Notes under the pieces: generated by a model
Database searches by the model: none
What the model was told of the DNA's origin: nothing
The model's input: the letters and a program-made list of their open reading frames with translations, nothing else
Part shown: positions 1 through 64,000 of the stretch, piece by piece
Layout of the letters: each line of letters starts with the position of its first letter
Position numbering within the stretch: position 1 is the first letter of the stretch
Program-made: the position numbers and the translations under genes
From: Nitrososphaerota archaeon
GTDB lineage: Archaea; Thermoproteota; Nitrososphaeria_A; Caldarchaeales; Calditenuaceae
Direction of reading: 5' to 3'
DNA: 64,000 nucleotides
NCBI GenBank assembly: GCA_041641295.1
Contig: JBEPYO010000001.1
Location: 576,001-640,000 of the forward strand

Positions 1-140
1 TGAATCTCGCCGGCATAGATTGTGAAGTCTACCCTGTCGTTGGCCACGACTCCGGGAAAGCGCTTCACTATGCCGCGCATCTCGACCTTAGGGGTGAGTG
101 TTGGGGCTGGTCCGGGGCTAGCCAACAAATCCTCAGACAT
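1..140 (-). CDS. Nucleoside/sugar ABC transporter ATP-binding protein, N-terminal part (runs off window)
   Basis: Read manually: MSEDLLASPGPAPTLTPKVEMRGIVKRFPGVVANDRVDFTIYAGEIH, a typical CUT2-type ATPase N-terminus; divergent from the BMP gene. Confidence 0.85.
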   Translation of the reverse strand, partial: MSEDLLASPGPAPTLTPKVEMRGIVKRFPGVVANDRVDFTIYAGEI

Positions 141-293
141 CGGCTCCAAGATAATCTATGCTTGTCCAGCTCATAAATGGAGATTTCCCAGCACCAGTCA
201 AATTTGCATAAACGTGAAAAATTACACATCCATGCACAATTTAGCCAGATTTGAAATGCATCTTTTTAAATGTCGATGACAGGGTGGGCCGCG

Positions 294-1631
294 ATGAGCT
301 CGGAAAGGGTTTCTAGGAGAAAGTTCCTATCCGGGGCTTCTAGAGCTGTGGTGGTTGGCGGAGCAGCAGCGGGCCTAGTGGTAGGCGGTGTCGCAGGGTA
401 TTTTGCCGGACAATCCACCGCCCCGGTACTGACTAGGACCCAGACCATGGCCATAACCCAGACCAAGACGGTTACTGCGGAGAGGAAGGGAGTCAAGGCC
501 GGCTACTTCTATCCAGGCCCCGCAAAGGACTATGGCTGGTCCTACGCCCACGACTTGGGGAGAAAGTTCGCCGACGCATCAGTCCCGGGGAGCAGCAGCA
601 CCTACATAGAGCTGGTTCCAGACCCTGAGGCCTCGTCAGCCATCAAGACACTCCTGGACCAAGGGGTTGACATAGTATTTGCATGCAGCTTCGGGTTCAT
701 GGAGGCGATGGTGGAGGCCGCGCGCAACAACCCTGACAAATACTTCGTCCACATCTCGGGATACAAGAGCGGAGCAGCACCGCCACCCAACACTACAACG
801 CCAAACATGAGCACAGCTTTCGCCGAGTTCTACCAGCTATACTACCTCAACGGCCTCGCAGCAGGCGCGGTCACCCAGACAGGCGTCGTCGGATACGTAG
901 GGGCATTCCCAATACCCGAGGTTGTTAGGCACATAAACGCCTTCGTCCTCGGCGCCAACGCAACCTACAAGAGGAGGACCGGGAAGAACATCAAAGCCTA
1001 TGTTGTCTGGATAAACTCTTGGGTCGACCCGCCAAAGGCGAGGGAGGCCGCAATAGCGCTTATCGAGGACCAGAACGCCGACGTTATAGCCTACACCGAG
1101 GACACGCCAACAGTCCTCCAAGTAGCTGAGGAATACACGACACAGAAGGGAAAGCGCGTGTGGAGCTTCAGCCACTACAGCGACATGACAAAGTTCGGGC
1201 CCAACGCACACTTAACAGGACAGATCGTGAACTGGGGGCCCATATACGCCTACTTCTACAGAATGGTTGCGACCAATAGCTGGGAGCCAGTAGACATCTG
1301 GACGAGGCTGGGTGACATGACTCCGTGGAGGTGGAGGAGGCCGATTGAGCAGAGCCTCGCAGGAAAGCCAGAAGGCACGGTCTACCTAGCACCACTGAAC
1401 CCGGCAATCCCCGAAGAGGCTGTCCGCGAGATCAAGCAGAGATACGAGGAGATGAAGGAGCTCCTATTTGAGCCCTTCTCACCAGAGGGCAACCTCGGAG
1501 AGCCGATAAGAGACCAGGACGGGAACATAAGGATTGGCAAGGGAGAAAGGGCTGACAGAGAGTTCCTCTGGAGCGACAAGACCATGAACTTCTTCGTCGA
1601 ATACATCGAGTCACCATTCCCACGCGGCTAA
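294..1631 (+). CDS. BMP/PnrA-family ABC transporter substrate-binding protein with Tat signal
   Basis: SRRKFL Tat motif, TM helix, Thr linker, DYGWSYAHDLG and GYVGAFPIPEVVRHINAF motifs; start placed at ATG 294. Confidence 0.85.
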   Translation: MSSERVSRRKFLSGASRAVVVGGAAAGLVVGGVAGYFAGQSTAPVLTRTQTMAITQTKTVTAERKGVKAGYFYPGPAKDYGWSYAHDLGRKFADASVPGSSSTYIELVPDPEASSAIKTLLDQGVDIVFACSFGFMEAMVEAARNNPDKYFVHISGYKSGAAPPPNTTTPNMSTAFAEFYQLYYLNGLAAGAVTQTGVVGYVGAFPIPEVVRHINAFVLGANATYKRRTGKNIKAYVVWINSWVDPPKAREAAIALIEDQNADVIAYTEDTPTVLQVAEEYTTQKGKRVWSFSHYSDMTKFGPNAHLTGQIVNWGPIYAYFYRMVATNSWEPVDIWTRLGDMTPWRWRRPIEQSLAGKPEGTVYLAPLNPAIPEEAVREIKQRYEEMKELLFEPFSPEGNLGEPIRDQDGNIRIGKGERADREFLWSDKTMNFFVEYIESPFPRG

Positions 1632-1721
1632 AGCCTCCAACCACCATTATTTTCTTGCCAAGTTTTTCTTACTTTGGGAATTACTGACACTTATATAGAG
1701 GGGGCTAGTTCTTGATGGAGA

Positions 1722-1904
1722 ATGGCGGTTAAAACGGTCGTATTTCCACGCTGCACCAGCTGCAACAGGCCAATAACGCCGGACATGAGGGCGGTCCGTT
1801 TCCCATGCCCCAACTGTGCAAAGGTGACCATCTGGCGCTGCGAGGTCTGCAGGGAGCTGGTTAGGCTCTACACCTGCCCCGCATGCGGTTTCGAGGGACC
1901 CTAA
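1722..1904 (+). CDS. Small Zn-ribbon protein (DUF1610 type)
   Basis: Four CxxC pairs, ends CPACGFEGP; conserved archaeal position upstream of EF-1beta. Confidence 0.85.
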   Translation: MAVKTVVFPRCTSCNRPITPDMRAVRFPCPNCAKVTIWRCEVCRELVRLYTCPACGFEGP

Positions 1905-1905
1905 C

Positions 1906-2178
1906 ATGGCGCGCGTCCTGCTAGCCGTAAGGATCCTAGCACAGGACCCAGACACCGACTTAGATGCCCTGAGCAACGAGCTGAGGGAGAAACTCCCCCA
2001 AGGATTCAAGCTACTCTCGATTAGCAGGGAGGCAGTGGCCTTCGGCCTCGAGAGCCTCGTCGCATGGTTCTCTGTACCTGAGGAAGAGGGTGTCACGGAG
2101 AAGCTAGAGTCCTATCTGACATCCATCAACGGCGTCGGAGAGTTTAACGTCGAGGCCATGTCTAGGACAAGCGAGTAG
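1906..2178 (+). CDS. ef1b: Translation elongation factor 1-beta
   Basis: 90 aa with the EAVAFGLESL motif; synteny with the Zn-ribbon gene. Confidence 0.9.
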   Translation: MARVLLAVRILAQDPDTDLDALSNELREKLPQGFKLLSISREAVAFGLESLVAWFSVPEEEGVTEKLESYLTSINGVGEFNVEAMSRTSE

Positions 2179-2186
2179 AAGGGAAT

Positions 2187-3575
2187 TCACCTTCTTCTCC
2201 GCCTAGCACGCCTCGGCCTACCCAACAATATCACGACGAGGGCCGTCACGAGTACTAGGAAGAAAGCCATCTCGACGGCGATGGGGAAGAGGCTTGATAG
2301 GTCTGTGGGGGTTGTAGCTGTCGGAGTGGTTGTCACAGTCGGTGTGGGCCCTGAGCCAGATATCCTCCCTCCCTCCACCTGGTAGTTGGCTACTTCTAGG
2401 CGAGCCTCATTACCCCCTACATCCAATGCTTGGACATAGACCCTCAAGACTCCATCACCCTCCGGAACCACCAGCTCGGCCGAGTATACGCCGCCACTCA
2501 GGCTCATCTGCTGCGTAGCAACCTCCGACCCAAGCACACCCACCACCCTCGGATAACCCTCAGCCAAATCACCGTCCGGATCCGTAACCCTCGCAACCAC
2601 CTTAACCCGCACGCCGTTCTCAACTGGGGTGGCTGAAGTGTCGGAGATAGCGGGGGGCCTCGAGACCGAGGCAATCACGATCCTCTTCTCCGATGAGTCT
2701 AGCAAGTAGATCAACGTGGGGCCCTTAAGTGCCGCGAGGGTGAAAGAGGCTTGGAGCTGCTCGCTCGAAACTTGGCCACCACTAATATCTCTGATAAATC
2801 CTTCGAGCCTCGAGAGTATTACCAGCCTGTCCCCGGGTAGTGCGAAACCGATATCGCCGACCCGGGCCCTGAACTCTGTATTTAGGCGCAGCTCAACACC
2901 GCGTATCGAGAGGCGAGCAACCCCTCCATCAGAGTCTACAGCCCAGACCTTCCCGTCGCGAGAGGCTAAGACCACGGGCTTCTTATCCAGCTTAAACTCC
3001 CTATAGCCCTCGCGTCCAAGCTCAACCATGAGGAGGTTACCATCCACCGTCTTGAGCCAGACATAGCGGCCTGAGGCGGCTGCCGGCCTGAAACGCTCCA
3101 GCTGCCTATCAGTGATTCTACCCTCCCACAGCACATTACCCTCGGGCGAGAGGTGGGTCAACACGGTCATGGTAGGGAAGTTCTTCACCAGTACGAAGCC
3201 CCCATCCACTGTTACAACAGCGTCTATGAGCCCAGCCTCCACAGACTTCCACAAAACCTTGCCAGTCGAAGAGTCGATAAAAACCAGCTCCGAGGACCCG
3301 GCCTCATAGGCCACAACAACCCCATACCCATACACCAAGTCAGAGACGCTAAACCCAAGCTCAATATTATTCAAGCCGACATCCGGGACATACAAGGCCA
3401 CGGAGCGGCCCAGTGGAAGAGCAAACCAGATACGCCCAGCATCATCCACCACCATATCGCTCGGCGGATAACTCAGCGGAGGATAATCAATAACCCCAGT
3501 ATACCTCACCCCCACAACAGGAATCACAGCCAACAGGCACAAGAGGAACGCGAGCAGAGCCGCATTAACACGCAT
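2187..3575 (-). CDS. Secreted, C-terminally anchored surface protein (probable beta-propeller plus Ig-like domain)
   Basis: Signal peptide, beta-rich repeats, Thr/Pro linker, TM helix and poly-Arg tail; start revised to MRVNAALL. Confidence 0.6.
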   Translation of the reverse strand: MRVNAALLAFLLCLLAVIPVVGVRYTGVIDYPPLSYPPSDMVVDDAGRIWFALPLGRSVALYVPDVGLNNIELGFSVSDLVYGYGVVVAYEAGSSELVFIDSSTGKVLWKSVEAGLIDAVVTVDGGFVLVKNFPTMTVLTHLSPEGNVLWEGRITDRQLERFRPAAASGRYVWLKTVDGNLLMVELGREGYREFKLDKKPVVLASRDGKVWAVDSDGGVARLSIRGVELRLNTEFRARVGDIGFALPGDRLVILSRLEGFIRDISGGQVSSEQLQASFTLAALKGPTLIYLLDSSEKRIVIASVSRPPAISDTSATPVENGVRVKVVARVTDPDGDLAEGYPRVVGVLGSEVATQQMSLSGGVYSAELVVPEGDGVLRVYVQALDVGGNEARLEVANYQVEGGRISGSGPTPTVTTTPTATTPTDLSSLFPIAVEMAFFLVLVTALVVILLGRPRRARRRRR

Positions 3576-3656
3576 ACCAGAAAACACCAACCCCGGCATA
3601 ATAAACATGAACGGAGAGTTGACGCTTAAATCCATCATACCACAAGACAACTATAC

Positions 3657-4676
3657 GTGAAGTCGGTCCTAGTCGGCTCCGAGGGGTTTGAGGTCGTTGA
3701 AATAGAGACCCCTCGGCCTGGGCCGGGAGAGGTCCTAGTCAGGATGCTAGCATGCGGGCTCTGCGGCACCGATGTTGAGAAGCTCGAGGGCAGGTACCGG
3801 GGCTCCAAGCCGGTGATAGGCCATGAGGCGGCCGGCATCGTAGAGGCAGTAGGAGAAGGCGTAGCAGGGCTCGAACAGGGAGAATTGGTCGTGCCACACC
3901 ACCACGTCAACTGCGGCCAATGCTACTACTGCCTCAAAGATAGCCCAACCATGTGCCCATACTATAGGGAGTACAACTTCACGCCCGGCGGCTTCTCAGA
4001 ATACTTCATCGTGCCCCGATGGATAGTAGAGAGGGGAGGAATACACAAGCCGCCACCAGGCATGTCGCCGATACAGGCGTGTCTCACAGAGCCTACCGCC
4101 TGCGTCATAAGGGCTGTCAAGAGAATAACAGCCAAGAACCCCGAATCCTACGCCGTTGTGGGTCTGGGCGCGGTGGGACTCACATTCATCCAAGTGTTAA
4201 AGTGGATGGGGGCGAAGAGCATCATAGGCCTCGACATAAACCCCACTCGCCTAGCAGTAGCTGAGAGATATGGGGCGGAGGCCCTCAACTCAACAGAAGG
4301 CGATGTTGTCGAGGTGGTGAAAGACCTGACCGACGGCAGGGGCGTTGACGTAGCGGTAGTCGCCGCAGGCCCCCCACAAGCCCTCTCAACAGCTATTAAA
4401 CTCACTAGGAGGGGTGGCCAAGTCCTACTCTTCGCAGTCCCACCCCACGGCTCAACCCTCCCACACGACATAAGCGACCTACTAGTGAGAGAAGTCTCAA
4501 TCATATCCAGCAACGCCGCAACAGACCAGGAAATGAGAGAGGCACTGGACCTGATCTCGAGAAAAATTGTGGACGCGGAGGGCATGGTAACACATAGATA
4601 TAGGATAGACGAGTTCGGAGAAGCCCTCAAAACATTCAAAAAAGGCGCGGGAATAAAAATAGTGATAACACCATAG
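3657..4676 (+). CDS. Zn-dependent alcohol/polyol dehydrogenase (MDR family)
   Basis: CGTD, GHE, CGQCYYC...C structural Zn site, GLGAVG Rossmann motif. Confidence 0.9.
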   Translation: MKSVLVGSEGFEVVEIETPRPGPGEVLVRMLACGLCGTDVEKLEGRYRGSKPVIGHEAAGIVEAVGEGVAGLEQGELVVPHHHVNCGQCYYCLKDSPTMCPYYREYNFTPGGFSEYFIVPRWIVERGGIHKPPPGMSPIQACLTEPTACVIRAVKRITAKNPESYAVVGLGAVGLTFIQVLKWMGAKSIIGLDINPTRLAVAERYGAEALNSTEGDVVEVVKDLTDGRGVDVAVVAAGPPQALSTAIKLTRRGGQVLLFAVPPHGSTLPHDISDLLVREVSIISSNAATDQEMREALDLISRKIVDAEGMVTHRYRIDEFGEALKTFKKGAGIKIVITP

Positions 4677-4718
4677 CCGGGCAAAGAAGATGGAAAATCT
4701 TGAGGGCGCGGCTTACTG

Positions 4719-4802
4719 CTACCCAGACTTCAAGCAGCTGACGACAACCTTCTCCGGAATAAACTCCTCCTCACTACCATCTCTTTTAACCACCTTGATC
4801 AT
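4719..4802 (-). pseudogene. Truncated ATP-cone domain remnant
   Basis: Read manually: MIKVVKRDGSEEEFIPEKVVVSCLKSG*, an ATP-cone N-terminal signature ending at codon 28. Confidence 0.6.
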
Positions 4803-4836
4803 ACAAGACATATATCAAATGGAGGATAATATCCGT

Positions 4837-5547
4837 TTAGCTGGACCTCCGCCTCAATATATCCAGCATGAGCCTAGCATTATCCAACATCCAGTGATCA
4901 TTATTGAAGAAGACATAGACGGCCCTAGGCCCGAGCGATAGTATCGTATCCGCGAGCTCGGAAAGCTCATCTAACGAGTAGTCATGAGCATACCAGCCGG
5001 ACCTTCCATGCATCCTCAGATATACCACACCCCCACTTGAGTGGATGAAGGTTTTCACCGGCGAGTCGATGGAGACGTAGGTAGCCCCAATACCCGATAT
5101 CTCTTCGGCTAGCTCGCGGCTGAACCAGCTTTCATGCCTAAACTCTATCGCGAACCTCCTACCAAGCCCAGACTCGGTGAAAAACCTTCGAACCCTCGCG
5201 AGATTCGCCTCACTAGCTGAGAAATTAGGAGGCATCTGGAAGAGATAAAAATCCACACGCCCGTCAAGCGGCTGAAAGAGCTTGCGAAACCTCCTCCAAG
5301 TCTCGAGGGCAGGGTCAGAGAGCTTCCTCAAATGAGTTATAGACCTATGGACCTTGACAGCCCACTTAATCGCAGTAGTCTTCCTCGACCAGCCCAATAC
5401 TTGAGAGGGAAACGGGAACCTGTAGAAGGAGGCATTAAGCTCGACTGCGTTAAGCCCAGAGTTTACGAGATACCAGTCCAACGACCCATCAGAATTCCAG
5501 TCATACATCCAGCCCGAGGTCCCCACAAAAACCTCCAACAAATCCAC
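4837..5547 (-). CDS. DUF72 family protein
   Basis: VGTSGW, VELNASFYR, FQMPP, EFRHESW, YLRMHGR and VFFNND motifs. Confidence 0.9.
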   Translation of the reverse strand: MDLLEVFVGTSGWMYDWNSDGSLDWYLVNSGLNAVELNASFYRFPFPSQVLGWSRKTTAIKWAVKVHRSITHLRKLSDPALETWRRFRKLFQPLDGRVDFYLFQMPPNFSASEANLARVRRFFTESGLGRRFAIEFRHESWFSRELAEEISGIGATYVSIDSPVKTFIHSSGGVVYLRMHGRSGWYAHDYSLDELSELADTILSLGPRAVYVFFNNDHWMLDNARLMLDILRRRSS

Positions 5548-5796
5548 CCCCTAAACCTAAATCACACACCGACCCAATTAATCCATTTAAACAAACCGAC
5601 AAGAATGCAGGATAAGATATAGTAGCCAAGACGAAGCCGCCTACAACATTAGTACTAATTTAGGATATTATCTATAGATCCCATGCTACCATTCGGGAGA
5701 TATGACGCGCCGCTAGCATTTAGAAGGGATAATCCTTTGTTAAAGCCACATGTTAGCTGTAACATTTTTTAGATACGCGCTATCCTCAGTTAGGAT

Positions 5797-6837
5797 ATGA
5801 GGGTGCTTGTTACGGGAGGGGCAGGGTTTATCGGTTCACACATAGTAGAACACTATGCGGCTAATGGGTTCGAAGTTGTTGTATTGGATAACTTTGCACG
5901 GAGCAAATTACTTGGGAAGGGTGCAGAGTGGTCGAGGTATAACTGGGATTACCTTAGGTCTAGGTTCCAAAATGTCGAATTGGTGGAAGCTGATATCAGG
6001 GACTATAAACAGGTGGTGGATGCGGCGGCGGGGACAGATCTCATAGTCCATGCAGCTGCGCAGGTTGCAGTTACTACGTCACTAAACGATCCTCTGACAG
6101 ACTTCATGATAAATGCTCAAGGGACAATTAATGTTCTCGAAGCTGCGAGGAGACATGACTCGGCCATAATCTTTCTATCCACTAACAAGGTCTACGGCGA
6201 CAGGGTGAATGAGATCCCACTAAAAGACGAAGGGACAAGATACTGGTATGACCAGCGCGAATATCTCCAAGGAATACCTGAAGACTTTCCCATTGACGGA
6301 AGCACTCATACCCCCTACGGCTGCTCAAAACTTGCAGCCGACATATATGTGCAGGACTATGGCAGGGTATACGGCCTCAAGTCCGCGGTATTTAGGATGA
6401 GCTGTATCTATGGAGAGAGACAGTTCGGGGTTGAAGACCAAGGCTGGCTAGCCCATTTTGCCAGGCTTATAATTTATCGAGAGCCTATAACCATCTACGG
6501 GGACGGTAAACAGGTAAGAGATGTACTCTATGTTGGGGACCTTGTGAGAGCTATTGATAGGGCCTATACGCTCGCGTCCAAGCTCACAGGCGAGGTATTC
6601 AATATTGGCGGCGGCCCGGAAAACTCATTATCACTGCTTGAGGCTATAGACTATATTTCTGGTCTGGAGGGATTCCGACCACAACTCTACTTTAAAGAAT
6701 GGAGGCCTGCCGATCAGAAAGTGTATGTCAGCGATATACGGAAAGCCATGAAGATGCTTGACTGGAGACCGGAGGTTGGATGGAGAGAAGGTATTAAGAG
6801 AATGCATAAATGGATGAGTAACATGATGAGGAGATGA
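5797..6837 (+). CDS. NAD-dependent nucleotide-sugar epimerase (CDP-paratose 2-epimerase-like)
   Basis: TGGAGFIG, STNKVYG, YGCSK, FGVEDQGW motifs. Confidence 0.85.
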   Translation: MRVLVTGGAGFIGSHIVEHYAANGFEVVVLDNFARSKLLGKGAEWSRYNWDYLRSRFQNVELVEADIRDYKQVVDAAAGTDLIVHAAAQVAVTTSLNDPLTDFMINAQGTINVLEAARRHDSAIIFLSTNKVYGDRVNEIPLKDEGTRYWYDQREYLQGIPEDFPIDGSTHTPYGCSKLAADIYVQDYGRVYGLKSAVFRMSCIYGERQFGVEDQGWLAHFARLIIYREPITIYGDGKQVRDVLYVGDLVRAIDRAYTLASKLTGEVFNIGGGPENSLSLLEAIDYISGLEGFRPQLYFKEWRPADQKVYVSDIRKAMKMLDWRPEVGWREGIKRMHKWMSNMMRR

Positions 6838-7895
6838 GCGACAAACACCTGCTTATAGACATCTTCCCATCCCCTCACCCACTATGGAGTACTATTCTAG
6901 AGAAACCGCCCGAGGGAGTTAGATACTTAATCCGTAGAGGCCTGAGTGGGAGAGCCTACCTCGCATTTAGCTCCCTAATCGGAGACCGCAAATTGATACA
7001 CTTCTGTAACGGCATAAAGCTAGCCCCGCGTAGAAGATGGGTGGCAGACATGGAATCCGTCAAGGTCTTGTTCAAGGACTATAGATCTATGTTCAACAAC
7101 GACGCACGGAATGATGCACAGAATAGGATAGAGACGGGCGAGTGCAGATATATCCTCCCACTAACAGAGGCGGCGAAAAAGACCCTCACACGATTCTTAC
7201 GGCTTAAAGGCTTCCAGGTCAGGGTATTGTATCCCACATTCTACACCAATTTGAAGCCAAAGCATGAGGGGCCTCGGGATTTAATCCTATTCATAGGGGG
7301 CTCCTATTTTGATAAGTCATTCGAGGCTAAGGGGGGGAGAGAAGTGTCTATTGCTTGGATGAACATTCATAGAGATTTTAAAAATTACAAGTTTTTCATG
7401 CTCTCCACACCCCCTCCCAGTTTGGCGGAGAAGTTGAGGGGTATGGGTGTTGAGATAGGACCCATGCCACGTGAGAAGCTCCTGACCGAGTTGTATCCAC
7501 GGGCGCGAGTAATATTACTTCCATCCATGATGGATACTGTTGGTTATAGTGTGATAGAGGCAATGAATTTCGGTATCCCTCCTATCGTCAGCGACCATTT
7601 CGCTATGCCGGAACTGGTCGGCGATGCTGGCATCATTCTGCGAACCCCTACAGGCCTCTGGCTAAACGACGGGACCCCAAACATATCTTTTCACCAACAG
7701 CTAGACAACGGTCCATTTAGCGAGCTTTCTGAGCGAATAGCTGACGCTCTACATAGACTACTAAGCGATGATGGTGAGTGGGTAAAGCTTTCAGAAAGAG
7801 CGCTGGCTAGAATGAACAATCCTCCATTCCACATATCCTATAGAAATAAAGTCCTCCACGAAGTATATGAGGATGCTTCGTCAGAGAACGCCTAG
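6834..7895 (+). CDS. Glycosyltransferase, GT4 family
   Basis: C-terminal PSMMDTVGYSVIEAMNFGIP motif. Confidence 0.8.
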   Translation: MSDKHLLIDIFPSPHPLWSTILEKPPEGVRYLIRRGLSGRAYLAFSSLIGDRKLIHFCNGIKLAPRRRWVADMESVKVLFKDYRSMFNNDARNDAQNRIETGECRYILPLTEAAKKTLTRFLRLKGFQVRVLYPTFYTNLKPKHEGPRDLILFIGGSYFDKSFEAKGGREVSIAWMNIHRDFKNYKFFMLSTPPPSLAEKLRGMGVEIGPMPREKLLTELYPRARVILLPSMMDTVGYSVIEAMNFGIPPIVSDHFAMPELVGDAGIILRTPTGLWLNDGTPNISFHQQLDNGPFSELSERIADALHRLLSDDGEWVKLSERALARMNNPPFHISYRNKVLHEVYEDASSENA

Positions 7896-9362
7896 CCTTC
7901 TCATTATACTCTTCGCCATTTCCCGGAATTCCTTGTCGAGACAGTAGAGTGAGACAAAATATATTGTTGCACTCACTCCAACGGGGATAAGTGTCTGGGG
8001 AAGGGCTTGAAGGATCTCAGCTGGGAGATGTGATGGGCGCATAACTAGCAGAGCTAAAGCCATCAAGGATGATGCTATTAAGTATCTTGCGATGGAGTGG
8101 AGTGGTAAGTTGAACTTCAAATTATGTCTAGCTATTCTCAACTTATAGACTGTCAGAGCTACCGTCAAAAAGGCGCTCACGAAGACCCACAGGAATAGAG
8201 TCTCCAGAACAGTGGTAGGAGATGCGATGTAAAGTACTGTGACGAGCACAGTTATATAGAGAGCTGAGTAGAAGTAGTTTATCGTAGGGAGTAGAAAGAG
8301 CCTGCTCTTTATAAGTCTCCTCATAGTGACACCTTCTTCAAAATCTGCTCGCTCCTCTCCAATAATGACGGAATCAAATATATTATTCATGATAAAGAAA
8401 ATGGATTGGACTAGGACTAGCGGCATGATGGCCGCTGCACTAACGTAATCTGGCCTCAAGAGATTTAGGAGGTTCTGAGAGAGTATTAGTGCGCCTATGG
8501 AGGAAGGGATGGCCAACATCAAAACGAGCTTGAGAGATACCTCAACATCCTTCTCTGAAGGAACTTGTAGCATCTTGGGGTAGAGGCCGGAGGCCAAATA
8601 GCCAGATGCTGTTACCATGCTTGCGATTAGATAGACGGCTGAAAAGTATCCAAGAGGTTCTGCTGACCCGTAGAGAAGTACTATGATGATGGTGTCTAAA
8701 GCTAAGATGTTTGGAGGGATGGATGAGTAGAGTGGGAGCCATGCTCTGGAGAAGATTTTTATAGCATAGGATTTATCCGGTGACCCCCATTTTATGTCTC
8801 TTAGGAATAATGCCATCGCCGCGCATCGGCTGGTGAATCCCATCACTGCCGCAAGTATTGCGCCCGTGAGCCCGAGCCTTAGAACTATGACTAACATGAC
8901 TCCTATAGGTAATTTTACGACCTCTTGTATTATGCTTGCATAGTAGTTCATGTGTGGTCTTATTGCCGTTCCTGCTGATTCTAAGACTGTGTAGAGGTAG
9001 ATTGTGGGTATCTCGAGGGCTGCTATTATGAAGACTGTTGTGGGGAAATCTACAGAGCTTGCAAATGTGTTTGAGAATGTGATGAAGAGTAGTGTGGCAA
9101 GGATGGAGAGGAGGGCAGCCATTGCTGTTGTTGTTCCGAGGATGGTTTTTCCTTGGGCAATCATTCTCGTTGTCCAGAACCCTATGAAGGCTGAGGGTGT
9201 TACGAAATAGTTTATTAGGGTACCGATGTATCGCCAAACTCCCAGCTCTTCCGGAGTTAGGCGGCGGGTTATAACTAGTGTGAAGGCGAGGCCAGTGAGC
9301 ATTGTGACTAGATATGCCGTATATGCTGTTAGGCCTGTGTATCTGAGTCTGATGCTGGCCAC
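7881..9362 (-). CDS. Polysaccharide flippase (Wzx/MOP family)
   Basis: About 14 hydrophobic segments, TRRLTPEELGVW motif, glycosylation-cluster context. Confidence 0.75.
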   Translation of the reverse strand: MASIRLRYTGLTAYTAYLVTMLTGLAFTLVITRRLTPEELGVWRYIGTLINYFVTPSAFIGFWTTRMIAQGKTILGTTTAMAALLSILATLLFITFSNTFASSVDFPTTVFIIAALEIPTIYLYTVLESAGTAIRPHMNYYASIIQEVVKLPIGVMLVIVLRLGLTGAILAAVMGFTSRCAAMALFLRDIKWGSPDKSYAIKIFSRAWLPLYSSIPPNILALDTIIIVLLYGSAEPLGYFSAVYLIASMVTASGYLASGLYPKMLQVPSEKDVEVSLKLVLMLAIPSSIGALILSQNLLNLLRPDYVSAAAIMPLVLVQSIFFIMNNIFDSVIIGEERADFEEGVTMRRLIKSRLFLLPTINYFYSALYITVLVTVLYIASPTTVLETLFLWVFVSAFLTVALTVYKLRIARHNLKFNLPLHSIARYLIASSLMALALLVMRPSHLPAEILQALPQTLIPVGVSATIYFVSLYCLDKEFREMAKSIMRRLGVL

Positions 9363-9441
9363 CTCTCACTCCCCGTTAATTTTCATGTAACAATCAAGTT
9401 GATGAGGGTCCTAATTAACCAGAGAGACGGATGATATATCC

Positions 9442-10608
9442 CTATTGATCTATTAGGGGGGCTACTGCTTTGGCGTATTTGGGTATTAGCTTCTGCCAAT
9501 CATAGTATTGTTCGACAATGCGTCTTGCTCTTTGGGCCTTGGTCTCAGCGTCTTCTTTTTCATTTAAGGCTCTGAGTATTTCTAGTGCGAACTCTTCAGG
9601 ATCACGGCGCCTTGCGATAAATGCAGAGTCTGGGTCGAGAACATTAAGCCTTGCAGGTGTGGCAACCATGACTATGGGGCGTTGGGCCGCCATGTATTCA
9701 AACAACTTTTGCTGTTCAGCATAGTACGTGCCGAGGATATCACCAATTGGCAGGACTAGGGCATTACTCGCCTTGAAAAGGCTCATCCTTACAGGCTCAT
9801 AGGGGGCCATGGGCGGGAGAAGAATGGTGTGATTTTCTAATCCGCGTTTTCTCACTTGTACTTCCACCCATTTCCACATTGGTGTGCTTGGCGCGGCCGC
9901 CCCTTGAATTATTAGTTTAAAGCTACTGGTGCTTTTTGCCAATGCCTGTACAGAATCTAGTAACAGTTCAAGACCCTGGCCCTCCCGCCGACCCCATAAA
10001 TACGCTGCGCCACTGTATGTTATTATTCTATTCTCCTTAAGTCCGTATAGTGACCTGAAAAGCTGAGGGTCGGCCCCCATATAGTGCTTGTCGAATTGTT
10101 GCAGTTCTATGCCGAATGGTACGTAGGTTGCTCTTTTTAATAGTTTGGGGTGGTTTTTCTCGGCTAGTGTTTTTATGGCTCTGCTTGCGAATATGACGAG
10201 ATCTGCGAGTTCTATCATTCTTTGATCATAGAATGGGATTGAGCCGTCGTCTTGAATGGTGACGTCTTGACAGTCTATAATTAGTGGGACCTTCTCGCGG
10301 AATAGGGCTTTGAGGGCGAGGACTCCTATGGTATTCATGTTGATGCAGAGGGCAGCGTGGTTTTTTGGTAATGTAGTGTATATGGCGGCGTCGTATACGG
10401 TGTCTTTGCACAACCAGTTTATTGGTGGTGGCAGTAGGTTTGATAGGGATGTGGCGGCTTTCAGAGTCTTATATTTGTTGACTAGATCCCAGCCCAGGTA
10501 TATTTTTGTTTTGACCCCTAGGAGTTTTAGGGCTTGGGAGGCGAGGAGCGGTCTTCTGTATCTGAGTGGTGGGAAGGATGTTAGGTATATTGCGTGTTTA
10601 TCACTCAT
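9442..10608 (-). CDS. Glycosyltransferase, GT4 family
   Basis: KLFEYMAAQRPIV and YDW motifs; start revised to the ATG overlapping the upstream epimerase stop. Confidence 0.8.
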   Translation of the reverse strand: MSDKHAIYLTSFPPLRYRRPLLASQALKLLGVKTKIYLGWDLVNKYKTLKAATSLSNLLPPPINWLCKDTVYDAAIYTTLPKNHAALCINMNTIGVLALKALFREKVPLIIDCQDVTIQDDGSIPFYDQRMIELADLVIFASRAIKTLAEKNHPKLLKRATYVPFGIELQQFDKHYMGADPQLFRSLYGLKENRIITYSGAAYLWGRREGQGLELLLDSVQALAKSTSSFKLIIQGAAAPSTPMWKWVEVQVRKRGLENHTILLPPMAPYEPVRMSLFKASNALVLPIGDILGTYYAEQQKLFEYMAAQRPIVMVATPARLNVLDPDSAFIARRRDPEEFALEILRALNEKEDAETKAQRARRIVEQYYDWQKLIPKYAKAVAPLIDQ

Positions 10609-11543
10609 GGTTGGATTTCTTTTCTGATCCATTCGTATTCTTTTCTTAGTCCTTCGTCTAGTTTTGTCTCGGGTCTCCATCCGAGCTTTTCTTCTGCTTT
10701 CCTGTAGCTTCCTATGAATCTTTGTATGTCTCCTTTTCTGGGTGGGTGGTATTCTACTCCTGCCTTGCTTCCGGTTATTTCTAGTATCTTTTTTGCGAGC
10801 TGGTTTAGTGTTGTTCCTATGCCTGTTGGGAGTAGGAATGTTTCCCCTATTGCTTCTTGGTTCTGGATTGCTAGTAGGTATGCCTTCGCTGTGTCGACTA
10901 CATACGTGTAGTCTCTCACCTGTTCGCCGGTGCCGTATATTGGTAGTGGTTTTCCCTTGATTGCTAGTTCGAACCAGTATGCTATGAAGTTGTACCAGCC
11001 GCCGGCCCAGTATGGCTGTCTTGGGCCGTAGACGTTGCTTGGTCTTAGTATGACGTATTTTAGTCCGTATAGTCCGTTGTATATTTTGCAGAGCATTTCT
11101 CCGTATATTTTGTGGGTGTTGTAGAATGTTGAGGGGTTGTAGGGCCAGTTTTCGTCTGCTATGTGTGGTGGTGGGATGTCTCCGTGGACGCTTCTGCTGC
11201 TGGTGTATATGAGGAGGGCTTTTGTGTTGTTTTTTCTGAGGGATTCCAAGAGTCTGAAGGTTCCTTCGGCGTTTCTTGCGAAGTCTTCTTCGGGGTAGTC
11301 GACTGATTTGAAAGTTGAGACTTGGGCCGCGGCGTGTATGACGACGTCCACATCTTTTACGTCGTTAGCAGAGATGTTTCTGACGTCCTTGACTACTAGT
11401 TCGGCGTCTTCGGGGAGGTTTGTCCGTCTTCCTGCCGATAGGTCGTCGATTACTTTGACAGTGTAGCCGTTTCTCAGCAGTAGTTCCACTATATGGGAGC
11501 CTATGAATCCGGCACCTCCTGTCACAAGTACGTGTTCCTTCAA
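10605..11543 (-). CDS. NAD-dependent epimerase/dehydratase (UDP-glucose 4-epimerase-like)
   Basis: TGGAGFIG, YNTHK (YxxxK), NVYGPRQ, QVRDYTYV. Confidence 0.85.
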   Translation of the reverse strand: MKEHVLVTGGAGFIGSHIVELLLRNGYTVKVIDDLSAGRRTNLPEDAELVVKDVRNISANDVKDVDVVIHAAAQVSTFKSVDYPEEDFARNAEGTFRLLESLRKNNTKALLIYTSSRSVHGDIPPPHIADENWPYNPSTFYNTHKIYGEMLCKIYNGLYGLKYVILRPSNVYGPRQPYWAGGWYNFIAYWFELAIKGKPLPIYGTGEQVRDYTYVVDTAKAYLLAIQNQEAIGETFLLPTGIGTTLNQLAKKILEITGSKAGVEYHPPRKGDIQRFIGSYRKAEEKLGWRPETKLDEGLRKEYEWIRKEIQP

Positions 11544-11664
11544 ACTGTCTTCACAATTCTCCCGCCATAGCTATTTTTAAGGATGTTGATGAGGTGAAGG
11601 ATCTAATTCTGCGATGGACGAGTAGGGGTGGTGGCTGGAGTAGGGGTCGGTTTAGCATATTTCC

Positions 11665-12765
11665 TTAGAGCGCCATTTTTCTGAATTCTACAACTTCGTA
11701 GTCTGTTTGGTCTGTTATTGTAACTTTTTCGGAGTTATACCCCCCTCTTATTAGCCAGTAGATGAGTGCTATGCTTAGAGCTAGTGATTTTGCCAGCCTG
11801 AAAGGGAGCGTTAATGGGTAGAGGGTTAGACGTCCAATCCCTACTGCCCTTCGTGAATAAGCTAGGAAACCTCCGGCCAGTAGTGCTAGGAGTGGGTAGT
11901 AGGTTAGTGGGGATAAGAATATGCTTGTGAGTAGGGCGTCCCAGTATAGGATGCTCTTTACAGCGCTGGATGCTATCTTGTTTTTTAAGAAGAGCTTTGC
12001 CTCTGATCGGGCACCGGCAAAGAAATATTTTCTAATCTCTCTTAGTGAGTATCTTCTAAGATGCTTTACTATTACCCTAGAATCAAATAGGCAAGTAAGG
12101 CCTTTCCGCGTGGCCCGTCTCCCCCAGTCTAGGTCTTCAATGAATCTTATATCTTCGTCAAAATATCCAACACTCTTTGCAGTCTCTAGGTTGATAAGAC
12201 ATGCAGCCGTGTTGCATGCCTCTCCTCTACTAACCCGGTGTTTGGGATTTGCACGTCTAGCTTTGAGATACTTTGCATACAGTCGCTCAAGGAAGTCCAG
12301 GTTCTCATAGCCTACGTCCCATACTGTGCTTACACAAACTATGGATGGCTCTTTGCTAATTAGTTCAAGTCCTCTATTGAGGAAGTCTTTATCTATTATT
12401 ATGTCGGAATCTATGAATGCTAAGTATTTGAATTTTAGCTCTTGAGCGGTTTTGAGGGCTATGTTGCGTAGTCTGCTTGGGTTTCCGGCTGCTCTTATGT
12501 GTAGTACGCCTCCGTAGTTTTCGCCGTGTTTTTTTAGCCAGTTTTTGCAGAAGTCAAATGCACCGTCTTTTGAATAGTTGTCGATGAGGCAGAGGAATAT
12601 TCGTTCCTTTGGGTAGTTTAGACTTGATAGTGATTCGAGGGCGCGGGATAGTGTGTCTCCCTTCATACTGTGATAGATCATTGTTACGAATATTGGTAGT
12701 TGTTTTTCCGCTGGAACTGGTTTCTCAGTTTGCATGCCTGTGGGTATTTTTGGGGCTGGACACAT
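11665..12765 (-). CDS. Glycosyltransferase, GT2 family
   Basis: IDNYSKDG, FIDSD, EDLDW motifs and C-terminal TM segments. Confidence 0.8.
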   Translation of the reverse strand: MCPAPKIPTGMQTEKPVPAEKQLPIFVTMIYHSMKGDTLSRALESLSSLNYPKERIFLCLIDNYSKDGAFDFCKNWLKKHGENYGGVLHIRAAGNPSRLRNIALKTAQELKFKYLAFIDSDIIIDKDFLNRGLELISKEPSIVCVSTVWDVGYENLDFLERLYAKYLKARRANPKHRVSRGEACNTAACLINLETAKSVGYFDEDIRFIEDLDWGRRATRKGLTCLFDSRVIVKHLRRYSLREIRKYFFAGARSEAKLFLKNKIASSAVKSILYWDALLTSIFLSPLTYYPLLALLAGGFLAYSRRAVGIGRLTLYPLTLPFRLAKSLALSIALIYWLIRGGYNSEKVTITDQTDYEVVEFRKMAL

Positions 12766-12813
12766 AAAAATCTAAGCTTATGCGGCTTTATAGCTTGTCA
12801 TGGATTATACGTT

Positions 12814-13443
12814 CTAATGGTTGAATATGCTTCTGGTGAGCCATCGGCGGTATAGCAGCCATTCCAGTATCCACTTTAGCCTCCTAGCTAGCTCTAGTGG
12901 GTTCTTTCTCAGTATTAGTCGGTGGATGGGGAGCTCTCTATGCTCTAGGTATGCCCAAGTTAGGTGTTTCTGGTTCAGGAGGTATCTAGGGTTAGGATTG
13001 ATGTTAAGGTGCTGTAATTCGAGCGCTTGACAGTCCAGCTCATCAATATTCAGCCCCATCTTTTTCAACCTGATCTTGAGCTCGATGTCCTCGCCCATAT
13101 TCGGTTTGAGCCTCTCATCATAACCGCCCGAGGCGAAGAACGTCACTGCGTTAATCACTAAAATATGGGGTTGAGCATGCCAAATGGCTCGACCTCTGCT
13201 TTTCTTAAATTCGACTAGAAATGTGTAGAGGGCTCGCCAATTCAGACGCGCGTCGTCATCGATGAAGCAGAGAACCTCTCCCCTTGCTACTGCTGCTCCT
13301 ATGTTCCTTGACCTGCTAGCATTGCGCCATCTGTCTCTCACCTCTATTACTTCAACTCCTCGAGACTCTAGTTCCTCCCGTGGCAGATACTGGATTGTCT
13401 TGTTATCCCCCAGTGTGGGTATAATTATCGAGGCCCATACCAC
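12814..13443 (-). CDS. Short GT2 family glycosyltransferase
   Basis: SIIIPT, RNIGA, FIDDD, GGYDER, GEDIE. Confidence 0.75.
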   Translation of the reverse strand: MVWASIIIPTLGDNKTIQYLPREELESRGVEVIEVRDRWRNASRSRNIGAAVARGEVLCFIDDDARLNWRALYTFLVEFKKSRGRAIWHAQPHILVINAVTFFASGGYDERLKPNMGEDIELKIRLKKMGLNIDELDCQALELQHLNINPNPRYLLNQKHLTWAYLEHRELPIHRLILRKNPLELARRLKWILEWLLYRRWLTRSIFNH

Positions 13444-13457
13444 TATCTAAAACCACC

Positions 13458-14225
13458 TCATCTTTTCCTAGTTGCTACGAGGTAACATTGACCCTTAAAA
13501 GGTTTGAACCCCGCGAATGTGTGAAACTTGTATCCGTACTTAGTTAATAGATCGGCTACCTGGTCATATGTGCCATGGCATTCTATAAGTAAGAGTGGAT
13601 TTCTCTCATTAATTGTTTTCTCTGCACCCTTTAAGATCCTTAATTCTCCGCCCTCGGCATCTATCTTGATGAGTAAATCTCCCTCGGGAATGTGTATGTC
13701 ATCTATCTTGATCGTTTTTAAGATGATTCTGTTTACCGTTTTACTTTTAGGAGCCCACTTTTTAAACATCCGTGCCTCTGCAAACATACTATCGCATCCA
13801 GGCAGTTGAAGGAACTCTAGAGTTGACCCATCTCCGGCGGGAGCTGGAATAACACGTATCCTGTTATCTTTTTGGGATAACCTCTGCAGTATTTCTACAT
13901 ATTGTGGTACAGGTTCGATGGCAATTATTGCTTTTGCTTTTTCCGCTATTATTGTTGTGTCGCCTATGTATGCGCCGACGTCTATGTAGACCCCCCTCCA
14001 CTTCGATATTATTTGCCTGAACATCTGCTCCCCTTCAGAACTCCAATCAAGTATCATTAAGACCTTATACGCAACCCTTCTAAGCATAGGTATTTTAGTC
14101 ATTCTTCTCAACAAAAACCACCGTAGACGCCAATGTACCGACCTTGGATCTTCAAGCAACTTATAGATTACGAACAAGGGGTTTATGAGGCGAGTCGGCT
14201 TAGAAGTGTCTTTCTTTGTTACCAT
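13458..14225 (-). CDS. FkbM family methyltransferase
   Basis: YIDVGAYIG, AIEP, KIDAEGGE, LIECH. Confidence 0.85.
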   Translation of the reverse strand: MVTKKDTSKPTRLINPLFVIYKLLEDPRSVHWRLRWFLLRRMTKIPMLRRVAYKVLMILDWSSEGEQMFRQIISKWRGVYIDVGAYIGDTTIIAEKAKAIIAIEPVPQYVEILQRLSQKDNRIRVIPAPAGDGSTLEFLQLPGCDSMFAEARMFKKWAPKSKTVNRIILKTIKIDDIHIPEGDLLIKIDAEGGELRILKGAEKTINERNPLLLIECHGTYDQVADLLTKYGYKFHTFAGFKPFKGQCYLVATRKR

Positions 14226-15052
14226 GGAATCTCGCCATACCTAGTTGCAATTAAATGATAGTTATGCCATCTAGCTCTGGCTGTAGAATAAACACGCGAT
14301 AGCCCTTCTTTATTAAGTGAGGGTACTATTTCTAGGCTTTCTCTACTCATAGGTGTGTAATGAACTTCAACTACTAAGTTCCTGACAGATGAGAGGTCTA
14401 AGGTGGGATCTGTTAGGACATGACATTCGGCGCTTTCAATATCCATCTTCACGAGATCAACCCCGCTGAGCCCCATCCTTCTCACGAGTGTATCAAGCCT
14501 AATGGTCCTCACCTTAATTGTCCCATCGCTTAAATACCCTCTTGCCATATGATCTATTATCGGTGTCATACTACCTGCTTGGCTTAATTCACCTTTTCCT
14601 GTATAGAACTCTATATCTTCATCGTCACATGTCCAGACAGCTAGTCTAACTGTCCGGATGTTGTCTGCTTTGGGTAATTCACGTACTAACGCTTGATAAT
14701 TCTGAGGGACAGGTTCGACTGCTACTATTAGCGAGCCGTGTCGACGCCTTAAAATTCTATAGGCCTTCAAGGTATGAAATCCAGTATAAGCACCAACGTC
14801 AATAAAAATGGAGTCGCCTTCCCTCATAACCTTGGATATTACTCGTGCTACATGAGGCTCATACGGTGCACTTATACTTAGTATGCCATATCGAGCATCC
14901 CACCCAGCTCCATAATGTAGCCCTAACAATTGCATGTACCGGTTGGGCCGCTCCTTACCGATTAATACCCTCATAGTGGCTCGCAGAAGTGCGTAGCCAA
15001 TGTAGAGCAGCCCAACCCACGCCATTACACCAGCCACACGAAGATCAGCCAT
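14219..15052 (-). CDS. FkbM family methyltransferase, possibly decaying
   Basis: FIDVGAYTG, AVEP, KMDIESAE; C-terminal segment appears frameshifted and then restored. Confidence 0.7.
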   Translation of the reverse strand: MADLRVAGVMAWVGLLYIGYALLRATMRVLIGKERPNRYMQLLGLHYGAGWDARYGILSISAPYEPHVARVISKVMREGDSIFIDVGAYTGFHTLKAYRILRRRHGSLIVAVEPVPQNYQALVRELPKADNIRTVRLAVWTCDDEDIEFYTGKGELSQAGSMTPIIDHMARGYLSDGTIKVRTIRLDTLVRRMGLSGVDLVKMDIESAECHVLTDPTLDLSSVRNLVVEVHYTPMSRESLEIVPSLNKEGLSRVYSTARARWHNYHLIATRYGEIPW

Positions 15053-15095
15053 AACACCCTTCTAAGGCTGCTGACTCACTGCTGATAAATTAATT

Positions 15096-15735
15096 TTATC
15101 CAAAAATGCTCCTCCTCTTCCATCTAGTGAATAGTATCCATTGAAGAGCCCAAAACCATATCCTAGCTAGCTTTATAGGGTGTTTTCGTAATAAGACACG
15201 TCGAAGCGGAAAAGTTCCATACTCGATATATGTCCAAGTAAAACTCTTATTTGCAGCCAAGTAGTGCCTTCTATCCCACGTATCGCGGAGATGAACCAGC
15301 CTTATATCCAGTAAATTGACACTCACCCCCATGTGCCGCAGCCTCTCCCTAATCTCAACCGCTTCAGCCCCCCTTATAGGATGACGCTCATCATATCCAC
15401 CCACCCTGAAGAATACATCACTCCTGACAATCAAGATATGAGGCGCGTCACTCCAATAACACTCAACACCACAAGCATCACTAACATGAAGAATCCTCTG
15501 CTTAAGCTGCTCAAAATCAAACTCCGCATCATCATCAATGAAACACAATACCGACCCCCTTGAGACGGCTGCCCAAATATTCCTACTTCTACTGGCATTC
15601 CTCATCCCCCACCGGTCATGAACGATAATAAGCTCCACACCCTGCCTCCTCAACTACTCCTCATCAGTCAACGAGTAAAGAGTAGGCGGGATCCTCCACC
15701 AAAGTCGGAATAATAATCGAGCAACAAGGCCTCAT
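15096..15735 (-). pseudogene. Pseudogene paralog of the short GT2 at 12814-13443
   Basis: MRPCCSIIIPTL from 15735 lies in a different frame from the body; in-frame TAG at 15654-15656; body retains RNASRSRNI, FIDDDA, GGYDER. Confidence 0.75.
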
Positions 15736-15788
15736 TTCCCACAACTACCTACACATTACTTTATATAACCCTTCCAAGAGCAGATCAA

Positions 15789-16835
15789 ATGGTGCGTGCA
15801 TCAATAATAATACCAGCATACAACGAGGAAAGACACATCGCTAAATGTATAGAATCTCTTCTACAACAAAATTACAGCGACATAGAAATAATCATCATAG
15901 ACAATGGATCAAAAGATAAGACTAGAGACATAGCACAGAGCTATATTGAGAAGTATCCTCAAAAAATCCGCCTCATAAAACTCAGCCAAAACATGGGCCC
16001 AGGTGCAGCAAGAAACATCGGAGCCAAACAAGCCAGCGGAGAAATCTTACTCTTCCTCGACGCTGACATGATCTTTCCACCAGACTACATTACGAATCTT
16101 GTGGAACCAATCAAAAGAAACATGGCCGTATCAACTTCACATAGTGAGGAGCTGGTGGGAAATTTAGAAAAAAGGTGGGTGAAAGTTCAAGGACAGCTCA
16201 AGAAGAGCCCACACACGGGAAAAATAGGCGTCGCCAGAGCTATCAGGAAAGACATATTTTTAAAATATGGAGGCTTCGACCCTACACTACATTACCATGA
16301 TGACAGAACATTCTTCCACAAAAGTGGAATCGAGGCACTAGTTATATCCGAGGCACACTGCTACCCCAACAATCCCGACACATTATATGAAATTTTTAGA
16401 AGGAACTATTGGATAGGTAGGACATATATAGCCATAACATTGAGGGAGAAAGGTTTGAAGGGCTTACTAGAGGTGGCGAGAACCGCTATTATCAGACTTA
16501 TAGATCTCACCGCCATCCCATTCGCAGCATCGTGGCTAGCGTGCAGGCTAACTGGCATCACAAACTCCCTGATAGAGGCTCTCCTCATAACCCCGCCAAT
16601 CCTCTTCATACTAGCCATAGTCAAGATGAAAATCGTAAACGCCCCATCCATTAAAGAGAAGATAATACTAAGATCTCTCTACGCCCCCGCATACAGAATC
16701 GTCAGGGCAGCAGGTCTCATAGCAGGACTGACAGCCTCTCTAACGAGAGGCCTAACAGTAAAACCGAAAACACAGCCCATCACAACACTACACCAGCACA
16801 ACAATACGGGCTCACCATACCAACATAAATCCTAG
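15789..16835 (+). CDS. Glycosyltransferase, GT2 family
   Basis: SIIIPAYNEE, DNGSKD, FLDAD, C-terminal TM segments. Confidence 0.9.
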   Translation: MVRASIIIPAYNEERHIAKCIESLLQQNYSDIEIIIIDNGSKDKTRDIAQSYIEKYPQKIRLIKLSQNMGPGAARNIGAKQASGEILLFLDADMIFPPDYITNLVEPIKRNMAVSTSHSEELVGNLEKRWVKVQGQLKKSPHTGKIGVARAIRKDIFLKYGGFDPTLHYHDDRTFFHKSGIEALVISEAHCYPNNPDTLYEIFRRNYWIGRTYIAITLREKGLKGLLEVARTAIIRLIDLTAIPFAASWLACRLTGITNSLIEALLITPPILFILAIVKMKIVNAPSIKEKIILRSLYAPAYRIVRAAGLIAGLTASLTRGLTVKPKTQPITTLHQHNNTGSPYQHKS

Positions 16836-16908
16836 CAAACCCACCCCATAACGTAGCCGGACTACTCGCCTCCAACACTTATAAACTCACCACAAGTCAT
16901 ACATATTA

Positions 16909-17940
16909 ATGCATCAAACACCCAAAGTAGCTTTAATAGTGCTAAACCACAACTCCGTATCAAAGCTTGGCAGAGAAATGCTCAGATATGTTGAGAGCAT
17001 AGCCAAAACACAATACCGCAACCTAGAGATAATAATTATAGATAACGCCTCCACCGACGGCAGCTACAACATAATCCAAGACTGGGTCAAAAACTATCCC
17101 CACACAAGACTATTGAAACTAGACAGGAACCTAGGCTATGCAGGTGGAAATAACACAGGATTCAGAACAGCCGTAAAAGATGCAAAATATGTCGCATTCC
17201 TTAATAACGACATAGAAGTTGAACAGGACTGGCTAGAAAAAATAATAGAAGTAATGGAGTCCGATAGAAGCATCGCCGCAGCCCAGCCAAAAATACTCCA
17301 ACTAAAAAATAAACAACTCATCGACTCACTTGGAGGATTCGTAGACAGACTCGGCAGAGCATACGACCTCGGCCACGGAATGCCAGACATGGACCAACAT
17401 GAAAAACCCTTTGAAGTATTCTACGCACGCGGGGCAGCGATAGTTGTCCGCGCAGAATTGTTCAGGATGGTCGGCGGGTTTGACGAGGACTACTTCATCT
17501 ACTACGAGGAAACAGATCTCTGCTGGAGGCTAAGACTCCTAGGCTACAAGATAGTTACAGTCCCAACCGCAAGGATATATCACCTTGGGGGTGGTACAAC
17601 AGGCGGAGCAACACCCCACACTATATACCTCAGGAGACGTAACCAACTCGCCACTATACTGAAAAACTACAACTTATTTAACGCCATGAGATTCGGCGCC
17701 ACCGTAATACTACTATATTCGGTATTCGCAATATCTCGCCTTACGATTAGAAGAGATAGCAGGGTAGCCGCCGCAGTACTAAAATCTTTAATCTGGAACA
17801 TAAAAAATCTGAAAAGAGTCTTCGCGAAACGAGCTATAATACAAGCAATACGCCGAGTCCCTGAAAAAGACATCCTAAAACACATGCTCACCGTGCAACA
17901 ATACAATTCAATTGCAAAGCATCTCGTGAAAGAGTACTAG
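16909..17940 (+). CDS. Glycosyltransferase, GT2 family (rhamnosyltransferase-like)
   Basis: DNASTDG, NLGYAGGNN, FLNND, YYEETDLCWR. Confidence 0.9.
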   Translation: MHQTPKVALIVLNHNSVSKLGREMLRYVESIAKTQYRNLEIIIIDNASTDGSYNIIQDWVKNYPHTRLLKLDRNLGYAGGNNTGFRTAVKDAKYVAFLNNDIEVEQDWLEKIIEVMESDRSIAAAQPKILQLKNKQLIDSLGGFVDRLGRAYDLGHGMPDMDQHEKPFEVFYARGAAIVVRAELFRMVGGFDEDYFIYYEETDLCWRLRLLGYKIVTVPTARIYHLGGGTTGGATPHTIYLRRRNQLATILKNYNLFNAMRFGATVILLYSVFAISRLTIRRDSRVAAAVLKSLIWNIKNLKRVFAKRAIIQAIRRVPEKDILKHMLTVQQYNSIAKHLVKEY

Positions 17941-18839
17941 GATTTGAGCAGCTCGTAGAGCATTCCGGCTGTTCTGACGGCCTGTCTTAACACCTCTATC
18001 GCAGGGAGAACAATCTTGTCCACCAATCCAATACTGTCGAGCGTTCCATATCTTAAGAGATAGTGCAGATAAATTAAAAGTTGTAGCGGCGGTACAAGCA
18101 GGGCTGAGGTAAGCACAATATTCTTGAAGGTCCATAGTGGGGACATGTCAGGATGCTTCTCAGCTATATGGACGTAGCTTCTGCCATACCTGAAGTTGAG
18201 CTTCCAAAACCTAGCCCGCTCTAAATGTAACACCTCTACCGGCAGGTATGAGAGCCGATACCCGGCCTTACGGAGTCTAAAACTTATGTCACTATCTTCC
18301 TTAGCCAGTTTGAAGTAGGGGTCAAACCCACCCACCTGTTCCAGTGCATCTCTCCTAAACATAGTGCAAGCTGTATGTAACGCTATGGCAGGATGCGGAT
18401 AACAAGGGTCTGATAAATGGAGATAAATCGCCAGATTCTTCGCTTGAAAACGGGCAAGCCAGCCTTGCTCCTGCACCACCGGTCTGAGTTTCGCAGAAAC
18501 AGCGCCTAATCCTTGATCAGACTCCAACACCTTTATAGCCTCGGTCACAAAAAGTGGTTCTAAAACCACATCGCTGTCCAACATAACAATATATGGACTA
18601 GTGGTCGCTCTCCATCCTTTGTCCCTTGCAAATCCAAGCCCCCGTCTTTCATCGTCAAGGATCTTAATTACGAGCCTCTCGCTGAAACGCTTAATAACCT
18701 CTAATGTCCCATCAGTCGACCCACCATCCACAACGACAACCTCTCCAACAGGCTCCGATACACGGGTGATAGCCTCAATACACCTCTCAATCGTTCTTAC
18801 AGAATTTTTCGTCAAGATCACAAACGAAACACTAGCCAT
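17937..18839 (-). CDS. Glycosyltransferase, GT2 family
   Basis: VDGGSTDGT, MLDSD, EDSD motifs. Confidence 0.85.
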   Translation of the reverse strand: MASVSFVILTKNSVRTIERCIEAITRVSEPVGEVVVVDGGSTDGTLEVIKRFSERLVIKILDDERRGLGFARDKGWRATTSPYIVMLDSDVVLEPLFVTEAIKVLESDQGLGAVSAKLRPVVQEQGWLARFQAKNLAIYLHLSDPCYPHPAIALHTACTMFRRDALEQVGGFDPYFKLAKEDSDISFRLRKAGYRLSYLPVEVLHLERARFWKLNFRYGRSYVHIAEKHPDMSPLWTFKNIVLTSALLVPPLQLLIYLHYLLRYGTLDSIGLVDKIVLPAIEVLRQAVRTAGMLYELLKS

Positions 18840-18953
18840 CACATAGTCAAGAATCTGTGGATATATTAAATTCTTCATATGTAGGCGTATCGACTTCCGA
18901 GACGCATTAGTTTCTGTCTTACACAGAGTCGTAGCCAGAGATTTTCCTGCGCT

Positions 18954-19796
18954 TTATGCTGTTTTTCTTGTTATGTCTGTTTTGGTTAGTCTTACGAGTG
19001 TGATTGCTAGGAGTGCTGCGGTGTACAGTGTGATGTTTACGGCGAGTGTGAGGGTTTCTGCTGGTTGTGTGGAGCCGGTTAGTAGGGGGATTTGTACGCC
19101 CTGTAGTCCGAGGCTTGAGGAGATTACTGTGGCGGTCATCCTTGAGGCGGCCCATGATGGCAGGTATTCGGCGATGGCTGTTAGGGATTGGTTGTTCGTG
19201 ATCGCTCCGACGAATCCTAGGTAGGTCTCCGCGATGAGGGAGGTGAAGTAGGCGGTGGCTGCTAGGATTGTGGCCAGCATGCTCCGCCTCAATAGCTCTC
19301 CAGCTGCCAGTCCTATTGAGAGGAAGGTTAGGGCTGAGAAGGCTGAGGCGAGGGCTGCTGTGGGGAGGAGGTCGAGCCTGGCCTGGGGGCCGAAGATCCA
19401 CCAGGAGAGGGCTAGGCTTAGTGTGGTGTAGGTCGCGACTATGGCCGTTGTGAAGGCTAGGCTTCCGAGGACTTTGCCTGCGAAGTATTCTATTCGGGTG
19501 ATGGGCCGGGTGAGCCAGAAGTCCGCCGTCCCCATCTCATACTCCTCCGAGAAGGCTGCTGCGCCGATGGTAAGTGCGAGGATGTGTATCAGGATGGTTG
19601 AGGGGACTATTAGCCCGATTATCCAGGCGTAGGGTTTGAAGGGCTGGATAAATGTGGTGGGGAGTAGTGTGAGTATGAGGTAGAGTGCGGCCTCGGCTAG
19701 GAAGATGAGGGCGATTAGGAGGATTATCCTCTTCCGCGCTATCGCCCTTCTCAGTTCGTATAGTATGAGAGTAGAGAGTGCTTTAGGGCTTAGCAC
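18954..19796 (-). CDS. ABC-2 type exporter permease
   Basis: EEYEMGT...LTRPITR..YFAGK motif and six TM segments. Confidence 0.85.
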   Translation of the reverse strand: MLSPKALSTLILYELRRAIARKRIILLIALIFLAEAALYLILTLLPTTFIQPFKPYAWIIGLIVPSTILIHILALTIGAAAFSEEYEMGTADFWLTRPITRIEYFAGKVLGSLAFTTAIVATYTTLSLALSWWIFGPQARLDLLPTAALASAFSALTFLSIGLAAGELLRRSMLATILAATAYFTSLIAETYLGFVGAITNNQSLTAIAEYLPSWAASRMTATVISSSLGLQGVQIPLLTGSTQPAETLTLAVNITLYTAALLAITLVRLTKTDITRKTA

Positions 19797-20724
19797 CTTT
19801 CTGGACCACCTCCATGAAGAGATCCTCCAGCGTCTTGTTGATGATGCGTAGGCCGATCAGCCCCGCACCAGATTTCACCAGCTCCTCCGCAAGCCTCTCA
19901 CGCCCATCCACCCCCTCCGCGAAATGGACCCGTAGTCTTGAGCCGTCAAGCTCAAGGCTCTGAACCCCTTCGATTCCCTTTATCAGGGAGGTTGGCACTA
20001 GGCTTGGCCGCAGAACTTCAGCCTCAACAATCATACCCAACGTGTTTTGTGAGAGAAGCTCCTGTACCCAGCCCTCAACCATAACCCTGCCTTGGTATAT
20101 CATGCCGACAATATCGGCGACCCTCTCCAGCTCGTAGAGCTCGTGGGAGGAGAAGAGTATTGTCTTACCGCTCCTCTTAAGGTCTAGAAGTATCTCGCGG
20201 ATCTGGACCCGCGCCGCAGGATCAACACCAAGCATCGGCTCGTCGAGTATGAGTATCTCTGGATCGCCCATGATCGCCTGGGCCACTGCAAGCCTCTGCA
20301 GCATTCCCTTACTGTAGCCGCCCACGCTTCTATCCGCGTGTGAGACTAGGCCGGAGAGGTCGAGTACCCTGGCGATTTCGCGGAGGAGCTCTTCGCCTGA
20401 GAGGCCCTTGAGCCTCCCTGTTATCTTGAGTATGTCTCTGGCGGTGAGGAATGGTGGGAATGAGGGGAGTTCCTGCGAGTAGCCTGTGATCTGCATCAGC
20501 TCTTTGGCCTCGGACGCCGGGTCTAGGCCTGCGACCCTTATCATGCCGCTGGTGGGCCTCTGGAGGCCGAGCATGCATCTGATCGTGGTTGTTTTGCCGG
20601 AGCCGTTCGGCCCAACTAAGCCGTAGATTACTCCGCGTGGGGTTTTGAGGGAGATAGGCCCCACAACTACTCCATCCCTATACCTTTTGACTAGCTCCTT
20701 GACCTCGATGAGCCATTCCGACAA
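19783..20724 (-). CDS. ABC exporter ATP-binding protein
   Basis: GPNGSGKTT, YSKGM, LDEP, SSH. Confidence 0.9.
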   Translation of the reverse strand: MSEWLIEVKELVKRYRDGVVVGPISLKTPRGVIYGLVGPNGSGKTTTIRCMLGLQRPTSGMIRVAGLDPASEAKELMQITGYSQELPSFPPFLTARDILKITGRLKGLSGEELLREIARVLDLSGLVSHADRSVGGYSKGMLQRLAVAQAIMGDPEILILDEPMLGVDPAARVQIREILLDLKRSGKTILFSSHELYELERVADIVGMIYQGRVMVEGWVQELLSQNTLGMIVEAEVLRPSLVPTSLIKGIEGVQSLELDGSRLRVHFAEGVDGRERLAEELVKSGAGLIGLRIINKTLEDLFMEVVQKGAKP

Positions 20725-20744
20725 GCCGATATCCTCTCCAGCCC

Positions 20745-21617
20745 CTAGACGTAGTGGGGCTTCCTCGCCAGACCCTCCACCCGCTCCGCCCTTCTCCGGT
20801 GCCTCAGTGGAACAACAGCTACAACCGCCAGCGCCGCGAGGCCAACCGCAAAAACTACTAGGGCCCTCCCCCAGTAGTCATCCGCCGCTTGGGCGGCCTT
20901 TACCTCCCTGTCTGTACCGTATAGTGAGGCCTGGAGTCCGAGACCGTCGCCGGGTAGAGACAGCATCGCGGGCGCAAGCTCCGCTAATGATGTAGATGAA
21001 TAGCTTATGGGATTCGCTAGGAGGTCCAAGTTAGTATCTAATAGGCTTATGACGAATCCGACTGAGTGACCACTGGAGACCGTGACCTGTCCTTCCGCAC
21101 TGTATAGTATGTTTGAGCCGTTAATCAGGGTTATGACGCCTGAAAACTCCGTTTCCGTTCTCTGAACCTCACCTGTGGCTCGGTCTCTATGTGTAATGGT
21201 TGCGGCCCCCGTGATGCTGTAAATGTTAGCAAGGTAGGTCCGGCCACCGACTGAGACTTGGGCCGAGCCTATCCGCGTTGAGCTTACGGTGATGGAGTAG
21301 TTGGAGCTGCTGTATGTGAACTGGCCCTCGAAGAGGTGGGGCAGGCGGGGGATTATGAAGAATTTCTCAGGTACATTCTTCTCGAGGGTTGCGACCCCGT
21401 CGTTGAATGTCGCCTCCACTCTCAGCCTGATTGTGCCGTTTCCATAATCTCTAACAACTTCTTCGCGTACAACACCCCTCACAGACCTGTCACCATAGTC
21501 TACTGAGTAGCTGTAGGCGATGTAGGAGCCCTCACCTACCGATGATGCGAAGACAAGGCCCGGAGCTAGGCTGAGGATGAGAAGCACACCTAAAAGGGCT
21601 AGCGAAGCCCTGCCCAT
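20745..21617 (-). CDS. Secreted/membrane-anchored hypothetical protein
   Basis: Signal peptide, beta-rich body, C-terminal TM and basic tail; co-oriented with the ABC exporter. Confidence 0.6.
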   Translation of the reverse strand: MGRASLALLGVLLILSLAPGLVFASSVGEGSYIAYSYSVDYGDRSVRGVVREEVVRDYGNGTIRLRVEATFNDGVATLEKNVPEKFFIIPRLPHLFEGQFTYSSSNYSITVSSTRIGSAQVSVGGRTYLANIYSITGAATITHRDRATGEVQRTETEFSGVITLINGSNILYSAEGQVTVSSGHSVGFVISLLDTNLDLLANPISYSSTSLAELAPAMLSLPGDGLGLQASLYGTDREVKAAQAADDYWGRALVVFAVGLAALAVVAVVPLRHRRRAERVEGLARKPHYV

Positions 21618-21707
21618 ACAACTAGTAAACACCTCGACATTATTAAGCCTTGGCCATATACAATGCGCTACCATCAAGGAAGTATGGTGGAAATTGAGCT
21701 ATCCAAC

Positions 21708-22571
21708 TCAGGGCTGGCCCTGAAAGACTACACCCTCCCCCCGGTCTATAATCTCTACATGGACTTCAGATGAGGCCCGTCTCCCTAGCCCGAGTTTCTT
21801 CTTGATGGTTTTTAAGAGGCTGCGGTCGATCTCGTAGCCTATGCTATTGCGCCCCAGGCTTAGGGCTACCTTAGACGTGGTGCCTGTGCCGAGGAACGGG
21901 TCTAAGACCGTGTCCCCTATTATGGAGAACATCCTGATGAGCTTGTAGGGGATTGATTCGGGGAAGGCGGCGGCCCTCCTCTCAACACCCCTGAGACTCT
22001 GCCTCGCCCCAGCATCTGTCCATATCTGGGTGAACCAGCTGTCCCTCTCCTGCTTCGTGAACCTGCTCGCATACCTCAGACTGTCTCGGGGCTTAAACTT
22101 TCTCAGCCCGCCCTTCCTGAATATGAGTATGAATTCGCAGTCGAGCGTGACGTATGCGTTGGGTGGGAGAAAGCCTGAGCCGAGGAAGACCCCCTTCCCC
22201 TTGTACTTGGGCTTCGTGGTCGGCTTTTTCCATAGGATGTAGGGGAGCGTCTTGAAGCCTATCCTCTCGCAGTGCTCAATCACCCTCGCGTGGTTTGGGT
22301 ATATCTTAAACTCGCCGTCAACGGTCCTAGCGGCGTCGCCGATGTTTATGCACGCTATCCCACCGTTTACTAGTACGCGATAGCACTCCCTCCACACTTC
22401 TGCAAGATACTCATGCATCTCATCATAGCTCCTACACCCAACTCTGCTGAAGAATGAATCCCACATCTCGATCATGGGATATGGAGGCGAAGTCACGACC
22501 AGGTGGACACTCTCGTCTCCCACCTCCCGCATACTCCTACTGTCGCCGATTACTATCTTATGCCAGGTCAT
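21708..22571 (-). CDS. Site-specific DNA methyltransferase, beta class (SPPY, N4-C/N6-A)
   Basis: VVTSPPY near the N-terminus and VLDPFLGTGTT near the C-terminus. Confidence 0.9.
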   Translation of the reverse strand: MTWHKIVIGDSRSMREVGDESVHLVVTSPPYPMIEMWDSFFSRVGCRSYDEMHEYLAEVWRECYRVLVNGGIACINIGDAARTVDGEFKIYPNHARVIEHCERIGFKTLPYILWKKPTTKPKYKGKGVFLGSGFLPPNAYVTLDCEFILIFRKGGLRKFKPRDSLRYASRFTKQERDSWFTQIWTDAGARQSLRGVERRAAAFPESIPYKLIRMFSIIGDTVLDPFLGTGTTSKVALSLGRNSIGYEIDRSLLKTIKKKLGLGRRASSEVHVEIIDRGEGVVFQGQP

Positions 22572-22914
22572 CCCACCCTCGTATCATACGTTGATGCCCA
22601 ACTTTGAAATATATGGGTTGGCCGGCCGGTGGACGTATAATTTTTAGCACTCCTGTATTATCGACCATCAATCCGCGAATATTTTATACGGCTGGCCTAC
22701 TGGTGCCCAGATAGGCGGAATGGCTCGCGGCTAATCACCGATAGCTTATCAACGCGATAGAGGAATTCTGTAAGAGCGTCCCTTTTACTAGAGCTTTCCC
22801 AGCCCATATCCACCCTAATTAGACATGTGGCCTACCCATAAATGGCGTGAAAGGCGTTTTTGTGTTGATGTGGCAGACATTTATACTTCTCAGCGAAACC
22901 ACAGAAGAAATAAA

Positions 22915-23535
22915 ATGCCTGAAAAATGGAGTTACACAGGAGATTGGGTAACATCCTGCAACTGCGACTGGGGTTGTCCATGCAACTTCAACTCCATGCC
23001 GACGAAGGGTCATTGTGAGGGGGTCGTGGCTTTAAAAATCAAGGAGGGTAATTATGGTAAGACGAGCCTAAACGGCGTCAACGTCGTAATTGCTGTCTGG
23101 TGGCCAGGTGCAATCCATCAAGGCAACGGTGTGGCACAGATCTATATCGATGATAAGGCGTCAAAGGATCAAGAGAAAGCAATTCTAGAGATTTTGTCCG
23201 GCAATGCAGGTGGAAAACCGTGGTCGATTCTGGCAAAGACCTTTTCCACTCTACTACCGCCTAAGCGCGCCCCGATCCAGATGGAGGTTAGGGGAAAGGA
23301 CACCGTGTTAAGGGTAGACAACCACGTGGATGTACAAGCAGAGCCGATGCGCAACCCAGTAACTAAAGATGAGGCTTATGCAGATGTAGTGATTCACACA
23401 TACTTAATCTTCAATAAGGGCTCTCTATTCTCTAATAAGATACACACAGTTAAAGAGTCCTCACACCCAAAGCTCAACTTCTCTCACCCAGGACAATACC
23501 TCGCAGTTGCAGAAGTGCGGCACCAAGGACCGTAA
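22915..23535 (+). CDS. DUF1326 family protein
   Basis: SCNCDWGCPC...PTKGHCEG, WWPGAIHQGNG; start revised to MPEKW. Confidence 0.85.
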   Translation: MPEKWSYTGDWVTSCNCDWGCPCNFNSMPTKGHCEGVVALKIKEGNYGKTSLNGVNVVIAVWWPGAIHQGNGVAQIYIDDKASKDQEKAILEILSGNAGGKPWSILAKTFSTLLPPKRAPIQMEVRGKDTVLRVDNHVDVQAEPMRNPVTKDEAYADVVIHTYLIFNKGSLFSNKIHTVKESSHPKLNFSHPGQYLAVAEVRHQGP

Positions 23536-23611
23536 GACGGTACTACTCTCTCGTTTTTTACTCTTCTTAAACGGTAGTGCAGCATCTTTTAAGCGCGTTA
23601 ATGTTCCGGCC

Positions 23612-24427
23612 TTAACCAAGGCCTAGGGCGCGCATCCCCCACTCGGGGAGAAATATGAATGAAGCGCCTAAGGCGATGAATAAAGCACCAATTACATACG
23701 AGGCCCTTAACCCGTGAGGCAGTGTCCTCTCAGCGAAGATGATGAGGGTGAGCAGGGCCATCCAAGGAAGTGATGCTACGCCGACGGCGAATAAAACCAA
23801 GAATAGGGCCCAACAGCAGCCTATGCAGTAGGCCGCGTGGTAGAATCCGAGGTATGCTGCTCCGGACACCCCAGCCCGCCACCTGAGGAATAGAAAGGAA
23901 AATGGTGAATGGCAGGCTGTTAGGCAGACATTCTTAAGAGGAGTGCACTGATAGACACCCGCCACAATCAAGGCGCCACCCGCCACTATCGGCTGCAAAG
24001 TTCCGATGCTGACGCCCCCAACCACGCCCCCTGACAGAAGTAGATAGAGTCCTCCCACGCCTAGACCGAATAGAGTCCAGACCACTAGATACGAGCTGAG
24101 GAACGTGGCGGCCTGTGCTGAGATCCATTTACTCCCCCTAGCTTTCTCGACACTCAGGTTCACGTAGGCCTGTGCCATAGGCGTAGCAGCTGGAAGCATC
24201 ATGGCAACCATCATGACCACCCAACTCAGCAAGAAGAAGCCCAAACTCTCAGGGCCACTCATTGTCGCCATCATAGGAGACTTCATGTGCAGGTCAGAAA
24301 ACAGAAGAGCCGCCCACGCAACCCCAGCAATAGCCGCCATAACCCCTAAGAGAATTATCACAAAACGCCCACCATGACCCCAGAAGACAGAAGCCGTAGA
24401 ACCTGCCAAAAAATAACTCATGACCAA
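23612..24427 (-). CDS. DUF2182 family metal-binding membrane protein
   Basis: WVVMMVAMMLP, YQCTPLKNVCL..CHSP, YCIGCCWAL. Confidence 0.85.
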   Translation of the reverse strand: MVMSYFLAGSTASVFWGHGGRFVIILLGVMAAIAGVAWAALLFSDLHMKSPMMATMSGPESLGFFLLSWVVMMVAMMLPAATPMAQAYVNLSVEKARGSKWISAQAATFLSSYLVVWTLFGLGVGGLYLLLSGGVVGGVSIGTLQPIVAGGALIVAGVYQCTPLKNVCLTACHSPFSFLFLRWRAGVSGAAYLGFYHAAYCIGCCWALFLVLFAVGVASLPWMALLTLIIFAERTLPHGLRASYVIGALFIALGASFIFLPEWGMRALGLG

Positions 24428-24683
24428 CCTCTAAGCCTGCTGTTAATTTAAAGCTTTTCGGAAAACGTTTCTTTGTTGTAGATTGGGCGTTTGTGAACGG
24501 GTAGAGGACAGTGTTGCTGATCGTTATTTTATGCTATGTTCATTATACTCGCAGTCTAAATTATGGGGGAGGGTTCAGGCCAGCATCCTCCCATGGCTGA
24601 GGCTTGCTATCCTTAACTCTACTTAATAGATTGATAAAAAGTCTATGGTGGAAAAATGGGAGGAAGGAAGGGTGTGTCCGCCA

Positions 24684-24878
24684 TCAGACTCTATTAAGAA
24701 GAGCCTTTAACACTTCGACTGGACTGTCGTATCGGCCTTCAGGCAGATTTTTGGAGATCCATTCCCTATCCTCGGGGAGGTCCTCCATTGCGTTGCACGC
24801 TGCCACCACTTCGCTTCGGCTAGCAGGATATTTTATGTGATGTTTCACATGTTCAAGTTGTTCCCGCAGTGTTGCCAT
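24684..24878 (-). CDS. Small helical protein (DUF2795-like)
   Basis: YPASRSEVV...LPEGRYDSPVEV pattern. Confidence 0.5.
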   Translation of the reverse strand: MATLREQLEHVKHHIKYPASRSEVVAACNAMEDLPEDREWISKNLPEGRYDSPVEVLKALLNRV

Positions 24879-24962
24879 GAATGTTAACCCATTCTGTAAT
24901 ATTTAATTATGGTACCACAGGCTGAAAGTTGGTATAACCATAGTTCTTATATGTGATGGTTT

Positions 24963-25034
24963 TGGACCGGGCGGGATTCGAACCCGCGGCCTCCCGCACG
25001 CCAAGCGGGCGATCTACCACTGATCTACCGGCCC
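24963..25034 (-). tRNA. tRNA-Ala(GGC)
   Basis: Cloverleaf GGGCCGG...; anticodon arm CCCGC-TTGGCGT-GCGGG; T-loop TTCGAAT. Confidence 0.95.
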
Positions 25035-25060
25035 GTATCCTTGTTGTGCTCTGGTGGAAT

Positions 25061-25858
25061 TTAAGCCTGTCTGGTTTTTCTGGCTTCTATTTCTCTCCGA
25101 GTGTTTTTCACAATCTCTGAAGTGGCTCTGTATAGTATTGCTACGTCTACTGAGTAGGCGAGGTATTGTATGCCCTTTGCAGCCCATTCTGCTGCGACTT
25201 GAGGCGACTCGATGAAGGTGCCTGCCGCGACCCCTCTCTTTCTTGCCTCTGTTACCGCTTTCTCGATGAGGCTGGTAACTTCCGGGCTTCTCACTTGGCC
25301 TGGTATGCCGAGGGATTGGGATAAGTCGTAGGGCCCTAGGAAGACTACATCTACTCCACCCCTCTCTAGAATCTCTGGGAGCCTCTTGACACCTTCAGCA
25401 CTCTCTATGTGTATGATGACTGCCACTTCCCTGTTGGAGACTTGGACATGCTCCTTCGGATCTCTGGCACCATACCTCCCAGCCCTAGTGTAGGGCGAGA
25501 ACCCCCTCATACCCTCGGGATAATAATGTGCAGCCTCAACCACCTTCTTCGCGGTCTCTGGGTCATCGACATGAGGCACTTGGATGCCGTGGGCCCCACA
25601 CTCTAGGGCCCTCAAGATGTATGTCTCCTCACTCGATGGCGTCCGGATGATGGGTGTAATCCCAACGGCCTCGGCTGCTCGGACAAGCTCTTCAGCATCC
25701 GCGAAGCTGAATGGGCCGTGCTCCATGTCGATGATTACGAAATCCAGCCCAGCCTCCCCCAGAATCTCTACAACATCCCCTGAGTTAAGGTAGACGAAGG
25801 TCCCTAAGACAGTCTCACCGGCCCTGAGATGCTCCAAAAACCCCTTATCCGCGACCAT
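25061..25858 (-). CDS. HpcH/HpaI family aldolase
   Basis: DFVIIDMEHG, HIES, FLGPYDLSQSLG. Confidence 0.9.
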   Translation of the reverse strand: MVADKGFLEHLRAGETVLGTFVYLNSGDVVEILGEAGLDFVIIDMEHGPFSFADAEELVRAAEAVGITPIIRTPSSEETYILRALECGAHGIQVPHVDDPETAKKVVEAAHYYPEGMRGFSPYTRAGRYGARDPKEHVQVSNREVAVIIHIESAEGVKRLPEILERGGVDVVFLGPYDLSQSLGIPGQVRSPEVTSLIEKAVTEARKRGVAAGTFIESPQVAAEWAAKGIQYLAYSVDVAILYRATSEIVKNTRREIEARKTRQA

Positions 25859-25973
25859 CCCTAAACCACAAGTCCCAACAAGCACAAGGCCACAATTTAA
25901 CCCACCTCTCCCAAGTAAGGACGAGGATACGCGGTGGCGAGAAGCTAAATAACCCGACAGAGCAGGGCAAATT

Positions 25974-26048
25974 GGGCCCGTAGCTCAGCTTGGATAGAGC
26001 GCTGGCCTTCGGAGCCAGAGGCCGAGGGTTCGAATCCCTCCGGGCCCG
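25974..26048 (+). tRNA. tRNA-Arg(TCG)
   Basis: Anticodon arm CTGGC-CTTCGGA-GCCAG; GGGCCCG/CGGGCCC acceptor stem. Confidence 0.95.
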
Positions 26049-26142
26049 TTTTCACATGGTGAGTGGGGCAGAAGAATTTAGAGTGCATTCTGACTTGCAG
26101 TTGGAGTGCAACCGATAGACCCTATGAATTCGGTTTAGAGTT

Positions 26143-26218
26143 TGGGGCCGGTGGGATTTGAACCCACGACCTCCTGGGCCCAAGCCAGGCATCTTAGACC
26201 ATGCTCGACCACGGCCCC
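26143..26218 (-). tRNA. tRNA-Pro(TGG)
   Basis: Anticodon arm CCTGG-CTTGGGC-CCAGG; T-loop TTCAAAT. Confidence 0.95.
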
Positions 26219-26272
26219 AGGTTTTGAAGTGGAATCTTCGCAGATAAATATGTGGTGTTTTAGGCCCTCTAA

Positions 26273-27520
26273 TTATTTCTGTCTGGATAGGACCTGTATT
26301 CCCGGCATCGGCTCGCCTGAGAGGAATGATATGAGGGCTCCTCCTCCGAGGCTCACGTAGGTGAAATCGCTAGGCCTTAGGCCGAGGATCTCTATGGCGG
26401 TTACGGAGTCTCCTCCACCTATGAGGGTTGAGGCGCGGGATTTTGCGAGCGCCATGTAGACTGTCTGAGTTCCTTTCCTGAACTCAGGTTTCTCATACAC
26501 ACCCATGGGCCCCTTCACTATCACTGATGCGTCAGGCTCAAGCCCCTCTATTATTTCACGGTAGTACTGGATGGTTTTTGAGCCTATATCCTGAATCTCC
26601 CCGGGGCATGGGAGTCCTTCTCGCAGAACCTCCATCCTCGAGCCATCCTTGCCTGCATAGGCGAAGTCGAGCGGGGTGATTACCCGGTCTCTAAGCTTCT
26701 GGTCGATCTCGGAAACTGCTCCGAAGAGCTCCATGTGTTTCTTCTTTACCAAGAACTCCTCGCTTGGGCCGCCTAGGTTGTATCCACGCGCCTTTGCGAA
26801 GAGCTGCCCAAGGATCCCTCCAGTCAATACTGCATGGATGCTCTCTGGCCTCTCTTTCAAGAAGCGCTGAAGCACCTTTACACACTCTACTGGCTTGTTA
26901 CCTCCTAAGGTGAAGACGATCTTACTGGTTAGGGCGACCATCTTGTTGAGGGCGGAGAGCTCCCTCTCCATAACCCTTCCCGCGTAGGTTGGAAGAAGTG
27001 CCGCGAGACCGACGATGGAGGAGTGGGAGCGGTGGGCTACGGAAAACGCGTCTAGGACGAAGATGTCCAGGTGGGGGGCCAGCGTCCGCGGAAGCGTGCT
27101 ATTAGCATGCTCCTCGGGGGTCTTCTCAACGTCCTCGTCCTCTAGCCGCCTCACGTTGTCCAGTAGTATGGCCTCGCCCTTAGAGAGACCCTTAATCGCG
27201 TTTATCGCCTCGGCCCCAACGACATCGGGGATAAACCTTACTTCCTTACCCACAAGGCTTGAGAGTATCTCGGCGTGCTGTCTCAGGTCTGTGAAGTCTG
27301 GGTCTCCGCGCCTGCCCTGGTGGGCGAGTATTACCAGTTTCGCACCTCTCTCCATCAGCTCCTTGACTGTTAGCGAGTGGGCCCTGAAACGCTCGTTGAG
27401 CTGTATCTTCCCTGTCTGGGGGTCGATGGTGGAGTTGAGGTCCACTCTGAGGGCTACGCGCTTTCCAACTACGTCCACTTGGTCTAGTGTCCTGTACTTA
27501 ATTTCACCTTGCCCTGCCAC
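26273..27520 (-). CDS. pgk: Phosphoglycerate kinase
   Basis: RVDLNS, AHQGR, DAFSVAHR, GGGDS, SLGGGA. Confidence 0.95.
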   Translation of the reverse strand: MAGQGEIKYRTLDQVDVVGKRVALRVDLNSTIDPQTGKIQLNERFRAHSLTVKELMERGAKLVILAHQGRRGDPDFTDLRQHAEILSSLVGKEVRFIPDVVGAEAINAIKGLSKGEAILLDNVRRLEDEDVEKTPEEHANSTLPRTLAPHLDIFVLDAFSVAHRSHSSIVGLAALLPTYAGRVMERELSALNKMVALTSKIVFTLGGNKPVECVKVLQRFLKERPESIHAVLTGGILGQLFAKARGYNLGGPSEEFLVKKKHMELFGAVSEIDQKLRDRVITPLDFAYAGKDGSRMEVLREGLPCPGEIQDIGSKTIQYYREIIEGLEPDASVIVKGPMGVYEKPEFRKGTQTVYMALAKSRASTLIGGGDSVTAIEILGLRPSDFTYVSLGGGALISFLSGEPMPGIQVLSRQK

Positions 27521-28541
27521 GCCCCGACACCATCAGGACTAGGTCAACGAGCCTGTTGCTGTAGCCCCACTCGTTATCATACCATCCAAAGACCTTGACG
27601 AAGTCGCTCTTATCGCCCAAGACAAGTGTCTGGGTGGCGTCGAAGATGCATGAGTGCGGGTTACCTATAATATCGACGGATACTATGGGGTCCTCTGTGT
27701 ATTCAACGATGCCCTTCATCCTACCCATGGCCTCCTCCTTGAACACTTGGTTGACCTCCTCGACCGTTACTTGCCTCTCGAGAACGGCTGAGAGGTCTGT
27801 GAGCGACCCGTTCGGTACTGGAACCCTCATGGCAATTCCGTGAAGCTTGCCCTTTACTTCGGGTATGACTTGGTGGAGGGCGGAGGCTGCTCCTGTAGTG
27901 GTGGGGATTATCGATGTGGCTGCTGCCCTAGCCCTTCTCAGGTCTCTGTGGTAGAGGTCTAGGAGCCGCTGGTCGTTCGTGTACGCGTGGATGGTTGTCA
28001 TGAAGCCTTTAACCAGTCCGAAGTTGTCGAGCAATATCTTCACCATTGGTGCTAGGCAGTTTGTGGTGCAGGAGGCACCCGAGATGACGACGTGCTTCGA
28101 CAGGTCTAGGGCTTGGTCATTCACACCCGGCACTATCGTTACGTCCGCATCGCTGGAGGGGGCCGAGATGATGACCTTCTTAACACCATGCTCGAGGTGG
28201 CCTGCGGCGTCCTTCCTCTTAGTGAATAGACCGGTCGACTCTACAACCACGTCTACTCCCACCTTATCCCACGGTATTTCTGACGGCTTAGAGACAGAGA
28301 AGTAGGCGAACTCCCGATTCCCAATCCTGATACCTCCACTCTCGGTTACCTTTACCTCCTCACCCAGCCGGCCGTGAACAGAGTCGTACTTGATCAGGTG
28401 GGCGGTGGTTTTAGCGTCCGCAATATCGTTAAAAGCCACAACCTCGAAAGCCTTTCCATAGAGCGAGTCTTTGAGGGCGGCGCGGAGGAATAGCCTTCCA
28501 ATACGCCCCATACCGTTTATTCCGACTCTAACAGGAGCCAC
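27504..28541 (-). CDS. gap: Glyceraldehyde-3-phosphate dehydrogenase, class I (bacterial type)
   Basis: GINGMGRIGR, YDSVHG, ASCTTNCLAP, WYDNEWGYSNR; start revised to GTG at 28541. Confidence 0.95.
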   Translation of the reverse strand: MAPVRVGINGMGRIGRLFLRAALKDSLYGKAFEVVAFNDIADAKTTAHLIKYDSVHGRLGEEVKVTESGGIRIGNREFAYFSVSKPSEIPWDKVGVDVVVESTGLFTKRKDAAGHLEHGVKKVIISAPSSDADVTIVPGVNDQALDLSKHVVISGASCTTNCLAPMVKILLDNFGLVKGFMTTIHAYTNDQRLLDLYHRDLRRARAAATSIIPTTTGAASALHQVIPEVKGKLHGIAMRVPVPNGSLTDLSAVLERQVTVEEVNQVFKEEAMGRMKGIVEYTEDPIVSVDIIGNPHSCIFDATQTLVLGDKSDFVKVFGWYDNEWGYSNRLVDLVLMVSGRGRAR

Positions 28542-28655
28542 GCCTATACAATATGGGTTGTAATATAAGTATGTGGGGGGCTGAGTGAATATATCTGCGT
28601 GGACTTGTATGTTGGGCGTGCTGCGCATTGGAGGGCGGGGAGAATAACTTAAATA

Positions 28656-30272
28656 TTGGCTGGCCTTCAGCATGTGGCAAGGGGTGTCTCAATCGATTAC
28701 GTCGAGCTTCTCGATACGACGCTTCGGGACGGCGCCCAGACTAGAGGCGTCTCTCTAAGCCTAAGGGACAAGCTGAGAATAGCTGAGAAGCTTGACGAAC
28801 TCGGTATAGACATTATAGAGGCCGGCTGGCCGGGTGCGAATCCAAAGGACTCAGAGTTTTATAAGGCCGTTAAGAACGTGTCATTCACGCACAGTAAGCT
28901 CGCCGTCTTCGGGAGCACCAAACACAAGAACTCGAGGGTTGACCAAGACCCTATGCTCAAAAGCCTAGTCGAGGCAGATGTCCCCTACGCCGTCGTGTTC
29001 GGTAAGAGCTGGCTACTCCACGTTAGGGAGGTCCTGAGGGCCACGCCAGAAGAGAATCTGGAGATGATCGAGGAGACGATAAGCTATCTCAAGGCCCATG
29101 GGATGAGGGTGATCTTCGACGCAGAGCACTTCTTCGACGGGTGGAAGGACTCGCCCGACTACGCCCTCTCGGTCCTGAAGGTGGCCAGCGAGGCTGGGGC
29201 GGAGACGCTGGTGCTATGCGACACGAACGGCGGCACCCTACCATCCGAGCTACTAGGCATCGTCAAGAAGGTGAGGTCCGAGATTAACGCCCGCCTCGGG
29301 ATACACGCCCATAACGATGCGGGCTGCGCAACCGCAAACAGTCTAGCAGCAGTGGAGGCTGGTGTGCGACATGTCCAAGGCACATTCATCGGGCTGGGGG
29401 AGAGGTGTGGCAACGCAGACTTGGCCCAGATTATACCGGCTCTAAGGCTCAAGATGGGGTTCAAGGTGCTCAAGGACGGAGACGTGGAGAGGTTGAAGAA
29501 GCTCACCGAGGTTGCAAGGTTCATAGCCGGTGTGACCGGATTCCACCTAGCACCCAACCACCCCTACGTCGGGAGAAACGCCTTCGCCCATAAAGGGGGA
29601 GTCCACATAGACGCCATAATCAAGCACCCGAGAACATACGAGCACATCGACCCCTCGCTCGTCGGAAACGAGAGGGTCCTCTCCATCTCGGAGCAGGCCG
29701 GGAGGTCAGCGCTCATGGACCTGGCCAGACGCATAGGCCTGAACCTCTCTAAGGAGGAGCTGAAGGCGGCGACAGAGGAGGTAAAGAGGATGGAGTCGCT
29801 TGGATACCACTTGGAGCCGGCCGAGGCCACCGTAATCCTCCTCATCCTAAAGCACATAGGCATGTACAGGGAGCTCTTCGAAGTCAAGAACTGGTGGGTC
29901 GAGTCAGTCAACATAGGCAGGAAGATATCCAGAGCCATAGTAACAATATCTGTAAATGGCGACATAGTTACGGCGATGGGCGAGGGGGTAGGGCCTGTGC
30001 ACGCGCTGGACGAGGCTGTCAGGAGCGGAATCTCATCAAGGTTTCCAGCCCTAAGGGACGTCAGCCTCACCGACTACAAGGTCCACGTAGTCGACAGCAA
30101 GGAGGGGACAGCAGCCTATGTCAGAGTCTTCACAGAGTTTACATGGAGGGAGAGAAGCTGGGTAACAACCAGCGTCTCCAACAACATAATCGAGGCAAGC
30201 CTCTCAGCAATAATCGACGGCTATAGATATCTGCTACTAGCTCTAGAGCCGGGACTATTAAACAACAGATAA
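28656..30272 (+). CDS. cimA: Citramalate synthase (LeuA/CimA family)
   Basis: DTTLRDGAQ, GWPGANPKD, FDAEHFFDG, HAHND, GERCGN, AHKGGVH. Confidence 0.85.
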   Translation: MAGLQHVARGVSIDYVELLDTTLRDGAQTRGVSLSLRDKLRIAEKLDELGIDIIEAGWPGANPKDSEFYKAVKNVSFTHSKLAVFGSTKHKNSRVDQDPMLKSLVEADVPYAVVFGKSWLLHVREVLRATPEENLEMIEETISYLKAHGMRVIFDAEHFFDGWKDSPDYALSVLKVASEAGAETLVLCDTNGGTLPSELLGIVKKVRSEINARLGIHAHNDAGCATANSLAAVEAGVRHVQGTFIGLGERCGNADLAQIIPALRLKMGFKVLKDGDVERLKKLTEVARFIAGVTGFHLAPNHPYVGRNAFAHKGGVHIDAIIKHPRTYEHIDPSLVGNERVLSISEQAGRSALMDLARRIGLNLSKEELKAATEEVKRMESLGYHLEPAEATVILLILKHIGMYRELFEVKNWWVESVNIGRKISRAIVTISVNGDIVTAMGEGVGPVHALDEAVRSGISSRFPALRDVSLTDYKVHVVDSKEGTAAYVRVFTEFTWRERSWVTTSVSNNIIEASLSAIIDGYRYLLLALEPGLLNNR

Positions 30273-30304
30273 TAAAATAAAAAAGTCTTTGTGGTTGGGA
30301 TGCT

Positions 30305-31147
30305 TTAGCTTATCGGCTCGAATACATACGTAATGTCAACCGTCACCGTGTATGTTATCTCGCCACTCATTATTGGTGGTCCGCCAGCACCCTGCCCAGC
30401 TACGACCCCGACCTCCGCCCTCGCCATAGGTATGATTCCACCCCCATCTTCAGAGAACAAGACCTGGACCTGCCTGATTTCTTTAATTCTCATATTTAGG
30501 TACTCGGCAATCTTCGAGGCCTTGGCCGTTGCGTCGGCGAACGCCATCTGTAGAGCAGAGTCTCTTAGATTCTTTCTTGTCTCATCCTTCAGGTCAAACC
30601 ACGCACCTTGGAAGTTGGTTGCTCCAGCCTGGATGGCGTCGTTAATGATTTTAGGGGCCTCCGATATCAGGCTGTCCTCGAGCGTCACGGTCACTAGGTT
30701 GATGGCGACGTATCCCTCTTGGCGGCATCCGTCTTTGTCGCATATCCAGTTGGGGTTTATCGCTACGTACGATGTCTTGATGTTCTTCTCATCAACTCCG
30801 TTCGCGAGAAGTGAGGCGACGACCCTTCCAGCCACCTCGCTGTTCAGGTTGGAGGCCTCCAACGGTGTTGCGCCTCGGGTCTCTACTCCGAGCATGAAAC
30901 TCATCCTGTCCGGCTTTAGCTTGACAGTTCCTATACCCCTGATAGGAACACGAACGCCGGCGACCTCTCCATCTCCCCCACCATCTCCAGTCTGCAGTGT
31001 ATACGGAACGCTACTCGCACTGCCTAGCATATTCATCGCGTAGAGGGATGCAGCCAAGACAGCAGCTATCGCCACCACTGAGACAGTCAAAGCATATACT
31101 GTAGGAATCTCACCCTTGATCCTCCTTATGCCGCTCATGGCTAACAT
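30305..31147 (-). CDS. SIMPL (DUF541) domain protein
   Basis: N-terminal TM, GIGTVKLKPD..LGVET, A..DA..KA..IA motif. Confidence 0.85.
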   Translation of the reverse strand: MLAMSGIRRIKGEIPTVYALTVSVVAIAAVLAASLYAMNMLGSASSVPYTLQTGDGGGDGEVAGVRVPIRGIGTVKLKPDRMSFMLGVETRGATPLEASNLNSEVAGRVVASLLANGVDEKNIKTSYVAINPNWICDKDGCRQEGYVAINLVTVTLEDSLISEAPKIINDAIQAGATNFQGAWFDLKDETRKNLRDSALQMAFADATAKASKIAEYLNMRIKEIRQVQVLFSEDGGGIIPMARAEVGVVAGQGAGGPPIMSGEITYTVTVDITYVFEPIS

Positions 31148-31540
31148 GTACCCCCGGACTATATATGTGCCTATGCCCTATACCCGCGGAGCCCCCAACA
31201 CCCACACGTCTAAGCTAAATGTGGCTTCGAAGAATCTCTTGGAAACGAGGTTGCTGGAGACACCACTGCTAAACCTTCCCCCACCCATAGTATAATTTCG
31301 AGACCCTTACATTAGTTTAGGTGTCTCAAAGCTTATACGTGGGAGAGTATAAAGCGTGTTACATTAGTGTGTGGTAGGTGTTAACAGCTGACAATAGAGC
31401 AGATAAATACTTGGGAATATGGTGCTAGGCTCATAATAGATGGTGGAATTCCGTACTCCCTACCAGGCAAGGCTGCTGGGCTGTCGAGAGAGGTTGGAAG
31501 AAGTGATCAACGACTATCACCTGAGCTGAAGGATAAGCTT

Positions 31541-32701
31541 ATGGAAGCTCTGGAGATTGGGATCCGGAGCGGATTTAGCTATCATAATGTCTGGAGGATG
31601 CTGCGTGGTAGTGGAGTAGAAGTATCGAGGTCTACTGTCAGGAGATATTACTACAAGAGATTTCCTGAGAGGTTGGGGAAGAGAGGGCCGTGCCTCGACA
31701 GGTCTATTAGGATTAAGGTTTTCGGCGAGGTCAAAAGGCTGCGGGGATTGGGACATTCGTACAACAAGATCATAAGGGAGATAGAAGAGGTGTACGGAGT
31801 CCGGCTAAGCAAGTCGCAGGTCAGTGAGTGGTTGAGAGGGATACATAACCCATTCAATGGGTGTAGGATACCGTCCATAGACTTCCTAGAGAAGACCCCA
31901 GAACTCGCATACGTTATAGGGGTTGTCTCTGGCGACGGATGGGCTGTTAGAAAAAGAAAAGGCGATGCTAGGATAGGGGGCATGGTCAAAGACAGGGAGT
32001 TCATAGAAGAATTCTCGAGATGCTTGGGACAGGTTCTTAATAGGTATCCGCCGAAGCCTGCACCAATAGGAAACGGGTTCTTCCGAGTAATTGTTCAATC
32101 AAAGGCTCTCTACGACCTGCTTCGGAAGCCTATCGACATAGAGGTGATAAGACCATTCGTGGAGCATTGTGAAGAGTGTATGAAGAGCTTTTTGAGAGGA
32201 TTCTTCGACAGCGAAGGCTCAGTAAGTAGTTATGGCTCTATTACATGCGTCAACACTGACGAAAGACTCATCAACTATGTTAAGATGCTTCTAAATAATC
32301 TAGGCATCAAAACAACTGGGCCACATCTTCAGATGAAGAGAGGAACACCATTCTTCAGCAAGAAGAGGGGCAAGACCTACCGGACAAGAAAGGACGCCTA
32401 TAGCCTCTACATCAGGACATGCAGCAGGCTAAAATTCTACGAGCTAGTAGGCTTCACAATCAAGAAAAGGCAGCAAAGATTAGAAGAATACCTGAGGAGA
32501 CTAGGACGCCTAAACATGCCACCCAGCCAAACCTCCCCCCAAACACTATCCTCAACTCCCATCTCAACCTCCCACTCACAATATAGAATATCCGGAATGG
32601 CCGCGGGTGGGACTCGAACCCACGATCGCCGGGTCCACAGCCCGGAGTGTTACCAGCTACACCACCGCGGCCACCGCTACGAGTTCGCAGATTTCAGGTA
32701 A
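31541..32701 (+). CDS. Free-standing double-motif LAGLIDADG endonuclease with two N-terminal HTH-like repeats (copy 1)
   Basis: LAYVIGVVSGDG and FLRGFFDSEG motifs; no intein or host protein; frame runs on antisense through tRNA-His. Confidence 0.85.
   Translation: MEALEIGIRSGFSYHNVWRMLRGSGVEVSRSTVRRYYYKRFPERLGKRGPCLDRSIRIKVFGEVKRLRGLGHSYNKIIREIEEVYGVRLSKSQVSEWLRGIHNPFNGCRIPSIDFLEKTPELAYVIGVVSGDGWAVRKRKGDARIGGMVKDREFIEEFSRCLGQVLNRYPPKPAPIGNGFFRVIVQSKALYDLLRKPIDIEVIRPFVEHCEECMKSFLRGFFDSEGSVSSYGSITCVNTDERLINYVKMLLNNLGIKTTGPHLQMKRGTPFFSKKRGKTYRTRKDAYSLYIRTCSRLKFYELVGFTIKKRQQRLEEYLRRLGRLNMPPSQTSPQTLSSTPISTSHSQYRISGMAAGGTRTHDRRVHSPECYQLHHRGHRYEFADFR
32599..32672 (-). tRNA. tRNA-His(GTG) with encoded G-1
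   Basis: G-GCCGCGG/CCGCGGC-C acceptor; anticodon arm CCGGG-CTGTGGA-CCCGG. Confidence 0.95.
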
Positions 32702-32728
32702 TATATTTGAGGGTGCCGGGTCTTAGAT

Positions 32729-33049
32729 TTAGGCGTATTCCCGCCAAGTGTAGCCGCACTTAGTGCATCTGAAGAACTGTGTCATGGGCTCGTCGGCGGA
32801 TCTTGTCTGGACGCTCCACCAGTAGGCTTCCTGGTTTCCACACTGTGGGCACTGTACGTCGCCGGTCTTCGGCAGCACCTCCTTCTCAACATCATCGACT
32901 ATCACTGTTTTCCGCGGCTTCCTCTGTTTGTGGGTGATGATGTCGCCTGTAGGCTTCTTCACATACCCACACTTTCTACAGACCAGTACTACGCTGTTTG
33001 ACTTCCGCTCAGTGATTAGGACTGCGTCGCAGCGTGGGCAGAACTCCAT
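32729..33049 (-). CDS. tfs: Transcription factor S (TFS/RpoM)
   Basis: MEFCPRC...CRKC and CPQC...QTRSADEP...CTKC. Confidence 0.95.
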   Translation of the reverse strand: MEFCPRCDAVLITERKSNSVVLVCRKCGYVKKPTGDIITHKQRKPRKTVIVDDVEKEVLPKTGDVQCPQCGNQEAYWWSVQTRSADEPMTQFFRCTKCGYTWREYA

Positions 33050-33130
33050 GCCTCATCCTCCACCTCTTACACCGAGAGAATAGCACCGCACGGTTATTTG
33101 ATTAACCTTATTCAAGGCCACCCGCCTCTC

Positions 33131-33409
33131 CTATGATAGGAGCTGCTGTATCGACTCTCTCAACCCCTTCGCCCTTGAGGAGAGTTCGCGTACGCCCTTC
33201 AGCAATACGTCGGCGGCTTTATGCCCCTCGCGAGTCCTAAGTATGAACCTTAACGTCCCGATTAGAGGGTGTGTTAGGGTGACGCCGGCGTATTCAACCT
33301 CCTCGAAAGAGTTGAGAACCTCCTGTAGCGAATCAAGGATGCTGAAGTCTATGTCTTTCAGCTCTAGCTCTAAGACGTTTTCACCCCTCTCGATTACCTT
33401 GACCTCCAG
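33131..33409 (-). CDS. rpoL: RNA polymerase subunit L (Rpo11), apparent CTG start
   Basis: Read manually: (M)EVKVIERGENVLELEL...VEYAGVTLTHPLIG...; 92 aa; conserved csl4-rpoL-tfs order; absent from ORF track. Confidence 0.9.
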   Translation of the reverse strand: MEVKVIERGENVLELELKDIDFSILDSLQEVLNSFEEVEYAGVTLTHPLIGTLRFILRTREGHKAADVLLKGVRELSSRAKGLRESIQQLLS

Positions 33410-34014
33410 AGCAGACCACCACCCTCCGGTGAAAGCAACCCTCCAAACATCTTAAGGAGCGTATTAACCTTCCCGTAGTAGGGGACTATCGGCCTGTTAG
33501 TATATTTCCTCTTACACCTTGTGCAGAAGAGGGCTCTGCCACTCAGGGTCAGGGGGGCGCCGCATATATCGCAGAAAGCCTGGAAGACGCCAAGACCACG
33601 ACCCCTAACCGTGAGGCTGTATATGCCAGAGTAGTCCTCCCGGATCCGCGCTACAATTATGTCTCCCACGGTGAAGAGTGGTGTTTCGCGGCGTTGTAGG
33701 GCTGCCGCTGTCCAGTGGGTCTTGACCGGGTGGCCGGCTGCAGCGAGTATGTCGCAGATAACTAGCTTGTCTTGGACCTCTCTAACTTGGCAGAGGACGA
33801 GGTCTCCCGTCCTGATCTTTACCGAGGGCTTTGCGGCCTTGACAGAGACCGAGTGTCTCTTCAAGTCGTACTCCGCAACCCCAGCGACGGTTGCCACCAC
33901 GGCCCCGTCTTTTAGGACCTCTGCACCCTCACCCGGCATGAACTCCTCCACTACGCAGAGCTTATCGCCTGGAAGGACTAGCCTGCCTGATGCTTGAAAC
34001 CTCACTCCGAGCAT
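33394..34014 (-). CDS. csl4: Exosome subunit Csl4
   Basis: VLPGDKLCVVEEFMPGEG, S1 domain, C-terminal CDIC...CTRC Zn ribbon. Confidence 0.85.
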   Translation of the reverse strand: MLGVRFQASGRLVLPGDKLCVVEEFMPGEGAEVLKDGAVVATVAGVAEYDLKRHSVSVKAAKPSVKIRTGDLVLCQVREVQDKLVICDILAAAGHPVKTHWTAAALQRRETPLFTVGDIIVARIREDYSGIYSLTVRGRGLGVFQAFCDICGAPLTLSGRALFCTRCKRKYTNRPIVPYYGKVNTLLKMFGGLLSPEGGGLLWRSR

Positions 34015-34042
34015 AGACTGCTACGGGGAGTAGATAAAGTAG

Positions 34043-34666
34043 ATGTTCCATCATGAGGGGTGTGAGATGGGTGGGCGGGGGTTGATTGTGGCCATCGAAG
34101 GAATTGACGGCGCTGGGAAGACAACCCAGGCTAAGCGGCTTGTGAGATTTCTAAGGTCGAAGGGCGTGGCGGCAGAGTATACCTCGGAGCCGACCAGCTC
34201 CGCCCTCGGAAAGATGATTAAGTCCTACTTGAGGCGGGGAGGAGTGGACCCCCACCTGCTGGCCCTCCTCTTCGCAGCAGACAGAGTCTACCATCTAAAC
34301 AAAACTGTCAACCCATTGCTGGAGAGGGGCCGCGTAGTGGTTTGTGACAGATACCTTTACTCGTCCTATGCTTATCAGGGCGTGATGACCGGCCATCCCC
34401 TTTGGGTCAGGGAGATTAACAGGATGGCCCCACCACCAGATATCGCTGTCCTGCTGGACATCAGCGTTGAAGAAGCCCTTAGGAGGAAGAAGAGGAGGAT
34501 AAGGTTCGAGGACCCGGCCTTCCTAGAGGAGGTTAGGAGGGAGTATCTTAGACTGTGCGAGGCTGGGTTGATGGTAAAGGTAGACGCCGGAGGTGGGGTA
34601 GACGCAGTCTTCGTCGAGCTGGTGCGGGTTGTTTCGCCGCGGCTTGGCCTGAGTCCTAGCGCATGA
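34043..34666 (+). CDS. tmk: Thymidylate kinase
   Basis: IEGIDGAGKTTQ, LLFAADR, DRYLYSSYAYQG. Confidence 0.95.
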   Translation: MFHHEGCEMGGRGLIVAIEGIDGAGKTTQAKRLVRFLRSKGVAAEYTSEPTSSALGKMIKSYLRRGGVDPHLLALLFAADRVYHLNKTVNPLLERGRVVVCDRYLYSSYAYQGVMTGHPLWVREINRMAPPPDIAVLLDISVEEALRRKKRRIRFEDPAFLEEVRREYLRLCEAGLMVKVDAGGGVDAVFVELVRVVSPRLGLSPSA

Positions 34667-34683
34667 GGGATGCTCCGTGACTG

Positions 34684-35154
34684 TTATTCTTCACTGCTTC
34701 GCAGCATCTTCTTAATCTCCGAGGCCACCGATATGCATGCCTTCTCCACACTTTCAGAGAGGCCTGAGCCCTGCTCAAATCGCTCACCCTCTATGCCGTA
34801 GACAAGTATCCTAGCTGGGAGCATCCTGAGGGAGTCAGCCAAGCCGATAATCTCCGGCAAAGTCATGGTGTGTGTCGACCTCCACGCAGCCGTCTTTGAT
34901 AGTTTGTCCGTCGAGTCGAGCCTGTGGATGGTTCCTCCACCAGAGAATTTCTCCATGGCATCGACTATGACCAAGAGGTCTATGTCGCCTGTCAGGTGGT
35001 CTAGAAGCTCGGTGAGCGTCTGAAGCCTGATAACCTCTGCACCAGCCTCTCCCGAGAGCAGGTCGGCGACCCTATGCCCAGCCCCATCATCACCCCTAAA
35101 CGTGTTGCCGATACACGCCACCATTACGCGTCTTCTGCGGCTACTCTTCCTCAA
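34684..35154 (-). CDS. Hydrogenase maturation protease
   Basis: [17 protein letters not shown] motifs; last gene of the hydrogenase operon. Confidence 0.9.
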
Positions 35155-36436
35155 TCTCCAGCTTTAGGAAGTGTGTCGCACAGGAGATGCATGGGTCGTA
35201 GTTTCTTACCGCCTGCTCGAACCGCCAGACTGCCTGGCTACGTGGGAGCCTCACTATCTCGGGGGCTAGGGCCCGGAGGTCCTCCTCAATCCTCTTCTGG
35301 TTCTGGGCTGTGGGGGGCACTATCTTGGCTGAGAGTATCCGGCCCTCGCCATCCACGTCGTATCTGTGGTAGAGTATGCCTCTCGGAGCCTCAGTGCATC
35401 CGCAACCTCTCCCAGCTCTGACCTGCGGCTCAACCCTAGGACTCGACGGCTCAACATATTCGTCGATAATCCTGAGAGCCTCCTCAAAGGAGTAGTATGT
35501 CTCAGCAACTCGCGCGATTATGCTCTTGAACGGGTTCCTGCAAGGTGTCTTAAAGCCGATTCTCCTTAAGGCCCCTTTTGTGCGGTCGTGGAGCTTGTCA
35601 TAGTTAAGGTTGATTCTGGAGAGGGGGCCGACCATGTATGAGCCCCTGCCGACTATGTAGGAGTGTAGCGCATTGGAGTGTGGGACCTGCTCCTCCGCAA
35701 AATAGTCCTCGTACTGGTCAACATCAATGTCCAATCCCTTATTCGACACAATCCTTCCCTCGTTCATCGGATACTCTTCTGGGTGTCTGAGGGAGACGAA
35801 CTCGTAGTCCTGCTCAAAAGCAGGGAACTCTAGGTCCGCAACCCACTCCAGCAGGTCTTCAACAGTCGCCATGTTTTCTACTAGTCGCTCCCTCAGCTCC
35901 ATTAGCTCGCGCTTAGAAGGCACGCGGTAGAACCCACCTACGCATGCTGAGACAGGGTGAATCTCCCGGCCACCCAGCAGCGAGACTATATCATTTCCCA
36001 GCTTCTTCACCTTGAGGGCATTCTTCACTACTCTGGGGTGTTTCTTAGCCATCTTAATTGCGTCGTCGTATCCTAGGAAGTCGGGTGCGTGGAGGAGGAA
36101 GGCGTGGAGCATGTGGCTCTCTATCCACTCACCACAGTAGTAAAGCCTCCTCAGACTCCTCACCGACGGGGCTATGGTTACGCCGAAGAGCCTTTCAAAA
36201 GCATGCACCGAGCTCATCTGATAAGCCACAGGGCAAATCCCGCAGATCCTAGCAGTTATATCTGGGGCGTCATAGTACATCCGGCCCACTAGCAGTGCTT
36301 CGAAGAGCCTCGGAGGCTCGAATATCCTGAACTTGACGTCCACCACCTCGCGGCCTCTAAGCTTGATGTAGAGCGCGCCCTCGCCCTCAACCCTGGCTAG
36401 GTAGTCCACACGGTATTCCTTCTCCCTAGCAGTCAA
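35141..36436 (-). CDS. hydA: Group 3b [NiFe]-hydrogenase large (alpha) subunit
   Basis: ARVEGEG, RICGIC (L1), DPCISCATH (L2) with short C-terminal extension. Confidence 0.95.
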
Positions 36437-37203
36437 GCCTCAGCCTCCACCTCCCTAAAGCCAGGCGCCCAAGCGTTGAAGAGTCTGAAGGCCATGACGA
36501 CTTCCTCCCGCCTCCTACCCAGCTCTATGAAACGCTTCATTAGTGACTTAGAGTTAAGCGACTCTTTAGGCCCGTAGCAGCCATAGCATCCCCTCCCATA
36601 GGCTGGGCAGATGGCCCCACAGCCTGCATGAGTCACTGGCCCGAGACATGGAACGCCCCGAGCCACCATTACACATGCCGTGCCCCTCAGCTTACACTCG
36701 ACACAGACGCTCTGGTTGGGAATGCTGGGCGCCCTCCCCGAGAGGTACGCCGAAATCACCTCGAGTAGCTGGTACTTGTTTATTGGGCAGCCCCGGAGTT
36801 CGAAGTCAACCGGCACGTGGTCTGAGATGGGGGTAGACTTGTCCAGCGTCTCGATGTATTCTGGCTTCGGATAGACGTATTTCATAAACTCGGCTGAGCC
36901 CCTCCAGTTCCTGAGGGCCTGTATCCCGCCTGCTGTCGCGCACGCGCCTATGGTTATGAGTACTCTGCAGTTCTTCCTGATCTCTTTGATGAGCTCGGCG
37001 TCGTGGGGGGTTGTGATGCTTCCCTCTACTAGGCCGATGTCATATGGGCCCTTAACTACTGCACGGCTTGCCTCCAAGAAGTACGCGATCTCGAATGTCT
37101 CGCCAATTGTTAGCAACTCCTCCTCCAAGTCGAGGATGCTTAGCTGGCAGCCATCACATGACGCGAATTTATAGACTGCAATCTTTGGCCTTCTCTTCGC
37201 CAT
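36433..37203 (-). CDS. hydD: Group 3b [NiFe]-hydrogenase small (delta) subunit
   Basis: [25 protein letters not shown]; start revised to MAKRR. Confidence 0.9.
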
Positions 37204-38060
37204 CACACCTCCCTCCGCCCGAAGAAGTTTGAGACTTCTGAGAGGCTGAAGACAGGCCCATCCTTGCAGACGAAGAACGGGCCGAACTGGCAGTGCCCAC
37301 ATATACCGACGCCACACTTCATATTCCTCTCCATAGAGATGAAAATCCTCTCATCTGGAAGCCCCTGATTCTTCAACTCCTGCACGGTAAACCTCATCAT
37401 TATCTCAGGGCCGCAGACGTATGCATAGGTGTTGTTTGGCTCGAGCCTCAAGTATCTGAACAGTGTTGTGACTACGCCTATGTATCCGCGCCACTTCTCA
37501 TCCCCTCTATCTACAGTGACGAGTAGCTGGGTGTCCAGCCTGCTCCTCCAGACACGCAGTTCTTTCTTATAGAGCAGGTCGGCTGGCGTGCGGGCCCCAT
37601 AGAGAACATAGAGCTTCCCATACTTCTCCCTGTTTCTTATTATGTGTTGTATTGCCGGTCTTAGGGGTGCTAAACCTATTCCACCCCCAACAATAATTAC
37701 GTCCTGACCCTCAGCCTCTCTGAGCGGCCACCCCCTACCGAAGGGCCCCCTCAACCCCACGCTCGAACCTATCCGCGCCGTCGTCAAGGCCTTGGTCACA
37801 GGCCCCACCGCCCTCACGGTATGCTCCAGTGTCTGCCCGTTGGAGGAGGCTCCGCTTATGGAGATGGGGACCTCGCCCACGCCATAGGCGTAGAGCATGT
37901 TGAACTGGCCGGGGCTGAAAGCTATCTCGCCACGCCTGAGCGGACGAAGCCTAATGGTGTACGTGTCAGGCGTCTCTTTATTCCGTCCAACCAATTGGCA
38001 CCAATCAATCCTGAACGGCTCTAGAGCGGTGGCCGCTCCGAGACTCTGCTCAGTCATCAC
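37203..38060 (-). CDS. hydG: Group 3b hydrogenase gamma subunit (FAD/NAD(P)-binding, 2Fe-2S)
   Basis: [33 protein letters not shown]...CKDGPVF. Confidence 0.9.
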
Positions 38061-38542
38061 ACCGCACCAGTCCTCGGCTCACCGTAGATATCCGCGAGAC
38101 GCAGCCTAGCAGCCCTAAGCCTGTCAGCGACAACCATCACTATGCGCCGGTAGACCTCGTAGCCGAATTCGATGTCGCTCTCCATCATCCGCAACATTTT
38201 CTCACTGTCGATCGAGATCGCCATCGTGTTCTCAACGGCTACCGCGCCGGCGGTCTTCTTGAAGGGCTCTATGAGTGAGGACCAGCCCAGAACCTCCCCG
38301 CTGCCAATGGTCTCGAACCTGAACTCACCCCGCGGCGGAATATTGAAGTAAAGAGCTACAAGGCCATAGACTATCAGGTACAGTTTTTTATGCACTTCTC
38401 CCTCGCTGAATATCCGCTGCCCCGCTGTGAACCGAACAATGCTAGCGATTGATGCGAGCTCCTTGACCTTCTCCGCCCGCATGCCCTTGGTGAAGGGGTG
38501 GTCGCTCAGCAGTGTTAAGAGCTCGACCTGCTGGCTACTCAT
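38057..38542 (-). CDS. Cyclic nucleotide-binding (Crp-type) domain protein without HTH
   Basis: [26 protein letters not shown]; 161 aa. Confidence 0.8.
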
Positions 38543-39675
38543 GTCGCACTCACCTCCAGCACCCTCTGCCTAATCTTCGCCGCCTCCTCCGTAATATCTA
38601 TCCCCACTGGGCACCAAGTGATGCACCTGCCACAGCCCACACAGCCCATGACGCCGAACTGGTCAATCCACGTCGCGAGCTTGTGTGTAAACCACTGACG
38701 ATACCTGCTCATCCTACTAGACCTGATGGGGCCTCCGTGGATATAGGAGAAGTCGGCATTGAAGCATGAGTCCCATCTCCTCCAACGCTCAGCAACATTG
38801 CCCGAAAGAGTTGTAACCTCCTCAACAGTCGTGCAGAAGCATGTGGGGCAGACAAGTGTACAGTTAGCGCATGCGAGACACCTCTCAGCAACCTCTGCGT
38901 AGACCGGGCTCTCGAGGTTTTTGTACAACAAGTCCTTCAGACCGTTCACGTCCAGACCCTTCCTAAACAATGTTCGAGCCCTCTCAATCCTCGCAGCGGC
39001 CTCTGAGACTTCCTCGTCAGTCGCCCTCCGCGCACCGATACGCTCTAGGAGGCTCTTGCCAGCACTCGAACCCGCCTTAGCTACGAAGTAGTGTACACCA
39101 TCGCCCACTACCTCAGTGAGGCCTATATCGTAGCCCGACCCCGCCTCAGGCCCCGTGCCGACGGATAGGCAGAAGCAGTTCTCACCCGGCTCGGTACAGT
39201 TGACCGCAACTATGAAGACCTCGCGCCTCATTGCCGAGTAGACTGGGTCCACGTATGGGCCGCCCAGCAACACCTTGTCTAGGACCGAGATGGCGGCGAG
39301 CTCACACCCCCTAACCCCTATGAAGGCCAGCTTCTTCCCCAACACGTTGTTGGGGGTGACTTCACCTTTTCTCGAAACTGTGAAGAGTTTGACGCGGGGT
39401 GGATATAGAAACCTCTTCCACGAGTGTGGGCCTACTACGAAGCCGAAGAACGCCTTATCACCTCTCTCCTCTAGCCTGTAGTATCCTGGCCCCTGCCTAT
39501 CCCTCAGCCCCACTGGTAGCTGAGAGGCTGACTCAATCTCATCGTACACTATGGCACCCTCCCTGACTACTGGCCCAATAACAGAGTATCCAAGCCCTCG
39601 AAGAGCTGTGATTAGCTCGCCGAGAAGCGGGGGGTCGAGAAGATAATGATCGCTTTGATCTCTAAGTTCCCCCAT
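38539..39675 (-). CDS. hydB: Group 3b hydrogenase beta subunit (4Fe-4S)
   Basis: [32 protein letters not shown]. Confidence 0.9.
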
Positions 39676-39718
39676 CACATGTTTTAGAGTATTGAAAATC
39701 ATATAAATATATCGTGCC

Positions 39719-39750
39719 TTCATGCTGAAGGTCTATGCTTTCATGCTGAA
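39719..39750. promoter_or_regulatory. Tandem palindromic TTCA-N3-TGAA boxes upstream of the hydrogenase operon TATA box
   Basis: TTCATGCTGAA at 39719-39729 and 39740-39750 (21-bp period), beside an AT-rich TATA element at 39701-39712. Confidence 0.5.
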
Positions 39751-39788
39751 TATTATTGAGATATGTAGACAAGCATAAGGGTGTGGAA

Positions 39789-40568
39789 CTAGTCTACACT
39801 TAGGCCCGCATTCCTGAGAACGTGTTTGAGCGCATCAGCGAACCGCGTCGAAAGAAGCTCATCCCTCCCCAGCCTGCCGCTCCGCGAACTCAGCAACGGG
39901 TCAAAAGGAATCTCTCCTAGAAACGCAACGCCTTTAGCACGCGCCAGCTCCTTCGTAGGACTCTCAGGGTCGCTGGTGGACATGTTCTCTACGAGGCCGA
40001 TTATTTTTAGAGACGCCGACCTCAGAATATCTATGAGTCTTCCGGCCACGTTTACTGCCAAGTGCGTCGGCGTGGTAATCACGATTGCTCCGCCACTCCT
40101 CTTAACGTATTTCGAGATCGTGAGAAGTTCGTCCCCAGTCCCCGGAGGCATGTCTACTAACAGGTAGTCGAGCCTGCCGAAGGCTGTTAGGGCCAGCATC
40201 TCCTTCACGATCTCCTCCTTGGCCTGCCCTGTTAGGGGGAGGGGCCTACCCTTCGAGAAAAGGTCGATGGACATAACCTTCAACCCCTCCACCACCGGCG
40301 GGACCAGACCCTCTCCCGACTCGACAGGATTGTCCTCAACACCTAGTAGTAGGCATGAAGAGGGGCCATGCAGGTCGAGGTCGAGCAGCCCTGTCCTATT
40401 GGATGCCCGTGAGAGCATGAGGGCGGCGGTGGCGGCTATTAGGCTCTTCCCCACACCACCCTTCCCGCCCGTGACCAAGATTATTTGAGAGATTTTTCCT
40501 ATGTTCTCCTCGATGAGGGAGTCTCTGTAGTCGAGCCGGCCCCCACTATCCCTCGACGCATACGACAT
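39789..40568 (-). CDS. Mrp/NBP35 family P-loop ATPase
   Basis: GGKGGVGKS, DLDLHGPS, DMPPGTGD, ENM. Confidence 0.9.
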   Translation of the reverse strand: MSYASRDSGGRLDYRDSLIEENIGKISQIILVTGGKGGVGKSLIAATAALMLSRASNRTGLLDLDLHGPSSCLLLGVEDNPVESGEGLVPPVVEGLKVMSIDLFSKGRPLPLTGQAKEEIVKEMLALTAFGRLDYLLVDMPPGTGDELLTISKYVKRSGGAIVITTPTHLAVNVAGRLIDILRSASLKIIGLVENMSTSDPESPTKELARAKGVAFLGEIPFDPLLSSRSGRLGRDELLSTRFADALKHVLRNAGLSVD

Positions 40569-40953
40569 CTCTCACACTCACACCCCGACCCGAGACAATC
40601 CTCAAGTCTAGGCTTCCACACCACTTGCAGGCCGCATATGACGCTATCAGATCTGGGAGAAAATGTATCATCTCCCTCTCCTCCTCGCTGAGACCAGAGA
40701 TGGCCTCGCCGAAAGTCATAGTGTGGCCGCATGAGCCGCAGCTAATCATAGCAGGCTCAATCTCGATGGAGAACTCTGCCCCCTTGACCGCGCTGGCCGC
40801 GATAAGCCTCTCCAAAGCCTCACGAAGCACACTTGTGTCGAGCATACTCAGCTCACCGACCAAGACCCTAAAGCTCCTGACACCACAGCCAGACTTTAAC
40901 GAAAAGTCTCTAACCGACTCGACAACACCCCTCGCGATCGCATACTCATGCAT
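40546..40953 (-). CDS. hypA: Hydrogenase nickel metallochaperone HypA
   Basis: MHE start, CGSC...CKWC, archaeal EMIHFLPD insertion, SGRGV. Confidence 0.95.
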   Translation of the reverse strand: MHEYAIARGVVESVRDFSLKSGCGVRSFRVLVGELSMLDTSVLREALERLIAASAVKGAEFSIEIEPAMISCGSCGHTMTFGEAISGLSEEEREMIHFLPDLIASYAACKWCGSLDLRIVSGRGVSVRDVVCVEG

Positions 40954-41265
40954 ATCTCTTAAACAACTACACTAACCAACCCATAACCCTTATCCCGGAT
41001 TTTCAATCCTAACAGTCCAAGGACATCATAGTTTGTTCTTGGACTATTTGTGAATGAGCGATCACTAAAGTATCCATATCCTGTGAATTTAGCTTCTATT
41101 GTGGCCTATGTGAATGCCTCTGGATTGACTGATCCTCCTCCTTGACTGATAGGCCTTTAGATTGGACGTGAGTGACTTATTGGAAATTTAACAATCTTAA
41201 ACCATAATATACTTTCAGCGAAGTCTCTTAAGAGTTATAAAGCCCCCATACTTGCTATTCTAGTC

Positions 41266-42426
41266 ATGTCTGGAGAGAGCTGCCCACGCGTAGCGGAGCC
41301 TGTAGCAGGGCAGGGAACAGGAGGACTAAATCCCGGTCTTCTCAACGAGCCCGAGGACCAAACAGGGAAAGGATTAGGAAGAGTCCGGCAGAGAATGACA
41401 CCGGAGGAAAAGAAGAAGCTCATGGATGTGCTGAAGAGGGAGGCTCTGAGAGGGCTAGGATACGTGAGAATATGGCGGATGTTAAGGAAGGATGGGGTAA
41501 ATGTATCGAGGCGGACCGTAGAATACTGGTATCGCAAGTTTTTTCCAGAGAGATTGGGGAGAAGGGGAAAATACCTTCCACGCGAATTGAGGATAACGCT
41601 GTACGAGGAAGTCCTGAGGCTGAGGAGGCAGGGATTAGGTTACAAGAAGATTAGGCGGAGGATTAAAGAATTATATGATATCACGCTTGCACCCGCGGTA
41701 ATTGTTGATTGGTGTAGAGGAATCCATACACCATATGGCGGAATACGAATTCCTACAGTAGACTACCTGAAGCCATCCCCAGAGCTAGCTTATGTCATAG
41801 GTGTTGTGTGCGGGGATGGATCAGCTGTTAAAACAAGGGGGAGAAGCGGTGAATATGTTATCGGATCTCAAGTTAAGGATCGAGAGTTTAGCGAGAGATT
41901 CGCAGAATGCCTCGGTCGAATACTGAATAGGAGCCCGCCAACGCCGATACTCGTTAGAGGTAAGTTTCAGGTTTGTGTAAGATCGAGAACTCTTTACCAA
42001 CTTCTCCGAAAACCAATCGACATAAACAGGATAAAGAATTTCACGGAGCATTGTGAAGACTGCATGAGAAGTTTCCTAAAAGGCTTCTTCGATAGCGAAG
42101 GATCAGTAAGTAAGGAGGGGGAAATTCGCTGTGACAACTCAGACAAACAACTCCTAAACTATGTCAAGACCCTCCTGAATCGTTTATGCATCGATGTAAC
42201 AGGGCCGCACTTAGGTGTAAAGAAAGATACGCCCATCTTTAATAAGGATATGCAGAGAATATACATGAGAAAGAAAGAAGTATATTATCTCAATATCAGG
42301 GCTCCATATAGGCTAAAGTATTACGAGCTTGTTGGATTCTCTATTCGAAAGAAACAACAACGAATGGAAAACTATTTCAGGAGAAGAGGACTACTGGGGG
42401 GTCGCCTACCAGACCACCCCCTATAG
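41266..42426 (+). CDS. Free-standing double-motif LAGLIDADG endonuclease with two N-terminal HTH-like repeats (copy 2)
   Basis: LAYVIGVVCGDG and FLKGFFDSEG; colinear paralog of 31541-32701; stops 43 bp from the tRNA-Arg 3' end. Confidence 0.85.
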   Translation: MSGESCPRVAEPVAGQGTGGLNPGLLNEPEDQTGKGLGRVRQRMTPEEKKKLMDVLKREALRGLGYVRIWRMLRKDGVNVSRRTVEYWYRKFFPERLGRRGKYLPRELRITLYEEVLRLRRQGLGYKKIRRRIKELYDITLAPAVIVDWCRGIHTPYGGIRIPTVDYLKPSPELAYVIGVVCGDGSAVKTRGRSGEYVIGSQVKDREFSERFAECLGRILNRSPPTPILVRGKFQVCVRSRTLYQLLRKPIDINRIKNFTEHCEDCMRSFLKGFFDSEGSVSKEGEIRCDNSDKQLLNYVKTLLNRLCIDVTGPHLGVKKDTPIFNKDMQRIYMRKKEVYYLNIRAPYRLKYYELVGFSIRKKQQRMENYFRRRGLLGGRLPDHPL

Positions 42427-42469
42427 TCTCTTTTCACCCCAATCTTGCTGGTGTCTCATTATATAAATG

Positions 42470-42561
42470 CGGGCCCGGTGGGACTCGAACCCACGGTTTC
42501 CGCGCCTTTAACGCTCTGCGGCTTAGGAGGCCGCCGCCTTATCCTTCTAGGCCACGGGCCC
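42470..42561 (-). tRNA. tRNA-Arg(CCT) with 18-nt non-canonical intron at 45/46 (42498-42515)
   Basis: Anticodon arm GCGGC-CTCCTAA-GCCGC; BHB CCGC-AG^A-GC...GC-GCGG-AA^A-C; splicing restores variable loop AGACC. Confidence 0.9.
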
Positions 42562-42596
42562 ATTAACACGCTGTTTGACGAATTTCAAAAACCTTG

Positions 42597-44414
42597 CTAT
42601 GGGACTGTTATGGATTTGGCGAGGTTTCGGGGCTTGTCCGGGTCGTGTCCTTTGACGAGGGCTGTGTAGTATGCGAGGAGCTGGAAGGGGATGGTGTAGG
42701 TTGTGGGTGAGAGGAGAGGATGGATCTTCGGCATCTCTATGTAGTAGTCGGCCAGCTGTTTCAGCTCTTGGTCTGAGGCGTCTCCCACGACGACTGTGTA
42801 GGCGCCTCTGGCCTTCATCTCCATTATGCTGCCTATGTTTAGTTTCCGGTACTCGTCTGGCGGCGCCACGAATATGACTGGGACACCGCTCTCTACCACG
42901 CTTATGGGGCCGTGCTTACTCTCGCCTGCCGGGTAGGTTATGCAGGGGATGTAGGAGAGCTCCATGAGTTTGAGCCGGCCCTCTAGGGCCGTGCTGTAGG
43001 ATACTCCGCGGCCGAGGATGAATACTACCCTGCTCTCAGCAATCCTCTCCGCCAGACGCCTTACAGGCTCATGAACCCTCGTCAAAGTCTCGGAAACAGC
43101 TTGTGGAACCCTCTCCAGCCAAGAGTTGAACTCGTCAATCTCGTACTGGGCTATCTTCCCCCTAAGCCTTGCGAGGCGGAGGGCAATCTTGGCCAGCACT
43201 AATACTTGCGATGTGAAGGTCTTGGTTGCCGCCACCCCTATCTCAGGCCCGGCGTTCTGGAGGACATAGGCTCTCGAGACCCTCGTCAAAGTTGAGCCGA
43301 CCGTATTGGTGATTCCGAGTATCGTGCAGGCCCTCATTCGAGCATACTCTAGCGCACTGAGCACGTCGGCGGTCTCGCCGGACTGGCTTACAGCCAAGAT
43401 GACAGTGTCGACACCTATGGAGGCTCCATAATTGGGTATGAACTCGGAGGCTATTACGGGAAAGGTGGGGAGCCGGGCAACCTGTGAGAAGAGGTATGAG
43501 CCAGCAACACATGCGTTATACGAGGTCCCCGCACCGAGGAGAAATACTGTGCGCCCCCTGTCGAGGAGCTCCGCTAGAAGGTCTACATACTCGATCTGGA
43601 GTCTGAGGGAGTTCCTAAGAGTCTCAGGCTGTTCAAATATCTCTTTGAGCATGAAGTGTGGGTATCCCTGCTTCTCAGCCATCTCGACTGTTAGGTCCAC
43701 TATCTTGACCGGCCTCTCAACAGCCTCACCCGTATCTATCCGTAGGATTCTGTAGCCGCTGCTAGTCAAGACCACCATGTCTCCGTCATGCAGGAAGACC
43801 ATCTCCTTGGTCATGTCTAGGAGGGCGGTGATGTCCGAGGCCACCATGTTAAAGCCCCTCCCAACCCCTATGATGAGCGGAGCCTCCCTCCTAGCTGCAA
43901 GGATTTTCTCCGGGCTCAAAGAGGAGACGAGAGCGACTGCATAGGACCCCTCAAGCCTCTGGAGAGCCTTCCTAAAAGCCTGCTCCAGCTCCTCACCCCT
44001 CCTCAAATACTCCTCGACCAGATGAGCTATGACCTCGCTGTCCGTCCTAGATGCTAGGGCGTGGTCGAGGTCTAGGAGCTCCTTCTTCAAGGCTAGGTAG
44101 TTTTCGATCACTCCGTTGTGAACTATGGCTATCCTTCCGCTGCAGTCGGTGTGGGGGTGTGCGTTCAGTGCCGTTGGGGCGCCGTGGGTGGCCCATCTCG
44201 TGTGGGCTATCCCAAGGGTGCCGGGCATGGAATCCAGCTTCAGCCTCGCATTGATCTCATTAACCCTGCCCGCATCCTTCCTAACCACAACCTCACCCGC
44301 GTAGACTGTCGCCACTCCGGCCGAGTCGTACCCACGGTATTCAAGCCTCTTCAAAGCCCTCAACAATATAGGCGCTGCGCTCTCCGCGCCTGCGTAGCCC
44401 ACAATGCCGCACAT
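42597..44414 (-). CDS. glmS: Glutamine-fructose-6-phosphate transaminase
   Basis: MCGIVG, LEYRGYDSAG, HTRWATHG, SQSGETAD, PRNLAKSITV. Confidence 0.97.
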   Translation of the reverse strand: MCGIVGYAGAESAAPILLRALKRLEYRGYDSAGVATVYAGEVVVRKDAGRVNEINARLKLDSMPGTLGIAHTRWATHGAPTALNAHPHTDCSGRIAIVHNGVIENYLALKKELLDLDHALASRTDSEVIAHLVEEYLRRGEELEQAFRKALQRLEGSYAVALVSSLSPEKILAARREAPLIIGVGRGFNMVASDITALLDMTKEMVFLHDGDMVVLTSSGYRILRIDTGEAVERPVKIVDLTVEMAEKQGYPHFMLKEIFEQPETLRNSLRLQIEYVDLLAELLDRGRTVFLLGAGTSYNACVAGSYLFSQVARLPTFPVIASEFIPNYGASIGVDTVILAVSQSGETADVLSALEYARMRACTILGITNTVGSTLTRVSRAYVLQNAGPEIGVAATKTFTSQVLVLAKIALRLARLRGKIAQYEIDEFNSWLERVPQAVSETLTRVHEPVRRLAERIAESRVVFILGRGVSYSTALEGRLKLMELSYIPCITYPAGESKHGPISVVESGVPVIFVAPPDEYRKLNIGSIMEMKARGAYTVVVGDASDQELKQLADYYIEMPKIHPLLSPTTYTIPFQLLAYYTALVKGHDPDKPRNLAKSITVP

Positions 44415-44558
44415 TTAGCCGCGAGTAGGCTCCCCCCGCATTTAAGTCCTGCTATTTCGAAAGAATAGACGCGCTTCTCTCCAAGGATTGGAGAGGAAGA
44501 TGTTGCCAGCTTTTGCTAAGTGTTTTCTTGAGATGGTGGGGAACGCCTCACAGGGGAG

Positions 44559-44846
44559 ATGGTTGTGCGAGAGTTTACTACGCTGGTGGGGGCGGGCTTG
44601 GGCGTAGATTTAAATGTCCCCCCTGGATTTGTGCTGGCTGGTGTCTTCCTAATGGTTAGGCCGAGGCCGCAGCTTTTTGTGAGGCTGGCTGTCAAGGTGC
44701 TCGGAGTAGTAGGCCTAGTCATCTCGGTCCAGATGATGCAGGCGCTCTTCTCCCTCGAGATGGGGGCAATGACTGTCTTCCCCTACATCGCCATCGCAGT
44801 GTTTGCCGCCCTCTTGGTCGCCAGCATCCTTGCAATCCTAGCCTGA
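44559..44846 (+). CDS. Small hypothetical membrane protein
   Basis: Three hydrophobic segments; fills the gap before thrC. Confidence 0.5.
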   Translation: MVVREFTTLVGAGLGVDLNVPPGFVLAGVFLMVRPRPQLFVRLAVKVLGVVGLVISVQMMQALFSLEMGAMTVFPYIAIAVFAALLVASILAILA

Positions 44847-44862
44847 GCCATAGGTTGAGACG

Positions 44863-46044
44863 GTGCCTCCTCAGGAGTATCAGCTTGTATGTATAACGTG
44901 CGGCGAGACCTACCCCTACAACGAGATAGTATACAGGTGTCGGAGGTGCGGTGATCTATTAGAAGCGAGGATTGAGGGTGGAGATGTTTTCAGGCTGGAC
45001 AGTCTTGGGGGACGGGTTCAGAGCATTTGGCGGTATAGGGAGCTGCTGCCCAGCTTTTTCACCCGGATAGTTAGCCTAGGGGAGGGTTATACTAGGCTCC
45101 TGAGGGCTGAGAGGCTCGCGGAGACGGTCGGTGTCAGGGAGCTGTATGTCAAGCTGGAGGGGCTCAACCCTACGGGGAGCTTCAAGGACCGTGGCATGAG
45201 CGTGGGCGTCTCGATGGCCTGCACGCTAGGGGCGAGGAGTGTGGTCTGCGCCTCAACCGGCAACACTTCAGCCTCCCTAGCCGCCTACGCAGCTAGGGCA
45301 GGTCTTGAGTGTAGAGTCTACGTGCCCGAGGGAAAGATAGCTCTGGGAAAGCTCTTCCAGGCTAGGATGTTTGGGGCCAGAATCCACCAGGTCTCGGGAA
45401 GCTTTGACGACGCCTTGAGACTAGTAATAGAGAGGAGTGGCGGCGAGGCCTATATTCTAAACTCGGTGAACCCGTGGAGGATTGAGGGGCAGAAGACTGC
45501 AGCCTTCGAACTCTGGGAGCAGATGGGTGGTGAGACAGACTATGTAGTCGTGCTACCGGTGGGCAACTCTGGAAACATCTCCGCCTACTGGAAAGGATTC
45601 CGAGAACTCCTCGACCACGGACTCATCAACACGGCACCCAGGCTGGTGGGGGTGCAGGCCGCGGGAGCCGCACCAATCGTCGAGATGCTTAGCAGGGGCT
45701 TGGACAGGCTCCCAGACTGGCCAAACCCTGAGACGATAGCAACCGCCATCAGGATAGGCAGGCCGATAAACTGGAAAAAGGGGGTCCGCGCAATAAAGGA
45801 GTCAGGTGGAACGGCAGTCAAGGTAAGCGACGAGGAAATCCTCCAAGCCCTGAGGCTCCTAGCAACGACTGAGGGAATTGCGACCGAGCCCGCGGGAGCC
45901 GCACCAATAGCGGGCGTCAAGAGGCTTGTGGAGGAGGGCTGGCTCGGCAGAGACGACAAGGTCATCTGCATAGCCACGGGAAACATGCTCAAAGACACCA
46001 GCGAGATACTCGTAGCGTGGAACCAGCCCCAGAAACACGTCTAG
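44863..46044 (+). CDS. thrC: Threonine synthase
   Basis: NPTGSFKDRG, CASTGNTSAS, EGQKT, PVGNSGN. Confidence 0.9.
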   Translation: MPPQEYQLVCITCGETYPYNEIVYRCRRCGDLLEARIEGGDVFRLDSLGGRVQSIWRYRELLPSFFTRIVSLGEGYTRLLRAERLAETVGVRELYVKLEGLNPTGSFKDRGMSVGVSMACTLGARSVVCASTGNTSASLAAYAARAGLECRVYVPEGKIALGKLFQARMFGARIHQVSGSFDDALRLVIERSGGEAYILNSVNPWRIEGQKTAAFELWEQMGGETDYVVVLPVGNSGNISAYWKGFRELLDHGLINTAPRLVGVQAAGAAPIVEMLSRGLDRLPDWPNPETIATAIRIGRPINWKKGVRAIKESGGTAVKVSDEEILQALRLLATTEGIATEPAGAAPIAGVKRLVEEGWLGRDDKVICIATGNMLKDTSEILVAWNQPQKHV

Positions 46045-46125
46045 CCCCACCACCCTGGCAGAGCCTAGACACATAATCCCATGAACCTACATATACGGCC
46101 AGCCCCACGCGAATTTGAAGAGGGT

Positions 46126-46222
46126 GGGCCGGTAGATCAGCGGTAGATCGCCCGCCTCGCAAGCGGAGGCCTCGCTCCGCCGAGAACGCGGGAGGTCCCG
46201 GGTTCGAATCCCGGCCGGTCCA
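46126..46222 (+). tRNA. tRNA-Ala(CGC) with 25-nt canonical intron at 37/38 (46162-46186)
   Basis: CCCGC-CTCGCA^intron^C-GCGGG; BHB with CTCG/CGAG helix and GCGGAG/CTCCGC intron stem. Confidence 0.95.
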
Positions 46223-46289
46223 AGGTTTTCCAGTTGTTGTGCCGCTCTCAGAGGGGTTTATTTTTAAATATCGGGGCTGATGCGTCAGA

Positions 46290-47744
46290 TTGGGAGGATT
46301 TATTGCCAAGGAATCCGAGAAGTTCGAGCGGTTCAGTGAGTGGTTTGATAACGTCCTCCTAACGGCGCGGATAGCCGACAACAGGTATCCTGTGAAGGGG
46401 TTTATCGTCTACCTTGAGAATGGGTGGTTCGTCATTGAGAGGATTAGGAGGAGGCTTGAGGAGCTCCTCGAGGAGGACGGACACCTTCCCATGTATTATC
46501 CACTAGTAGCTACGCTGGAGAATTTCTCGCGCGAGGCTGAGCACATCAAGGGGTTCATGGGCGAGGTTTTCGCGGTCGGTAAGCTTCGGACTGGGGAGAG
46601 CGAAGTCCAGGAGGAGGCCCCACTCATACTCAGGCCCACCTCAGAGACCATAATGTACCCGATGTTCGCCCTCTGGATCAACAACCACTCAGACCTTCCA
46701 CTGAAGGTCCACCAAAGCTGCGCGGTATACCGCTACGAGACAAAGGCTACTAGGGCCCTCTACAGGGTTAGAGAGATTCCGTGGAATGAAGCCCACACAG
46801 CCCATGCCACTAGGGAGGAGGCAGAGGCGCAGGTGAGGAAGGCCGTCGAGATCTATAGAAAGGTGTTGGACGAGCTGGGGATTGCCTACCTCACCCTTCG
46901 GAGGCCTGACTTCGACAAGTTCGCAGGCGCGGAATACTCTATAGCGTTTGATGCGTGGAATCCTGACGGGAAAGTCAACCAGGTTGCGACGGTCCACAAC
47001 CTGGGGACAAACTTCTCCAGGGTCTTCGGCATAGTCTTTGAGAAGAAGGAGGGGGGTAAGGACTATGCCTGGCAGCTCTGCTATGGCTTCGGCTACAGTA
47101 GGGTCCTCGCAGCCATCATTGCACAGCACGGAGACGACCTAGGACCAATCTTCCCGCCCTGGGTGGCGCCAATCCAGATCGTAATCGTCCCCATACCGTA
47201 TAAGGGTAGGGAGGCTGAAGTGTATGAGTACGCTAGGGAGGTGTATAGTCTTTTAAGGCCGGGCTACAGGGTGAGGCTTGACGACCGCGAGGACGCCACG
47301 CCGGGTGAGAAGTACTATTATTGGGAGAGGAGGGGTGTGCCGCTGAGGGTTGAGGTGGGTCCGAGGGATGTTGAGAAGAGGGCCGTGGTGCTTGCGAGGC
47401 GGGACACTGGTGAGAAGTTTAGCGCGCCTATTGAGAAGTTGAGGGAGGAGGTTGCAAGGGTACTTGAGGACATAGCCCGGAACCTCTCTGAGCGCTCGAA
47501 GAAGAGGCTCTGGGAGCAGATAGTAGATGCAAAAAGCCTAGAGGAGGGTGCAAAGAGTGTTGATCTGGGCAAGATATGTAGGGTTAGCTGGTGTGGAAGG
47601 GAAGAGTGCGCCCTCTCACTAAAGAGTGCAATGGGTGCGGAGGTGCGTGGATATCGCTACGATGTTGACGAGAAGAGTGATAGGCCCTGTATTGTCTGCG
47701 GCTCACCTGGCAGGACTTATCTCTACGTCTCGAGGGCCTACTGA
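46290..47744 (+). CDS. proS: Prolyl-tRNA synthetase (archaeal/eukaryotic type)
   Basis: LRPTSETIMY, YRYETKAT, GVPLRVEVGPRD, C-terminal RAY. Confidence 0.95.
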   Translation: MGGFIAKESEKFERFSEWFDNVLLTARIADNRYPVKGFIVYLENGWFVIERIRRRLEELLEEDGHLPMYYPLVATLENFSREAEHIKGFMGEVFAVGKLRTGESEVQEEAPLILRPTSETIMYPMFALWINNHSDLPLKVHQSCAVYRYETKATRALYRVREIPWNEAHTAHATREEAEAQVRKAVEIYRKVLDELGIAYLTLRRPDFDKFAGAEYSIAFDAWNPDGKVNQVATVHNLGTNFSRVFGIVFEKKEGGKDYAWQLCYGFGYSRVLAAIIAQHGDDLGPIFPPWVAPIQIVIVPIPYKGREAEVYEYAREVYSLLRPGYRVRLDDREDATPGEKYYYWERRGVPLRVEVGPRDVEKRAVVLARRDTGEKFSAPIEKLREEVARVLEDIARNLSERSKKRLWEQIVDAKSLEEGAKSVDLGKICRVSWCGREECALSLKSAMGAEVRGYRYDVDEKSDRPCIVCGSPGRTYLYVSRAY

Positions 47745-47758
47745 GGCAGCGATGTATC

Positions 47759-48538
47759 CTATGTCAGCTCGCCCTGGCTGACCTCTATTAGGCCCTTCTC
47801 CTCCAGCCGCCTCAGAACCTCCTCCACCTCCTCCTCAGGTATCCCAAGGGCCCGGGAGCATGTTTCAACCTCAAGTACCGAGCCCTCAGGGAGGGAGGAG
47901 ATGTAGTTGTAGATCATGCGTTCTTTGGACGTGAGTGTTGGGACTTCCGGGAAGCTCTCCGCCATCTTCTGCGCAATAATGGCCCTAGCCTCGTCAAGTA
48001 TCCTCATGGCCTCGTCGGAGAGCTCTTCTTGGTCAGCCTCTTGGGAGGGGAGGCTTATCGACATGCCAGAGCCGGCTATTAGACTGTCTATCGCGCCACT
48101 AAGGCTGTCTAGGCTCTCAGCGGCCTCCGGGACAACCTTCACAATCTCCATCCTGACACGCTCCAACAACCCCTTCAGCACGGGCGCCAGCCCTATGATC
48201 TCCCGGAGCTCCAGAAGACTCTCCATCCTTACCCTAACCTGCTCGAGGACTAGGAGGGACTGGAGGACAATCCTCGCAATCCTACGGAGCTCGGCTATCT
48301 CACCGGCATAAATGGCCGCGTAGCCCTCATCACCCATCTGGAGGGCTTGGATACACCGCTCAAAATACTCCCTCCCACGAGCCTCCAGCCCCGCATACTT
48401 GTTCTTCAAACGGTTAATCTGGGTGTTAAGCATCATGAGGGCGGATGATAGTCTCGAACTGTAGGAGTCTGGCGCCTCCCTTACTCTGCGCCCCCTCCCA
48501 AGGGCCCTGGCCCTGATATACTCAATAATCCTAGCCAT
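47759..48538 (-). CDS. cdvB: ESCRT-III/CdvB family protein with C-terminal winged-helix region
   Basis: GD...AAIYAGEIAELRRI...LEQVRVRMESL Snf7-like core, DEAMRILDEA, C-terminal HTH ending LEEKGLIEV. Confidence 0.75.
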   Translation of the reverse strand: MARIIEYIRARALGRGRRVREAPDSYSSRLSSALMMLNTQINRLKNKYAGLEARGREYFERCIQALQMGDEGYAAIYAGEIAELRRIARIVLQSLLVLEQVRVRMESLLELREIIGLAPVLKGLLERVRMEIVKVVPEAAESLDSLSGAIDSLIAGSGMSISLPSQEADQEELSDEAMRILDEARAIIAQKMAESFPEVPTLTSKERMIYNYISSLPEGSVLEVETCSRALGIPEEEVEEVLRRLEEKGLIEVSQGELT

Positions 48539-48685
48539 TGTTCAGAGGCCCTGCCGCCCGTCTCCATAGATAAATCCTGAAGGTGGGGGGTCGCGGGGCC
48601 ATTAACCCGTATTACCTGATAAATCTCCGGGGAGTCCCTGCGACATGCTTGATGGCTGTGAACGGATAAATATGGGGGCGGATAT

Positions 48686-48871
48686 TTGGGAGGCGTGTCA
48701 GGCTCGCGGAGGCGTAGGAGGGAGGCGCCCCTGCCAGCCACTGGGGCAGGGCTACTAAGATTCTTTGAGGAGGAGACCAAAGGTATTAAGCTCAAGCCCC
48801 AGATAATATTGCTGGCCGGCGGCCTCTTGATAGCAATGGTACTACTGTTTCGAGTCCTCTTCCCAATATAG
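48686..48871 (+). CDS. secG: Preprotein translocase subunit Sec61beta
   Basis: GAGLLRFFEEE..GIKLKP followed by one TM helix. Confidence 0.9.
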   Translation: MGGVSGSRRRRREAPLPATGAGLLRFFEEETKGIKLKPQIILLAGGLLIAMVLLFRVLFPI

Positions 48872-48948
48872 GGAGTCCCCCTAAAAACCAGCCTGAAGAT
48901 GGTGAGGAAAAAATGTAGGAGGTGTATGTGGTAGCGGCAGGGCCTCTT

Positions 48949-49119
48949 CTACTGGCCCTGCTGCGTCTGTGCAGGCGGCGCCTCTGGAGGAGCTGGCTTC
49001 GCGGCAGGCTTCTTGGCCGCAGCCTTCTTCTTGGCTGCAGCCTTCTTCCCCTTCGCGCGCGCCGTCTTCTTTCCACCCTTCTTAGCCTTTGCCGACCCCT
49101 TAGCTTTTCGCGCCGGCAT
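48949..49119 (-). CDS. 56-aa Lys/Ala/Pro-rich basic protein (histone H1-like)
   Basis: Read manually: MPARKAKGSAKAKKGGKKTARAKGKKAAAKKKAAAKKPAAKPAPPEAPPAQTQQGQ; GTGAGGT before the ATG, TTATATTA box upstream, T-tract downstream. Confidence 0.75.
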   Translation of the reverse strand: MPARKAKGSAKAKKGGKKTARAKGKKAAAKKKAAAKKPAAKPAPPEAPPAQTQQGQ

Positions 49120-49219
49120 ACCTCACACGCAAAATATAGTGAGATTATCAATAATATAAGAATTTTGCTGTCCCAGCTATTCCACGAAGGGTTTATACCA
49201 CCACAGCCACCATGTTTGT

Positions 49220-49816
49220 GTGTTGTCGAGGTTCTCGGTGATTGTTTTAGCAGCGGGTGGGTCGAAGCGGATGGGGGCGAACAAGCTTCTAACAACACTC
49301 TCAGGTAAGCCGCTGGTTTCGTGGAGTGTTGAGGCGGCGCTTGCCTCAGGCTGTGCTGAGGTGGTAGTGGTTGTTGGACATGAGGCGGAGAGGGTTAGAG
49401 AGGTCCTTCCCCCAGGCGTTAGGCCTGTGGTTAACAAGGAGTGGGAGGAGGGGGTTTCAAGCAGTATTAGAAGGGGTGTGATTGAAGTCTCCCACGACTC
49501 GGAGGCGGTGGTCATAATGGTTGCCGACCAGCCCCTAGTCCATCCCTCCATACCAGCGCTCCTAGCCAACCTAGTGCTTCAGGGAGGGCACCCTCTATCC
49601 TGCGCCGCCGTGGGAGGCGAGCCTCGAAACCCGGCCGCCTTCCACAAGAGCCTCTACAACGAGCTGATTGGATTGGAGGGTGATAGGGGCGCGAAGAGCG
49701 TTATTTTCCGGCACCTATCCGAGGCGGCGCTTCTCGAAGTGCCTGAGGAGATGCTTATGGACGTAGATACGCCCGGGGACTTGGAGAGATTGGCAAAAAT
49801 CCTGAAACCCAGCTAG
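49220..49816 (+). CDS. MocA/MobA-like nucleotidyltransferase
   Basis: LAAGGSKRMG.NKL, VADQP, GDRGA, DVDTPGD. Confidence 0.85.
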   Translation: MLSRFSVIVLAAGGSKRMGANKLLTTLSGKPLVSWSVEAALASGCAEVVVVVGHEAERVREVLPPGVRPVVNKEWEEGVSSSIRRGVIEVSHDSEAVVIMVADQPLVHPSIPALLANLVLQGGHPLSCAAVGGEPRNPAAFHKSLYNELIGLEGDRGAKSVIFRHLSEAALLEVPEEMLMDVDTPGDLERLAKILKPS

Positions 49817-49868
49817 GTAAAATTGATTTATCCACTATGGGGCTCGGATTTGGCGGAGGCTGGACGGT

Positions 49869-50633
49869 TTGGGCAGGCTTGACGGGCTAGTAGCTCTGGT
49901 AACCGGTTCGAGCAGGGGGATTGGTAGGGGCATAGCTGTAGAGATGGCTAGGGAGGGGGCGAAGCTAGCTATACACGCGACCCGTATAGAGGGTTTGAGG
50001 GAGACTGCTCAGACCCTCACCGAGCTGGGTGCAGACTTTGTGGAGCTTGCAGCAGACCTATCCCGGGCCGAGGCATGTGATAGGTTAGTGGACGAGACAG
50101 TCGAGAGGATGGGCAGAGTCGACATACTCGTTAATAATGCGGGGGTCAACGTTGCCAAGCCCGCATCGGAGCTAGGCCTTGACGAGTGGGACTGGGTGTT
50201 GGCTGTAAACCTTAAGGCCCCCTTCATCTGCTCGAGGCGCGCCGCCAAATACATGTCAAGTAGGAAGTGGGGTAGGATTATCAACATAGCCTCGGTGACC
50301 TCCTTCATGGGCATCGGGTGCAGAGCGGCCTACGCCTCTTCTAAGTCGGGTATACTGGGTCTGACCCGCACCCTAGCCCTTGAGTTGGCGCCGCATGGTG
50401 TCACGGTCAACGCTATAGCACCGGGATTCATTGCAACCGACATGGTTAAGCGGCGGATAGAGGAGGGGACACTCGACCTCGAGAGATTACTCAAGAGAAT
50501 ACCTCTTGGCAGGCTTGGAACCCCAGAGGAGGTGGGGAGGCTGGCGGCGTTCTTGGCAAGCCCCGAGGCCTCCTACATCACCGGCCAAGTCTTCGTGATT
50601 GACGGCGGGTTCCTAGCCAACGCCACTCCTTGA
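49869..50633 (+). CDS. Short-chain dehydrogenase/reductase (FabG-like)
   Basis: [23 protein letters not shown]. Confidence 0.9.
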
Positions 50634-50674
50634 AAAACTCGAATACGTTATTAAGCGGGGATTAGCAGTTCTGG

Positions 50675-51280
50675 TTGAGGATGCCTAAAAAAGGCAGGAA
50701 TGGAGCGAGCCCCAGAGGAGGGCGCCACAAGCTATCATATCTTGTAGCCCTCATCCCCGCGGCTGTCTTCGTGGGTCTTATCGTGTTCCTATTATCACAG
50801 CCCGCCGCTCAGCCGCCCATCACACAGGTATCCCCTACAGCCGAGAGAAAGGAGGCACCGGACTTCGTATTGAGAAAGCTCACCCCCAACGGCCTGAGCG
50901 ATGAGACATTCACCCTTTCATCTGCCAGGGGTAGGGTGGTCTTCCTAGACTTCGCATGGTGGCGGTGCCCACATTGTAACAACATGGAGCCGGTGATTAA
51001 GGACCTCTACTCGGAGTTCAGCGGTCGAGGAGTCGTCTTCGTTACCGTGCTACTCGATGACATGCAGAGCAGTGTCTCGGATAGTGCCCGCTTCGTCGCC
51101 CAGCATGAAATTCCTTGGACGGCTCTCTGGGACGAGGGAGGGAGAGTTTTCAGCCGGTATGGAATAAGGGAGACCCCCACTTATGTCATAATAAACAGGG
51201 AGGGTAAGATTGTCACGGTCGTGAAGGGTGAGCAGCAAAGGCAGGTTCTCGCCGACATTTTGAGATCGGTTCTAGGGTGA
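50675..51280 (+). CDS. Membrane-anchored TlpA/ResA-like thioredoxin
   Basis: TM anchor, APDF, WRCPHC, ETP. Confidence 0.85.
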   Translation: MRMPKKGRNGASPRGGRHKLSYLVALIPAAVFVGLIVFLLSQPAAQPPITQVSPTAERKEAPDFVLRKLTPNGLSDETFTLSSARGRVVFLDFAWWRCPHCNNMEPVIKDLYSEFSGRGVVFVTVLLDDMQSSVSDSARFVAQHEIPWTALWDEGGRVFSRYGIRETPTYVIINREGKIVTVVKGEQQRQVLADILRSVLG

Positions 51281-51732
51281 TAGGTGGCTTGGGCCACTGG
51301 TCGCCTCCACGCATGGCGTACCTATCCTCAGCCATCCTCTCAGCCGCAGGTCTCCCCCTCTCGATCTATCTAGTCTCACCGGGCGAGCTCCCCCAGTTCT
51401 GCGAGGTTGGGAGCAGATTCTCCTGCGTGACGGTAATCCACAGCGAGTACTCCAGATTCATGGGCATACCTGTTGCAGCTGTTGGGGCTTTATGGTTTGG
51501 AGGGGCCCTAGCCCTGTCCTTGGCAGCGGTGGCTGGGCTCAGGGTTGGGAACATCCTCCTATACTGGTCGGTCCTAGGCGTTCTCGGCGCTCTGGCCCTA
51601 CTCTTCGTCGAGATATTCATGATAGGGAGTATATGCCTGCTCTGCACCTTTGCGCACGCAGCAGGGGCAGGGATCTTTGCAGCAGCCTACCTAGCACATA
51701 TCTGGACTCAGCCGCCCATAACCTCTGGGTAG
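51277..51732 (+). CDS. VKOR family disulfide-bond formation protein
   Basis: C..C.TVIHSEYSRFMGIPVA and CLLC motifs. Confidence 0.9.
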   Translation: MIGGLGHWSPPRMAYLSSAILSAAGLPLSIYLVSPGELPQFCEVGSRFSCVTVIHSEYSRFMGIPVAAVGALWFGGALALSLAAVAGLRVGNILLYWSVLGVLGALALLFVEIFMIGSICLLCTFAHAAGAGIFAAAYLAHIWTQPPITSG

Positions 51733-51947
51733 AAGTAGAAAGTCTTCCCCACCTCCCTTATGACCTCACCCACCTCAGCAGCCTCGTCTATCACCTTCCC
51801 CCTACCCACAAGTTTAAAGAAGGCTCCAGAGACGCCTATCTCCCTCGAAACCCGGTCTATAAGCTGTTCTACACGCTCGTTGAGAGACACCTCGATCTTG
51901 AACCTCCGCGCAGGGCCTATGAGCGGTATAATCTCGATTACCTCCAT
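51708..51947 (-). CDS. Ubiquitin-like beta-grasp protein with C-terminal GG
   Basis: 79 aa; FKLVGRGKVID resembles ubiquitin RLIFAGKQLE; ends VMGG*. Confidence 0.7.
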   Translation of the reverse strand: MEVIEIIPLIGPARRFKIEVSLNERVEQLIDRVSREIGVSGAFFKLVGRGKVIDEAAEVGEVIREVGKTFYFYPEVMGG

Positions 51948-52104
51948 TCCACCCGCCCTTCCGCACCCCCCATATTTTAAGGGAGCAGGATCTAGCGGGT
52001 GGGGGATTTCTTGGGTATATAGGGAAAATTATCGGACGCAGCTCGAGGTGGGGTGGAGAAAACTCTATTATCGGTTAGGGGGGTTTAGCTGTGAGCTGAG
52101 GGGC

Positions 52105-52545
52105 TTGGGAGCTGGGCTGGACGAGATGGATAGAAAAATCATAGAGTTGATGAGGCTTGACGCTAGGAGGAGCTATCAGTCAATAGGTAAAGAGCTCGGG
52201 GTCTCGGAGGGGACCGTCAGGAAGAGGGTGAAGAGGCTGATAGAGGCTGGAGTCATAAAGCGCTTCACAATTGAGGTTGAGAAGCCCCAGCAGGTCCAAG
52301 CAATATCCATGATCTCTGTAGACCCCTCTGTCCCAACCCCCGTCGTCGCCGAGAAGCTTGCGAAGGTCCGGGGGGTCGAGAAGGTCTACGAGATCACAGG
52401 AGAATATGACGCCTTAGTCATTATCTCTATGGATAGCATCGCAGAGCTTAACAGGTGTATTGAGGAGATTAGGATGATTCAGGGTGTGAAGGAAACTAAC
52501 ACGGCGATGGTTCTCAGGGTCGTGACCCCTCAATTAGCCGGATGA
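52105..52545 (+). CDS. Lrp/AsnC family transcriptional regulator
   Basis: LDEMDRKII..DARRSY..IG..LGVSEGTVRKRV, YEITGEYD; start revised. Confidence 0.9.
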   Translation: MGAGLDEMDRKIIELMRLDARRSYQSIGKELGVSEGTVRKRVKRLIEAGVIKRFTIEVEKPQQVQAISMISVDPSVPTPVVAEKLAKVRGVEKVYEITGEYDALVIISMDSIAELNRCIEEIRMIQGVKETNTAMVLRVVTPQLAG

Positions 52546-53023
52546 CCTTCTCGACAGCCTCCTTGGGAGTCTGTGCAGTGTGTATGAGAGTCTTGTGCCT
52601 ATCGTCTAAATACTTGCCAGCGTATTCATCCGCTACGCCCCCTGAGCCCACTAAGGCGACGACGGGTTTCTCCTCCAAGTAGGCCGCCGCGACCTCTATG
52701 AGGGTTCCCGCACCTCCGCCAACCACTATGACACCGTCCGCCGACCAGACATTAACCATGTTCCTCATGTGGCTTAGCCCCGTCGCGATCTTGACAGTGC
52801 TATAGGGGTTGGCCTGCGAGGTGTCCTTCTGGGGCAGGATAGATACAGTGATGCCTCCGTGCTCGTAGGCTCCCCTCGCCGCCGAGGCCATCACTCCACC
52901 AAGCCCGCCCGTCAGAAGAATATGTCCACGCCGCGCAACCTCCGCACCCACCTCATAGGCTAAAGCCCTAGCTACGTCGGTACAGGAATCCTCGTTATAG
53001 CCCACAACAAGTATCTGATACAT
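52514..53023 (-). CDS. TIGR00725/SLOG (LOG-like) Rossmann protein
   Basis: TGGLGGVM, RN, GGGAGTLIE. Confidence 0.85.
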   Translation of the reverse strand: MYQILVVGYNEDSCTDVARALAYEVGAEVARRGHILLTGGLGGVMASAARGAYEHGGITVSILPQKDTSQANPYSTVKIATGLSHMRNMVNVWSADGVIVVGGGAGTLIEVAAAYLEEKPVVALVGSGGVADEYAGKYLDDRHKTLIHTAQTPKEAVEKVIRLIEGSRP

Positions 53024-53079
53024 GTGTAGCCACCTCCGTAGACTTACACCTTCCTACCATCTCAAAAAATGTGCCTTTT

Positions 53080-53607
53080 TTAAGGGCGGTGTCGCCTGTG
53101 CTTTCCCTCACCCTTGGCCTGGTTCACCGCCGCATCCACGACGTTGGCGTCCATCAGGGCGAGTAGGAGTTCGTCATAGTTCTTCTCAATATCCACTAGG
53201 GCGCTGTCGGGGGAGGTTATGTCCACCATTCTTTTACATTTCCAGACATACCCACCGCCCTTAAGATTCAGCCTAGTGAACACACCCACAAGCCTTCTGT
53301 CCAAGTCGTAGTTAGGCCACGGCAGGATGTATTCGACAAAGCAGAATCTGTACGCTTTCTCATGGACATCCCCGTAGAAGGTGTTGAAGTAGAGGTTGAG
53401 CGGCTCATCCCTCACATAGGTCTCCCAAGTCGTGTACCGCGTGTAGAATGGGACCCAGCCATCCTCCCGGAGCTCCATATCCTCCAGGGAGATTGGGCGC
53501 TTCCAAGCAGATGGAAAGAACCCGCGCATCTCAAGGAGCGGTAAAATTGCCCTCTGAATAATCCCCTGCCTCATCAACTCTATCCTCTCCCTGAGGCTAA
53601 GATTCAT
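53080..53607 (-). CDS. Hypothetical protein
   Basis: 175-aa ORF with host-like codon usage; no motif recognised. Confidence 0.55.
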   Translation of the reverse strand: MNLSLRERIELMRQGIIQRAILPLLEMRGFFPSAWKRPISLEDMELREDGWVPFYTRYTTWETYVRDEPLNLYFNTFYGDVHEKAYRFCFVEYILPWPNYDLDRRLVGVFTRLNLKGGGYVWKCKRMVDITSPDSALVDIEKNYDELLLALMDANVVDAAVNQAKGEGKHRRHRP

Positions 53608-53731
53608 TCCTCATCACTCGCCAAGCAGCTCGGCCACGACCCGCGAGCCAATCATTCTCCGCCAAACGGACGCTAAATCTTACTACATAGCGGTTTAAAT
53701 AACCTTAACTCAGTTATGAGAGAGGGTCAAA

Positions 53732-54511
53732 ATGATAGTCGTAGACGCTAATGAGGCCTCTGAGAACTCTAAGATGGTTGAGGCTCTTAAAAAAGTGGTG
53801 GAAGTCGCCGTCAAGCCCTTGGAGGCGGGAGACTACCTGATACTCGGCTCGAGGGGACAGGCGCTCATAGAGAGGAAGAGGATCTTCGACTTTCTAAACA
53901 GCTTGAAGGGTAGGCTGTGGGACCAGCTTACCGCCCTCAAGAGCTTCGAGGGTGAGAAGCTGCTTATTCTTGAGGGCTACCTGGGGCTTTATAGGAAGAG
54001 TAAGTGGAATGAGACAGCGGTTCTCGGGCTGATCGACCGGATCGTGCTGGAGTGGGGGATACCGATTATACCCACGCCCGACGTAAGGGCCACGCTCACT
54101 TATCTGGTGTGGAAGCATAAGAGGCTGGGCGAGGAGGAGAGGCTTAGAGAGTATCCTTTGAGGGTCAGTGGTAGGGAGATGACACCCCAAGAGCAGGCGC
54201 TCTACACGCTTGAGGGCCTCTGCGGACACAAGACAGCCAAGGCCCTCCTAGCCCAGTTCAAGACGCTGGGAAACGTTATAGCCATCTTCCACAACCGCCC
54301 GATACTTGAAGTCGAGAAGGCGCTCAGGGATGTAAAGGTTGGGGGGCGCAGAATACCTTCAACCACGATAAAGAAGATGCATGTAGCCGTAAACACGGTT
54401 TATACGGAGCCCAGCCAAGCTGGTGTGGAGGGTGTCGATGCCCAGTCCAGCAGAGAGAGCGGAGAAGGTGATGGCAGCAGTCAGGGAGCTCAAGGAGAAG
54501 GGGGGTTATGA
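53732..54511 (+). CDS. ERCC4/XPF family nuclease (short form)
   Basis: IVVDANE, GDY, IERKRIFD, C-terminal HhH-like region. Confidence 0.85.
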   Translation: MIVVDANEASENSKMVEALKKVVEVAVKPLEAGDYLILGSRGQALIERKRIFDFLNSLKGRLWDQLTALKSFEGEKLLILEGYLGLYRKSKWNETAVLGLIDRIVLEWGIPIIPTPDVRATLTYLVWKHKRLGEEERLREYPLRVSGREMTPQEQALYTLEGLCGHKTAKALLAQFKTLGNVIAIFHNRPILEVEKALRDVKVGGRRIPSTTIKKMHVAVNTVYTEPSQAGVEGVDAQSSRESGEGDGSSQGAQGEGGL

Positions 54512-54860
54512 AAAGGCCTACGAGCTGATAAATCAGATCAAGGACCTATGCCCGCCGGGAATCGAGTGGGGCTTCGAGCTGGCCAGGGTGGCGGGAATCT
54601 CATACATCGCTGAGGGAGGCAGGATAGTGGTCCTGAGCGTATCGAGGGGTGAGTTCGGCCCCTTCATGGATTCGCGGATGAGGGTGATCTCGGTGGACAA
54701 TATCCCTGTCAATGCCCTGTCAGGCGTAGTATCTGACCCCGAAGGCTTCCTCGACTCTTTCGTCAACCACCTACATCAGTGGCTTAAGAGCTCATCCCCA
54801 AACAACCCTCTGCGGTCTGAAGTATTAGAGTTTGTTAAAGCGCTATCCGCTAAGAGGTAG
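54438..54860 (+). CDS. Hypothetical protein
   Basis: ORF overlapping the 3' end of the ERCC4 gene; no motif recognised. Confidence 0.55.
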   Translation: MPSPAERAEKVMAAVRELKEKGGYEKAYELINQIKDLCPPGIEWGFELARVAGISYIAEGGRIVVLSVSRGEFGPFMDSRMRVISVDNIPVNALSGVVSDPEGFLDSFVNHLHQWLKSSSPNNPLRSEVLEFVKALSAKR

Positions 54861-54869
54861 GCAGCCCAC

Positions 54870-55340
54870 CTACCCTTTCAGCCGCTTTATTATCTCCTCA
54901 GCCTCGAGCTTACCCTTCTCGGAGAGCCTGTAGATCTTCACTCCCGACTGGTCGGTGTCGGCCACGAAGTGGTCCTTGTAGGGCTTTCTGAAGAACTCGG
55001 TGTCAAGCCAGCTCTTCGGCACCTCCTTCCCCAGCTCCCGCGTCCTCTGGTTTATCTGCTCCCTACTCATGGGCCCCTCATAGTAGAGTAGCAGCTCGAC
55101 AAGCTCCCTATACGTGAGTGATTCGAGGTGTTGTAGGAGGTCCTGCGGAAACCTCTTGGCTGCCTGCTGGGCCGAAGGTGCGTGTTCTTGTGCGAGATGC
55201 CCCACCGACTGCTGGGCGAGCGCCACGGCCTCCCCCAGCCCCGACGCCTCAACCGAGCCCCGAACCCTAAGCTTCAGCATCGGCGATAACTGAAGCTCAA
55301 CCTCCACCTCATACTCTCTATTCTTTTCTCCGTGCTGCAT
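54870..55340 (-). CDS. Hypothetical protein with C-terminal winged-helix
   Basis: LLLYYEGPMSREQI...YRLSEKGK. Confidence 0.55.
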   Translation of the reverse strand: MQHGEKNREYEVEVELQLSPMLKLRVRGSVEASGLGEAVALAQQSVGHLAQEHAPSAQQAAKRFPQDLLQHLESLTYRELVELLLYYEGPMSREQINQRTRELGKEVPKSWLDTEFFRKPYKDHFVADTDQSGVKIYRLSEKGKLEAEEIIKRLKG

Positions 55341-55372
55341 AGCATAAGATGGGCCCAGATACAATAAATCCT

Positions 55373-55906
55373 TTAACCGCTTGGACGTGGCTCGGTTTTT
55401 CCAAGACTAAGGATCTGTGAGGGCCTGAGTACCGATACTCCAGTGACACCTCCGAGGACCTCTATTAGCACTATCCAGTCGGGGTTCTCGAGGTTCACTT
55501 TGCGGTCCACCCTGGCCGCTACCGCCTCTATCACCTCGCGGCTCGAGAGCTGCGTGTGCCGCTTCTCCACGACCACCTTATACGTCGCATCAGGCGGTAT
55601 CTTGTCCTTCAGCCGGTCTACAGTCGCGGCTATCTCCTCAATCTTGCTTTGGGCCACAAGCTCTACAGGTATCAGCCTCATGATGCCCTCCACCTTGATG
55701 GGCTCCTTGGCTGCAATCTCTCTAGCCCTCTCGACGACCTGGAATGGGTCTAGCCGAGTGTAGGCCGTTAAGACGCCCTGAATCTTGGTTATCTCCACCT
55801 GGGGGTTCTCGTCACCCATCTCGCCCAGGAGGCTTGATAGTGTTGCTACACCCAGGACCTCCTGCCCTCTAAGGGTTGTCGCTATCAAGTTGAATGGCCT
55901 GGTCAT
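55373..55906 (-). CDS. THUMP domain protein
   Basis: FNLIATT.RG.E, RLIPV, KVNLENPDWIVLIEVLG. Confidence 0.9.
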   Translation of the reverse strand: MTRPFNLIATTLRGQEVLGVATLSSLLGEMGDENPQVEITKIQGVLTAYTRLDPFQVVERAREIAAKEPIKVEGIMRLIPVELVAQSKIEEIAATVDRLKDKIPPDATYKVVVEKRHTQLSSREVIEAVAARVDRKVNLENPDWIVLIEVLGGVTGVSVLRPSQILSLGKTEPRPSG

Positions 55907-56317
55907 CCGGCTAGTAAAGGTGCGCGCAGGGACAAAAACATCTCTCACCACCATTAGAGGGGTATCTCGGCTAACCTCCTGCCTCGTAGAACGCCTGGCC
56001 AGTCGGGCAAACCCCCATCTAAGAGGCTTGCACTATCCAAAACCAGAAAAACCAGCACATACATTTAAACAAATAGACATCACGGCGAAAATAGTGTAAC
56101 AAAATAAACCTATCACATGGGATTCCAGGCATTTACTAAGAACGGAGAGATAGAGCGTGATAATAGCACCGTCAGCGAGTTTTTGTCATGGGGTCAGAAA
56201 CATGACCACTGGTTCTCTAAGAAGCATGATTGGTCTCCTTTGCTCAGGATTGAGGCTACGCTTGGCAAGAACTATCTTATATTAAGGTGCATCCCAGACT
56301 TAGCCATAATACAACAC

Positions 56318-56950
56318 CTACAACCATCCTAGAAGGGCCTCCACTAGTGAACTAACGTTACTGCTGTTGCTGATGAGGATGGAGGGATGTGAATGATCTC
56401 CTTCGCGCTCCATCTTAAAGCCTACCTGAGGCGGGTCGAAGTAAGCGGGGTTTCTTACGACCCCTGTCTCTGTAGTAATCTTATCCAATCCAGCCATTTC
56501 CAAGGCCACGAAGAACTTGGAGGTAGCCCCACCTATCATAACTAGCTTCGCACCGCTTAAAGCAGCATTTCTAAGGAAGACAAGTAGCCTAGGATCACTC
56601 AAACTCTTCTCGAACCACTCGCCTCCGAATACGACCAACGTGTTAGCGCTCAGCGCCACATCTCCCGGAATATCTGCTAAAGATGTTATACGAGCCCCTC
56701 TAAATTCAAGCTCTTTAACAACTTCAGACGCCAACTTACCACCGCCTATATGAAGAACCATAAAATTACTTAAATCGCGCTGCACGCTCCATCCTCCCGG
56801 TGTTTGAATACTCCGTGACCACATTGTTGATAGTAGAAAACTTGAAGATAATATAATGATTAATGCTGATAGTACAATCAACCCCAACATAATCATGCTT
56901 TTTCTTTCTTTGATCGATAAAAGTTTCCTATCTACATGGATTATCATCAC
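56318..56950 (-). CDS. Hypothetical exported/membrane-anchored protein
   Basis: N-terminal hydrophobic helix; lies in the AT-rich islet. Confidence 0.6.
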   Translation of the reverse strand: MMIIHVDRKLLSIKERKSMIMLGLIVLSALIIILSSSFLLSTMWSRSIQTPGGWSVQRDLSNFMVLHIGGGKLASEVVKELEFRGARITSLADIPGDVALSANTLVVFGGEWFEKSLSDPRLLVFLRNAALSGAKLVMIGGATSKFFVALEMAGLDKITTETGVVRNPAYFDPPQVGFKMEREGDHSHPSILISNSSNVSSLVEALLGWL

Positions 56951-57326
56951 TAAGCTTGTATTGTCAACTTCTACTTAAGCTTAGTTCATATTCTCATTTA
57001 AGGTGGTTGTATCCGCGACAGGCCTGTTACCGAATGGGCTCTCTCATATGCGCTTACATTCTGGAGAGGATTATCAAGACGGCACCAATCTCTATCAGGC
57101 CTAATAAATTGACAAGTGTCCCGACACAGCCCACTTTCACGGTACTGAAGACTGCCTCATTTAAGATGTTGTCGCTAAAATGCTAACTATACAAAATATG
57201 AAGACTCTTAAAAAGGACTGTGATAGACTCCATCAGACCTTAAATGACCTCCCTTATATTTGGACACCACATACCAAAAAATAAAAGAAAGGTAAGTAAT
57301 GCTTAGTATATGGAGGGTAGCGGTAT

Positions 57327-58337
57327 TTGAAAAACGTCACCCTCATTTTTGACGATAAATGTGCTATATGTCGGAGACTTGCCACTGATGTGAAAAAATA
57401 TTCTTATGGGTTAATAAGGGCATTACCGCTTGACAGCGGCGAATCGAAAGAGTTGCTCCATAAACTATATGGTGAACACCCTCCCAACAGCTTCTTTCTA
57501 ATTCAGCAAGATGGAAGCTATATACAGGTGAGTTATGGTATCAGGGCAGCTTTTAAAATAGCTAGTCTGGTGGGTCTCAAGAATGCTGTGAGGCTTTTTG
57601 CATCTTATCTCGACTATCACAGGGTGCTCAGGAGGTCGTTGAGGTCAAACATATGCTGTAATAATGGAACTATAGCGATTAATGTGGCTAAACGTCGAAC
57701 ATTAAACTTCCTAATTAGGGGCGGGGTCTTATTAGCATTTTACGCATTGCTAGGGTCTTGGCTTATTCCCAAGACTCTCGGAGAACAGCGGGAAAGACCT
57801 ATAAGAATAATTGAGACAAGACGAGTAGCTGGTGAAGAAAAAAGGAATATCTTAGGGGGTGTCATCTCTGATAATGACTTCCTAAATGCAATGCACTGGC
57901 TAATCAGAAATTCCTTCACGCCTCAGATCAATGACGCTAGCGTGGAGCATATTTTTGCCCAGGCTGGTGAGACACAGCTGGTCTTTCTCAAAGTACAAAT
58001 ACCATTCAGAGGTGAGGGGGACCCCCAACTGCTCTTCATAAGAGGCATAGAGGGTCCGCTGAAGGATGAAAAAGTGGCTCTAGCGTCTTATATTTCTCCA
58101 GATGGCCACCAACACGGATTCGCGAGTAAAGATGGAATAACCAGAGAGGTTACCTATGGGAGCCATGATCCTCTAGGCTGCGGAATCTGCTTAGCCAGAT
58201 GCGTGGTGCTCACTTGCTGGACATGTTGGATCGCATGCGCATATGCGTCTACGGGTGTAGGTGTTGCGCTTTGCCTCGTATGCACCCTAGTATCTTGTCC
58301 ATTCTGTTTTACGGGGTGTTACTCGTACTGTCGGTAG
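57327..58337 (+). CDS. DCC1-like thiol-disulfide domain fused to twin-Arg signal, pro-region and 12-Cys peptide (halocin C8-like precursor)
   Basis: LIFDDKCAIC at the N-terminus; KRRTLNFL plus hydrophobic stretch near aa 122-148; 12 Cys in the last ~52 aa. Confidence 0.65.
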   Translation: MKNVTLIFDDKCAICRRLATDVKKYSYGLIRALPLDSGESKELLHKLYGEHPPNSFFLIQQDGSYIQVSYGIRAAFKIASLVGLKNAVRLFASYLDYHRVLRRSLRSNICCNNGTIAINVAKRRTLNFLIRGGVLLAFYALLGSWLIPKTLGEQRERPIRIIETRRVAGEEKRNILGGVISDNDFLNAMHWLIRNSFTPQINDASVEHIFAQAGETQLVFLKVQIPFRGEGDPQLLFIRGIEGPLKDEKVALASYISPDGHQHGFASKDGITREVTYGSHDPLGCGICLARCVVLTCWTCWIACAYASTGVGVALCLVCTLVSCPFCFTGCYSYCR

Positions 58338-58358
58338 GTTGTCAAACCCTTTTGATAG

Positions 58359-58730
58359 GTGTTAGCGACCATGTCTATGGATTATGATTGGAAGAGAGCT
58401 AGGAGAATTGCAGTATATCACATAATGTTGGGATTGATGTTTTTAATACCTACTTTACTTGGTCCATTTGCTCTGCTCTTAAACTTAGACGTATATTGGC
58501 CTCGTGGTTGGTATTGGTTATATGTAGCTCCGCCGATATACGGGTCTATGGCAGTCCACAACTTCCTTATAGCTTATGGTCTACGGAGGAAGAGGCCTTG
58601 GGCGTGGCGTGAGACGGCTCTCAAGGACCCAAGATGGTACGCCTCAAGACGCTCAATACTCTCGGCAATAGCAATAACAATCATAATAGTTGTGTCAATT
58701 ATAATATTATTTTTTTCATATGCGGGGTGA
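58359..58730 (+). CDS. Three-TM membrane protein (candidate immunity protein)
   Basis: Three hydrophobic segments with a basic loop; directly downstream of and co-oriented with the Cys-rich precursor. Confidence 0.55.
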   Translation: MLATMSMDYDWKRARRIAVYHIMLGLMFLIPTLLGPFALLLNLDVYWPRGWYWLYVAPPIYGSMAVHNFLIAYGLRRKRPWAWRETALKDPRWYASRRSILSAIAITIIIVVSIIILFFSYAG

Positions 58731-59111
58731 TGCTCTCACGTTCCAGCCCCTCACAACCTTGTAGACATACTTGATGACCTTATCGTCGAAGGGCCTCCAC
58801 TATTGTGGATGTGGATGACGCCATAGAACACTCTCTCATCTCTTCAGCAGTATATGAAATATGTATCATCCACCCACCTCAGTCTCCTTGGCCTCTAATA
58901 CTCCAGTGCAAACATCGCCCTCGTCGTCCCTCAGCTCAAACTCCTTCAGCTTGGCAATTCTCTCGGATAGCGGCTCATCAAACCTGACATAAGTCCGCCA
59001 GGGCCTATACCCTTTAGACGAATATTCCAACCACTCACGGTTGCTCGAATTGGGAGTAGTGGATATAAACGGTTGAGGCCCGACAGAACAGAACACCCCA
59101 GATCTAAACAA
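58730..59111 (-). pseudogene. Degraded gene remnant
   Basis: Coding-like fragments in shifting frames (WRTYVRFDEPLSERIAKL..., DERVFYGVIHIH, FDDKVIKYVYKVVRGW) separated by stops. Confidence 0.35.
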
Positions 59112-59388
59112 CCAAAATCACTAATGAAGGGAATAATAAGAGAGTGAACAGGAGAATTAGGACAAGAAGGAAAAATAGGGGAAGTTGGCCGGGCGGCACT
59201 CCACCAGAGAACCCGGAAGATCCAGGCAGCAGTGCTACGACCTAAGCTTGTTGGGGGTTAAAATCCTTATATCTGATGGAAGAGTATTGGTATAGTCCAC
59301 TTTGAGGACAGGGTTATAGAGATTCCCACACAAGCTAAGAAGTTAACAGTTAAATCCCTGGTTGTGTTGATATGATTTAAGATGCCTC

Positions 59389-59955
59389 ATGAGTGAAGAA
59401 TGGTGGCGTAGGAGGAGGTTCTTCCGGCCCTTCGAGTTCATCGATGAGATGATGAGGGAGTTTGAGCGCTGGTTTGAGGAGGAGTTTAGAAGGTTTGAGA
59501 GGGAGTGGCCCAAGGAGCTGGTGAGGGAGGTTAGGACCCCGACTGGGGTGCGGAGGGAGATAGGCCCGATAGTCTATGGATACTCAATAACGATAGGCCC
59601 TGATGGGCGACCAGTCGTCAGGGAGTTCGGGAACGTCAGGCCGAGCAGGCGCGGAGAACTCCCAGCCCTCACCGTGGAGAGGGAGCCGCTAGTCGACATG
59701 ATAGTCGAGGATGAGCAGATAAAAGTGGTAGCCGAGGTCCCAGGCGTCAGGAAGGAGGACATTAACCTGACTGTGCGCGACTCCAGACTCATCATCAAGG
59801 TTGACACAGAGACTAGGAAATATTACAAGGAGCTGGACCTGCCTGAGGAGGTTGAGCCCGAGAAGGCTAAGGCCACTTATAACAACGGAGTCCTCGAGGT
59901 GGTTTTGCCCAAGAAGGGAGGCGGTCACCCGCCGAAGACCATAAAGGTCGAGTAG
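59389..59955 (+). CDS. hsp20: Archaeal small heat shock protein
   Basis: GPIVYGYSITIGPDGRP..REFGN, EVPGV.KEDI, ATYNNGVLEV. Confidence 0.95.
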   Translation: MSEEWWRRRRFFRPFEFIDEMMREFERWFEEEFRRFEREWPKELVREVRTPTGVRREIGPIVYGYSITIGPDGRPVVREFGNVRPSRRGELPALTVEREPLVDMIVEDEQIKVVAEVPGVRKEDINLTVRDSRLIIKVDTETRKYYKELDLPEEVEPEKAKATYNNGVLEVVLPKKGGGHPPKTIKVE

Positions 59956-59986
59956 CTGGGCTCCTGAGCATCCATTTTTTTAAACG

Positions 59987-60313
59987 CTAGTCTGGCCAGC
60001 TCCAATACTTGTAGAGTATGTATGCTTCGCCGCGCTTGAAGAACCTGTGTTTTACCTCGCTGAACCTGAACCTAGATGCCTCGGGGCGCGGAGTCATTCT
60101 TTCAACCCCCTCCGACTCGATTATCCTGAATCCTACAACGTCTCCGATCCTAGAGCCGTAAGGGTGAGTGGCACTCTTCATCATCGTGTCTATAAGGTAT
60201 GACGCGACGTTCTCGGCCTCCTCTCTCGTCGATAGTCCGCCGCTTAGTCCGAACTCCTCCTGCCCCACCCAGCCCCTACCCTGGACGAAGAATTCTATCA
60301 CATAGAGACCCAT
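59987..60313 (-). CDS. Hypothetical protein
   Basis: 108-aa ORF, co-oriented with the upstream membrane protein. Confidence 0.55.
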   Translation of the reverse strand: MGLYVIEFFVQGRGWVGQEEFGLSGGLSTREEAENVASYLIDTMMKSATHPYGSRIGDVVGFRIIESEGVERMTPRPEASRFRFSEVKHRFFKRGEAYILYKYWSWPD

Positions 60314-60326
60314 TCAGCCTTCACCT

Positions 60327-60800
60327 CTAACCCCGCAGCCCCACCCTCCTGATGGCGGCCTCGTTTATGATGCTTGAGGCTGCGAGCGCGATTGGGAGGG
60401 CTGCGATACCGGCCTCCACTAGCGGCTGCTGGCCTAGGAAGACTATGTGTGCTATTGCAAGTGCTGCGCCAATTCCCGCCGCTGAGAGGTTTCCCAAGGT
60501 CGAGGATGTGATGGAGAGTGCCAATGCTGCGAGGGTAGCAATCACGGCTAGGGGCCAGGGGAGAAGTCGCGCCACGGTTATACTGGGATTCAGGATTATG
60601 AGGAGTAGATAGGACACCGCTATTATTGGAGGAATATACCCCAAGAGCGCCGGCCTAGTCCTCTTCTCCTCGCTCGCCACCATGACTAGGGTGAATCCGC
60701 TTCTACATGAGGGGCACTCGGCCTTCCATGCTTGGAGATAGACTTCATACCCGCAGTTTGTGCATCTGAAGAGCCGGAGCCTCTTGCCCACGAAATCCAC
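60327..60800 (-). CDS. Zn-ribbon membrane protein
   Basis: CTNC...CPSC followed by four hydrophobic segments. Confidence 0.6.
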   Translation of the reverse strand: MDFVGKRLRLFRCTNCGYEVYLQAWKAECPSCRSGFTLVMVASEEKRTRPALLGYIPPIIAVSYLLLIILNPSITVARLLPWPLAVIATLAALALSITSSTLGNLSAAGIGAALAIAHIVFLGQQPLVEAGIAALPIALAASSIINEAAIRRVGLRG

Positions 60801-60844
60801 GTGTTGCGCTCATGGATATATATGTGAGCAGTGTAACTTAACGT

Positions 60845-61864
60845 GTGATGGAGCCAGAAGCCGCTGACAGCCTATACGACATAGTTATAATCGGGTCCGG
60901 ACCCGCCGGATACACCGCTGGTATATACGCCGCTAGAGCAAACCTCAAGACGGTTATAATAGCGGGAGTCACGCCGGGTGGACAGCTCATGTTAACAGGC
61001 GTAGTCGAGAATTTTCCCGGATTCCCTGACGGAGTCCAAGGGCCTGACTTGATGGAGAGCATGAGGAGGCAGGCAGAGAACGCCGGAGTGGAGATCGTAT
61101 ATGACGACGCGGTGGACGTGGATTTCAGCACCTATCCAAGGAAGATAATAACCTCTGATCGGACCTTCCTCGCCAAGGCCGTGATAATTGCGACTGGAGC
61201 GTCGCCGAAGTGGCTCGGGCTTGAGTCTGAGAAGCGCTTGCTAGGGCGCGGCGTATCCAGTTGTGCAACATGTGACGGCCCGTTATTCAGGGGGGCGAAG
61301 TGTGCCGTCGTTGTTGGCGGCGGCGACTCTGCCATGGAGTATGCCCTCTTCCTATCCAAGCTAGTTGAGAAGGTGGTGGTTGTCCACAGGAGGGATAAGC
61401 TCCGGGCCTCGAAGATTATGCAGGAGAGGGCCCTCTCAAACCCGAAAATAGAGTTTGTGTGGAATAGCGTTGTAGTGGATGTGTTGGGGAGTGAGAGGGT
61501 TGAGGGGGTCAAGGTCAAGAACAAGCTGACGGGTGAGGAGAAGGTTATACCTTGCAACGCAGTGTTCGTCGCAATAGGCCACGCGCCTAATACTGAGTTT
61601 CTGCGGGGTAAGTTGGAACTAGACGAGGAGGGATACATTAAACTGTATAATAACTTCGAGACGAGTGTTAAGGGTGTTTTCGCGGCTGGCGATGTCCACG
61701 ATAAGAGGTATAGGCAGGCGATAACGGCTGCTGGTTTTGGATGCATGGCTGCGATGGAGGCGATAAGATTCATAGAGGAGGGACATCCAGAGAGGCTTGA
61801 GAAGGAGTATCGTGCTGGACGGGTAGAAGTGGTCTCCGGCTCTAACCCCTCAGAGCAATCTTAG
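60845..61864 (+). CDS. trxB: Thioredoxin reductase
   Basis: GSGPAG, CATCDG, GGGDSA, FAAGDV, RQAITAAG. Confidence 0.95.
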   Translation: MMEPEAADSLYDIVIIGSGPAGYTAGIYAARANLKTVIIAGVTPGGQLMLTGVVENFPGFPDGVQGPDLMESMRRQAENAGVEIVYDDAVDVDFSTYPRKIITSDRTFLAKAVIIATGASPKWLGLESEKRLLGRGVSSCATCDGPLFRGAKCAVVVGGGDSAMEYALFLSKLVEKVVVVHRRDKLRASKIMQERALSNPKIEFVWNSVVVDVLGSERVEGVKVKNKLTGEEKVIPCNAVFVAIGHAPNTEFLRGKLELDEEGYIKLYNNFETSVKGVFAAGDVHDKRYRQAITAAGFGCMAAMEAIRFIEEGHPERLEKEYRAGRVEVVSGSNPSEQS

Positions 61865-62468
61865 AAATCCTGTGGGCCTCCTTAAGGGGCGCAATTAGGT
61901 CGCACCCCACAGAGTTAACCAGCCTCAACACAGACTCGACATCAACCATGTGGCCCACGCTCACATAGTATCTCCTACCACCCTTCCCTCTAAGAATTAC
62001 ACCTACCCTCTCTCCTCCAGCCTCAAGATACTCCACACCATCCTCAACCCTAGTCTCACCGTAGAGAAGCGATTTCGCAACACCCACCGATGGTGTGTCG
62101 GCGAGTAGGCCGACGATGCTGGCGAGGCCCGCCTTCCTCGGGTGGGCTAGACCATGACCATCAACTAGGAGTAGATGAGGCCTTGTTGACAGCCGCTTGA
62201 TGGCAGCTAGCATTAAGGGGGCTTCGCGGGCATATAGCAGCCCGGGGATGTAGGGGAAGAAGACATCTCCACGAAACGTTACTGTCTCTACCACCTTCCT
62301 CCCAGTTTTGGACCATAGGACAGCAGCTGCTACACCCTCCTCCCCCCTGTAGGAGACGTCGAGGCCACACAACATCTCAACGCTCCCAACATCCAGCTGT
62401 GTGACATGTACCTGTCCAGCCAAGAGTAATTGTATTCCCTTGAAGAAGTCGACTAGATGGGATACCAA
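61842..62468 (-). CDS. nfi: Endonuclease V
   Basis: GLDVSY, FPYIPGLL.ARE, VDGHGLAHPR, GVAKS, YVSVGH. Confidence 0.9.
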   Translation of the reverse strand: MVSHLVDFFKGIQLLLAGQVHVTQLDVGSVEMLCGLDVSYRGEEGVAAAVLWSKTGRKVVETVTFRGDVFFPYIPGLLYAREAPLMLAAIKRLSTRPHLLLVDGHGLAHPRKAGLASIVGLLADTPSVGVAKSLLYGETRVEDGVEYLEAGGERVGVILRGKGGRRYYVSVGHMVDVESVLRLVNSVGCDLIAPLKEAHRISKIALRG

Positions 62469-62518
62469 TCTAAGTGGGGATGATGTGTCGGAGGGATATA
62501 TTTACAGCGGGTGGTGTG

Positions 62519-63733
62519 TTAACGCCTTGCCGGAGCTGGCTCAACCGCACGAACATTCTCTAGGACCATTTCTATCGATTTTGAGAGTTCGGCAAGGCTC
62601 TCCACCCTTATCGCCGCTCCCTTGACCTCGGCTGGGCCGAGTACGATGAGTGGGATGCCCTGTAGGGCTATTGTCTCGGCGAGTATTTGGTTCTCTGAGT
62701 TCAGGGGGCCTATTGGCGGTGAGGTGTAGATTGCCGCGGCGCAGTCCCGGGCCTCTTCGAGCGCTCGGTGCACGTTCTCTGGGCTTATGGGTTGGAAAGC
62801 CTGCTCGGCAATAATCACCCCTCCGAGCAGGGCCGCTACACAGTAGTCTATGTCTCCCTTGTGTAGCACGCCTGTAGAGAACTGGTAGCCTAGCCTGGCG
62901 AGCATCCTGTAGACTAGAGCCCCGCTCCCACCACCCGCCACCACGAAAAGTCGCGGCTTATCCTCCGCCCCGGGCCTAAACTCGACTGACATGAGCTCTG
63001 GAGAAAAGGTTAGCTGCCCGTCTAGTCCGTAGAGGTGCATGGGGCCGCCAAGAGCTACGAACTCCTCCGGCGAGTCGTATAACACGACTCTGCCTCCCGA
63101 CACGATTAATAGACGGTCAGCCATCCTGAGGGCTAGCTCAACCTCGTGGAGCGAGGCTATGACGGCTATTTCCCTCTCCCTAGCGACCCGCTTAATCGTT
63201 AGAAGTATCTCCACCCTCGCCTTCGGGTCGAGGTAGGTTACTGGCTCATCGAGTATGAGGACTTTGGGCTCCTGAGCCAAGGCCCTCGCTATCATCACCT
63301 TCTGCCTCTGCCCGTCGCTGAGCTCGCTTAGCCGCCTGTCCGCCAGGTGTTCGATGCCCGCGTCGGCTAGGGCCCTCCAGACTTCCCTCCTGTCCCTATC
63401 GGTTAGAGTGTGTAGCGAGTTGGTGTAGGGGTATCTGCCTAGCGAGACAGCCTCGAAGACTGTGAGCTGCGTCGGACGCAATTGTTCAGTGAGCACAGCC
63501 CCCACGAGCCGGGCAATCTCCCTCGCACTCATCCTCGCGGCAGCAGCTCCGTCAACATACACCACGCCACCTAGGGGCTTCATCAGACGAGCAAGTGTTT
63601 TCAGGAGCGTAGTCTTTCCAGCCGCGTTAGGGCCTATCACGGCTACAAACTCGCCACCCCTAACCGAGATGTTAACCCCGGCTACGACAGGCCTCCCACC
63701 ATACCCCGCCGACAGGTTGACAGTCTCGATCAA
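62519..63733 (-). CDS. Iron-chelate/cobalamin ABC transporter ATP-binding protein with C-terminal extension
   Basis: GPNAAGKTT, LSDGQRQK, LDEP. Confidence 0.85.
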   Translation of the reverse strand: MIETVNLSAGYGGRPVVAGVNISVRGGEFVAVIGPNAAGKTTLLKTLARLMKPLGGVVYVDGAAAARMSAREIARLVGAVLTEQLRPTQLTVFEAVSLGRYPYTNSLHTLTDRDRREVWRALADAGIEHLADRRLSELSDGQRQKVMIARALAQEPKVLILDEPVTYLDPKARVEILLTIKRVAREREIAVIASLHEVELALRMADRLLIVSGGRVVLYDSPEEFVALGGPMHLYGLDGQLTFSPELMSVEFRPGAEDKPRLFVVAGGGSGALVYRMLARLGYQFSTGVLHKGDIDYCVAALLGGVIIAEQAFQPISPENVHRALEEARDCAAAIYTSPPIGPLNSENQILAETIALQGIPLIVLGPAEVKGAAIRVESLAELSKSIEMVLENVRAVEPAPARR

Positions 63734-64000
63734 ACCTGTACACCTCGTCCTTTTAGGAGGAGGTAGATTACCAAGGGCGCGCCGAAGAGTGCTGTTACCG
63801 CTGTTATCGGTATCTCGATTGGTTTGAAGGCGAGGCGTGAGAGTAGGTCGGCGGCTGCGGCGAGGGTTGAGCCGAGGAGGGCTGATGCGGGGATGATTGT
63901 GAAGTGGTTTGATGTTCGTGTGAGCTGACGGGCTAAGTAGGGTGCTGAGAGGCCGATGAAGCCTACTGAGCCGGCTATGGTCGTGACTATCGAGACCGGT
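63730..64000 (-). CDS. FecCD/BtuC family permease, C-terminal part
   Basis: Read manually: ...GSVGFIGLSAPYLAR...ADLLSR...EIPITAVTALFGAP...GRGVQV*. Confidence 0.9.
   Translation of the reverse strand, partial: PVSIVTTIAGSVGFIGLSAPYLARQLTRTSNHFTIIPASALLGSTLAAAADLLSRLAFKPIEIPITAVTALFGAPLVIYLLLKGRGVQV

Follow-up and report, generated by a model that had tools for sequence, protein, structure and literature searches.

Two Endonuclease Genes Beside tRNA Genes

The window analyzed here, a stretch of 64,000 nucleotides, contains two open reading frames (ORFs) of 386 aa each, both on the plus strand. Copy 1 (P0001; ORF, Pfam, family alignment) lies at 31541-32701 and copy 2 (P0002; ORF, Pfam, AlphaFold, Foldseek) at 41266-42426, and in each helix-turn-helix (HTH) modules precede a LAGLIDADG core. 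As an earlier sequence-only reading of this DNA had noticed, each gene is convergent with a different tRNA gene, and two programs place these on the minus strand: tRNA-His(GTG) at 32599..32672 (ARAGORN 32598-32672; Rfam 32599-32671, 66.8 bits) and tRNA-Arg(CCT) at 42470..42561 (ARAGORN 42469-42561; Rfam 42470-42561, 59.5 bits). At 92-93 nt, the latter exceeds standard tRNA length and possibly carries an intron.

The two proteins had been judged about half identical, and alignment bears this out, with 176 of 320 aligned residues shared (55%, E 2e-121). In Pfam, LAGLIDADG_3 clears its cut-off in both (E 4.3e-17 and 1.5e-13), while their matches to HTH_21, HTH_32, and HTH_33 fall under the Pfam cut-offs. 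The AlphaFold model of P0002 (mean pLDDT 83.8) places two three-helix modules (helices 46-92 and 106-151) ahead of the LAGLIDADG core, in line with the two HTH-like repeats already described. The acidic positions recorded as intact in the two LAGLIDADG motifs, GDG and DSEG, occur in each paralog, are invariant in 32/32 aligned family members, and align with D21 and E117 of I-DmoI. That enzyme is the top Foldseek match of the P0002 model (TM 0.75, normalized to I-DmoI) and, among solved structures, also the one that matches best by sequence (E 2.6e-9). Intact copies are under purifying selection, with dN/dS of 0.19-0.30 in all nine computable pairs of intact paralogs. Taken with the invariant motifs, the I-DmoI alignment, and the predicted fold, this makes the encoded enzyme look catalytically active.

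Copy 1 may have a damaged N-terminus, its native start lost, because the conserved residues QRLSPELKDKL sit upstream of the first ATG, and reading by hand finds no in-frame ATG, GTG, or TTG before them. Its conserved core stops near 32500; the remaining tail is unconserved and runs antisense across the entire tRNA-His gene, with no stop before the tRNA. For copy 2, the database gene call (P0003) begins at Met44 of P0002.

Cassette Anatomy and Empty Alleles

Comparison with empty alleles defines each gene as part of a larger insertion, here called a cassette. Cassette 1 spans 1377 bp on the plus strand (31222..32598; boundary ambiguous by ~1 nt), between the flank of a SIMPL/DUF541 gene and the 3' end of tRNA-His. 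Cassette 2 spans 1473 bp (40997..42469, plus strand), between the flank of a HypA gene and the 3' end of tRNA-Arg(CCT). The discriminator bases of both tRNAs directly adjoin the cassette ends. If the leader is taken to run from the mapped left boundary up to the first ATG, cassette 1 has one of 319 bp, within the 300-400 bp originally proposed for both, and cassette 2 a shorter one of 269 bp.

Both leaders contain the motif GAGT(T)ATAAAGC. In cassette 1, the TATAAAG at 31348..31354 (plus strand, read from the sequence) is a candidate archaeal TATA box and thus a putative promoter element. In cassette 2, TTATAAAG (41235..41242, plus strand, read from the sequence) is a second candidate, judging by general archaeal promoter architecture. 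It lies 23 nt upstream of the ATG at 41266, a spacing from which a leaderless mRNA would result.

The tail of cassette 1 (32501..32598, plus strand; sequence and junction comparison) consists of a C-rich tract and then an A/T-rich end. The C-rich tract had been described as a linker; it is in fact part of the cassette, which ends at the base beside the discriminator. Seen on the tRNA strand, the tail presents a T-rich stretch immediately 3' of the tRNA, which may act as its terminator.

No integrase or transposase occurs among the neighbors of the two cassettes, all of them housekeeping genes. Similarly, no terminal inverted repeats, flanking direct repeats, or target duplication were found at the cassettes, and an Rfam search (E up to 10) found no tRNA-like remnants in their leaders. 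The first impression that integrase, transposase, and att duplication are all missing thus stands.

The genome (1.56 Mb, 48 predicted tRNAs) has five full-length copies, and each of the five adjoins the 3' end of a tRNA gene: His, Arg-CCT, Pro-CGG, Ile-GAT, and Arg-TCT. From the last aligned residue to the 3' end of the convergent tRNA the distance is 45-85 nt in every case; a rough estimate of the chance expectation for such placement is <1% per gene. The copies are mostly intact and all on one strand; the one at Arg-TCT contains an in-frame TAG. Given that they share merely 55-58% identity, they are old insertions and not recent hops.

Empty alleles exist in congeneric genomes at three of these five loci. 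The tRNA-His locus is empty in G005, G006, and G002. In G005, ...GCTAAATG is joined straight to GGCCGCGG... of tRNA-His, and in the other two 32-42 nt separate the flank from the tRNA. The tRNA-Arg(CCT) locus is empty in G006 (G006:C19) and G004 (G004:C39), where the left flank meets CGGGCCCGG... with 1 and 9 nt between, respectively, and the tRNA-Pro(CGG) locus is empty in G007, G004, and G003. These alleles define single-gene insertions of 1.4-1.5 kb whose right end touches the discriminator base, and comparison with them shows clean left junctions at the His and Arg-CCT loci. In contigs from the source metagenomes, the occupied allele alone was seen.

Linkage to tRNA Genes Across the Family

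Among 150 unique evaluable copies elsewhere, a convergent tRNA is called within 200 nt of 81, and another 11 show an acceptor/T-arm motif, so that 92/150 adjoin a tRNA, with more than 30 isoacceptors involved. Please note that the motif detector has a background of 86 positives in 3000 control windows. Genome collections contributed 96 of these copies (5 further ones, too short, were skipped): 46 with a convergent ARAGORN tRNA at up to 200 nt, 11 with the antisense acceptor/T-arm motif only, 1 co-directional, and 38 with none. The remaining 54 came from metagenome contigs (4 short and 22 duplicate copies left out), with 35 convergent, 1 co-directional, and 18 without a tRNA. Of the 83 copies for which a tRNA is called at up to 200 nt, 81 are therefore convergent with it. 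Targeting of tRNAs is not universal in the family, as no tRNA is detectable downstream in 56/150 copies (~37%) and one sub-clade has a different conserved motif downstream.

The insertion point is just past the tRNA discriminator base, which the A/T-rich cassette end directly adjoins in 59 junctions. Nine cassettes of one named metagenome-assembled genome (MAG) were aligned and are 80-93% identical: the terminus ...AATAACTAATAT occurs in five, close variants in the other four, and the tRNAs whose 3' ends it joins differ (Ser, Pro, Asn, Met, Arg, Ala, and others). In genome G001, where pieces were merged by hand for the counts, 32 copies retain the C-terminal end; 28 of them adjoin a complete convergent tRNA, another 2 the 3' fragment of a tRNA, and 2 neither, and a cassette or remnant is present at at least 28 of 49 tRNA matches. 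Near-identical enzymes adjoin very different acceptor-stem sequences, and the part shared is the T-arm alone, 8-24 bp inside the tRNA.

Random placement and a lack of empty alleles had been set beforehand by the sequence-only reading as results that would refute its mobile-cassette idea, and both outcomes instead favor mobility: placement is non-random here (5/5), elsewhere (92/150), and in G001 (at least 28/32), and the His, Arg-CCT, and Pro-CGG loci supply the empty alleles.

Spread, Copy Number, and Decay

Cassettes have spread to many tRNAs. In the tree, starred clades unite copies from different tRNAs (Thr/Ser/Pro, Thr/Ser, Asp/Val, and Val/Pro), and 19 labelled rows with 14 labels require 16 label changes. 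Matches occur in 38 of 63 sampled genomes of the order's four families versus 3 of 337 from the rest of the phylum sample. They number 0-43 per genome, many with stop codons and often at contig ends, and some copies have decayed. Left ends differ among close copies, one 5'-truncated and one internally deleted copy both retain the tRNA junction, and several copies adjoin a tRNA 3' fragment only; these features are consistent with one-sided copying. The endonuclease gene and the tail are the only conserved cassette content.

Relation to Known Systems

I-DmoI and its relatives (I-Tsp061I, PI-PfuI) share with the cassette proteins two LAGLIDADG motifs per chain, the GDG and xEG catalytic positions, and a thermophilic archaeal host. 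However, those enzymes are the products of rRNA introns or inteins and have a single allelic site as their homing target, whereas the cassette genes are free-standing, add one or two N-terminal HTH modules, lie outside the target gene, and occur at many non-allelic tRNA genes.

WhiA, a bacterial transcription factor and a weaker Foldseek match (E ~2e-5), likewise combines a LAGLIDADG scaffold with an HTH domain. WhiA carries its HTH at the C-terminus, has lost the nuclease residues, and is a single-copy conserved regulator; the cassette proteins have N-terminal HTH modules and keep the catalytic residues, and their gene is multi-copy and polymorphic.

T4 SegB is also a free-standing endonuclease gene among tRNA genes, of modular nuclease and DNA-binding design, and moves by "intronless" homing, in which the recipient is cleaved and then receives a copy of the gene and its flanks (PMC2330249). 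SegB is a GIY-YIG phage enzyme that works between allelic regions in related phages; it is not known to have a nucleotide-exact tRNA-end junction or to spread to dozens of tRNA genes per genome.

SSV-type and pNOB8-type integrases and thaumarchaeal iMGEs land, according to PMC6563490, in the tRNA 3' region, and the tRNA stays functional. The cassettes share that landing site, but have no integrase and no repeat, and their junction follows the last tRNA base.

From the same archaeal group, Sugahara et al. 2012 (PMC3293823) describe a 1.8 kb "a+b" insertion at tRNA-Thr of Ca. Caldiarchaeum subterraneum. It too is a small multi-copy one-ORF element by tRNAs, with population heterogeneity at the tRNA locus, but it lies 5' of the tRNA, has a 271 aa ORF on the tRNA strand, and leaves a tRNA 5'-end copy. 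A different element with a 260-aa ORF and no Pfam match was found in G006 and G000; compared by description only, the "a+b" insertion matches this element and not the LAGLIDADG cassette. In the literature searched, no description of such tRNA-end LAGLIDADG cassettes was found.

What Moves the Cassettes?

The cassette is best explained as an autonomous unit of 1.0-1.5 kb, with a promoter-bearing leader, one I-DmoI-type double-LAGLIDADG gene whose product carries one or two N-terminal HTH modules, and a tail that is first C-rich and then A/T-rich. We consider it likely that these units form a selfish mobile family of free-standing endonucleases, which target a generic feature of tRNA 3' ends and hop between non-allelic tRNA genes. 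A homing cassette spread by gene conversion had been suggested; spread among tRNA loci is what we see, but allelic conversion alone cannot explain its non-allelic character.

It is improbable that the cassette is instead a passenger, placed at tRNA ends by another enzyme (an integrase or the 260-aa ORF element) while the LAGLIDADG protein is otherwise used or idle. That uncharacterized, multi-copy element does insert at the tRNA 5' part in the same genus, and two cassette leaders share a repeat with a locus beside one of its copies, yet it inserts on the opposite side of the tRNA and leaves a tRNA 5' repeat. The region 3' of tRNAs is generally variable, with a GNAT-like gene or other fillers at the same sites in some genomes; against the passenger reading stand the absence of an att-type tRNA repeat at the far end of the cassettes, the conservation of endonuclease gene and tail only, and a gene with invariant catalytic residues under purifying selection.

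Broad landing with no tRNA recognition, followed by survival only in the harmless spot beyond a tRNA or next to a strong terminator, seems more doubtful still. It would accommodate the ~37% of copies not beside a tRNA, and foreign DNA is known to accumulate beside tRNA genes, which are hot spots for it (PMC6563490), but any downstream position would then be tolerated, against which speak the 59 nucleotide-exact junctions, the terminus (or close variants) common to near-identical aligned cassettes, and convergence in 81/83.

We give very little credence to the alternative, also raised by the sequence-only reading, of a domesticated tRNA-locus DNA-binding factor (e.g., for tRNA transcription/termination control or as an att-site guard) inherited vertically with its tRNA: the age, general intactness, and single strand of the five copies here and the WhiA precedent of a LAGLIDADG-plus-HTH protein turned regulator (a fold match) would suit it, but presence/absence polymorphism inside one genus, 0 to 43 matches per genome with many pseudogenes, tRNA switching between close relatives on the tree, and catalytic residues retained, in contrast to WhiA, fit it poorly.

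Returning to the mobile endonuclease family, closely related cassettes stand at many different tRNAs, so the target must be common to tRNA gene 3' ends. We infer that the encoded enzyme is the cutter. It would bind a tRNA gene that lacks a cassette, at the conserved acceptor/T-arm DNA, with the HTH modules perhaps contributing part of the recognition, and would cut at or close to the boundary between tRNA and flank. Repair would be templated by a cassette-bearing tRNA locus, with the tRNA 3' segment as the sole shared homology arm; this would account for a tRNA-side junction exact to the nucleotide. The distal side would be joined without long homology, giving ragged left ends.

Two points speak against this scheme. 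LAGLIDADG cores normally cut inside the site they recognize, so cutting precisely at the boundary would need unusual binding geometry; a cut inside the tRNA, if another tRNA served for its repair, would convert the acceptor strand, of which there is no sign at the tRNA-His locus. In addition, the His and Arg-CCT loci both have clean left junctions, which are less expected under non-homologous joining and count against it.

Allelic homing within the species would then spread each occupied locus. The A/T-rich cassette end would supply the tRNA with a new T-rich downstream stretch, so that the tRNA would stay functional and the insertion cost its host little. The family is best explained as currently or recently mobile within one order of hot-spring archaea, its named relatives belonging to the Caldarchaeales (formerly Aigarchaeota).

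Insertion boundaries and empty alleles

Comparison with empty alleles, in which the left flank and the tRNA gene occur without an insert, places cassette 1 at 31222-32598 and cassette 2 at 40997-42469 of the window. Their ORFs lie on the + strand (copy 1, 31541-32701; copy 2, 41266-42426; 386 aa each), and directly downstream of each is a tRNA gene on the − strand, tRNA-His(GTG) at 32598-32672 and tRNA-Arg(CCT) at 42469-42561, much as the sequence-only reading had described in calling each gene convergent with a different tRNA. The right end of both cassettes touches the base complementary to the tRNA discriminator, the last tRNA base before the cassette.

Empty alleles were sought with flanking DNA as the query against the seven other genomes of the genus. 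At the tRNA-His locus, the left flank is joined straight to the tRNA 3′ end in G005, and 32-42 nt separate the two in G006 and G002, all three being empty. G007 and G004 carry a GNAT-like gene of about 1 kb in place of the cassette, and G003 carries a different cassette, with a contig break. The tRNA-Arg(CCT) locus is empty in G006 and G004, and the tRNA-Pro(CGG) locus in G007, G004, and G003; a clear empty allele was not found at the Ile or Arg-TCT loci in these seven genomes. By this comparison with congeners, which supplies the empty alleles and maps the boundaries that the homing-cassette proposal had looked to, the cassettes are insertions with exact boundaries.

Some side observations can be recorded for these loci. 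The gene 3′ of tRNA-His in G007 (G007:C1:7343-8417) and G004 (G004:C39:30568-31548) resembles a GNAT acetyltransferase by eye only, and its two copies are 78% identical. In G002, a different 1.8 kb filler runs from the tRNA-Arg(TCT) 3′ end up to the left flank (G002:C25:235254-237053), and the single, degraded family match of that genome lies elsewhere. The occupied tRNA-Pro(CGG) gene (2639-2747 of locus L004) has a 28-nt intron, and its empty allele (G007:C5:1768-1806) appears, by length, to be without one; the extra length of tRNA-Arg(CCT), possibly an intron, does not follow cassette occupancy. Sequencing runs bear neither way on mobility or expression: three with near-identical DNA, possibly the source of this DNA, show the occupied allele only, as contigs, with no flank-tRNA joints, and a fourth has parts of the flanks and tRNA only, with no contig across.

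tRNA linkage across the family

In the genome to which the window belongs (G000, 1.56 Mb), the + strand carries every copy: five of full length and a single fragment. A convergent tRNA follows five of the five full-length copies, 45-85 nt past the last aligned residue; Rfam confirms all five (His-GTG, Arg-CCT, Pro-CGG, Ile-GAT, and Arg-TCT) and finds no tRNA at the fragment. This linkage is not a matter of chance.

The wider family was assessed in loci from related genomes and named genome records, with identical stretches counted once. Evaluable copies were those that retained the C-terminal end of the core and had 150 nt or more of downstream sequence; there were 96 unique ones (5 more were too short). 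ARAGORN called a convergent tRNA within 200 nt in 46 of the 96, and the antisense acceptor-plus-T-arm motif alone was present in a further 11, by a relaxed T-arm detector that fires in 86 of 3000 random control windows. One copy had a co-directional tRNA and 38 had nothing. Metagenome contigs gave 54 further unique evaluable copies (4 short and 22 duplicate copies dropped), with a convergent tRNA in 35, a co-directional one in 1, and none in 18. Placement is thus non-random, as the sequence-only reading had anticipated for a tRNA-targeting family, and about 37% of copies in the two sets have no tRNA downstream. With introns disallowed, ARAGORN overlooked the Pro-CGG tRNA; with them allowed, it still overlooked several others.

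Distances from core end to tRNA are concentrated at 50-90 nt, the tRNAs represent more than 30 isoacceptor types, and in 59 aligned junctions the A/T-rich cassette end abuts the discriminator position. In G001, 59 protein matches were merged by hand into 32 copies with a C-terminal end. A complete convergent tRNA abuts 28 of these, two more abut a tRNA 3′ fragment only, and the last two, whose sub-clade has a different tail, abut none; among the matches listed, occupied tRNA matches thus number at least 28 of 49. The members L073, L077, L111, L134, L195, and L198 form a sub-clade without downstream tRNA whose common tail ends near ...GTCTATGG, and which may have switched to a non-tRNA target. 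In one named record (L087, 1484-1602), the cassette faces a convergent 5S rRNA gene some 320 nt further on, with an intron-bearing tRNA-like sequence between.

Mobility and distribution

In one named MAG, nine aligned cassettes are 80-93% identical, and termini of the ...AATAACTAATAT type, identical in five of the nine and closely varied in the other four, precede the 3′ ends of different tRNAs. In a protein tree built from 48 intact copies, well-supported clades mix tRNAs (Thr/Ser/Pro; Thr/Ser; Asp/Val; Val/Pro), with 16 tRNA-label changes for 19 labelled rows and 14 labels (raw count; possible range 13-18). Among 41 genomes, matches number 0-43 per genome, and many copies have stop codons or lie at contig ends. 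Left ends differ even between close copies, and the tRNA-side junction is exact; it is kept in one 5′-truncated and one internally deleted copy, and what follows several copies is no more than the final 17-25 nt of a tRNA.

The family matches 38 of 63 genomes in the order to which the window belongs (four families) and, elsewhere in a phylum sample of 401 genomes, 3 of 337, all weakly. Relatives in Caldarchaeales come from Geocrenenecus, Calditenuis, Wolframiiraptor, Caldarchaeum, and HR01/HR02; other named relatives are in a few Nitrososphaerales/Nitrosopumilales MAGs and one Bathyarchaeota MAG.

Read from these alignments and trees, the family is mobile, and its moves take it from one tRNA to another. 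The sequence-only reading had offered both a mobile homing cassette and, as an alternative, a domesticated, tRNA-linked family of DNA-binding proteins. The five copies in G000 are, by their 55-58% identity, old; the empty alleles and the non-random tRNA placement favor the homing cassette, and domestication is unlikely.

Might new cassettes insert at the tRNA end and displace older ones outward? There is a hint of such stacking. The left end of cassette 1 (window 31222-31300) reads GFEESLGNEVAGDTTAKPSPTHS in one frame, by eye like the family C-terminus plus C-rich tail (BLAST not significant), and two leader types stand in tandem in two cassettes of a named MAG (L106 and L118). The peptide YLRRRGVL in the Pro-CGG leader gave weak matches (E 1.4-2.5), which are not significant.

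The endonuclease

The two products in the window (P0001 and P0002) are identical at 176 of 320 aligned residues (55%, E 2e-121), in line with the earlier estimate of colinear paralogs about half identical. Pfam LAGLIDADG_3 passes its cut-off in both, and their HTH_21, HTH_32, and HTH_33 matches fall under the Pfam cut-offs. An AlphaFold model from a 32-sequence alignment (mean pLDDT 83.8, core >90) predicts two three-helix modules at the N-terminus, corresponding to the two HTH-like repeats seen before, followed by a double LAGLIDADG core. All best Foldseek matches are I-DmoI (TM 0.75, normalised to I-DmoI), which also ranks first in a profile search of solved structures (E 2.6e-9).

The GDG and DSEG motifs align with I-DmoI D21 and E117 and are kept without change in 32 of 32 aligned family members; the two motifs with intact acidic positions in the sequence-only reading therefore stand. 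With two motifs in one chain, a pseudo-dimeric alpha-beta-beta-alpha-beta-beta-alpha core, and an acidic catalytic residue ending each motif (32 sequences), the cassette enzyme is an I-DmoI-type LAGLIDADG endonuclease by fold, motifs, and catalytic residues, and its cleavage is predicted. LAGLIDADG homing endonucleases make site-specific double-strand cuts in a long target, leaving 4-nt 3′ overhangs; as in that class, the gene is mobile, with occupied and empty alleles (His, Arg-CCT, and Pro-CGG loci). Unlike I-DmoI-type enzymes, it has extra N-terminal HTH modules and is neither intron- nor intein-encoded. The ORFs are intergenic with their own starts, the cassettes lie outside the tRNA, and intein-host NCBIfam matches are confined to the endonuclease part, which separates them from intron- or intein-encoded archaeal enzymes, as had been claimed. 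Databases name the family proteins “LAGLIDADG family homing endonuclease” or “intein-encoded DNA endonuclease-like protein.”

The dN/dS ratio is 0.19-0.30 in nine of nine computable intact paralog pairs, a tenth pair being saturated. The native start of copy 1 is possibly absent, and the Arg-TCT copy carries an in-frame TAG. A candidate TATA-like box is common to both cassettes; its position in cassette 2, 23 nt upstream of the ATG at 41266, suggests a leaderless transcript.

The ORF 1 tail is unconserved and spans the entire tRNA-His gene in antisense. Family proteins often end in GG(T/I)RT(H/L)D-type tails, the tRNA acceptor and T-arm translated antisense (window 32501-32701 and proteins P0007, P0014, P0044, P0076, P0085, and P0087). 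Such tails are a gene-calling artefact, one that itself betrays the tRNA adjacency.

Comparison with known systems

WhiA-like LAGLIDADG regulators have lost the catalytic residues, carry a C-terminal HTH, and are found as a single conserved copy. The cassette enzyme differs on each count: it keeps the catalytic residues, has its HTH modules at the N-terminus, and is multi-copy and polymorphic.

Insertion sequences and DNA transposons have terminal inverted repeats and a target-site duplication. Cassettes 1 and 2 have no terminal inverted repeats, show no target-site duplication at their junctions against the empty alleles, and give transposase-type HTH matches below cut-offs only. Nor are they integrase-borne: there are no direct repeats around either cassette, no tRNA-like remnant in their leaders (Rfam, E up to 10), and no recombinase gene among their neighbours, which are housekeeping genes (SIMPL/DUF541, TFS-like, exosome subunit, thymidylate kinase, Mrp/NUBPL ATPase, HypA, and GlmS). 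Every tested hallmark of both classes is thus lacking, and the earlier remark that no integrase, transposase, or att duplication is visible holds. No att-type or transposon-type ends were found, and an integrase island is rejected, because the insertions are single-gene and the neighbours housekeeping.

Phage T4 SegB is alike in being a free-standing endonuclease gene among tRNA genes, but it is reported to be a GIY-YIG protein that acts between allelic phage regions (PMC2330249). The 1.8 kb element at tRNA-Thr of Ca. Caldiarchaeum subterraneum, as described by Sugahara et al. 2012 (PMC3293823), lies 5′ of the tRNA, has an ORF that shares the tRNA's strand, and leaves the tRNA 5′ end repeated; identity with the LAGLIDADG cassette is rejected on this architecture.

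A second multi-copy element, with a 260-aa ORF that lacks a Pfam match, agrees in architecture with the “a+b” element of that paper, which the LAGLIDADG cassette does not match. The G006 copy (L047:3483-4265, on G006:C19) shares its strand with tRNA-Arg(CCT) and stands immediately 5′ of it, and about 20 nt of the tRNA 5′ end recur 1.5 kb away. In the genome of the window, though outside the window, five copies occur at G000:C1:809233-810051, 1029007-1029810, 1093000-1093821, 1135599-1136375, and 1341335-1342099. A hairpin-like conserved non-coding stretch without an Rfam match is common to the Pro-CGG cassette leader (G000:C1 about 886260-886500; L004 916-1153) and the Ile-GAT leader, and a third lies at C1:1092251-1092487, adjoining a copy of the 260-aa ORF element.

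Searches of the literature for homing endonucleases, LAGLIDADG ones included, near tRNA genes of archaea turned up no account of cassettes like these at the tRNA 3′ end. Neither “LAGLIDADG” nor “homing endonuclease” occurs in the main text of a survey of thaumarchaeal integrated elements (PMC6563490).

A possible mechanism

Judged by gene content and placement, the family consists of predicted homing endonucleases that behave like a transposable cassette specific for tRNA gene ends. From the anatomy and comparative pattern observed, we infer a mechanism, the enzyme's cut included. The endonuclease would cut a tRNA gene that has no cassette, at the border between tRNA and flank or close to it; an occupied tRNA locus would template repair of the break, with the tRNA 3′ segment as the sole shared homology; the far side would be joined without long homology; and ordinary allelic homing would then spread each occupied locus within the species. 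The exact tRNA junction, ragged left ends, truncated and deleted copies, and tRNA fragments fit such cutting and one-sided repair. Very different acceptor stems adjoin near-identical enzymes, so a shared target would have to be some general property of tRNA gene ends, for which the T-arm together with the acceptor end is the most plausible candidate. The A/T-rich cassette end gives a T-rich stretch right after the tRNA, on the tRNA's strand, and probably serves as its terminator, in which case insertion would stay cheap for the host.

This model has weak points. A LAGLIDADG core normally cuts within its own site. Eight alleles at tRNA-His show no occupied-versus-empty pattern, and no sign of co-conversion of the tRNA 3′ part is seen there. 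Left junctions are clean at two loci. The tRNA-less copies and the age of the G000 copies also count against the model, as do the possibly missing start of copy 1 and the in-frame TAG of the Arg-TCT copy.

Taken jointly, the evidence makes it quite possible, while short of probable, that a LAGLIDADG lineage went from allele-specific homing to target-class transposition to any tRNA gene end. Such an enzyme would recognise some structural or sequence property that every tRNA gene shares (T-arm and acceptor end), perhaps via its added HTH modules, insert a new copy at precisely the position following the discriminator base, whichever the tRNA gene, give the invaded tRNA a new terminator, and be able to hold more than half of a genome's tRNA genes. 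If true, no DNA element known before would have aimed at tRNA gene ends by means of a homing endonuclease, and this one would also be a prokaryotic, protein-guided counterpart of tRNA-targeted eukaryotic retroelements and guide-RNA-directed transposons.

Significance

A homing endonuclease, as usually understood, copies itself into a single cognate allele. Were one family to land at the ends of dozens of different tRNA genes, it would illustrate the path from homing enzyme to target-class transposition system, and the way in which added DNA-binding modules re-aim a LAGLIDADG core. It also offers a natural panel of thermostable LAGLIDADG enzymes, related sequences beside different targets, for specificity studies. 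In Caldarchaeales genomes, the cassettes account for some assembly breaks and, because many family tails are antisense tRNA, for mis-called proteins. They represent a second, integrase-free traffic at archaeal tRNA loci, and bear on an old puzzle, the frequent disruption of tRNA genes in archaea.

Follow-up and report, generated by a model that had tools for sequence, protein, structure and literature searches.

The window analysed here is a 64,000-nucleotide stretch of DNA from a Nitrososphaerota archaeon. Toward its end lie two genes read in the same direction: P0001, which encodes a precursor-like protein with a Cys-rich end, and P0002, a small membrane protein gene whose ORF begins 21 nt past the P0001 stop codon. 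The features of the locus are collected in Table 1.

Table 1. Features at the P0001/P0002 locus; positions are counted from the first nucleotide of the window.
Feature	Position	Strand	Basis or remark
Low-GC island	55950..59350	.	GC 0.37-0.50 in 300-nt windows vs about 0.55-0.60 on both sides
210-aa membrane-anchored protein, no known family, divergent to the gene pair	56318-56950	-	Inside the low-GC island
Precursor gene P0001	57327..58337	+	ORF and translation, 336 aa
DCC1-like thioredoxin-fold domain, residues 1-105	57327..57641	+	PF04134 sub-threshold, AlphaFold2, Foldseek
Vicinal C110-C111, linker before the signal-like segment	57654..57659	+	Invariant in the seven closest relatives (alignment A3)
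Twin-arginine signal-like or signal-anchor segment, K122-R123-R124 and hydrophobic 126-148	57690..57770	+	Sequence, hydropathy, model
Putative carrier or pro-domain, residues 155-280	57789..58166	+	AlphaFold2 on alignment A7
Hydrophobic 12-Cys tail, residues 281-336, candidate toxin peptide	58167..58334	+	Sequence, Cys density, hydropathy
Small membrane protein P0002, 123 aa, candidate immunity protein	58359..58730	+	ORF; possible ATG at 58371

Modules of P0001 and the setting of the gene pair

P0001 starts with a TTG codon preceded, 10 nt upstream, by GGAGG. An earlier, sequence-only reading of this DNA had described a single ORF with four modules, and all of them can be read directly from the translation: a thioredoxin-like domain, an internal twin-arginine signal-like segment, a carrier domain and a hydrophobic tail with 12 cysteines, in this order. 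A search of 1.84 billion representative proteins returned 31 relatives at E ≤ 1e-3 (best 1.8e-30), and the AlphaFold2 model of the whole protein reached a mean pLDDT of 77, with residues 1-100 and 160-280 mostly above 85. Because the protein has relatives and confidently predicted folds, we consider the ORF real and rejected the reading of it as spurious. The possibility that the fusion represents a mis-joined gene pair was also rejected, as the same fusion is found in every full-length relative. An in-frame GTG (V120, 57684-57686) lies just ahead of the signal-like segment and could give rise to a second product beginning there. A sequence search of the PDB gave nothing below E = 0.7, and a word-indexed protein search returned the query itself as sole match.

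The N-terminal domain opens with an FDxxCxxC motif (F8-D-D-K-C12-A-I-C15, with the CxxC at 57360-57371). In a profile search for DUF393, residues 6-100 aligned with positions 1-95 of the 113 in PF04134, at E = 8.5e-4 and 21 bits, under the gathering cut-off of 27.8; the same profile was matched by 24 of the 31 relatives at 15.8-27.4 bits, all under the cut-off too. Residues 1-100 were modelled at a pLDDT of 89-97, and the best PDB matches of this model (Foldseek) were thioredoxins and PDI domains, over about 90 columns and with probabilities of up to 0.99, at E-values of 0.013-0.1 (none at E ≤ 0.001). C15 is invariant and C12 is present in at least 90% of 31 sequences; a set of 13 actinobacterial relatives shows no variation at D15, C18 and C21. 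Sequence and model together support a divergent DCC1-like thioredoxin fold with a putative enzyme activity: the DxxCxxC motif and the thioredoxin-like fold claimed for this domain are present, and its score against the family profile falls short. Even in the canonical DCC family there is, to our knowledge, little documentation of thiol-disulfide activity. By eye, haloarchaeal members carry a CxC at the position of C110-C111.

The N-domain may oxidise, check or hold the Cys-rich cargo before export, a role we regard as possible at clearly less than even odds and as the least secure part of our reading; its action as a folding catalyst in cis, as the earlier reading had it, we can only infer. 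A VKOR and a thioredoxin-like protein are encoded 5.6 kb upstream of P0001 (50675-51732) and could oxidise the exported cysteines instead. A thioredoxin reductase gene is found in the window as well (60845-61864).

The signal-like segment reads K122-R123-R124-TLNFL and continues hydrophobic to about residue 148, with a Kyte-Doolittle peak at 129-147 (19-residue window); residues 120-142 were modelled as a helix by AlphaFold2. The Tat consensus is S/T-R-R-x-F-L-K followed by a moderately hydrophobic stretch, and the RRTLNFL of P0001 departs from it. An RR pair is present in 28 of the 31 family members and R[RK]xF[LIMV] in 18. TIGR01409 was weakly matched by seven of 28 relatives, all below the cut-off and under 16.7 bits, and Pfam TAT_signal by two of 31. 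AxA-like sites are seen by eye in several members. The claim of a Tat-like segment finds support in the family, with its probable counterpart of a twin-arginine signal after the domain, and less so in P0001, whose own motif is less canonical than that of most relatives. No gene of the TatC or TatA families was found among the 64 ORFs of at least 70 aa in the window. PMC2689190 presents the Tat pathway as a carrier of folded proteins.

The carrier domain was modelled with high confidence (mean pLDDT 94.1, pTM 0.85), as a strand, two helices and a six-stranded curved sheet. It has no Pfam family. Compared with PDB structures it gave nothing significant, the best being CRABP-type barrels (E 0.26, TM about 0.35), and comparison with the Atlas returned generic curved-sheet models alone (TM 0.45-0.55). 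The domain is common to P0003, P0004, P0008, P0009, P0013, P0020, P0022 and P0029; P0022 matches residues 158-330 of P0001 at E = 1.6e-5. By eye, a Sec-type signal and, after it, two CxxCH motifs replace the DCC-like domain in P0022, with the carrier and the tail type kept.

The tail carries its cysteines at residues 285, 288, 292, 297, 300, 304, 316, 319, 324, 327, 331 and 335. The spacing given from the sequence, C-x2-C-x3-C-x4-C-x2-C-x3-C-x11-C-x2-C-x4-C-x2-C-x3-C-x3-C, is exact, and six cysteines do lie on each side of a turn, S-T-G-V-G, between the two halves. This is the sole stretch with at least nine Cys in 55 residues in the six frames of the window (it has 12; the next ones have 8), in which Cys makes up 1.33% (248 of 18,669 residues) of stop-to-stop ORFs of at least 200 aa. 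Hydropathy shows two peaks, at 287-305 and 310-328. A helical hairpin with nested disulfides had been proposed for this tail; structure prediction did not bear it out, the tail being modelled without confidence at a pLDDT of 33-45. The tail has no Pfam or NCBIfam match and no significant match to characterised bacteriocins.

The product of P0002 had been described as a three-TM protein. A membrane-protein ORF does directly follow P0001, and since a crude hydropathy scan shows two strong segments (17-35 and 100-118) plus a weaker central one, we count two to three TM segments, not a firm three. P0002 has no Pfam or NCBIfam family and no informative Atlas match, and is a candidate immunity protein by an argument from position and size only. 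Complex prediction for the tail (residues 276-336) with P0002 gave a score of 0.37, against 0.00 for the best of three controls; this is weak support, to which we give little weight because the two chains share a hydrophobicity that the controls may lack. At least 66% of the contacts agreed between runs, with a partner pLDDT of at least 61. For reference, 51 of 78 solved complexes and two of 108 mismatched pairs reached the mark set for this score; only five of these 78 did so with a score of 0.60 or less, as did all four mismatches that passed, out of 180.

Both genes lie inside the low-GC island. Orphan tail/immunity cassettes were not found in the window, nor a protease or transporter adjoining P0001. 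A direct repeat (56326-56349 and 58782-58805, 88% over 24 nt) is probably due to chance; we rejected the idea that it was left behind by another copy of the 210-aa gene upstream, as tblastn found none.

Relatives, their tails and other loci

The family is sparsely distributed, with 32 matches, including the query, in the whole search. By eye, the 31 relatives display the same architecture: a DxxCxxC domain, an RR pair with a hydrophobic stretch, and a Cys-rich end. We compared all pairs of the 24 non-redundant full-length members at E ≤ 1e-3. The N-terminal 105-aa pieces were similar in 235 of 276 pairs and the last 60 aa in only 10, which agrees with the prediction that N-termini would be conserved and tails hypervariable; since the members were gathered by N-terminal similarity, it is the diversity of the tails alone that informs here. 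In this comparison the best matches of the P0001 tail were at E = 0.063 and 0.12. In P0010, P0012, P0025 and P0027, short polar tails come straight after AxA-like sites.

In 27 of the 31 members, an even number of cysteines follows the RR motif. When five near-identical haloarchaeal proteins (P0034-P0038) are omitted and P0018 stands for the clade, 22 of 26 have an even number (binomial p = 2.7e-4, relatedness ignored) and just 14 of 26 a multiple of four. Even counts with few multiples of four fit disulfide pairing better than four-Cys metal sites.

A protein search with profile A2 returned at least seven proteins, and a profile scan of the genome collection gave a locus (L001) with a 129-aa version that ends past the CC motif, with no recognisable signal or cargo downstream. 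For the haloarchaeal member P0034, tblastn against plasmids gave no match. Genomic context among the 31 relatives is that of P0005 alone.

A link to a named bacteriocin family comes from P0028, whose residues 186-327 match NF033852, 'bacteriocin fulvocin C-related', at E = 9.8e-31 (107.6 bits, cut-off 35). P0028 is the only one of 28 relatives scanned to do so, and P0001 has no match. The 16 relatives of P0028 align over 64-99% of its length (at least 84% for 15, and 64% for the 232-aa P0053), and five of the 16 bear the NCBI name fulvocin C-related. A profile of the seven closest relatives of P0001 (A3) and one of 13 actinobacterial proteins (A8) matched each other in hhalign at a probability of 97.6% and E = 4.1e-12 over 121 columns, from the CxxC through the RR motif. 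The bacteriocin reading finds backing in an N-module common to NF033852 proteins and none in the P0001 tail, which has no significant match to a characterised bacteriocin.

A family member is also encoded on a megaplasmid of Thermomicrobium roseum (NC_011961.1, locus L005; hhalign to A2 97.7%, E = 1.7e-12). This locus contains an S8 peptidase, an MFS transporter, a response regulator, the precursor and, 10 nt past it, a 103-aa membrane protein. Further downstream lie three Cys-rich tail fragments without the N-module, 38-43% identical to the full tail, each of them preceding its own annotated small membrane protein. Polymorphic toxin/immunity loci typically have such an arrangement. The P0001 tail aligned with the T. 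roseum tail in BLASTP at 35% over 40 aa (E = 2e-5, a single-pair E-value for Cys-biased sequences), while P0002 and the T. roseum membrane proteins are not similar in sequence (10-27% identity in forced alignment). On plasmid 3 of Rubrobacter radiotolerans (L004), an S8 peptidase lies upstream of the family member, and an unannotated 109-aa ORF with hydrophobic stretches (by eye) lies 23 nt downstream. No conserved downstream partner was found in four Streptomyces loci, in two of which the annotated CDS begins past the thioredoxin-like domain. By position, a small gene lies directly downstream in the window and in the T. roseum and Rubrobacter loci, the two other non-fulvocin loci seen, with no sequence similarity between the proteins; it is absent or different in the four Streptomyces loci.

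Candidate roles of the gene pair

We read the P0001/P0002 pair, with a probability of roughly 0.55, as a toxin/immunity module of the bacteriocin-like (archaeocin) kind that belongs to a polymorphic family with members in archaea and bacteria. The 336-aa precursor, with its N-domain (C12xxC15, plus C110-C111), would be made in the cytoplasm. The twin-arginine signal-like helix after this domain would then bring the remainder of the chain through the membrane, probably by the Tat route, leaving the N-domain inside. The 125-residue beta-rich domain would serve as carrier or pro-domain for the very hydrophobic tail, whose cysteines would form six disulfides. A protease would free the tail, which would attack the membrane or envelope of competitors, and the small membrane protein P0002 would shield the producer.

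A broader proposal, which we hold as doubtful, is that such proteins form an undescribed class of polymorphic disulfide-rich peptide toxins in archaea and bacteria, in which the N-domain would be a pre-export oxidase or proofreader acting in cis, tips would be swapped between lineages, and small membrane proteins would be the antidotes. The class would span Nitrososphaerota-like archaea, haloarchaea, Actinomycetota and Thermomicrobiota. As part of the same doubtful proposal, the Cys-rich cargo would be folded and checked in the cytoplasm ahead of Tat export, the N-domain doing from within the precursor what Tat proofreading chaperones do as separate proteins.

The alternative that survives best, unlikely as we find it, makes P0001 a resident membrane redox protein, working as a trans-membrane thiol/disulfide or electron relay for oxidative folding or stress in the envelope. 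By analogy with DsbD/CcdA-type or VKOR-type systems, it would consist of a CxxC domain in the cytoplasm, a single transmembrane helix, a domain on the outside and, in the membrane, a hairpin of two helices lined with Cys. Both halves of the tail are hydrophobic enough for transmembrane helices, given the two hydropathy peaks; the CxxC is invariant, with a second Cys pair beside the membrane; and the VKOR, thioredoxin-like and thioredoxin reductase genes are nearby. P0022, with its Sec-type signal, keeps the carrier and tail type, and its two CxxCH motifs are a hint of a redox rather than a toxin role. However, a relay of this kind would be expected to conserve its Cys geometry, and tails are similar in only the 10 of 276 pairs reported above; many of them are short, polar and placed straight after AxA-like sites. 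Also against it are a named bacteriocin family as the cargo of one branch, the orphan pairs of tail and membrane protein in T. roseum, which would have no place in a relay, and the sporadic family and low-GC island.

Less likely again is that P0001 is a secreted or surface Cys-rich protein with no toxicity, such as a signal peptide, an adhesin or an envelope component, with P0002 as its receptor, anchor or export helper. Such a protein would have the same architecture and the same downstream membrane protein as a toxin/immunity module. Against it, conflict systems are recognised by a conserved delivery module that carries hypervariable C-termini and by orphan cassettes, as is established for polymorphic toxins, and the delivery module here is homologous to that of fulvocin C-related precursors.

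We consider it improbable that P0001 is an exported metal-binding or Fe-S protein loaded in the cytoplasm, with the CxxC domain as a metallochaperone. The twin-arginine type signal would suit it, as Tat carries folded proteins, its cargo often bears cofactors and such cytoplasmic loading is what usually calls for Tat; CxxC and CC motifs are capable of binding metal. Yet no match to a ferredoxin-type or other metal-site family was found, the Cys spacing differs between members, and Cys counts are even with just about half of them multiples of four. Fulvocin-type cargo with 8 Cys also speaks against metal sites; the cysteines of fulvocin C itself are reported to form disulfides.

The least probable of these readings, a RiPP-type precursor with an N-terminal leader, unlinked tailoring enzymes and thioether or other Cys cross-links, has in its favour a conserved leader-like N-terminus, a hypervariable Cys-rich core and three short members that weakly resemble TIGR04117, 'Cys-Xaa-Xaa-Xaa repeat radical SAM target' (E 0.019-0.053, 13.6-15 bits vs a cut-off of 50), but no radical SAM, lanthipeptide or other tailoring gene adjoins the gene in the window or in L002-L007, and what would be the leader folds as a thioredoxin-like domain of 100 residues, which has an invariant CxxC, plus a membrane-targeting segment.

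Known systems and wider meaning

As a toxin/immunity module, the pair can be set beside several known systems. The halocin C8 precursor of Natrinema, ProC8 (HalI + HalC8), has 283 aa and uses twin-arginine export; a hydrophobic Cys-rich C-terminal peptide is cut off, and the preceding part of the chain serves the producer. P0001 resembles it in being a single precursor with a twin-arginine signal-like segment and a hydrophobic Cys-rich C-terminal end, its cleavage being putative. Unlike that of ProC8, its signal-like segment is internal (residue 122), coming after about 120 residues of thioredoxin-like domain; immunity would be left to a separate small membrane protein, and 12 Cys fall within 52 residues of the tail. 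The relation to halocin C8 that the sequence-only reading had drawn found no backing in profiles: TIGR04449 (halocin_C8_dom) was not matched at E ≤ 1 by P0001 or 28 relatives in a scan of NCBIfam release 20, taken to include it.

With the NF033852 proteins of Streptomyces and Actinokineospora, P0001 has in common a homologous N-module, from FDxxCxxC to the RR motif, and the succession of domain, signal-like segment, pro-region and Cys-rich end with an even Cys count. The carrier and tail of P0001 are in contrast unrelated to their helical pro-region and 8-Cys polar end, and the NCBI fulvocin C-related name applies to the C-terminal part only.

Polymorphic toxins, such as those of contact-dependent inhibition and Rhs systems, combine conserved N-terminal delivery with a swappable toxic C-terminus, a downstream immunity gene and orphan cassettes. 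The putative 5'-truncated tips of the T. roseum locus, each with a candidate immunity gene, would be alike in this respect. The cargo here is however a Cys-rich peptide of about 50-80 residues and not an enzyme domain, and in place of a secretion needle or filament, delivery is apparently of the twin-arginine type. Immunity would fall to small membrane proteins, and the window is free of orphan cassettes.

The opening DxxCxxC and the thioredoxin-like fold of about 100 residues are those of DCC/DUF393 proteins (PF04134; YuxK, plant DCC1), from which P0001 differs in that the domain is fused to a signal-like segment and a putative exported cargo. Our literature search found no paper tying DCC/DUF393 domains to Tat signals or bacteriocins. 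A fusion partner described for DCC1-like domains is the HTTM domain, according to a preprint (bioRxiv 10.64898/2026.08.19.745780).

As for the tail, its spacings of 3,4,5,3,4 and 3,5,3,4,4 around a short turn are similar to those of disulfide-stapled hairpins, with no homology claimed. In plant alpha-hairpinins and mitochondrial twin CX3C / CX9C proteins, antiparallel helices with facing Cys 3-4 residues apart are joined by two disulfides; the P0001 tail would need six, and its model, at a pLDDT of 33-45, lends the comparison no structural support.

Should the toxin/immunity reading be true, it would have consequences for annotation and search. The NCBI label 'bacteriocin fulvocin C-related protein' would name one cargo of a wider delivery module, and some annotated genes omit the N-terminal domain. 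The family would provide a search rule (a CxxC domain, an RR segment, a Cys-rich end and a small membrane protein), and its peptides, of thermophile origin and with 8-20 cysteines in 50-80 residues, would make scaffolds of unusual stability. The architecture also bears on an old question of export: by what means a disulfide-rich protein is prepared for a pathway restricted to folded substrates. A thioredoxin-like domain tethered to the signal would be a natural experiment on the export of such proteins. Few archaeal antimicrobial proteins are known, mostly from haloarchaea and Sulfolobales. If our reading is right, a family of antimicrobials would extend to thermophilic or Nitrososphaerota-type archaea, haloarchaea and several bacterial phyla.

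The gene pair and its surroundings

The DNA of the window is archaeal: of the six tRNA matches, two have a length of 92-97 nt, as in intron-bearing archaeal tRNAs, and archaeal-type genes are present (among them TFS/RPB9, an Rrp4-like exosome protein and an ERCC4 nuclease). The gene for the precursor protein (P0001) and that for the membrane protein behind it (P0002) share with a divergent third gene a low-GC island (GC 0.37-0.50, against about 0.55-0.60 on the flanks). The 210-aa product of this third gene, which matched no family in Pfam or NCBIfam, might be part of the candidate toxin module. A direct repeat flanking the three genes could have arisen by chance or mark a former insertion; the idea that it is the trace of a degraded second gene copy was tested, with a negative result.

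Reading the translation, we located in P0001 every module that the sequence-only reading had described: the N-terminal motif F8-D-D-K-C12-A-I-C15, the basic motif K122-R123-R124-T-L-N-F-L with a hydrophobic helix behind it, a soluble region of about 130 residues after this signal-like helix, and a Cys-rich tail. The 12 tail cysteines (285, 288, 292, 297, 300, 304 / 316, 319, 324, 327, 331, 335, around S-T-G-V-G) match the proposed spacing exactly. A vicinal pair missing from that description, C110-C111, directly precedes the basic motif. Over the six frames of the window, where the Cys background is 1.33%, the tail is the sole stretch with at least nine Cys per 55 residues (12; the next best has 8). 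Judging from its sequence, a start at V120, an in-frame GTG, would yield a protein opening with the signal-like segment. As for the three-TM protein proposed to follow, a membrane protein is indeed encoded directly downstream, but P0002 has two strong hydrophobic segments and one weaker.

Elsewhere in the window, another low-GC region, larger than the first, probably represents an island of surface-glycan genes; two LAGLIDADG_3 ORFs near tRNA genes and a [NiFe]-hydrogenase cluster are also present.

Features of the window and of two related loci (window positions unless a locus is named)
Feature	Position	Strand	Details
Larger low-GC region	6000-18000		GC 0.44-0.48; glycosyltransferases, sugar epimerases/dehydratases, FkbM-type methyltransferases
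LAGLIDADG_3 ORFs (two, 386 aa)	31541-32701; 41266-42426		each ends near or overlaps an opposite-strand tRNA gene
tRNA-His; tRNA-Arg	32598-32672; 42469-42561		opposite strand to the LAGLIDADG_3 ORFs
[NiFe]-hydrogenase cluster	34684-40953		maturation protease, large and small subunits, 4Fe-4S protein, cNMP-binding protein, ParA/NUBPL-type ATPase, HypA
Thioredoxin-like/redoxin protein	50675-51280		directly ahead of VKOR gene
VKOR-family membrane protein	51277-51732		with its redoxin neighbour, 5.6 kb upstream of precursor locus
Membrane-anchored protein, 210 aa	56318-56950	-	one N-terminal hydrophobic segment
Direct repeat, 24 nt	56326-56349; 58782-58805		88% identical
Precursor (P0001)	57327-58337	+	336 codons, TTG start, GGAGG 10 nt upstream
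In-frame GTG (V120)	57684-57686		two codons ahead of K122-R123-R124
Membrane protein (P0002)	58359-58730	+	123 codons, starts 21 nt past precursor
Stretch of ~650 nt, lowered GC	58731-59388		no notable ORF on either strand; between P0002 and Hsp20
Hsp20 small heat-shock protein	59389-59955		just downstream of low-GC island
Thioredoxin reductase-type flavoprotein	60845-61864		just downstream of low-GC island
Nitrososphaerota MAG, short version of precursor	JAVYLC010000012.1 5977-6366		129 aa, ends past CC motif
Nitrososphaerota MAG, short ORF	6441-6656		100 nt downstream of short version; hydrophobic stretch, three Cys
Thermomicrobium roseum, array of three unannotated tail fragments	5380-8034		two end in ...CNCCW(N/Q)DPPWGP
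T. roseum, fifth small membrane protein	7762-8034

A family with a common delivery module

A word-indexed protein search with P0001 recovered the query alone; phmmer, run exhaustively against 1.84 billion representative proteins, gave 31 relatives at E <= 1e-3 (best 1.8e-30). P0001 is thus encoded by a real gene and is a member of a family. On reading, the relatives follow one plan: an N-terminal DxxCxxC domain, a twin-arginine (RR) motif about 100 residues further on with a hydrophobic stretch, an optional middle domain and a Cys-packed C-terminus. A profile search brought in at least five haloarchaeal proteins, about 470 aa long and built on this plan (from species that include Halosimplex salinum and Halorubellus litoreus), one of them named 'thiol-disulfide oxidoreductase DCC family protein' by NCBI. 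Of 31 members, 28 contain RR and 18 contain R[RK]xF[LIMV]. Examples of the motif in the family are DRRRFLGL, ARRNFLRT, ERREFLRT and PRRRFLKV, with AxA-like sites after several; the RRTLNFL of the window is less canonical. Matches to Tat-signal models were weak and sub-threshold (TIGR01409 in 7/28 relatives, Pfam TAT_signal in 2/31). Within the genome collection, the nearest relative lies on a Nitrososphaerota MAG and is a short version devoid of signal or cargo, and the ORF that follows it might be a remnant.

Among the relatives, P0028 fits the NCBIfam model NF033852 ('bacteriocin fulvocin C-related protein') from end to end (E = 9.8e-31, 107.6 bits, cut-off 35), and five of its own 16 relatives carry the fulvocin C-related name at NCBI. 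These 16 proteins (232-332 aa) align over 64-99% of P0028, and over at least 84% in all except P0053 (232 aa, 64%), so that the N-terminal domain lies inside the shared region; the NF033852 name covers the cargo part only. tblastn for this type of protein found ten Streptomyces plasmid copies with at least 80% query coverage, and in two of four Streptomyces loci the deposited CDS starts past the thioredoxin-like domain. A profile of the seven closest relatives of P0001, which excluded P0028, matched that of 13 of these actinobacterial, P0028-like proteins over 121 columns, from CxxC to RR (hhalign probability 97.6%, E = 4.1e-12). The window protein therefore has a delivery module homologous to the one in annotated bacteriocin precursors, and a different cargo. 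The analogy to halocin C8 drawn at first does not extend to sequence: HMM searches found no relation in P0001 or 28 relatives, and what is shared is the logic alone.

Domains of the precursor

The N-terminal domain had been called DCC1-like. Pfam DCC1-like does match residues 6-100, as it does 24 of 31 relatives, but every match is sub-threshold (E = 8.5e-4 in P0001, under the gathering score). AlphaFold2, run with a 31-sequence alignment, modelled residues 1-100 at pLDDT 89-97; in the PDB, the model came closest to PDI domains and thioredoxins (E 0.013-0.1, with probabilities of at most 0.99), with no match at E <= 0.001. Because of these sub-threshold matches and the thioredoxin-like model, we assign the domain to a diverged branch within the DCC-type thioredoxin folds and not to the certified DCC members. 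Basic residues flanking a helix stay on the cytoplasmic side (the positive-inside rule), and since such residues precede the helix here, the domain should remain cytoplasmic. That it serves specifically as a folding catalyst or proofreader is possible but less likely than not.

Residues 155-280 gave a confident AlphaFold2 fold (pLDDT 94.1, pTM 0.85), modelled as a strand and two helices ahead of a curved sheet of six strands, with no Pfam family, no significant PDB neighbour (best E 0.26) and no usable match in the Atlas. This region is common to P0001 and eight relatives, P0022 among them, and may serve the hydrophobic tail as its carrier or pro-domain.

The tail itself was modelled as three short helices at pLDDT 33-45, and modelling at this confidence gives no support to the helical hairpin with nested disulfides once suggested for it. 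Conserved N-termini with hypervariable tails had also been anticipated, and the tails are hypervariable: when 24 full-length, non-redundant members were compared in 276 pairs, the final 60 residues proved similar in 10 pairs and the N-terminal 105 in 235; since the family was gathered through its N-terminus, the latter figure is uninformative and only the former carries weight. The tail type is not unique to P0001: it aligns with that of a T. roseum protein (35% over 40 residues, single-pair E = 2e-5) and more loosely with those of two further relatives, P0021 and P0022. Past the RR motif, 22 of the 26 non-redundant members have an even number of Cys (p = 2.7e-4, relatedness ignored) and only 14 a multiple of four, which favours disulfides over four-Cys metal sites.

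Proposed toxin/immunity layout and competing readings

On the T. roseum megaplasmid (NC_011961.1), a family member (hhalign 97.7% against the family profile) stands behind genes for an S8 peptidase, an MFS transporter and a response regulator, and is followed after 10 nt by a 103-aa membrane protein. Next come three Cys-rich tail fragments lacking the N-module, 38-43% identical to the full tail, each preceding an annotated small membrane protein. This layout resembles that of polymorphic toxin loci, in which orphan toxin-tip/immunity cassettes are arranged in this way. Plasmid 3 of Rubrobacter radiotolerans also encodes an S8 peptidase upstream of a family member, and an unannotated 109-aa ORF with hydrophobic stretches (by eye) starts 23 nt downstream. 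The small membrane proteins show no sequence similarity among themselves or to P0002, so the immunity argument is positional; immunity proteins usually lack similarity to each other. Complex prediction for the window tail with P0002 scored 0.37 (best of three controls 0.00; contact agreement at least 66%, partner pLDDT at least 61). The mark used is reached by 51/78 solved complexes and 2/108 mismatches, and at 0.60 or below by 5 of those 78 and all 4 passing mismatches (of 180). This weakly supports a predicted pairing, to which we give little weight because two hydrophobic chains may score so regardless.

Against a toxin stand the lack of a protease, transporter or orphan cassette beside the gene pair in the window, the orphan status of P0002, for which no relatives were detected, and the lack of a conserved downstream partner in the four Streptomyces loci. 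P0022 (no Pfam family) keeps the carrier domain and tail type, and by eye its N-module is replaced by a Sec-type signal and two CxxCH motifs 12 residues apart, resembling a di-haem cytochrome c segment. It can be read as a sign that the module is always accompanied by a redox partner on the folding side, which would suit oxidation in cis, or that the entire protein is a redox device. The redoxin and VKOR proteins of the window are likely an extracytoplasmic disulfide-forming pair; with these and a thioredoxin reductase in the window, the exported Cys could be oxidised outside the cell independently of the N-terminal domain.

Each of the parts belongs to a known type (DCC-type fold, twin-arginine signal, Cys-rich bacteriocins, polymorphic toxin logic), and one cargo type already carries an NCBI label, fulvocin C-related. 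We found no paper on a thioredoxin-like domain ahead of the signal, nor on cargo interchange across archaea and bacteria or on the orphan cassettes; a 2019 survey of archaeal polymorphic toxins may describe any of these. Overall, we put the odds slightly above even (about 0.55) that the gene pair is a self-contained bacteriocin-like toxin/immunity module. In such a module, the N-terminal thioredoxin-like domain would stay in the cytoplasm, and an internal twin-arginine signal-anchor would take the carrier domain and the tail out of the cell; the tail Cys would form six disulfides, proteolysis would free the tail, and the downstream membrane protein would shield the producer.
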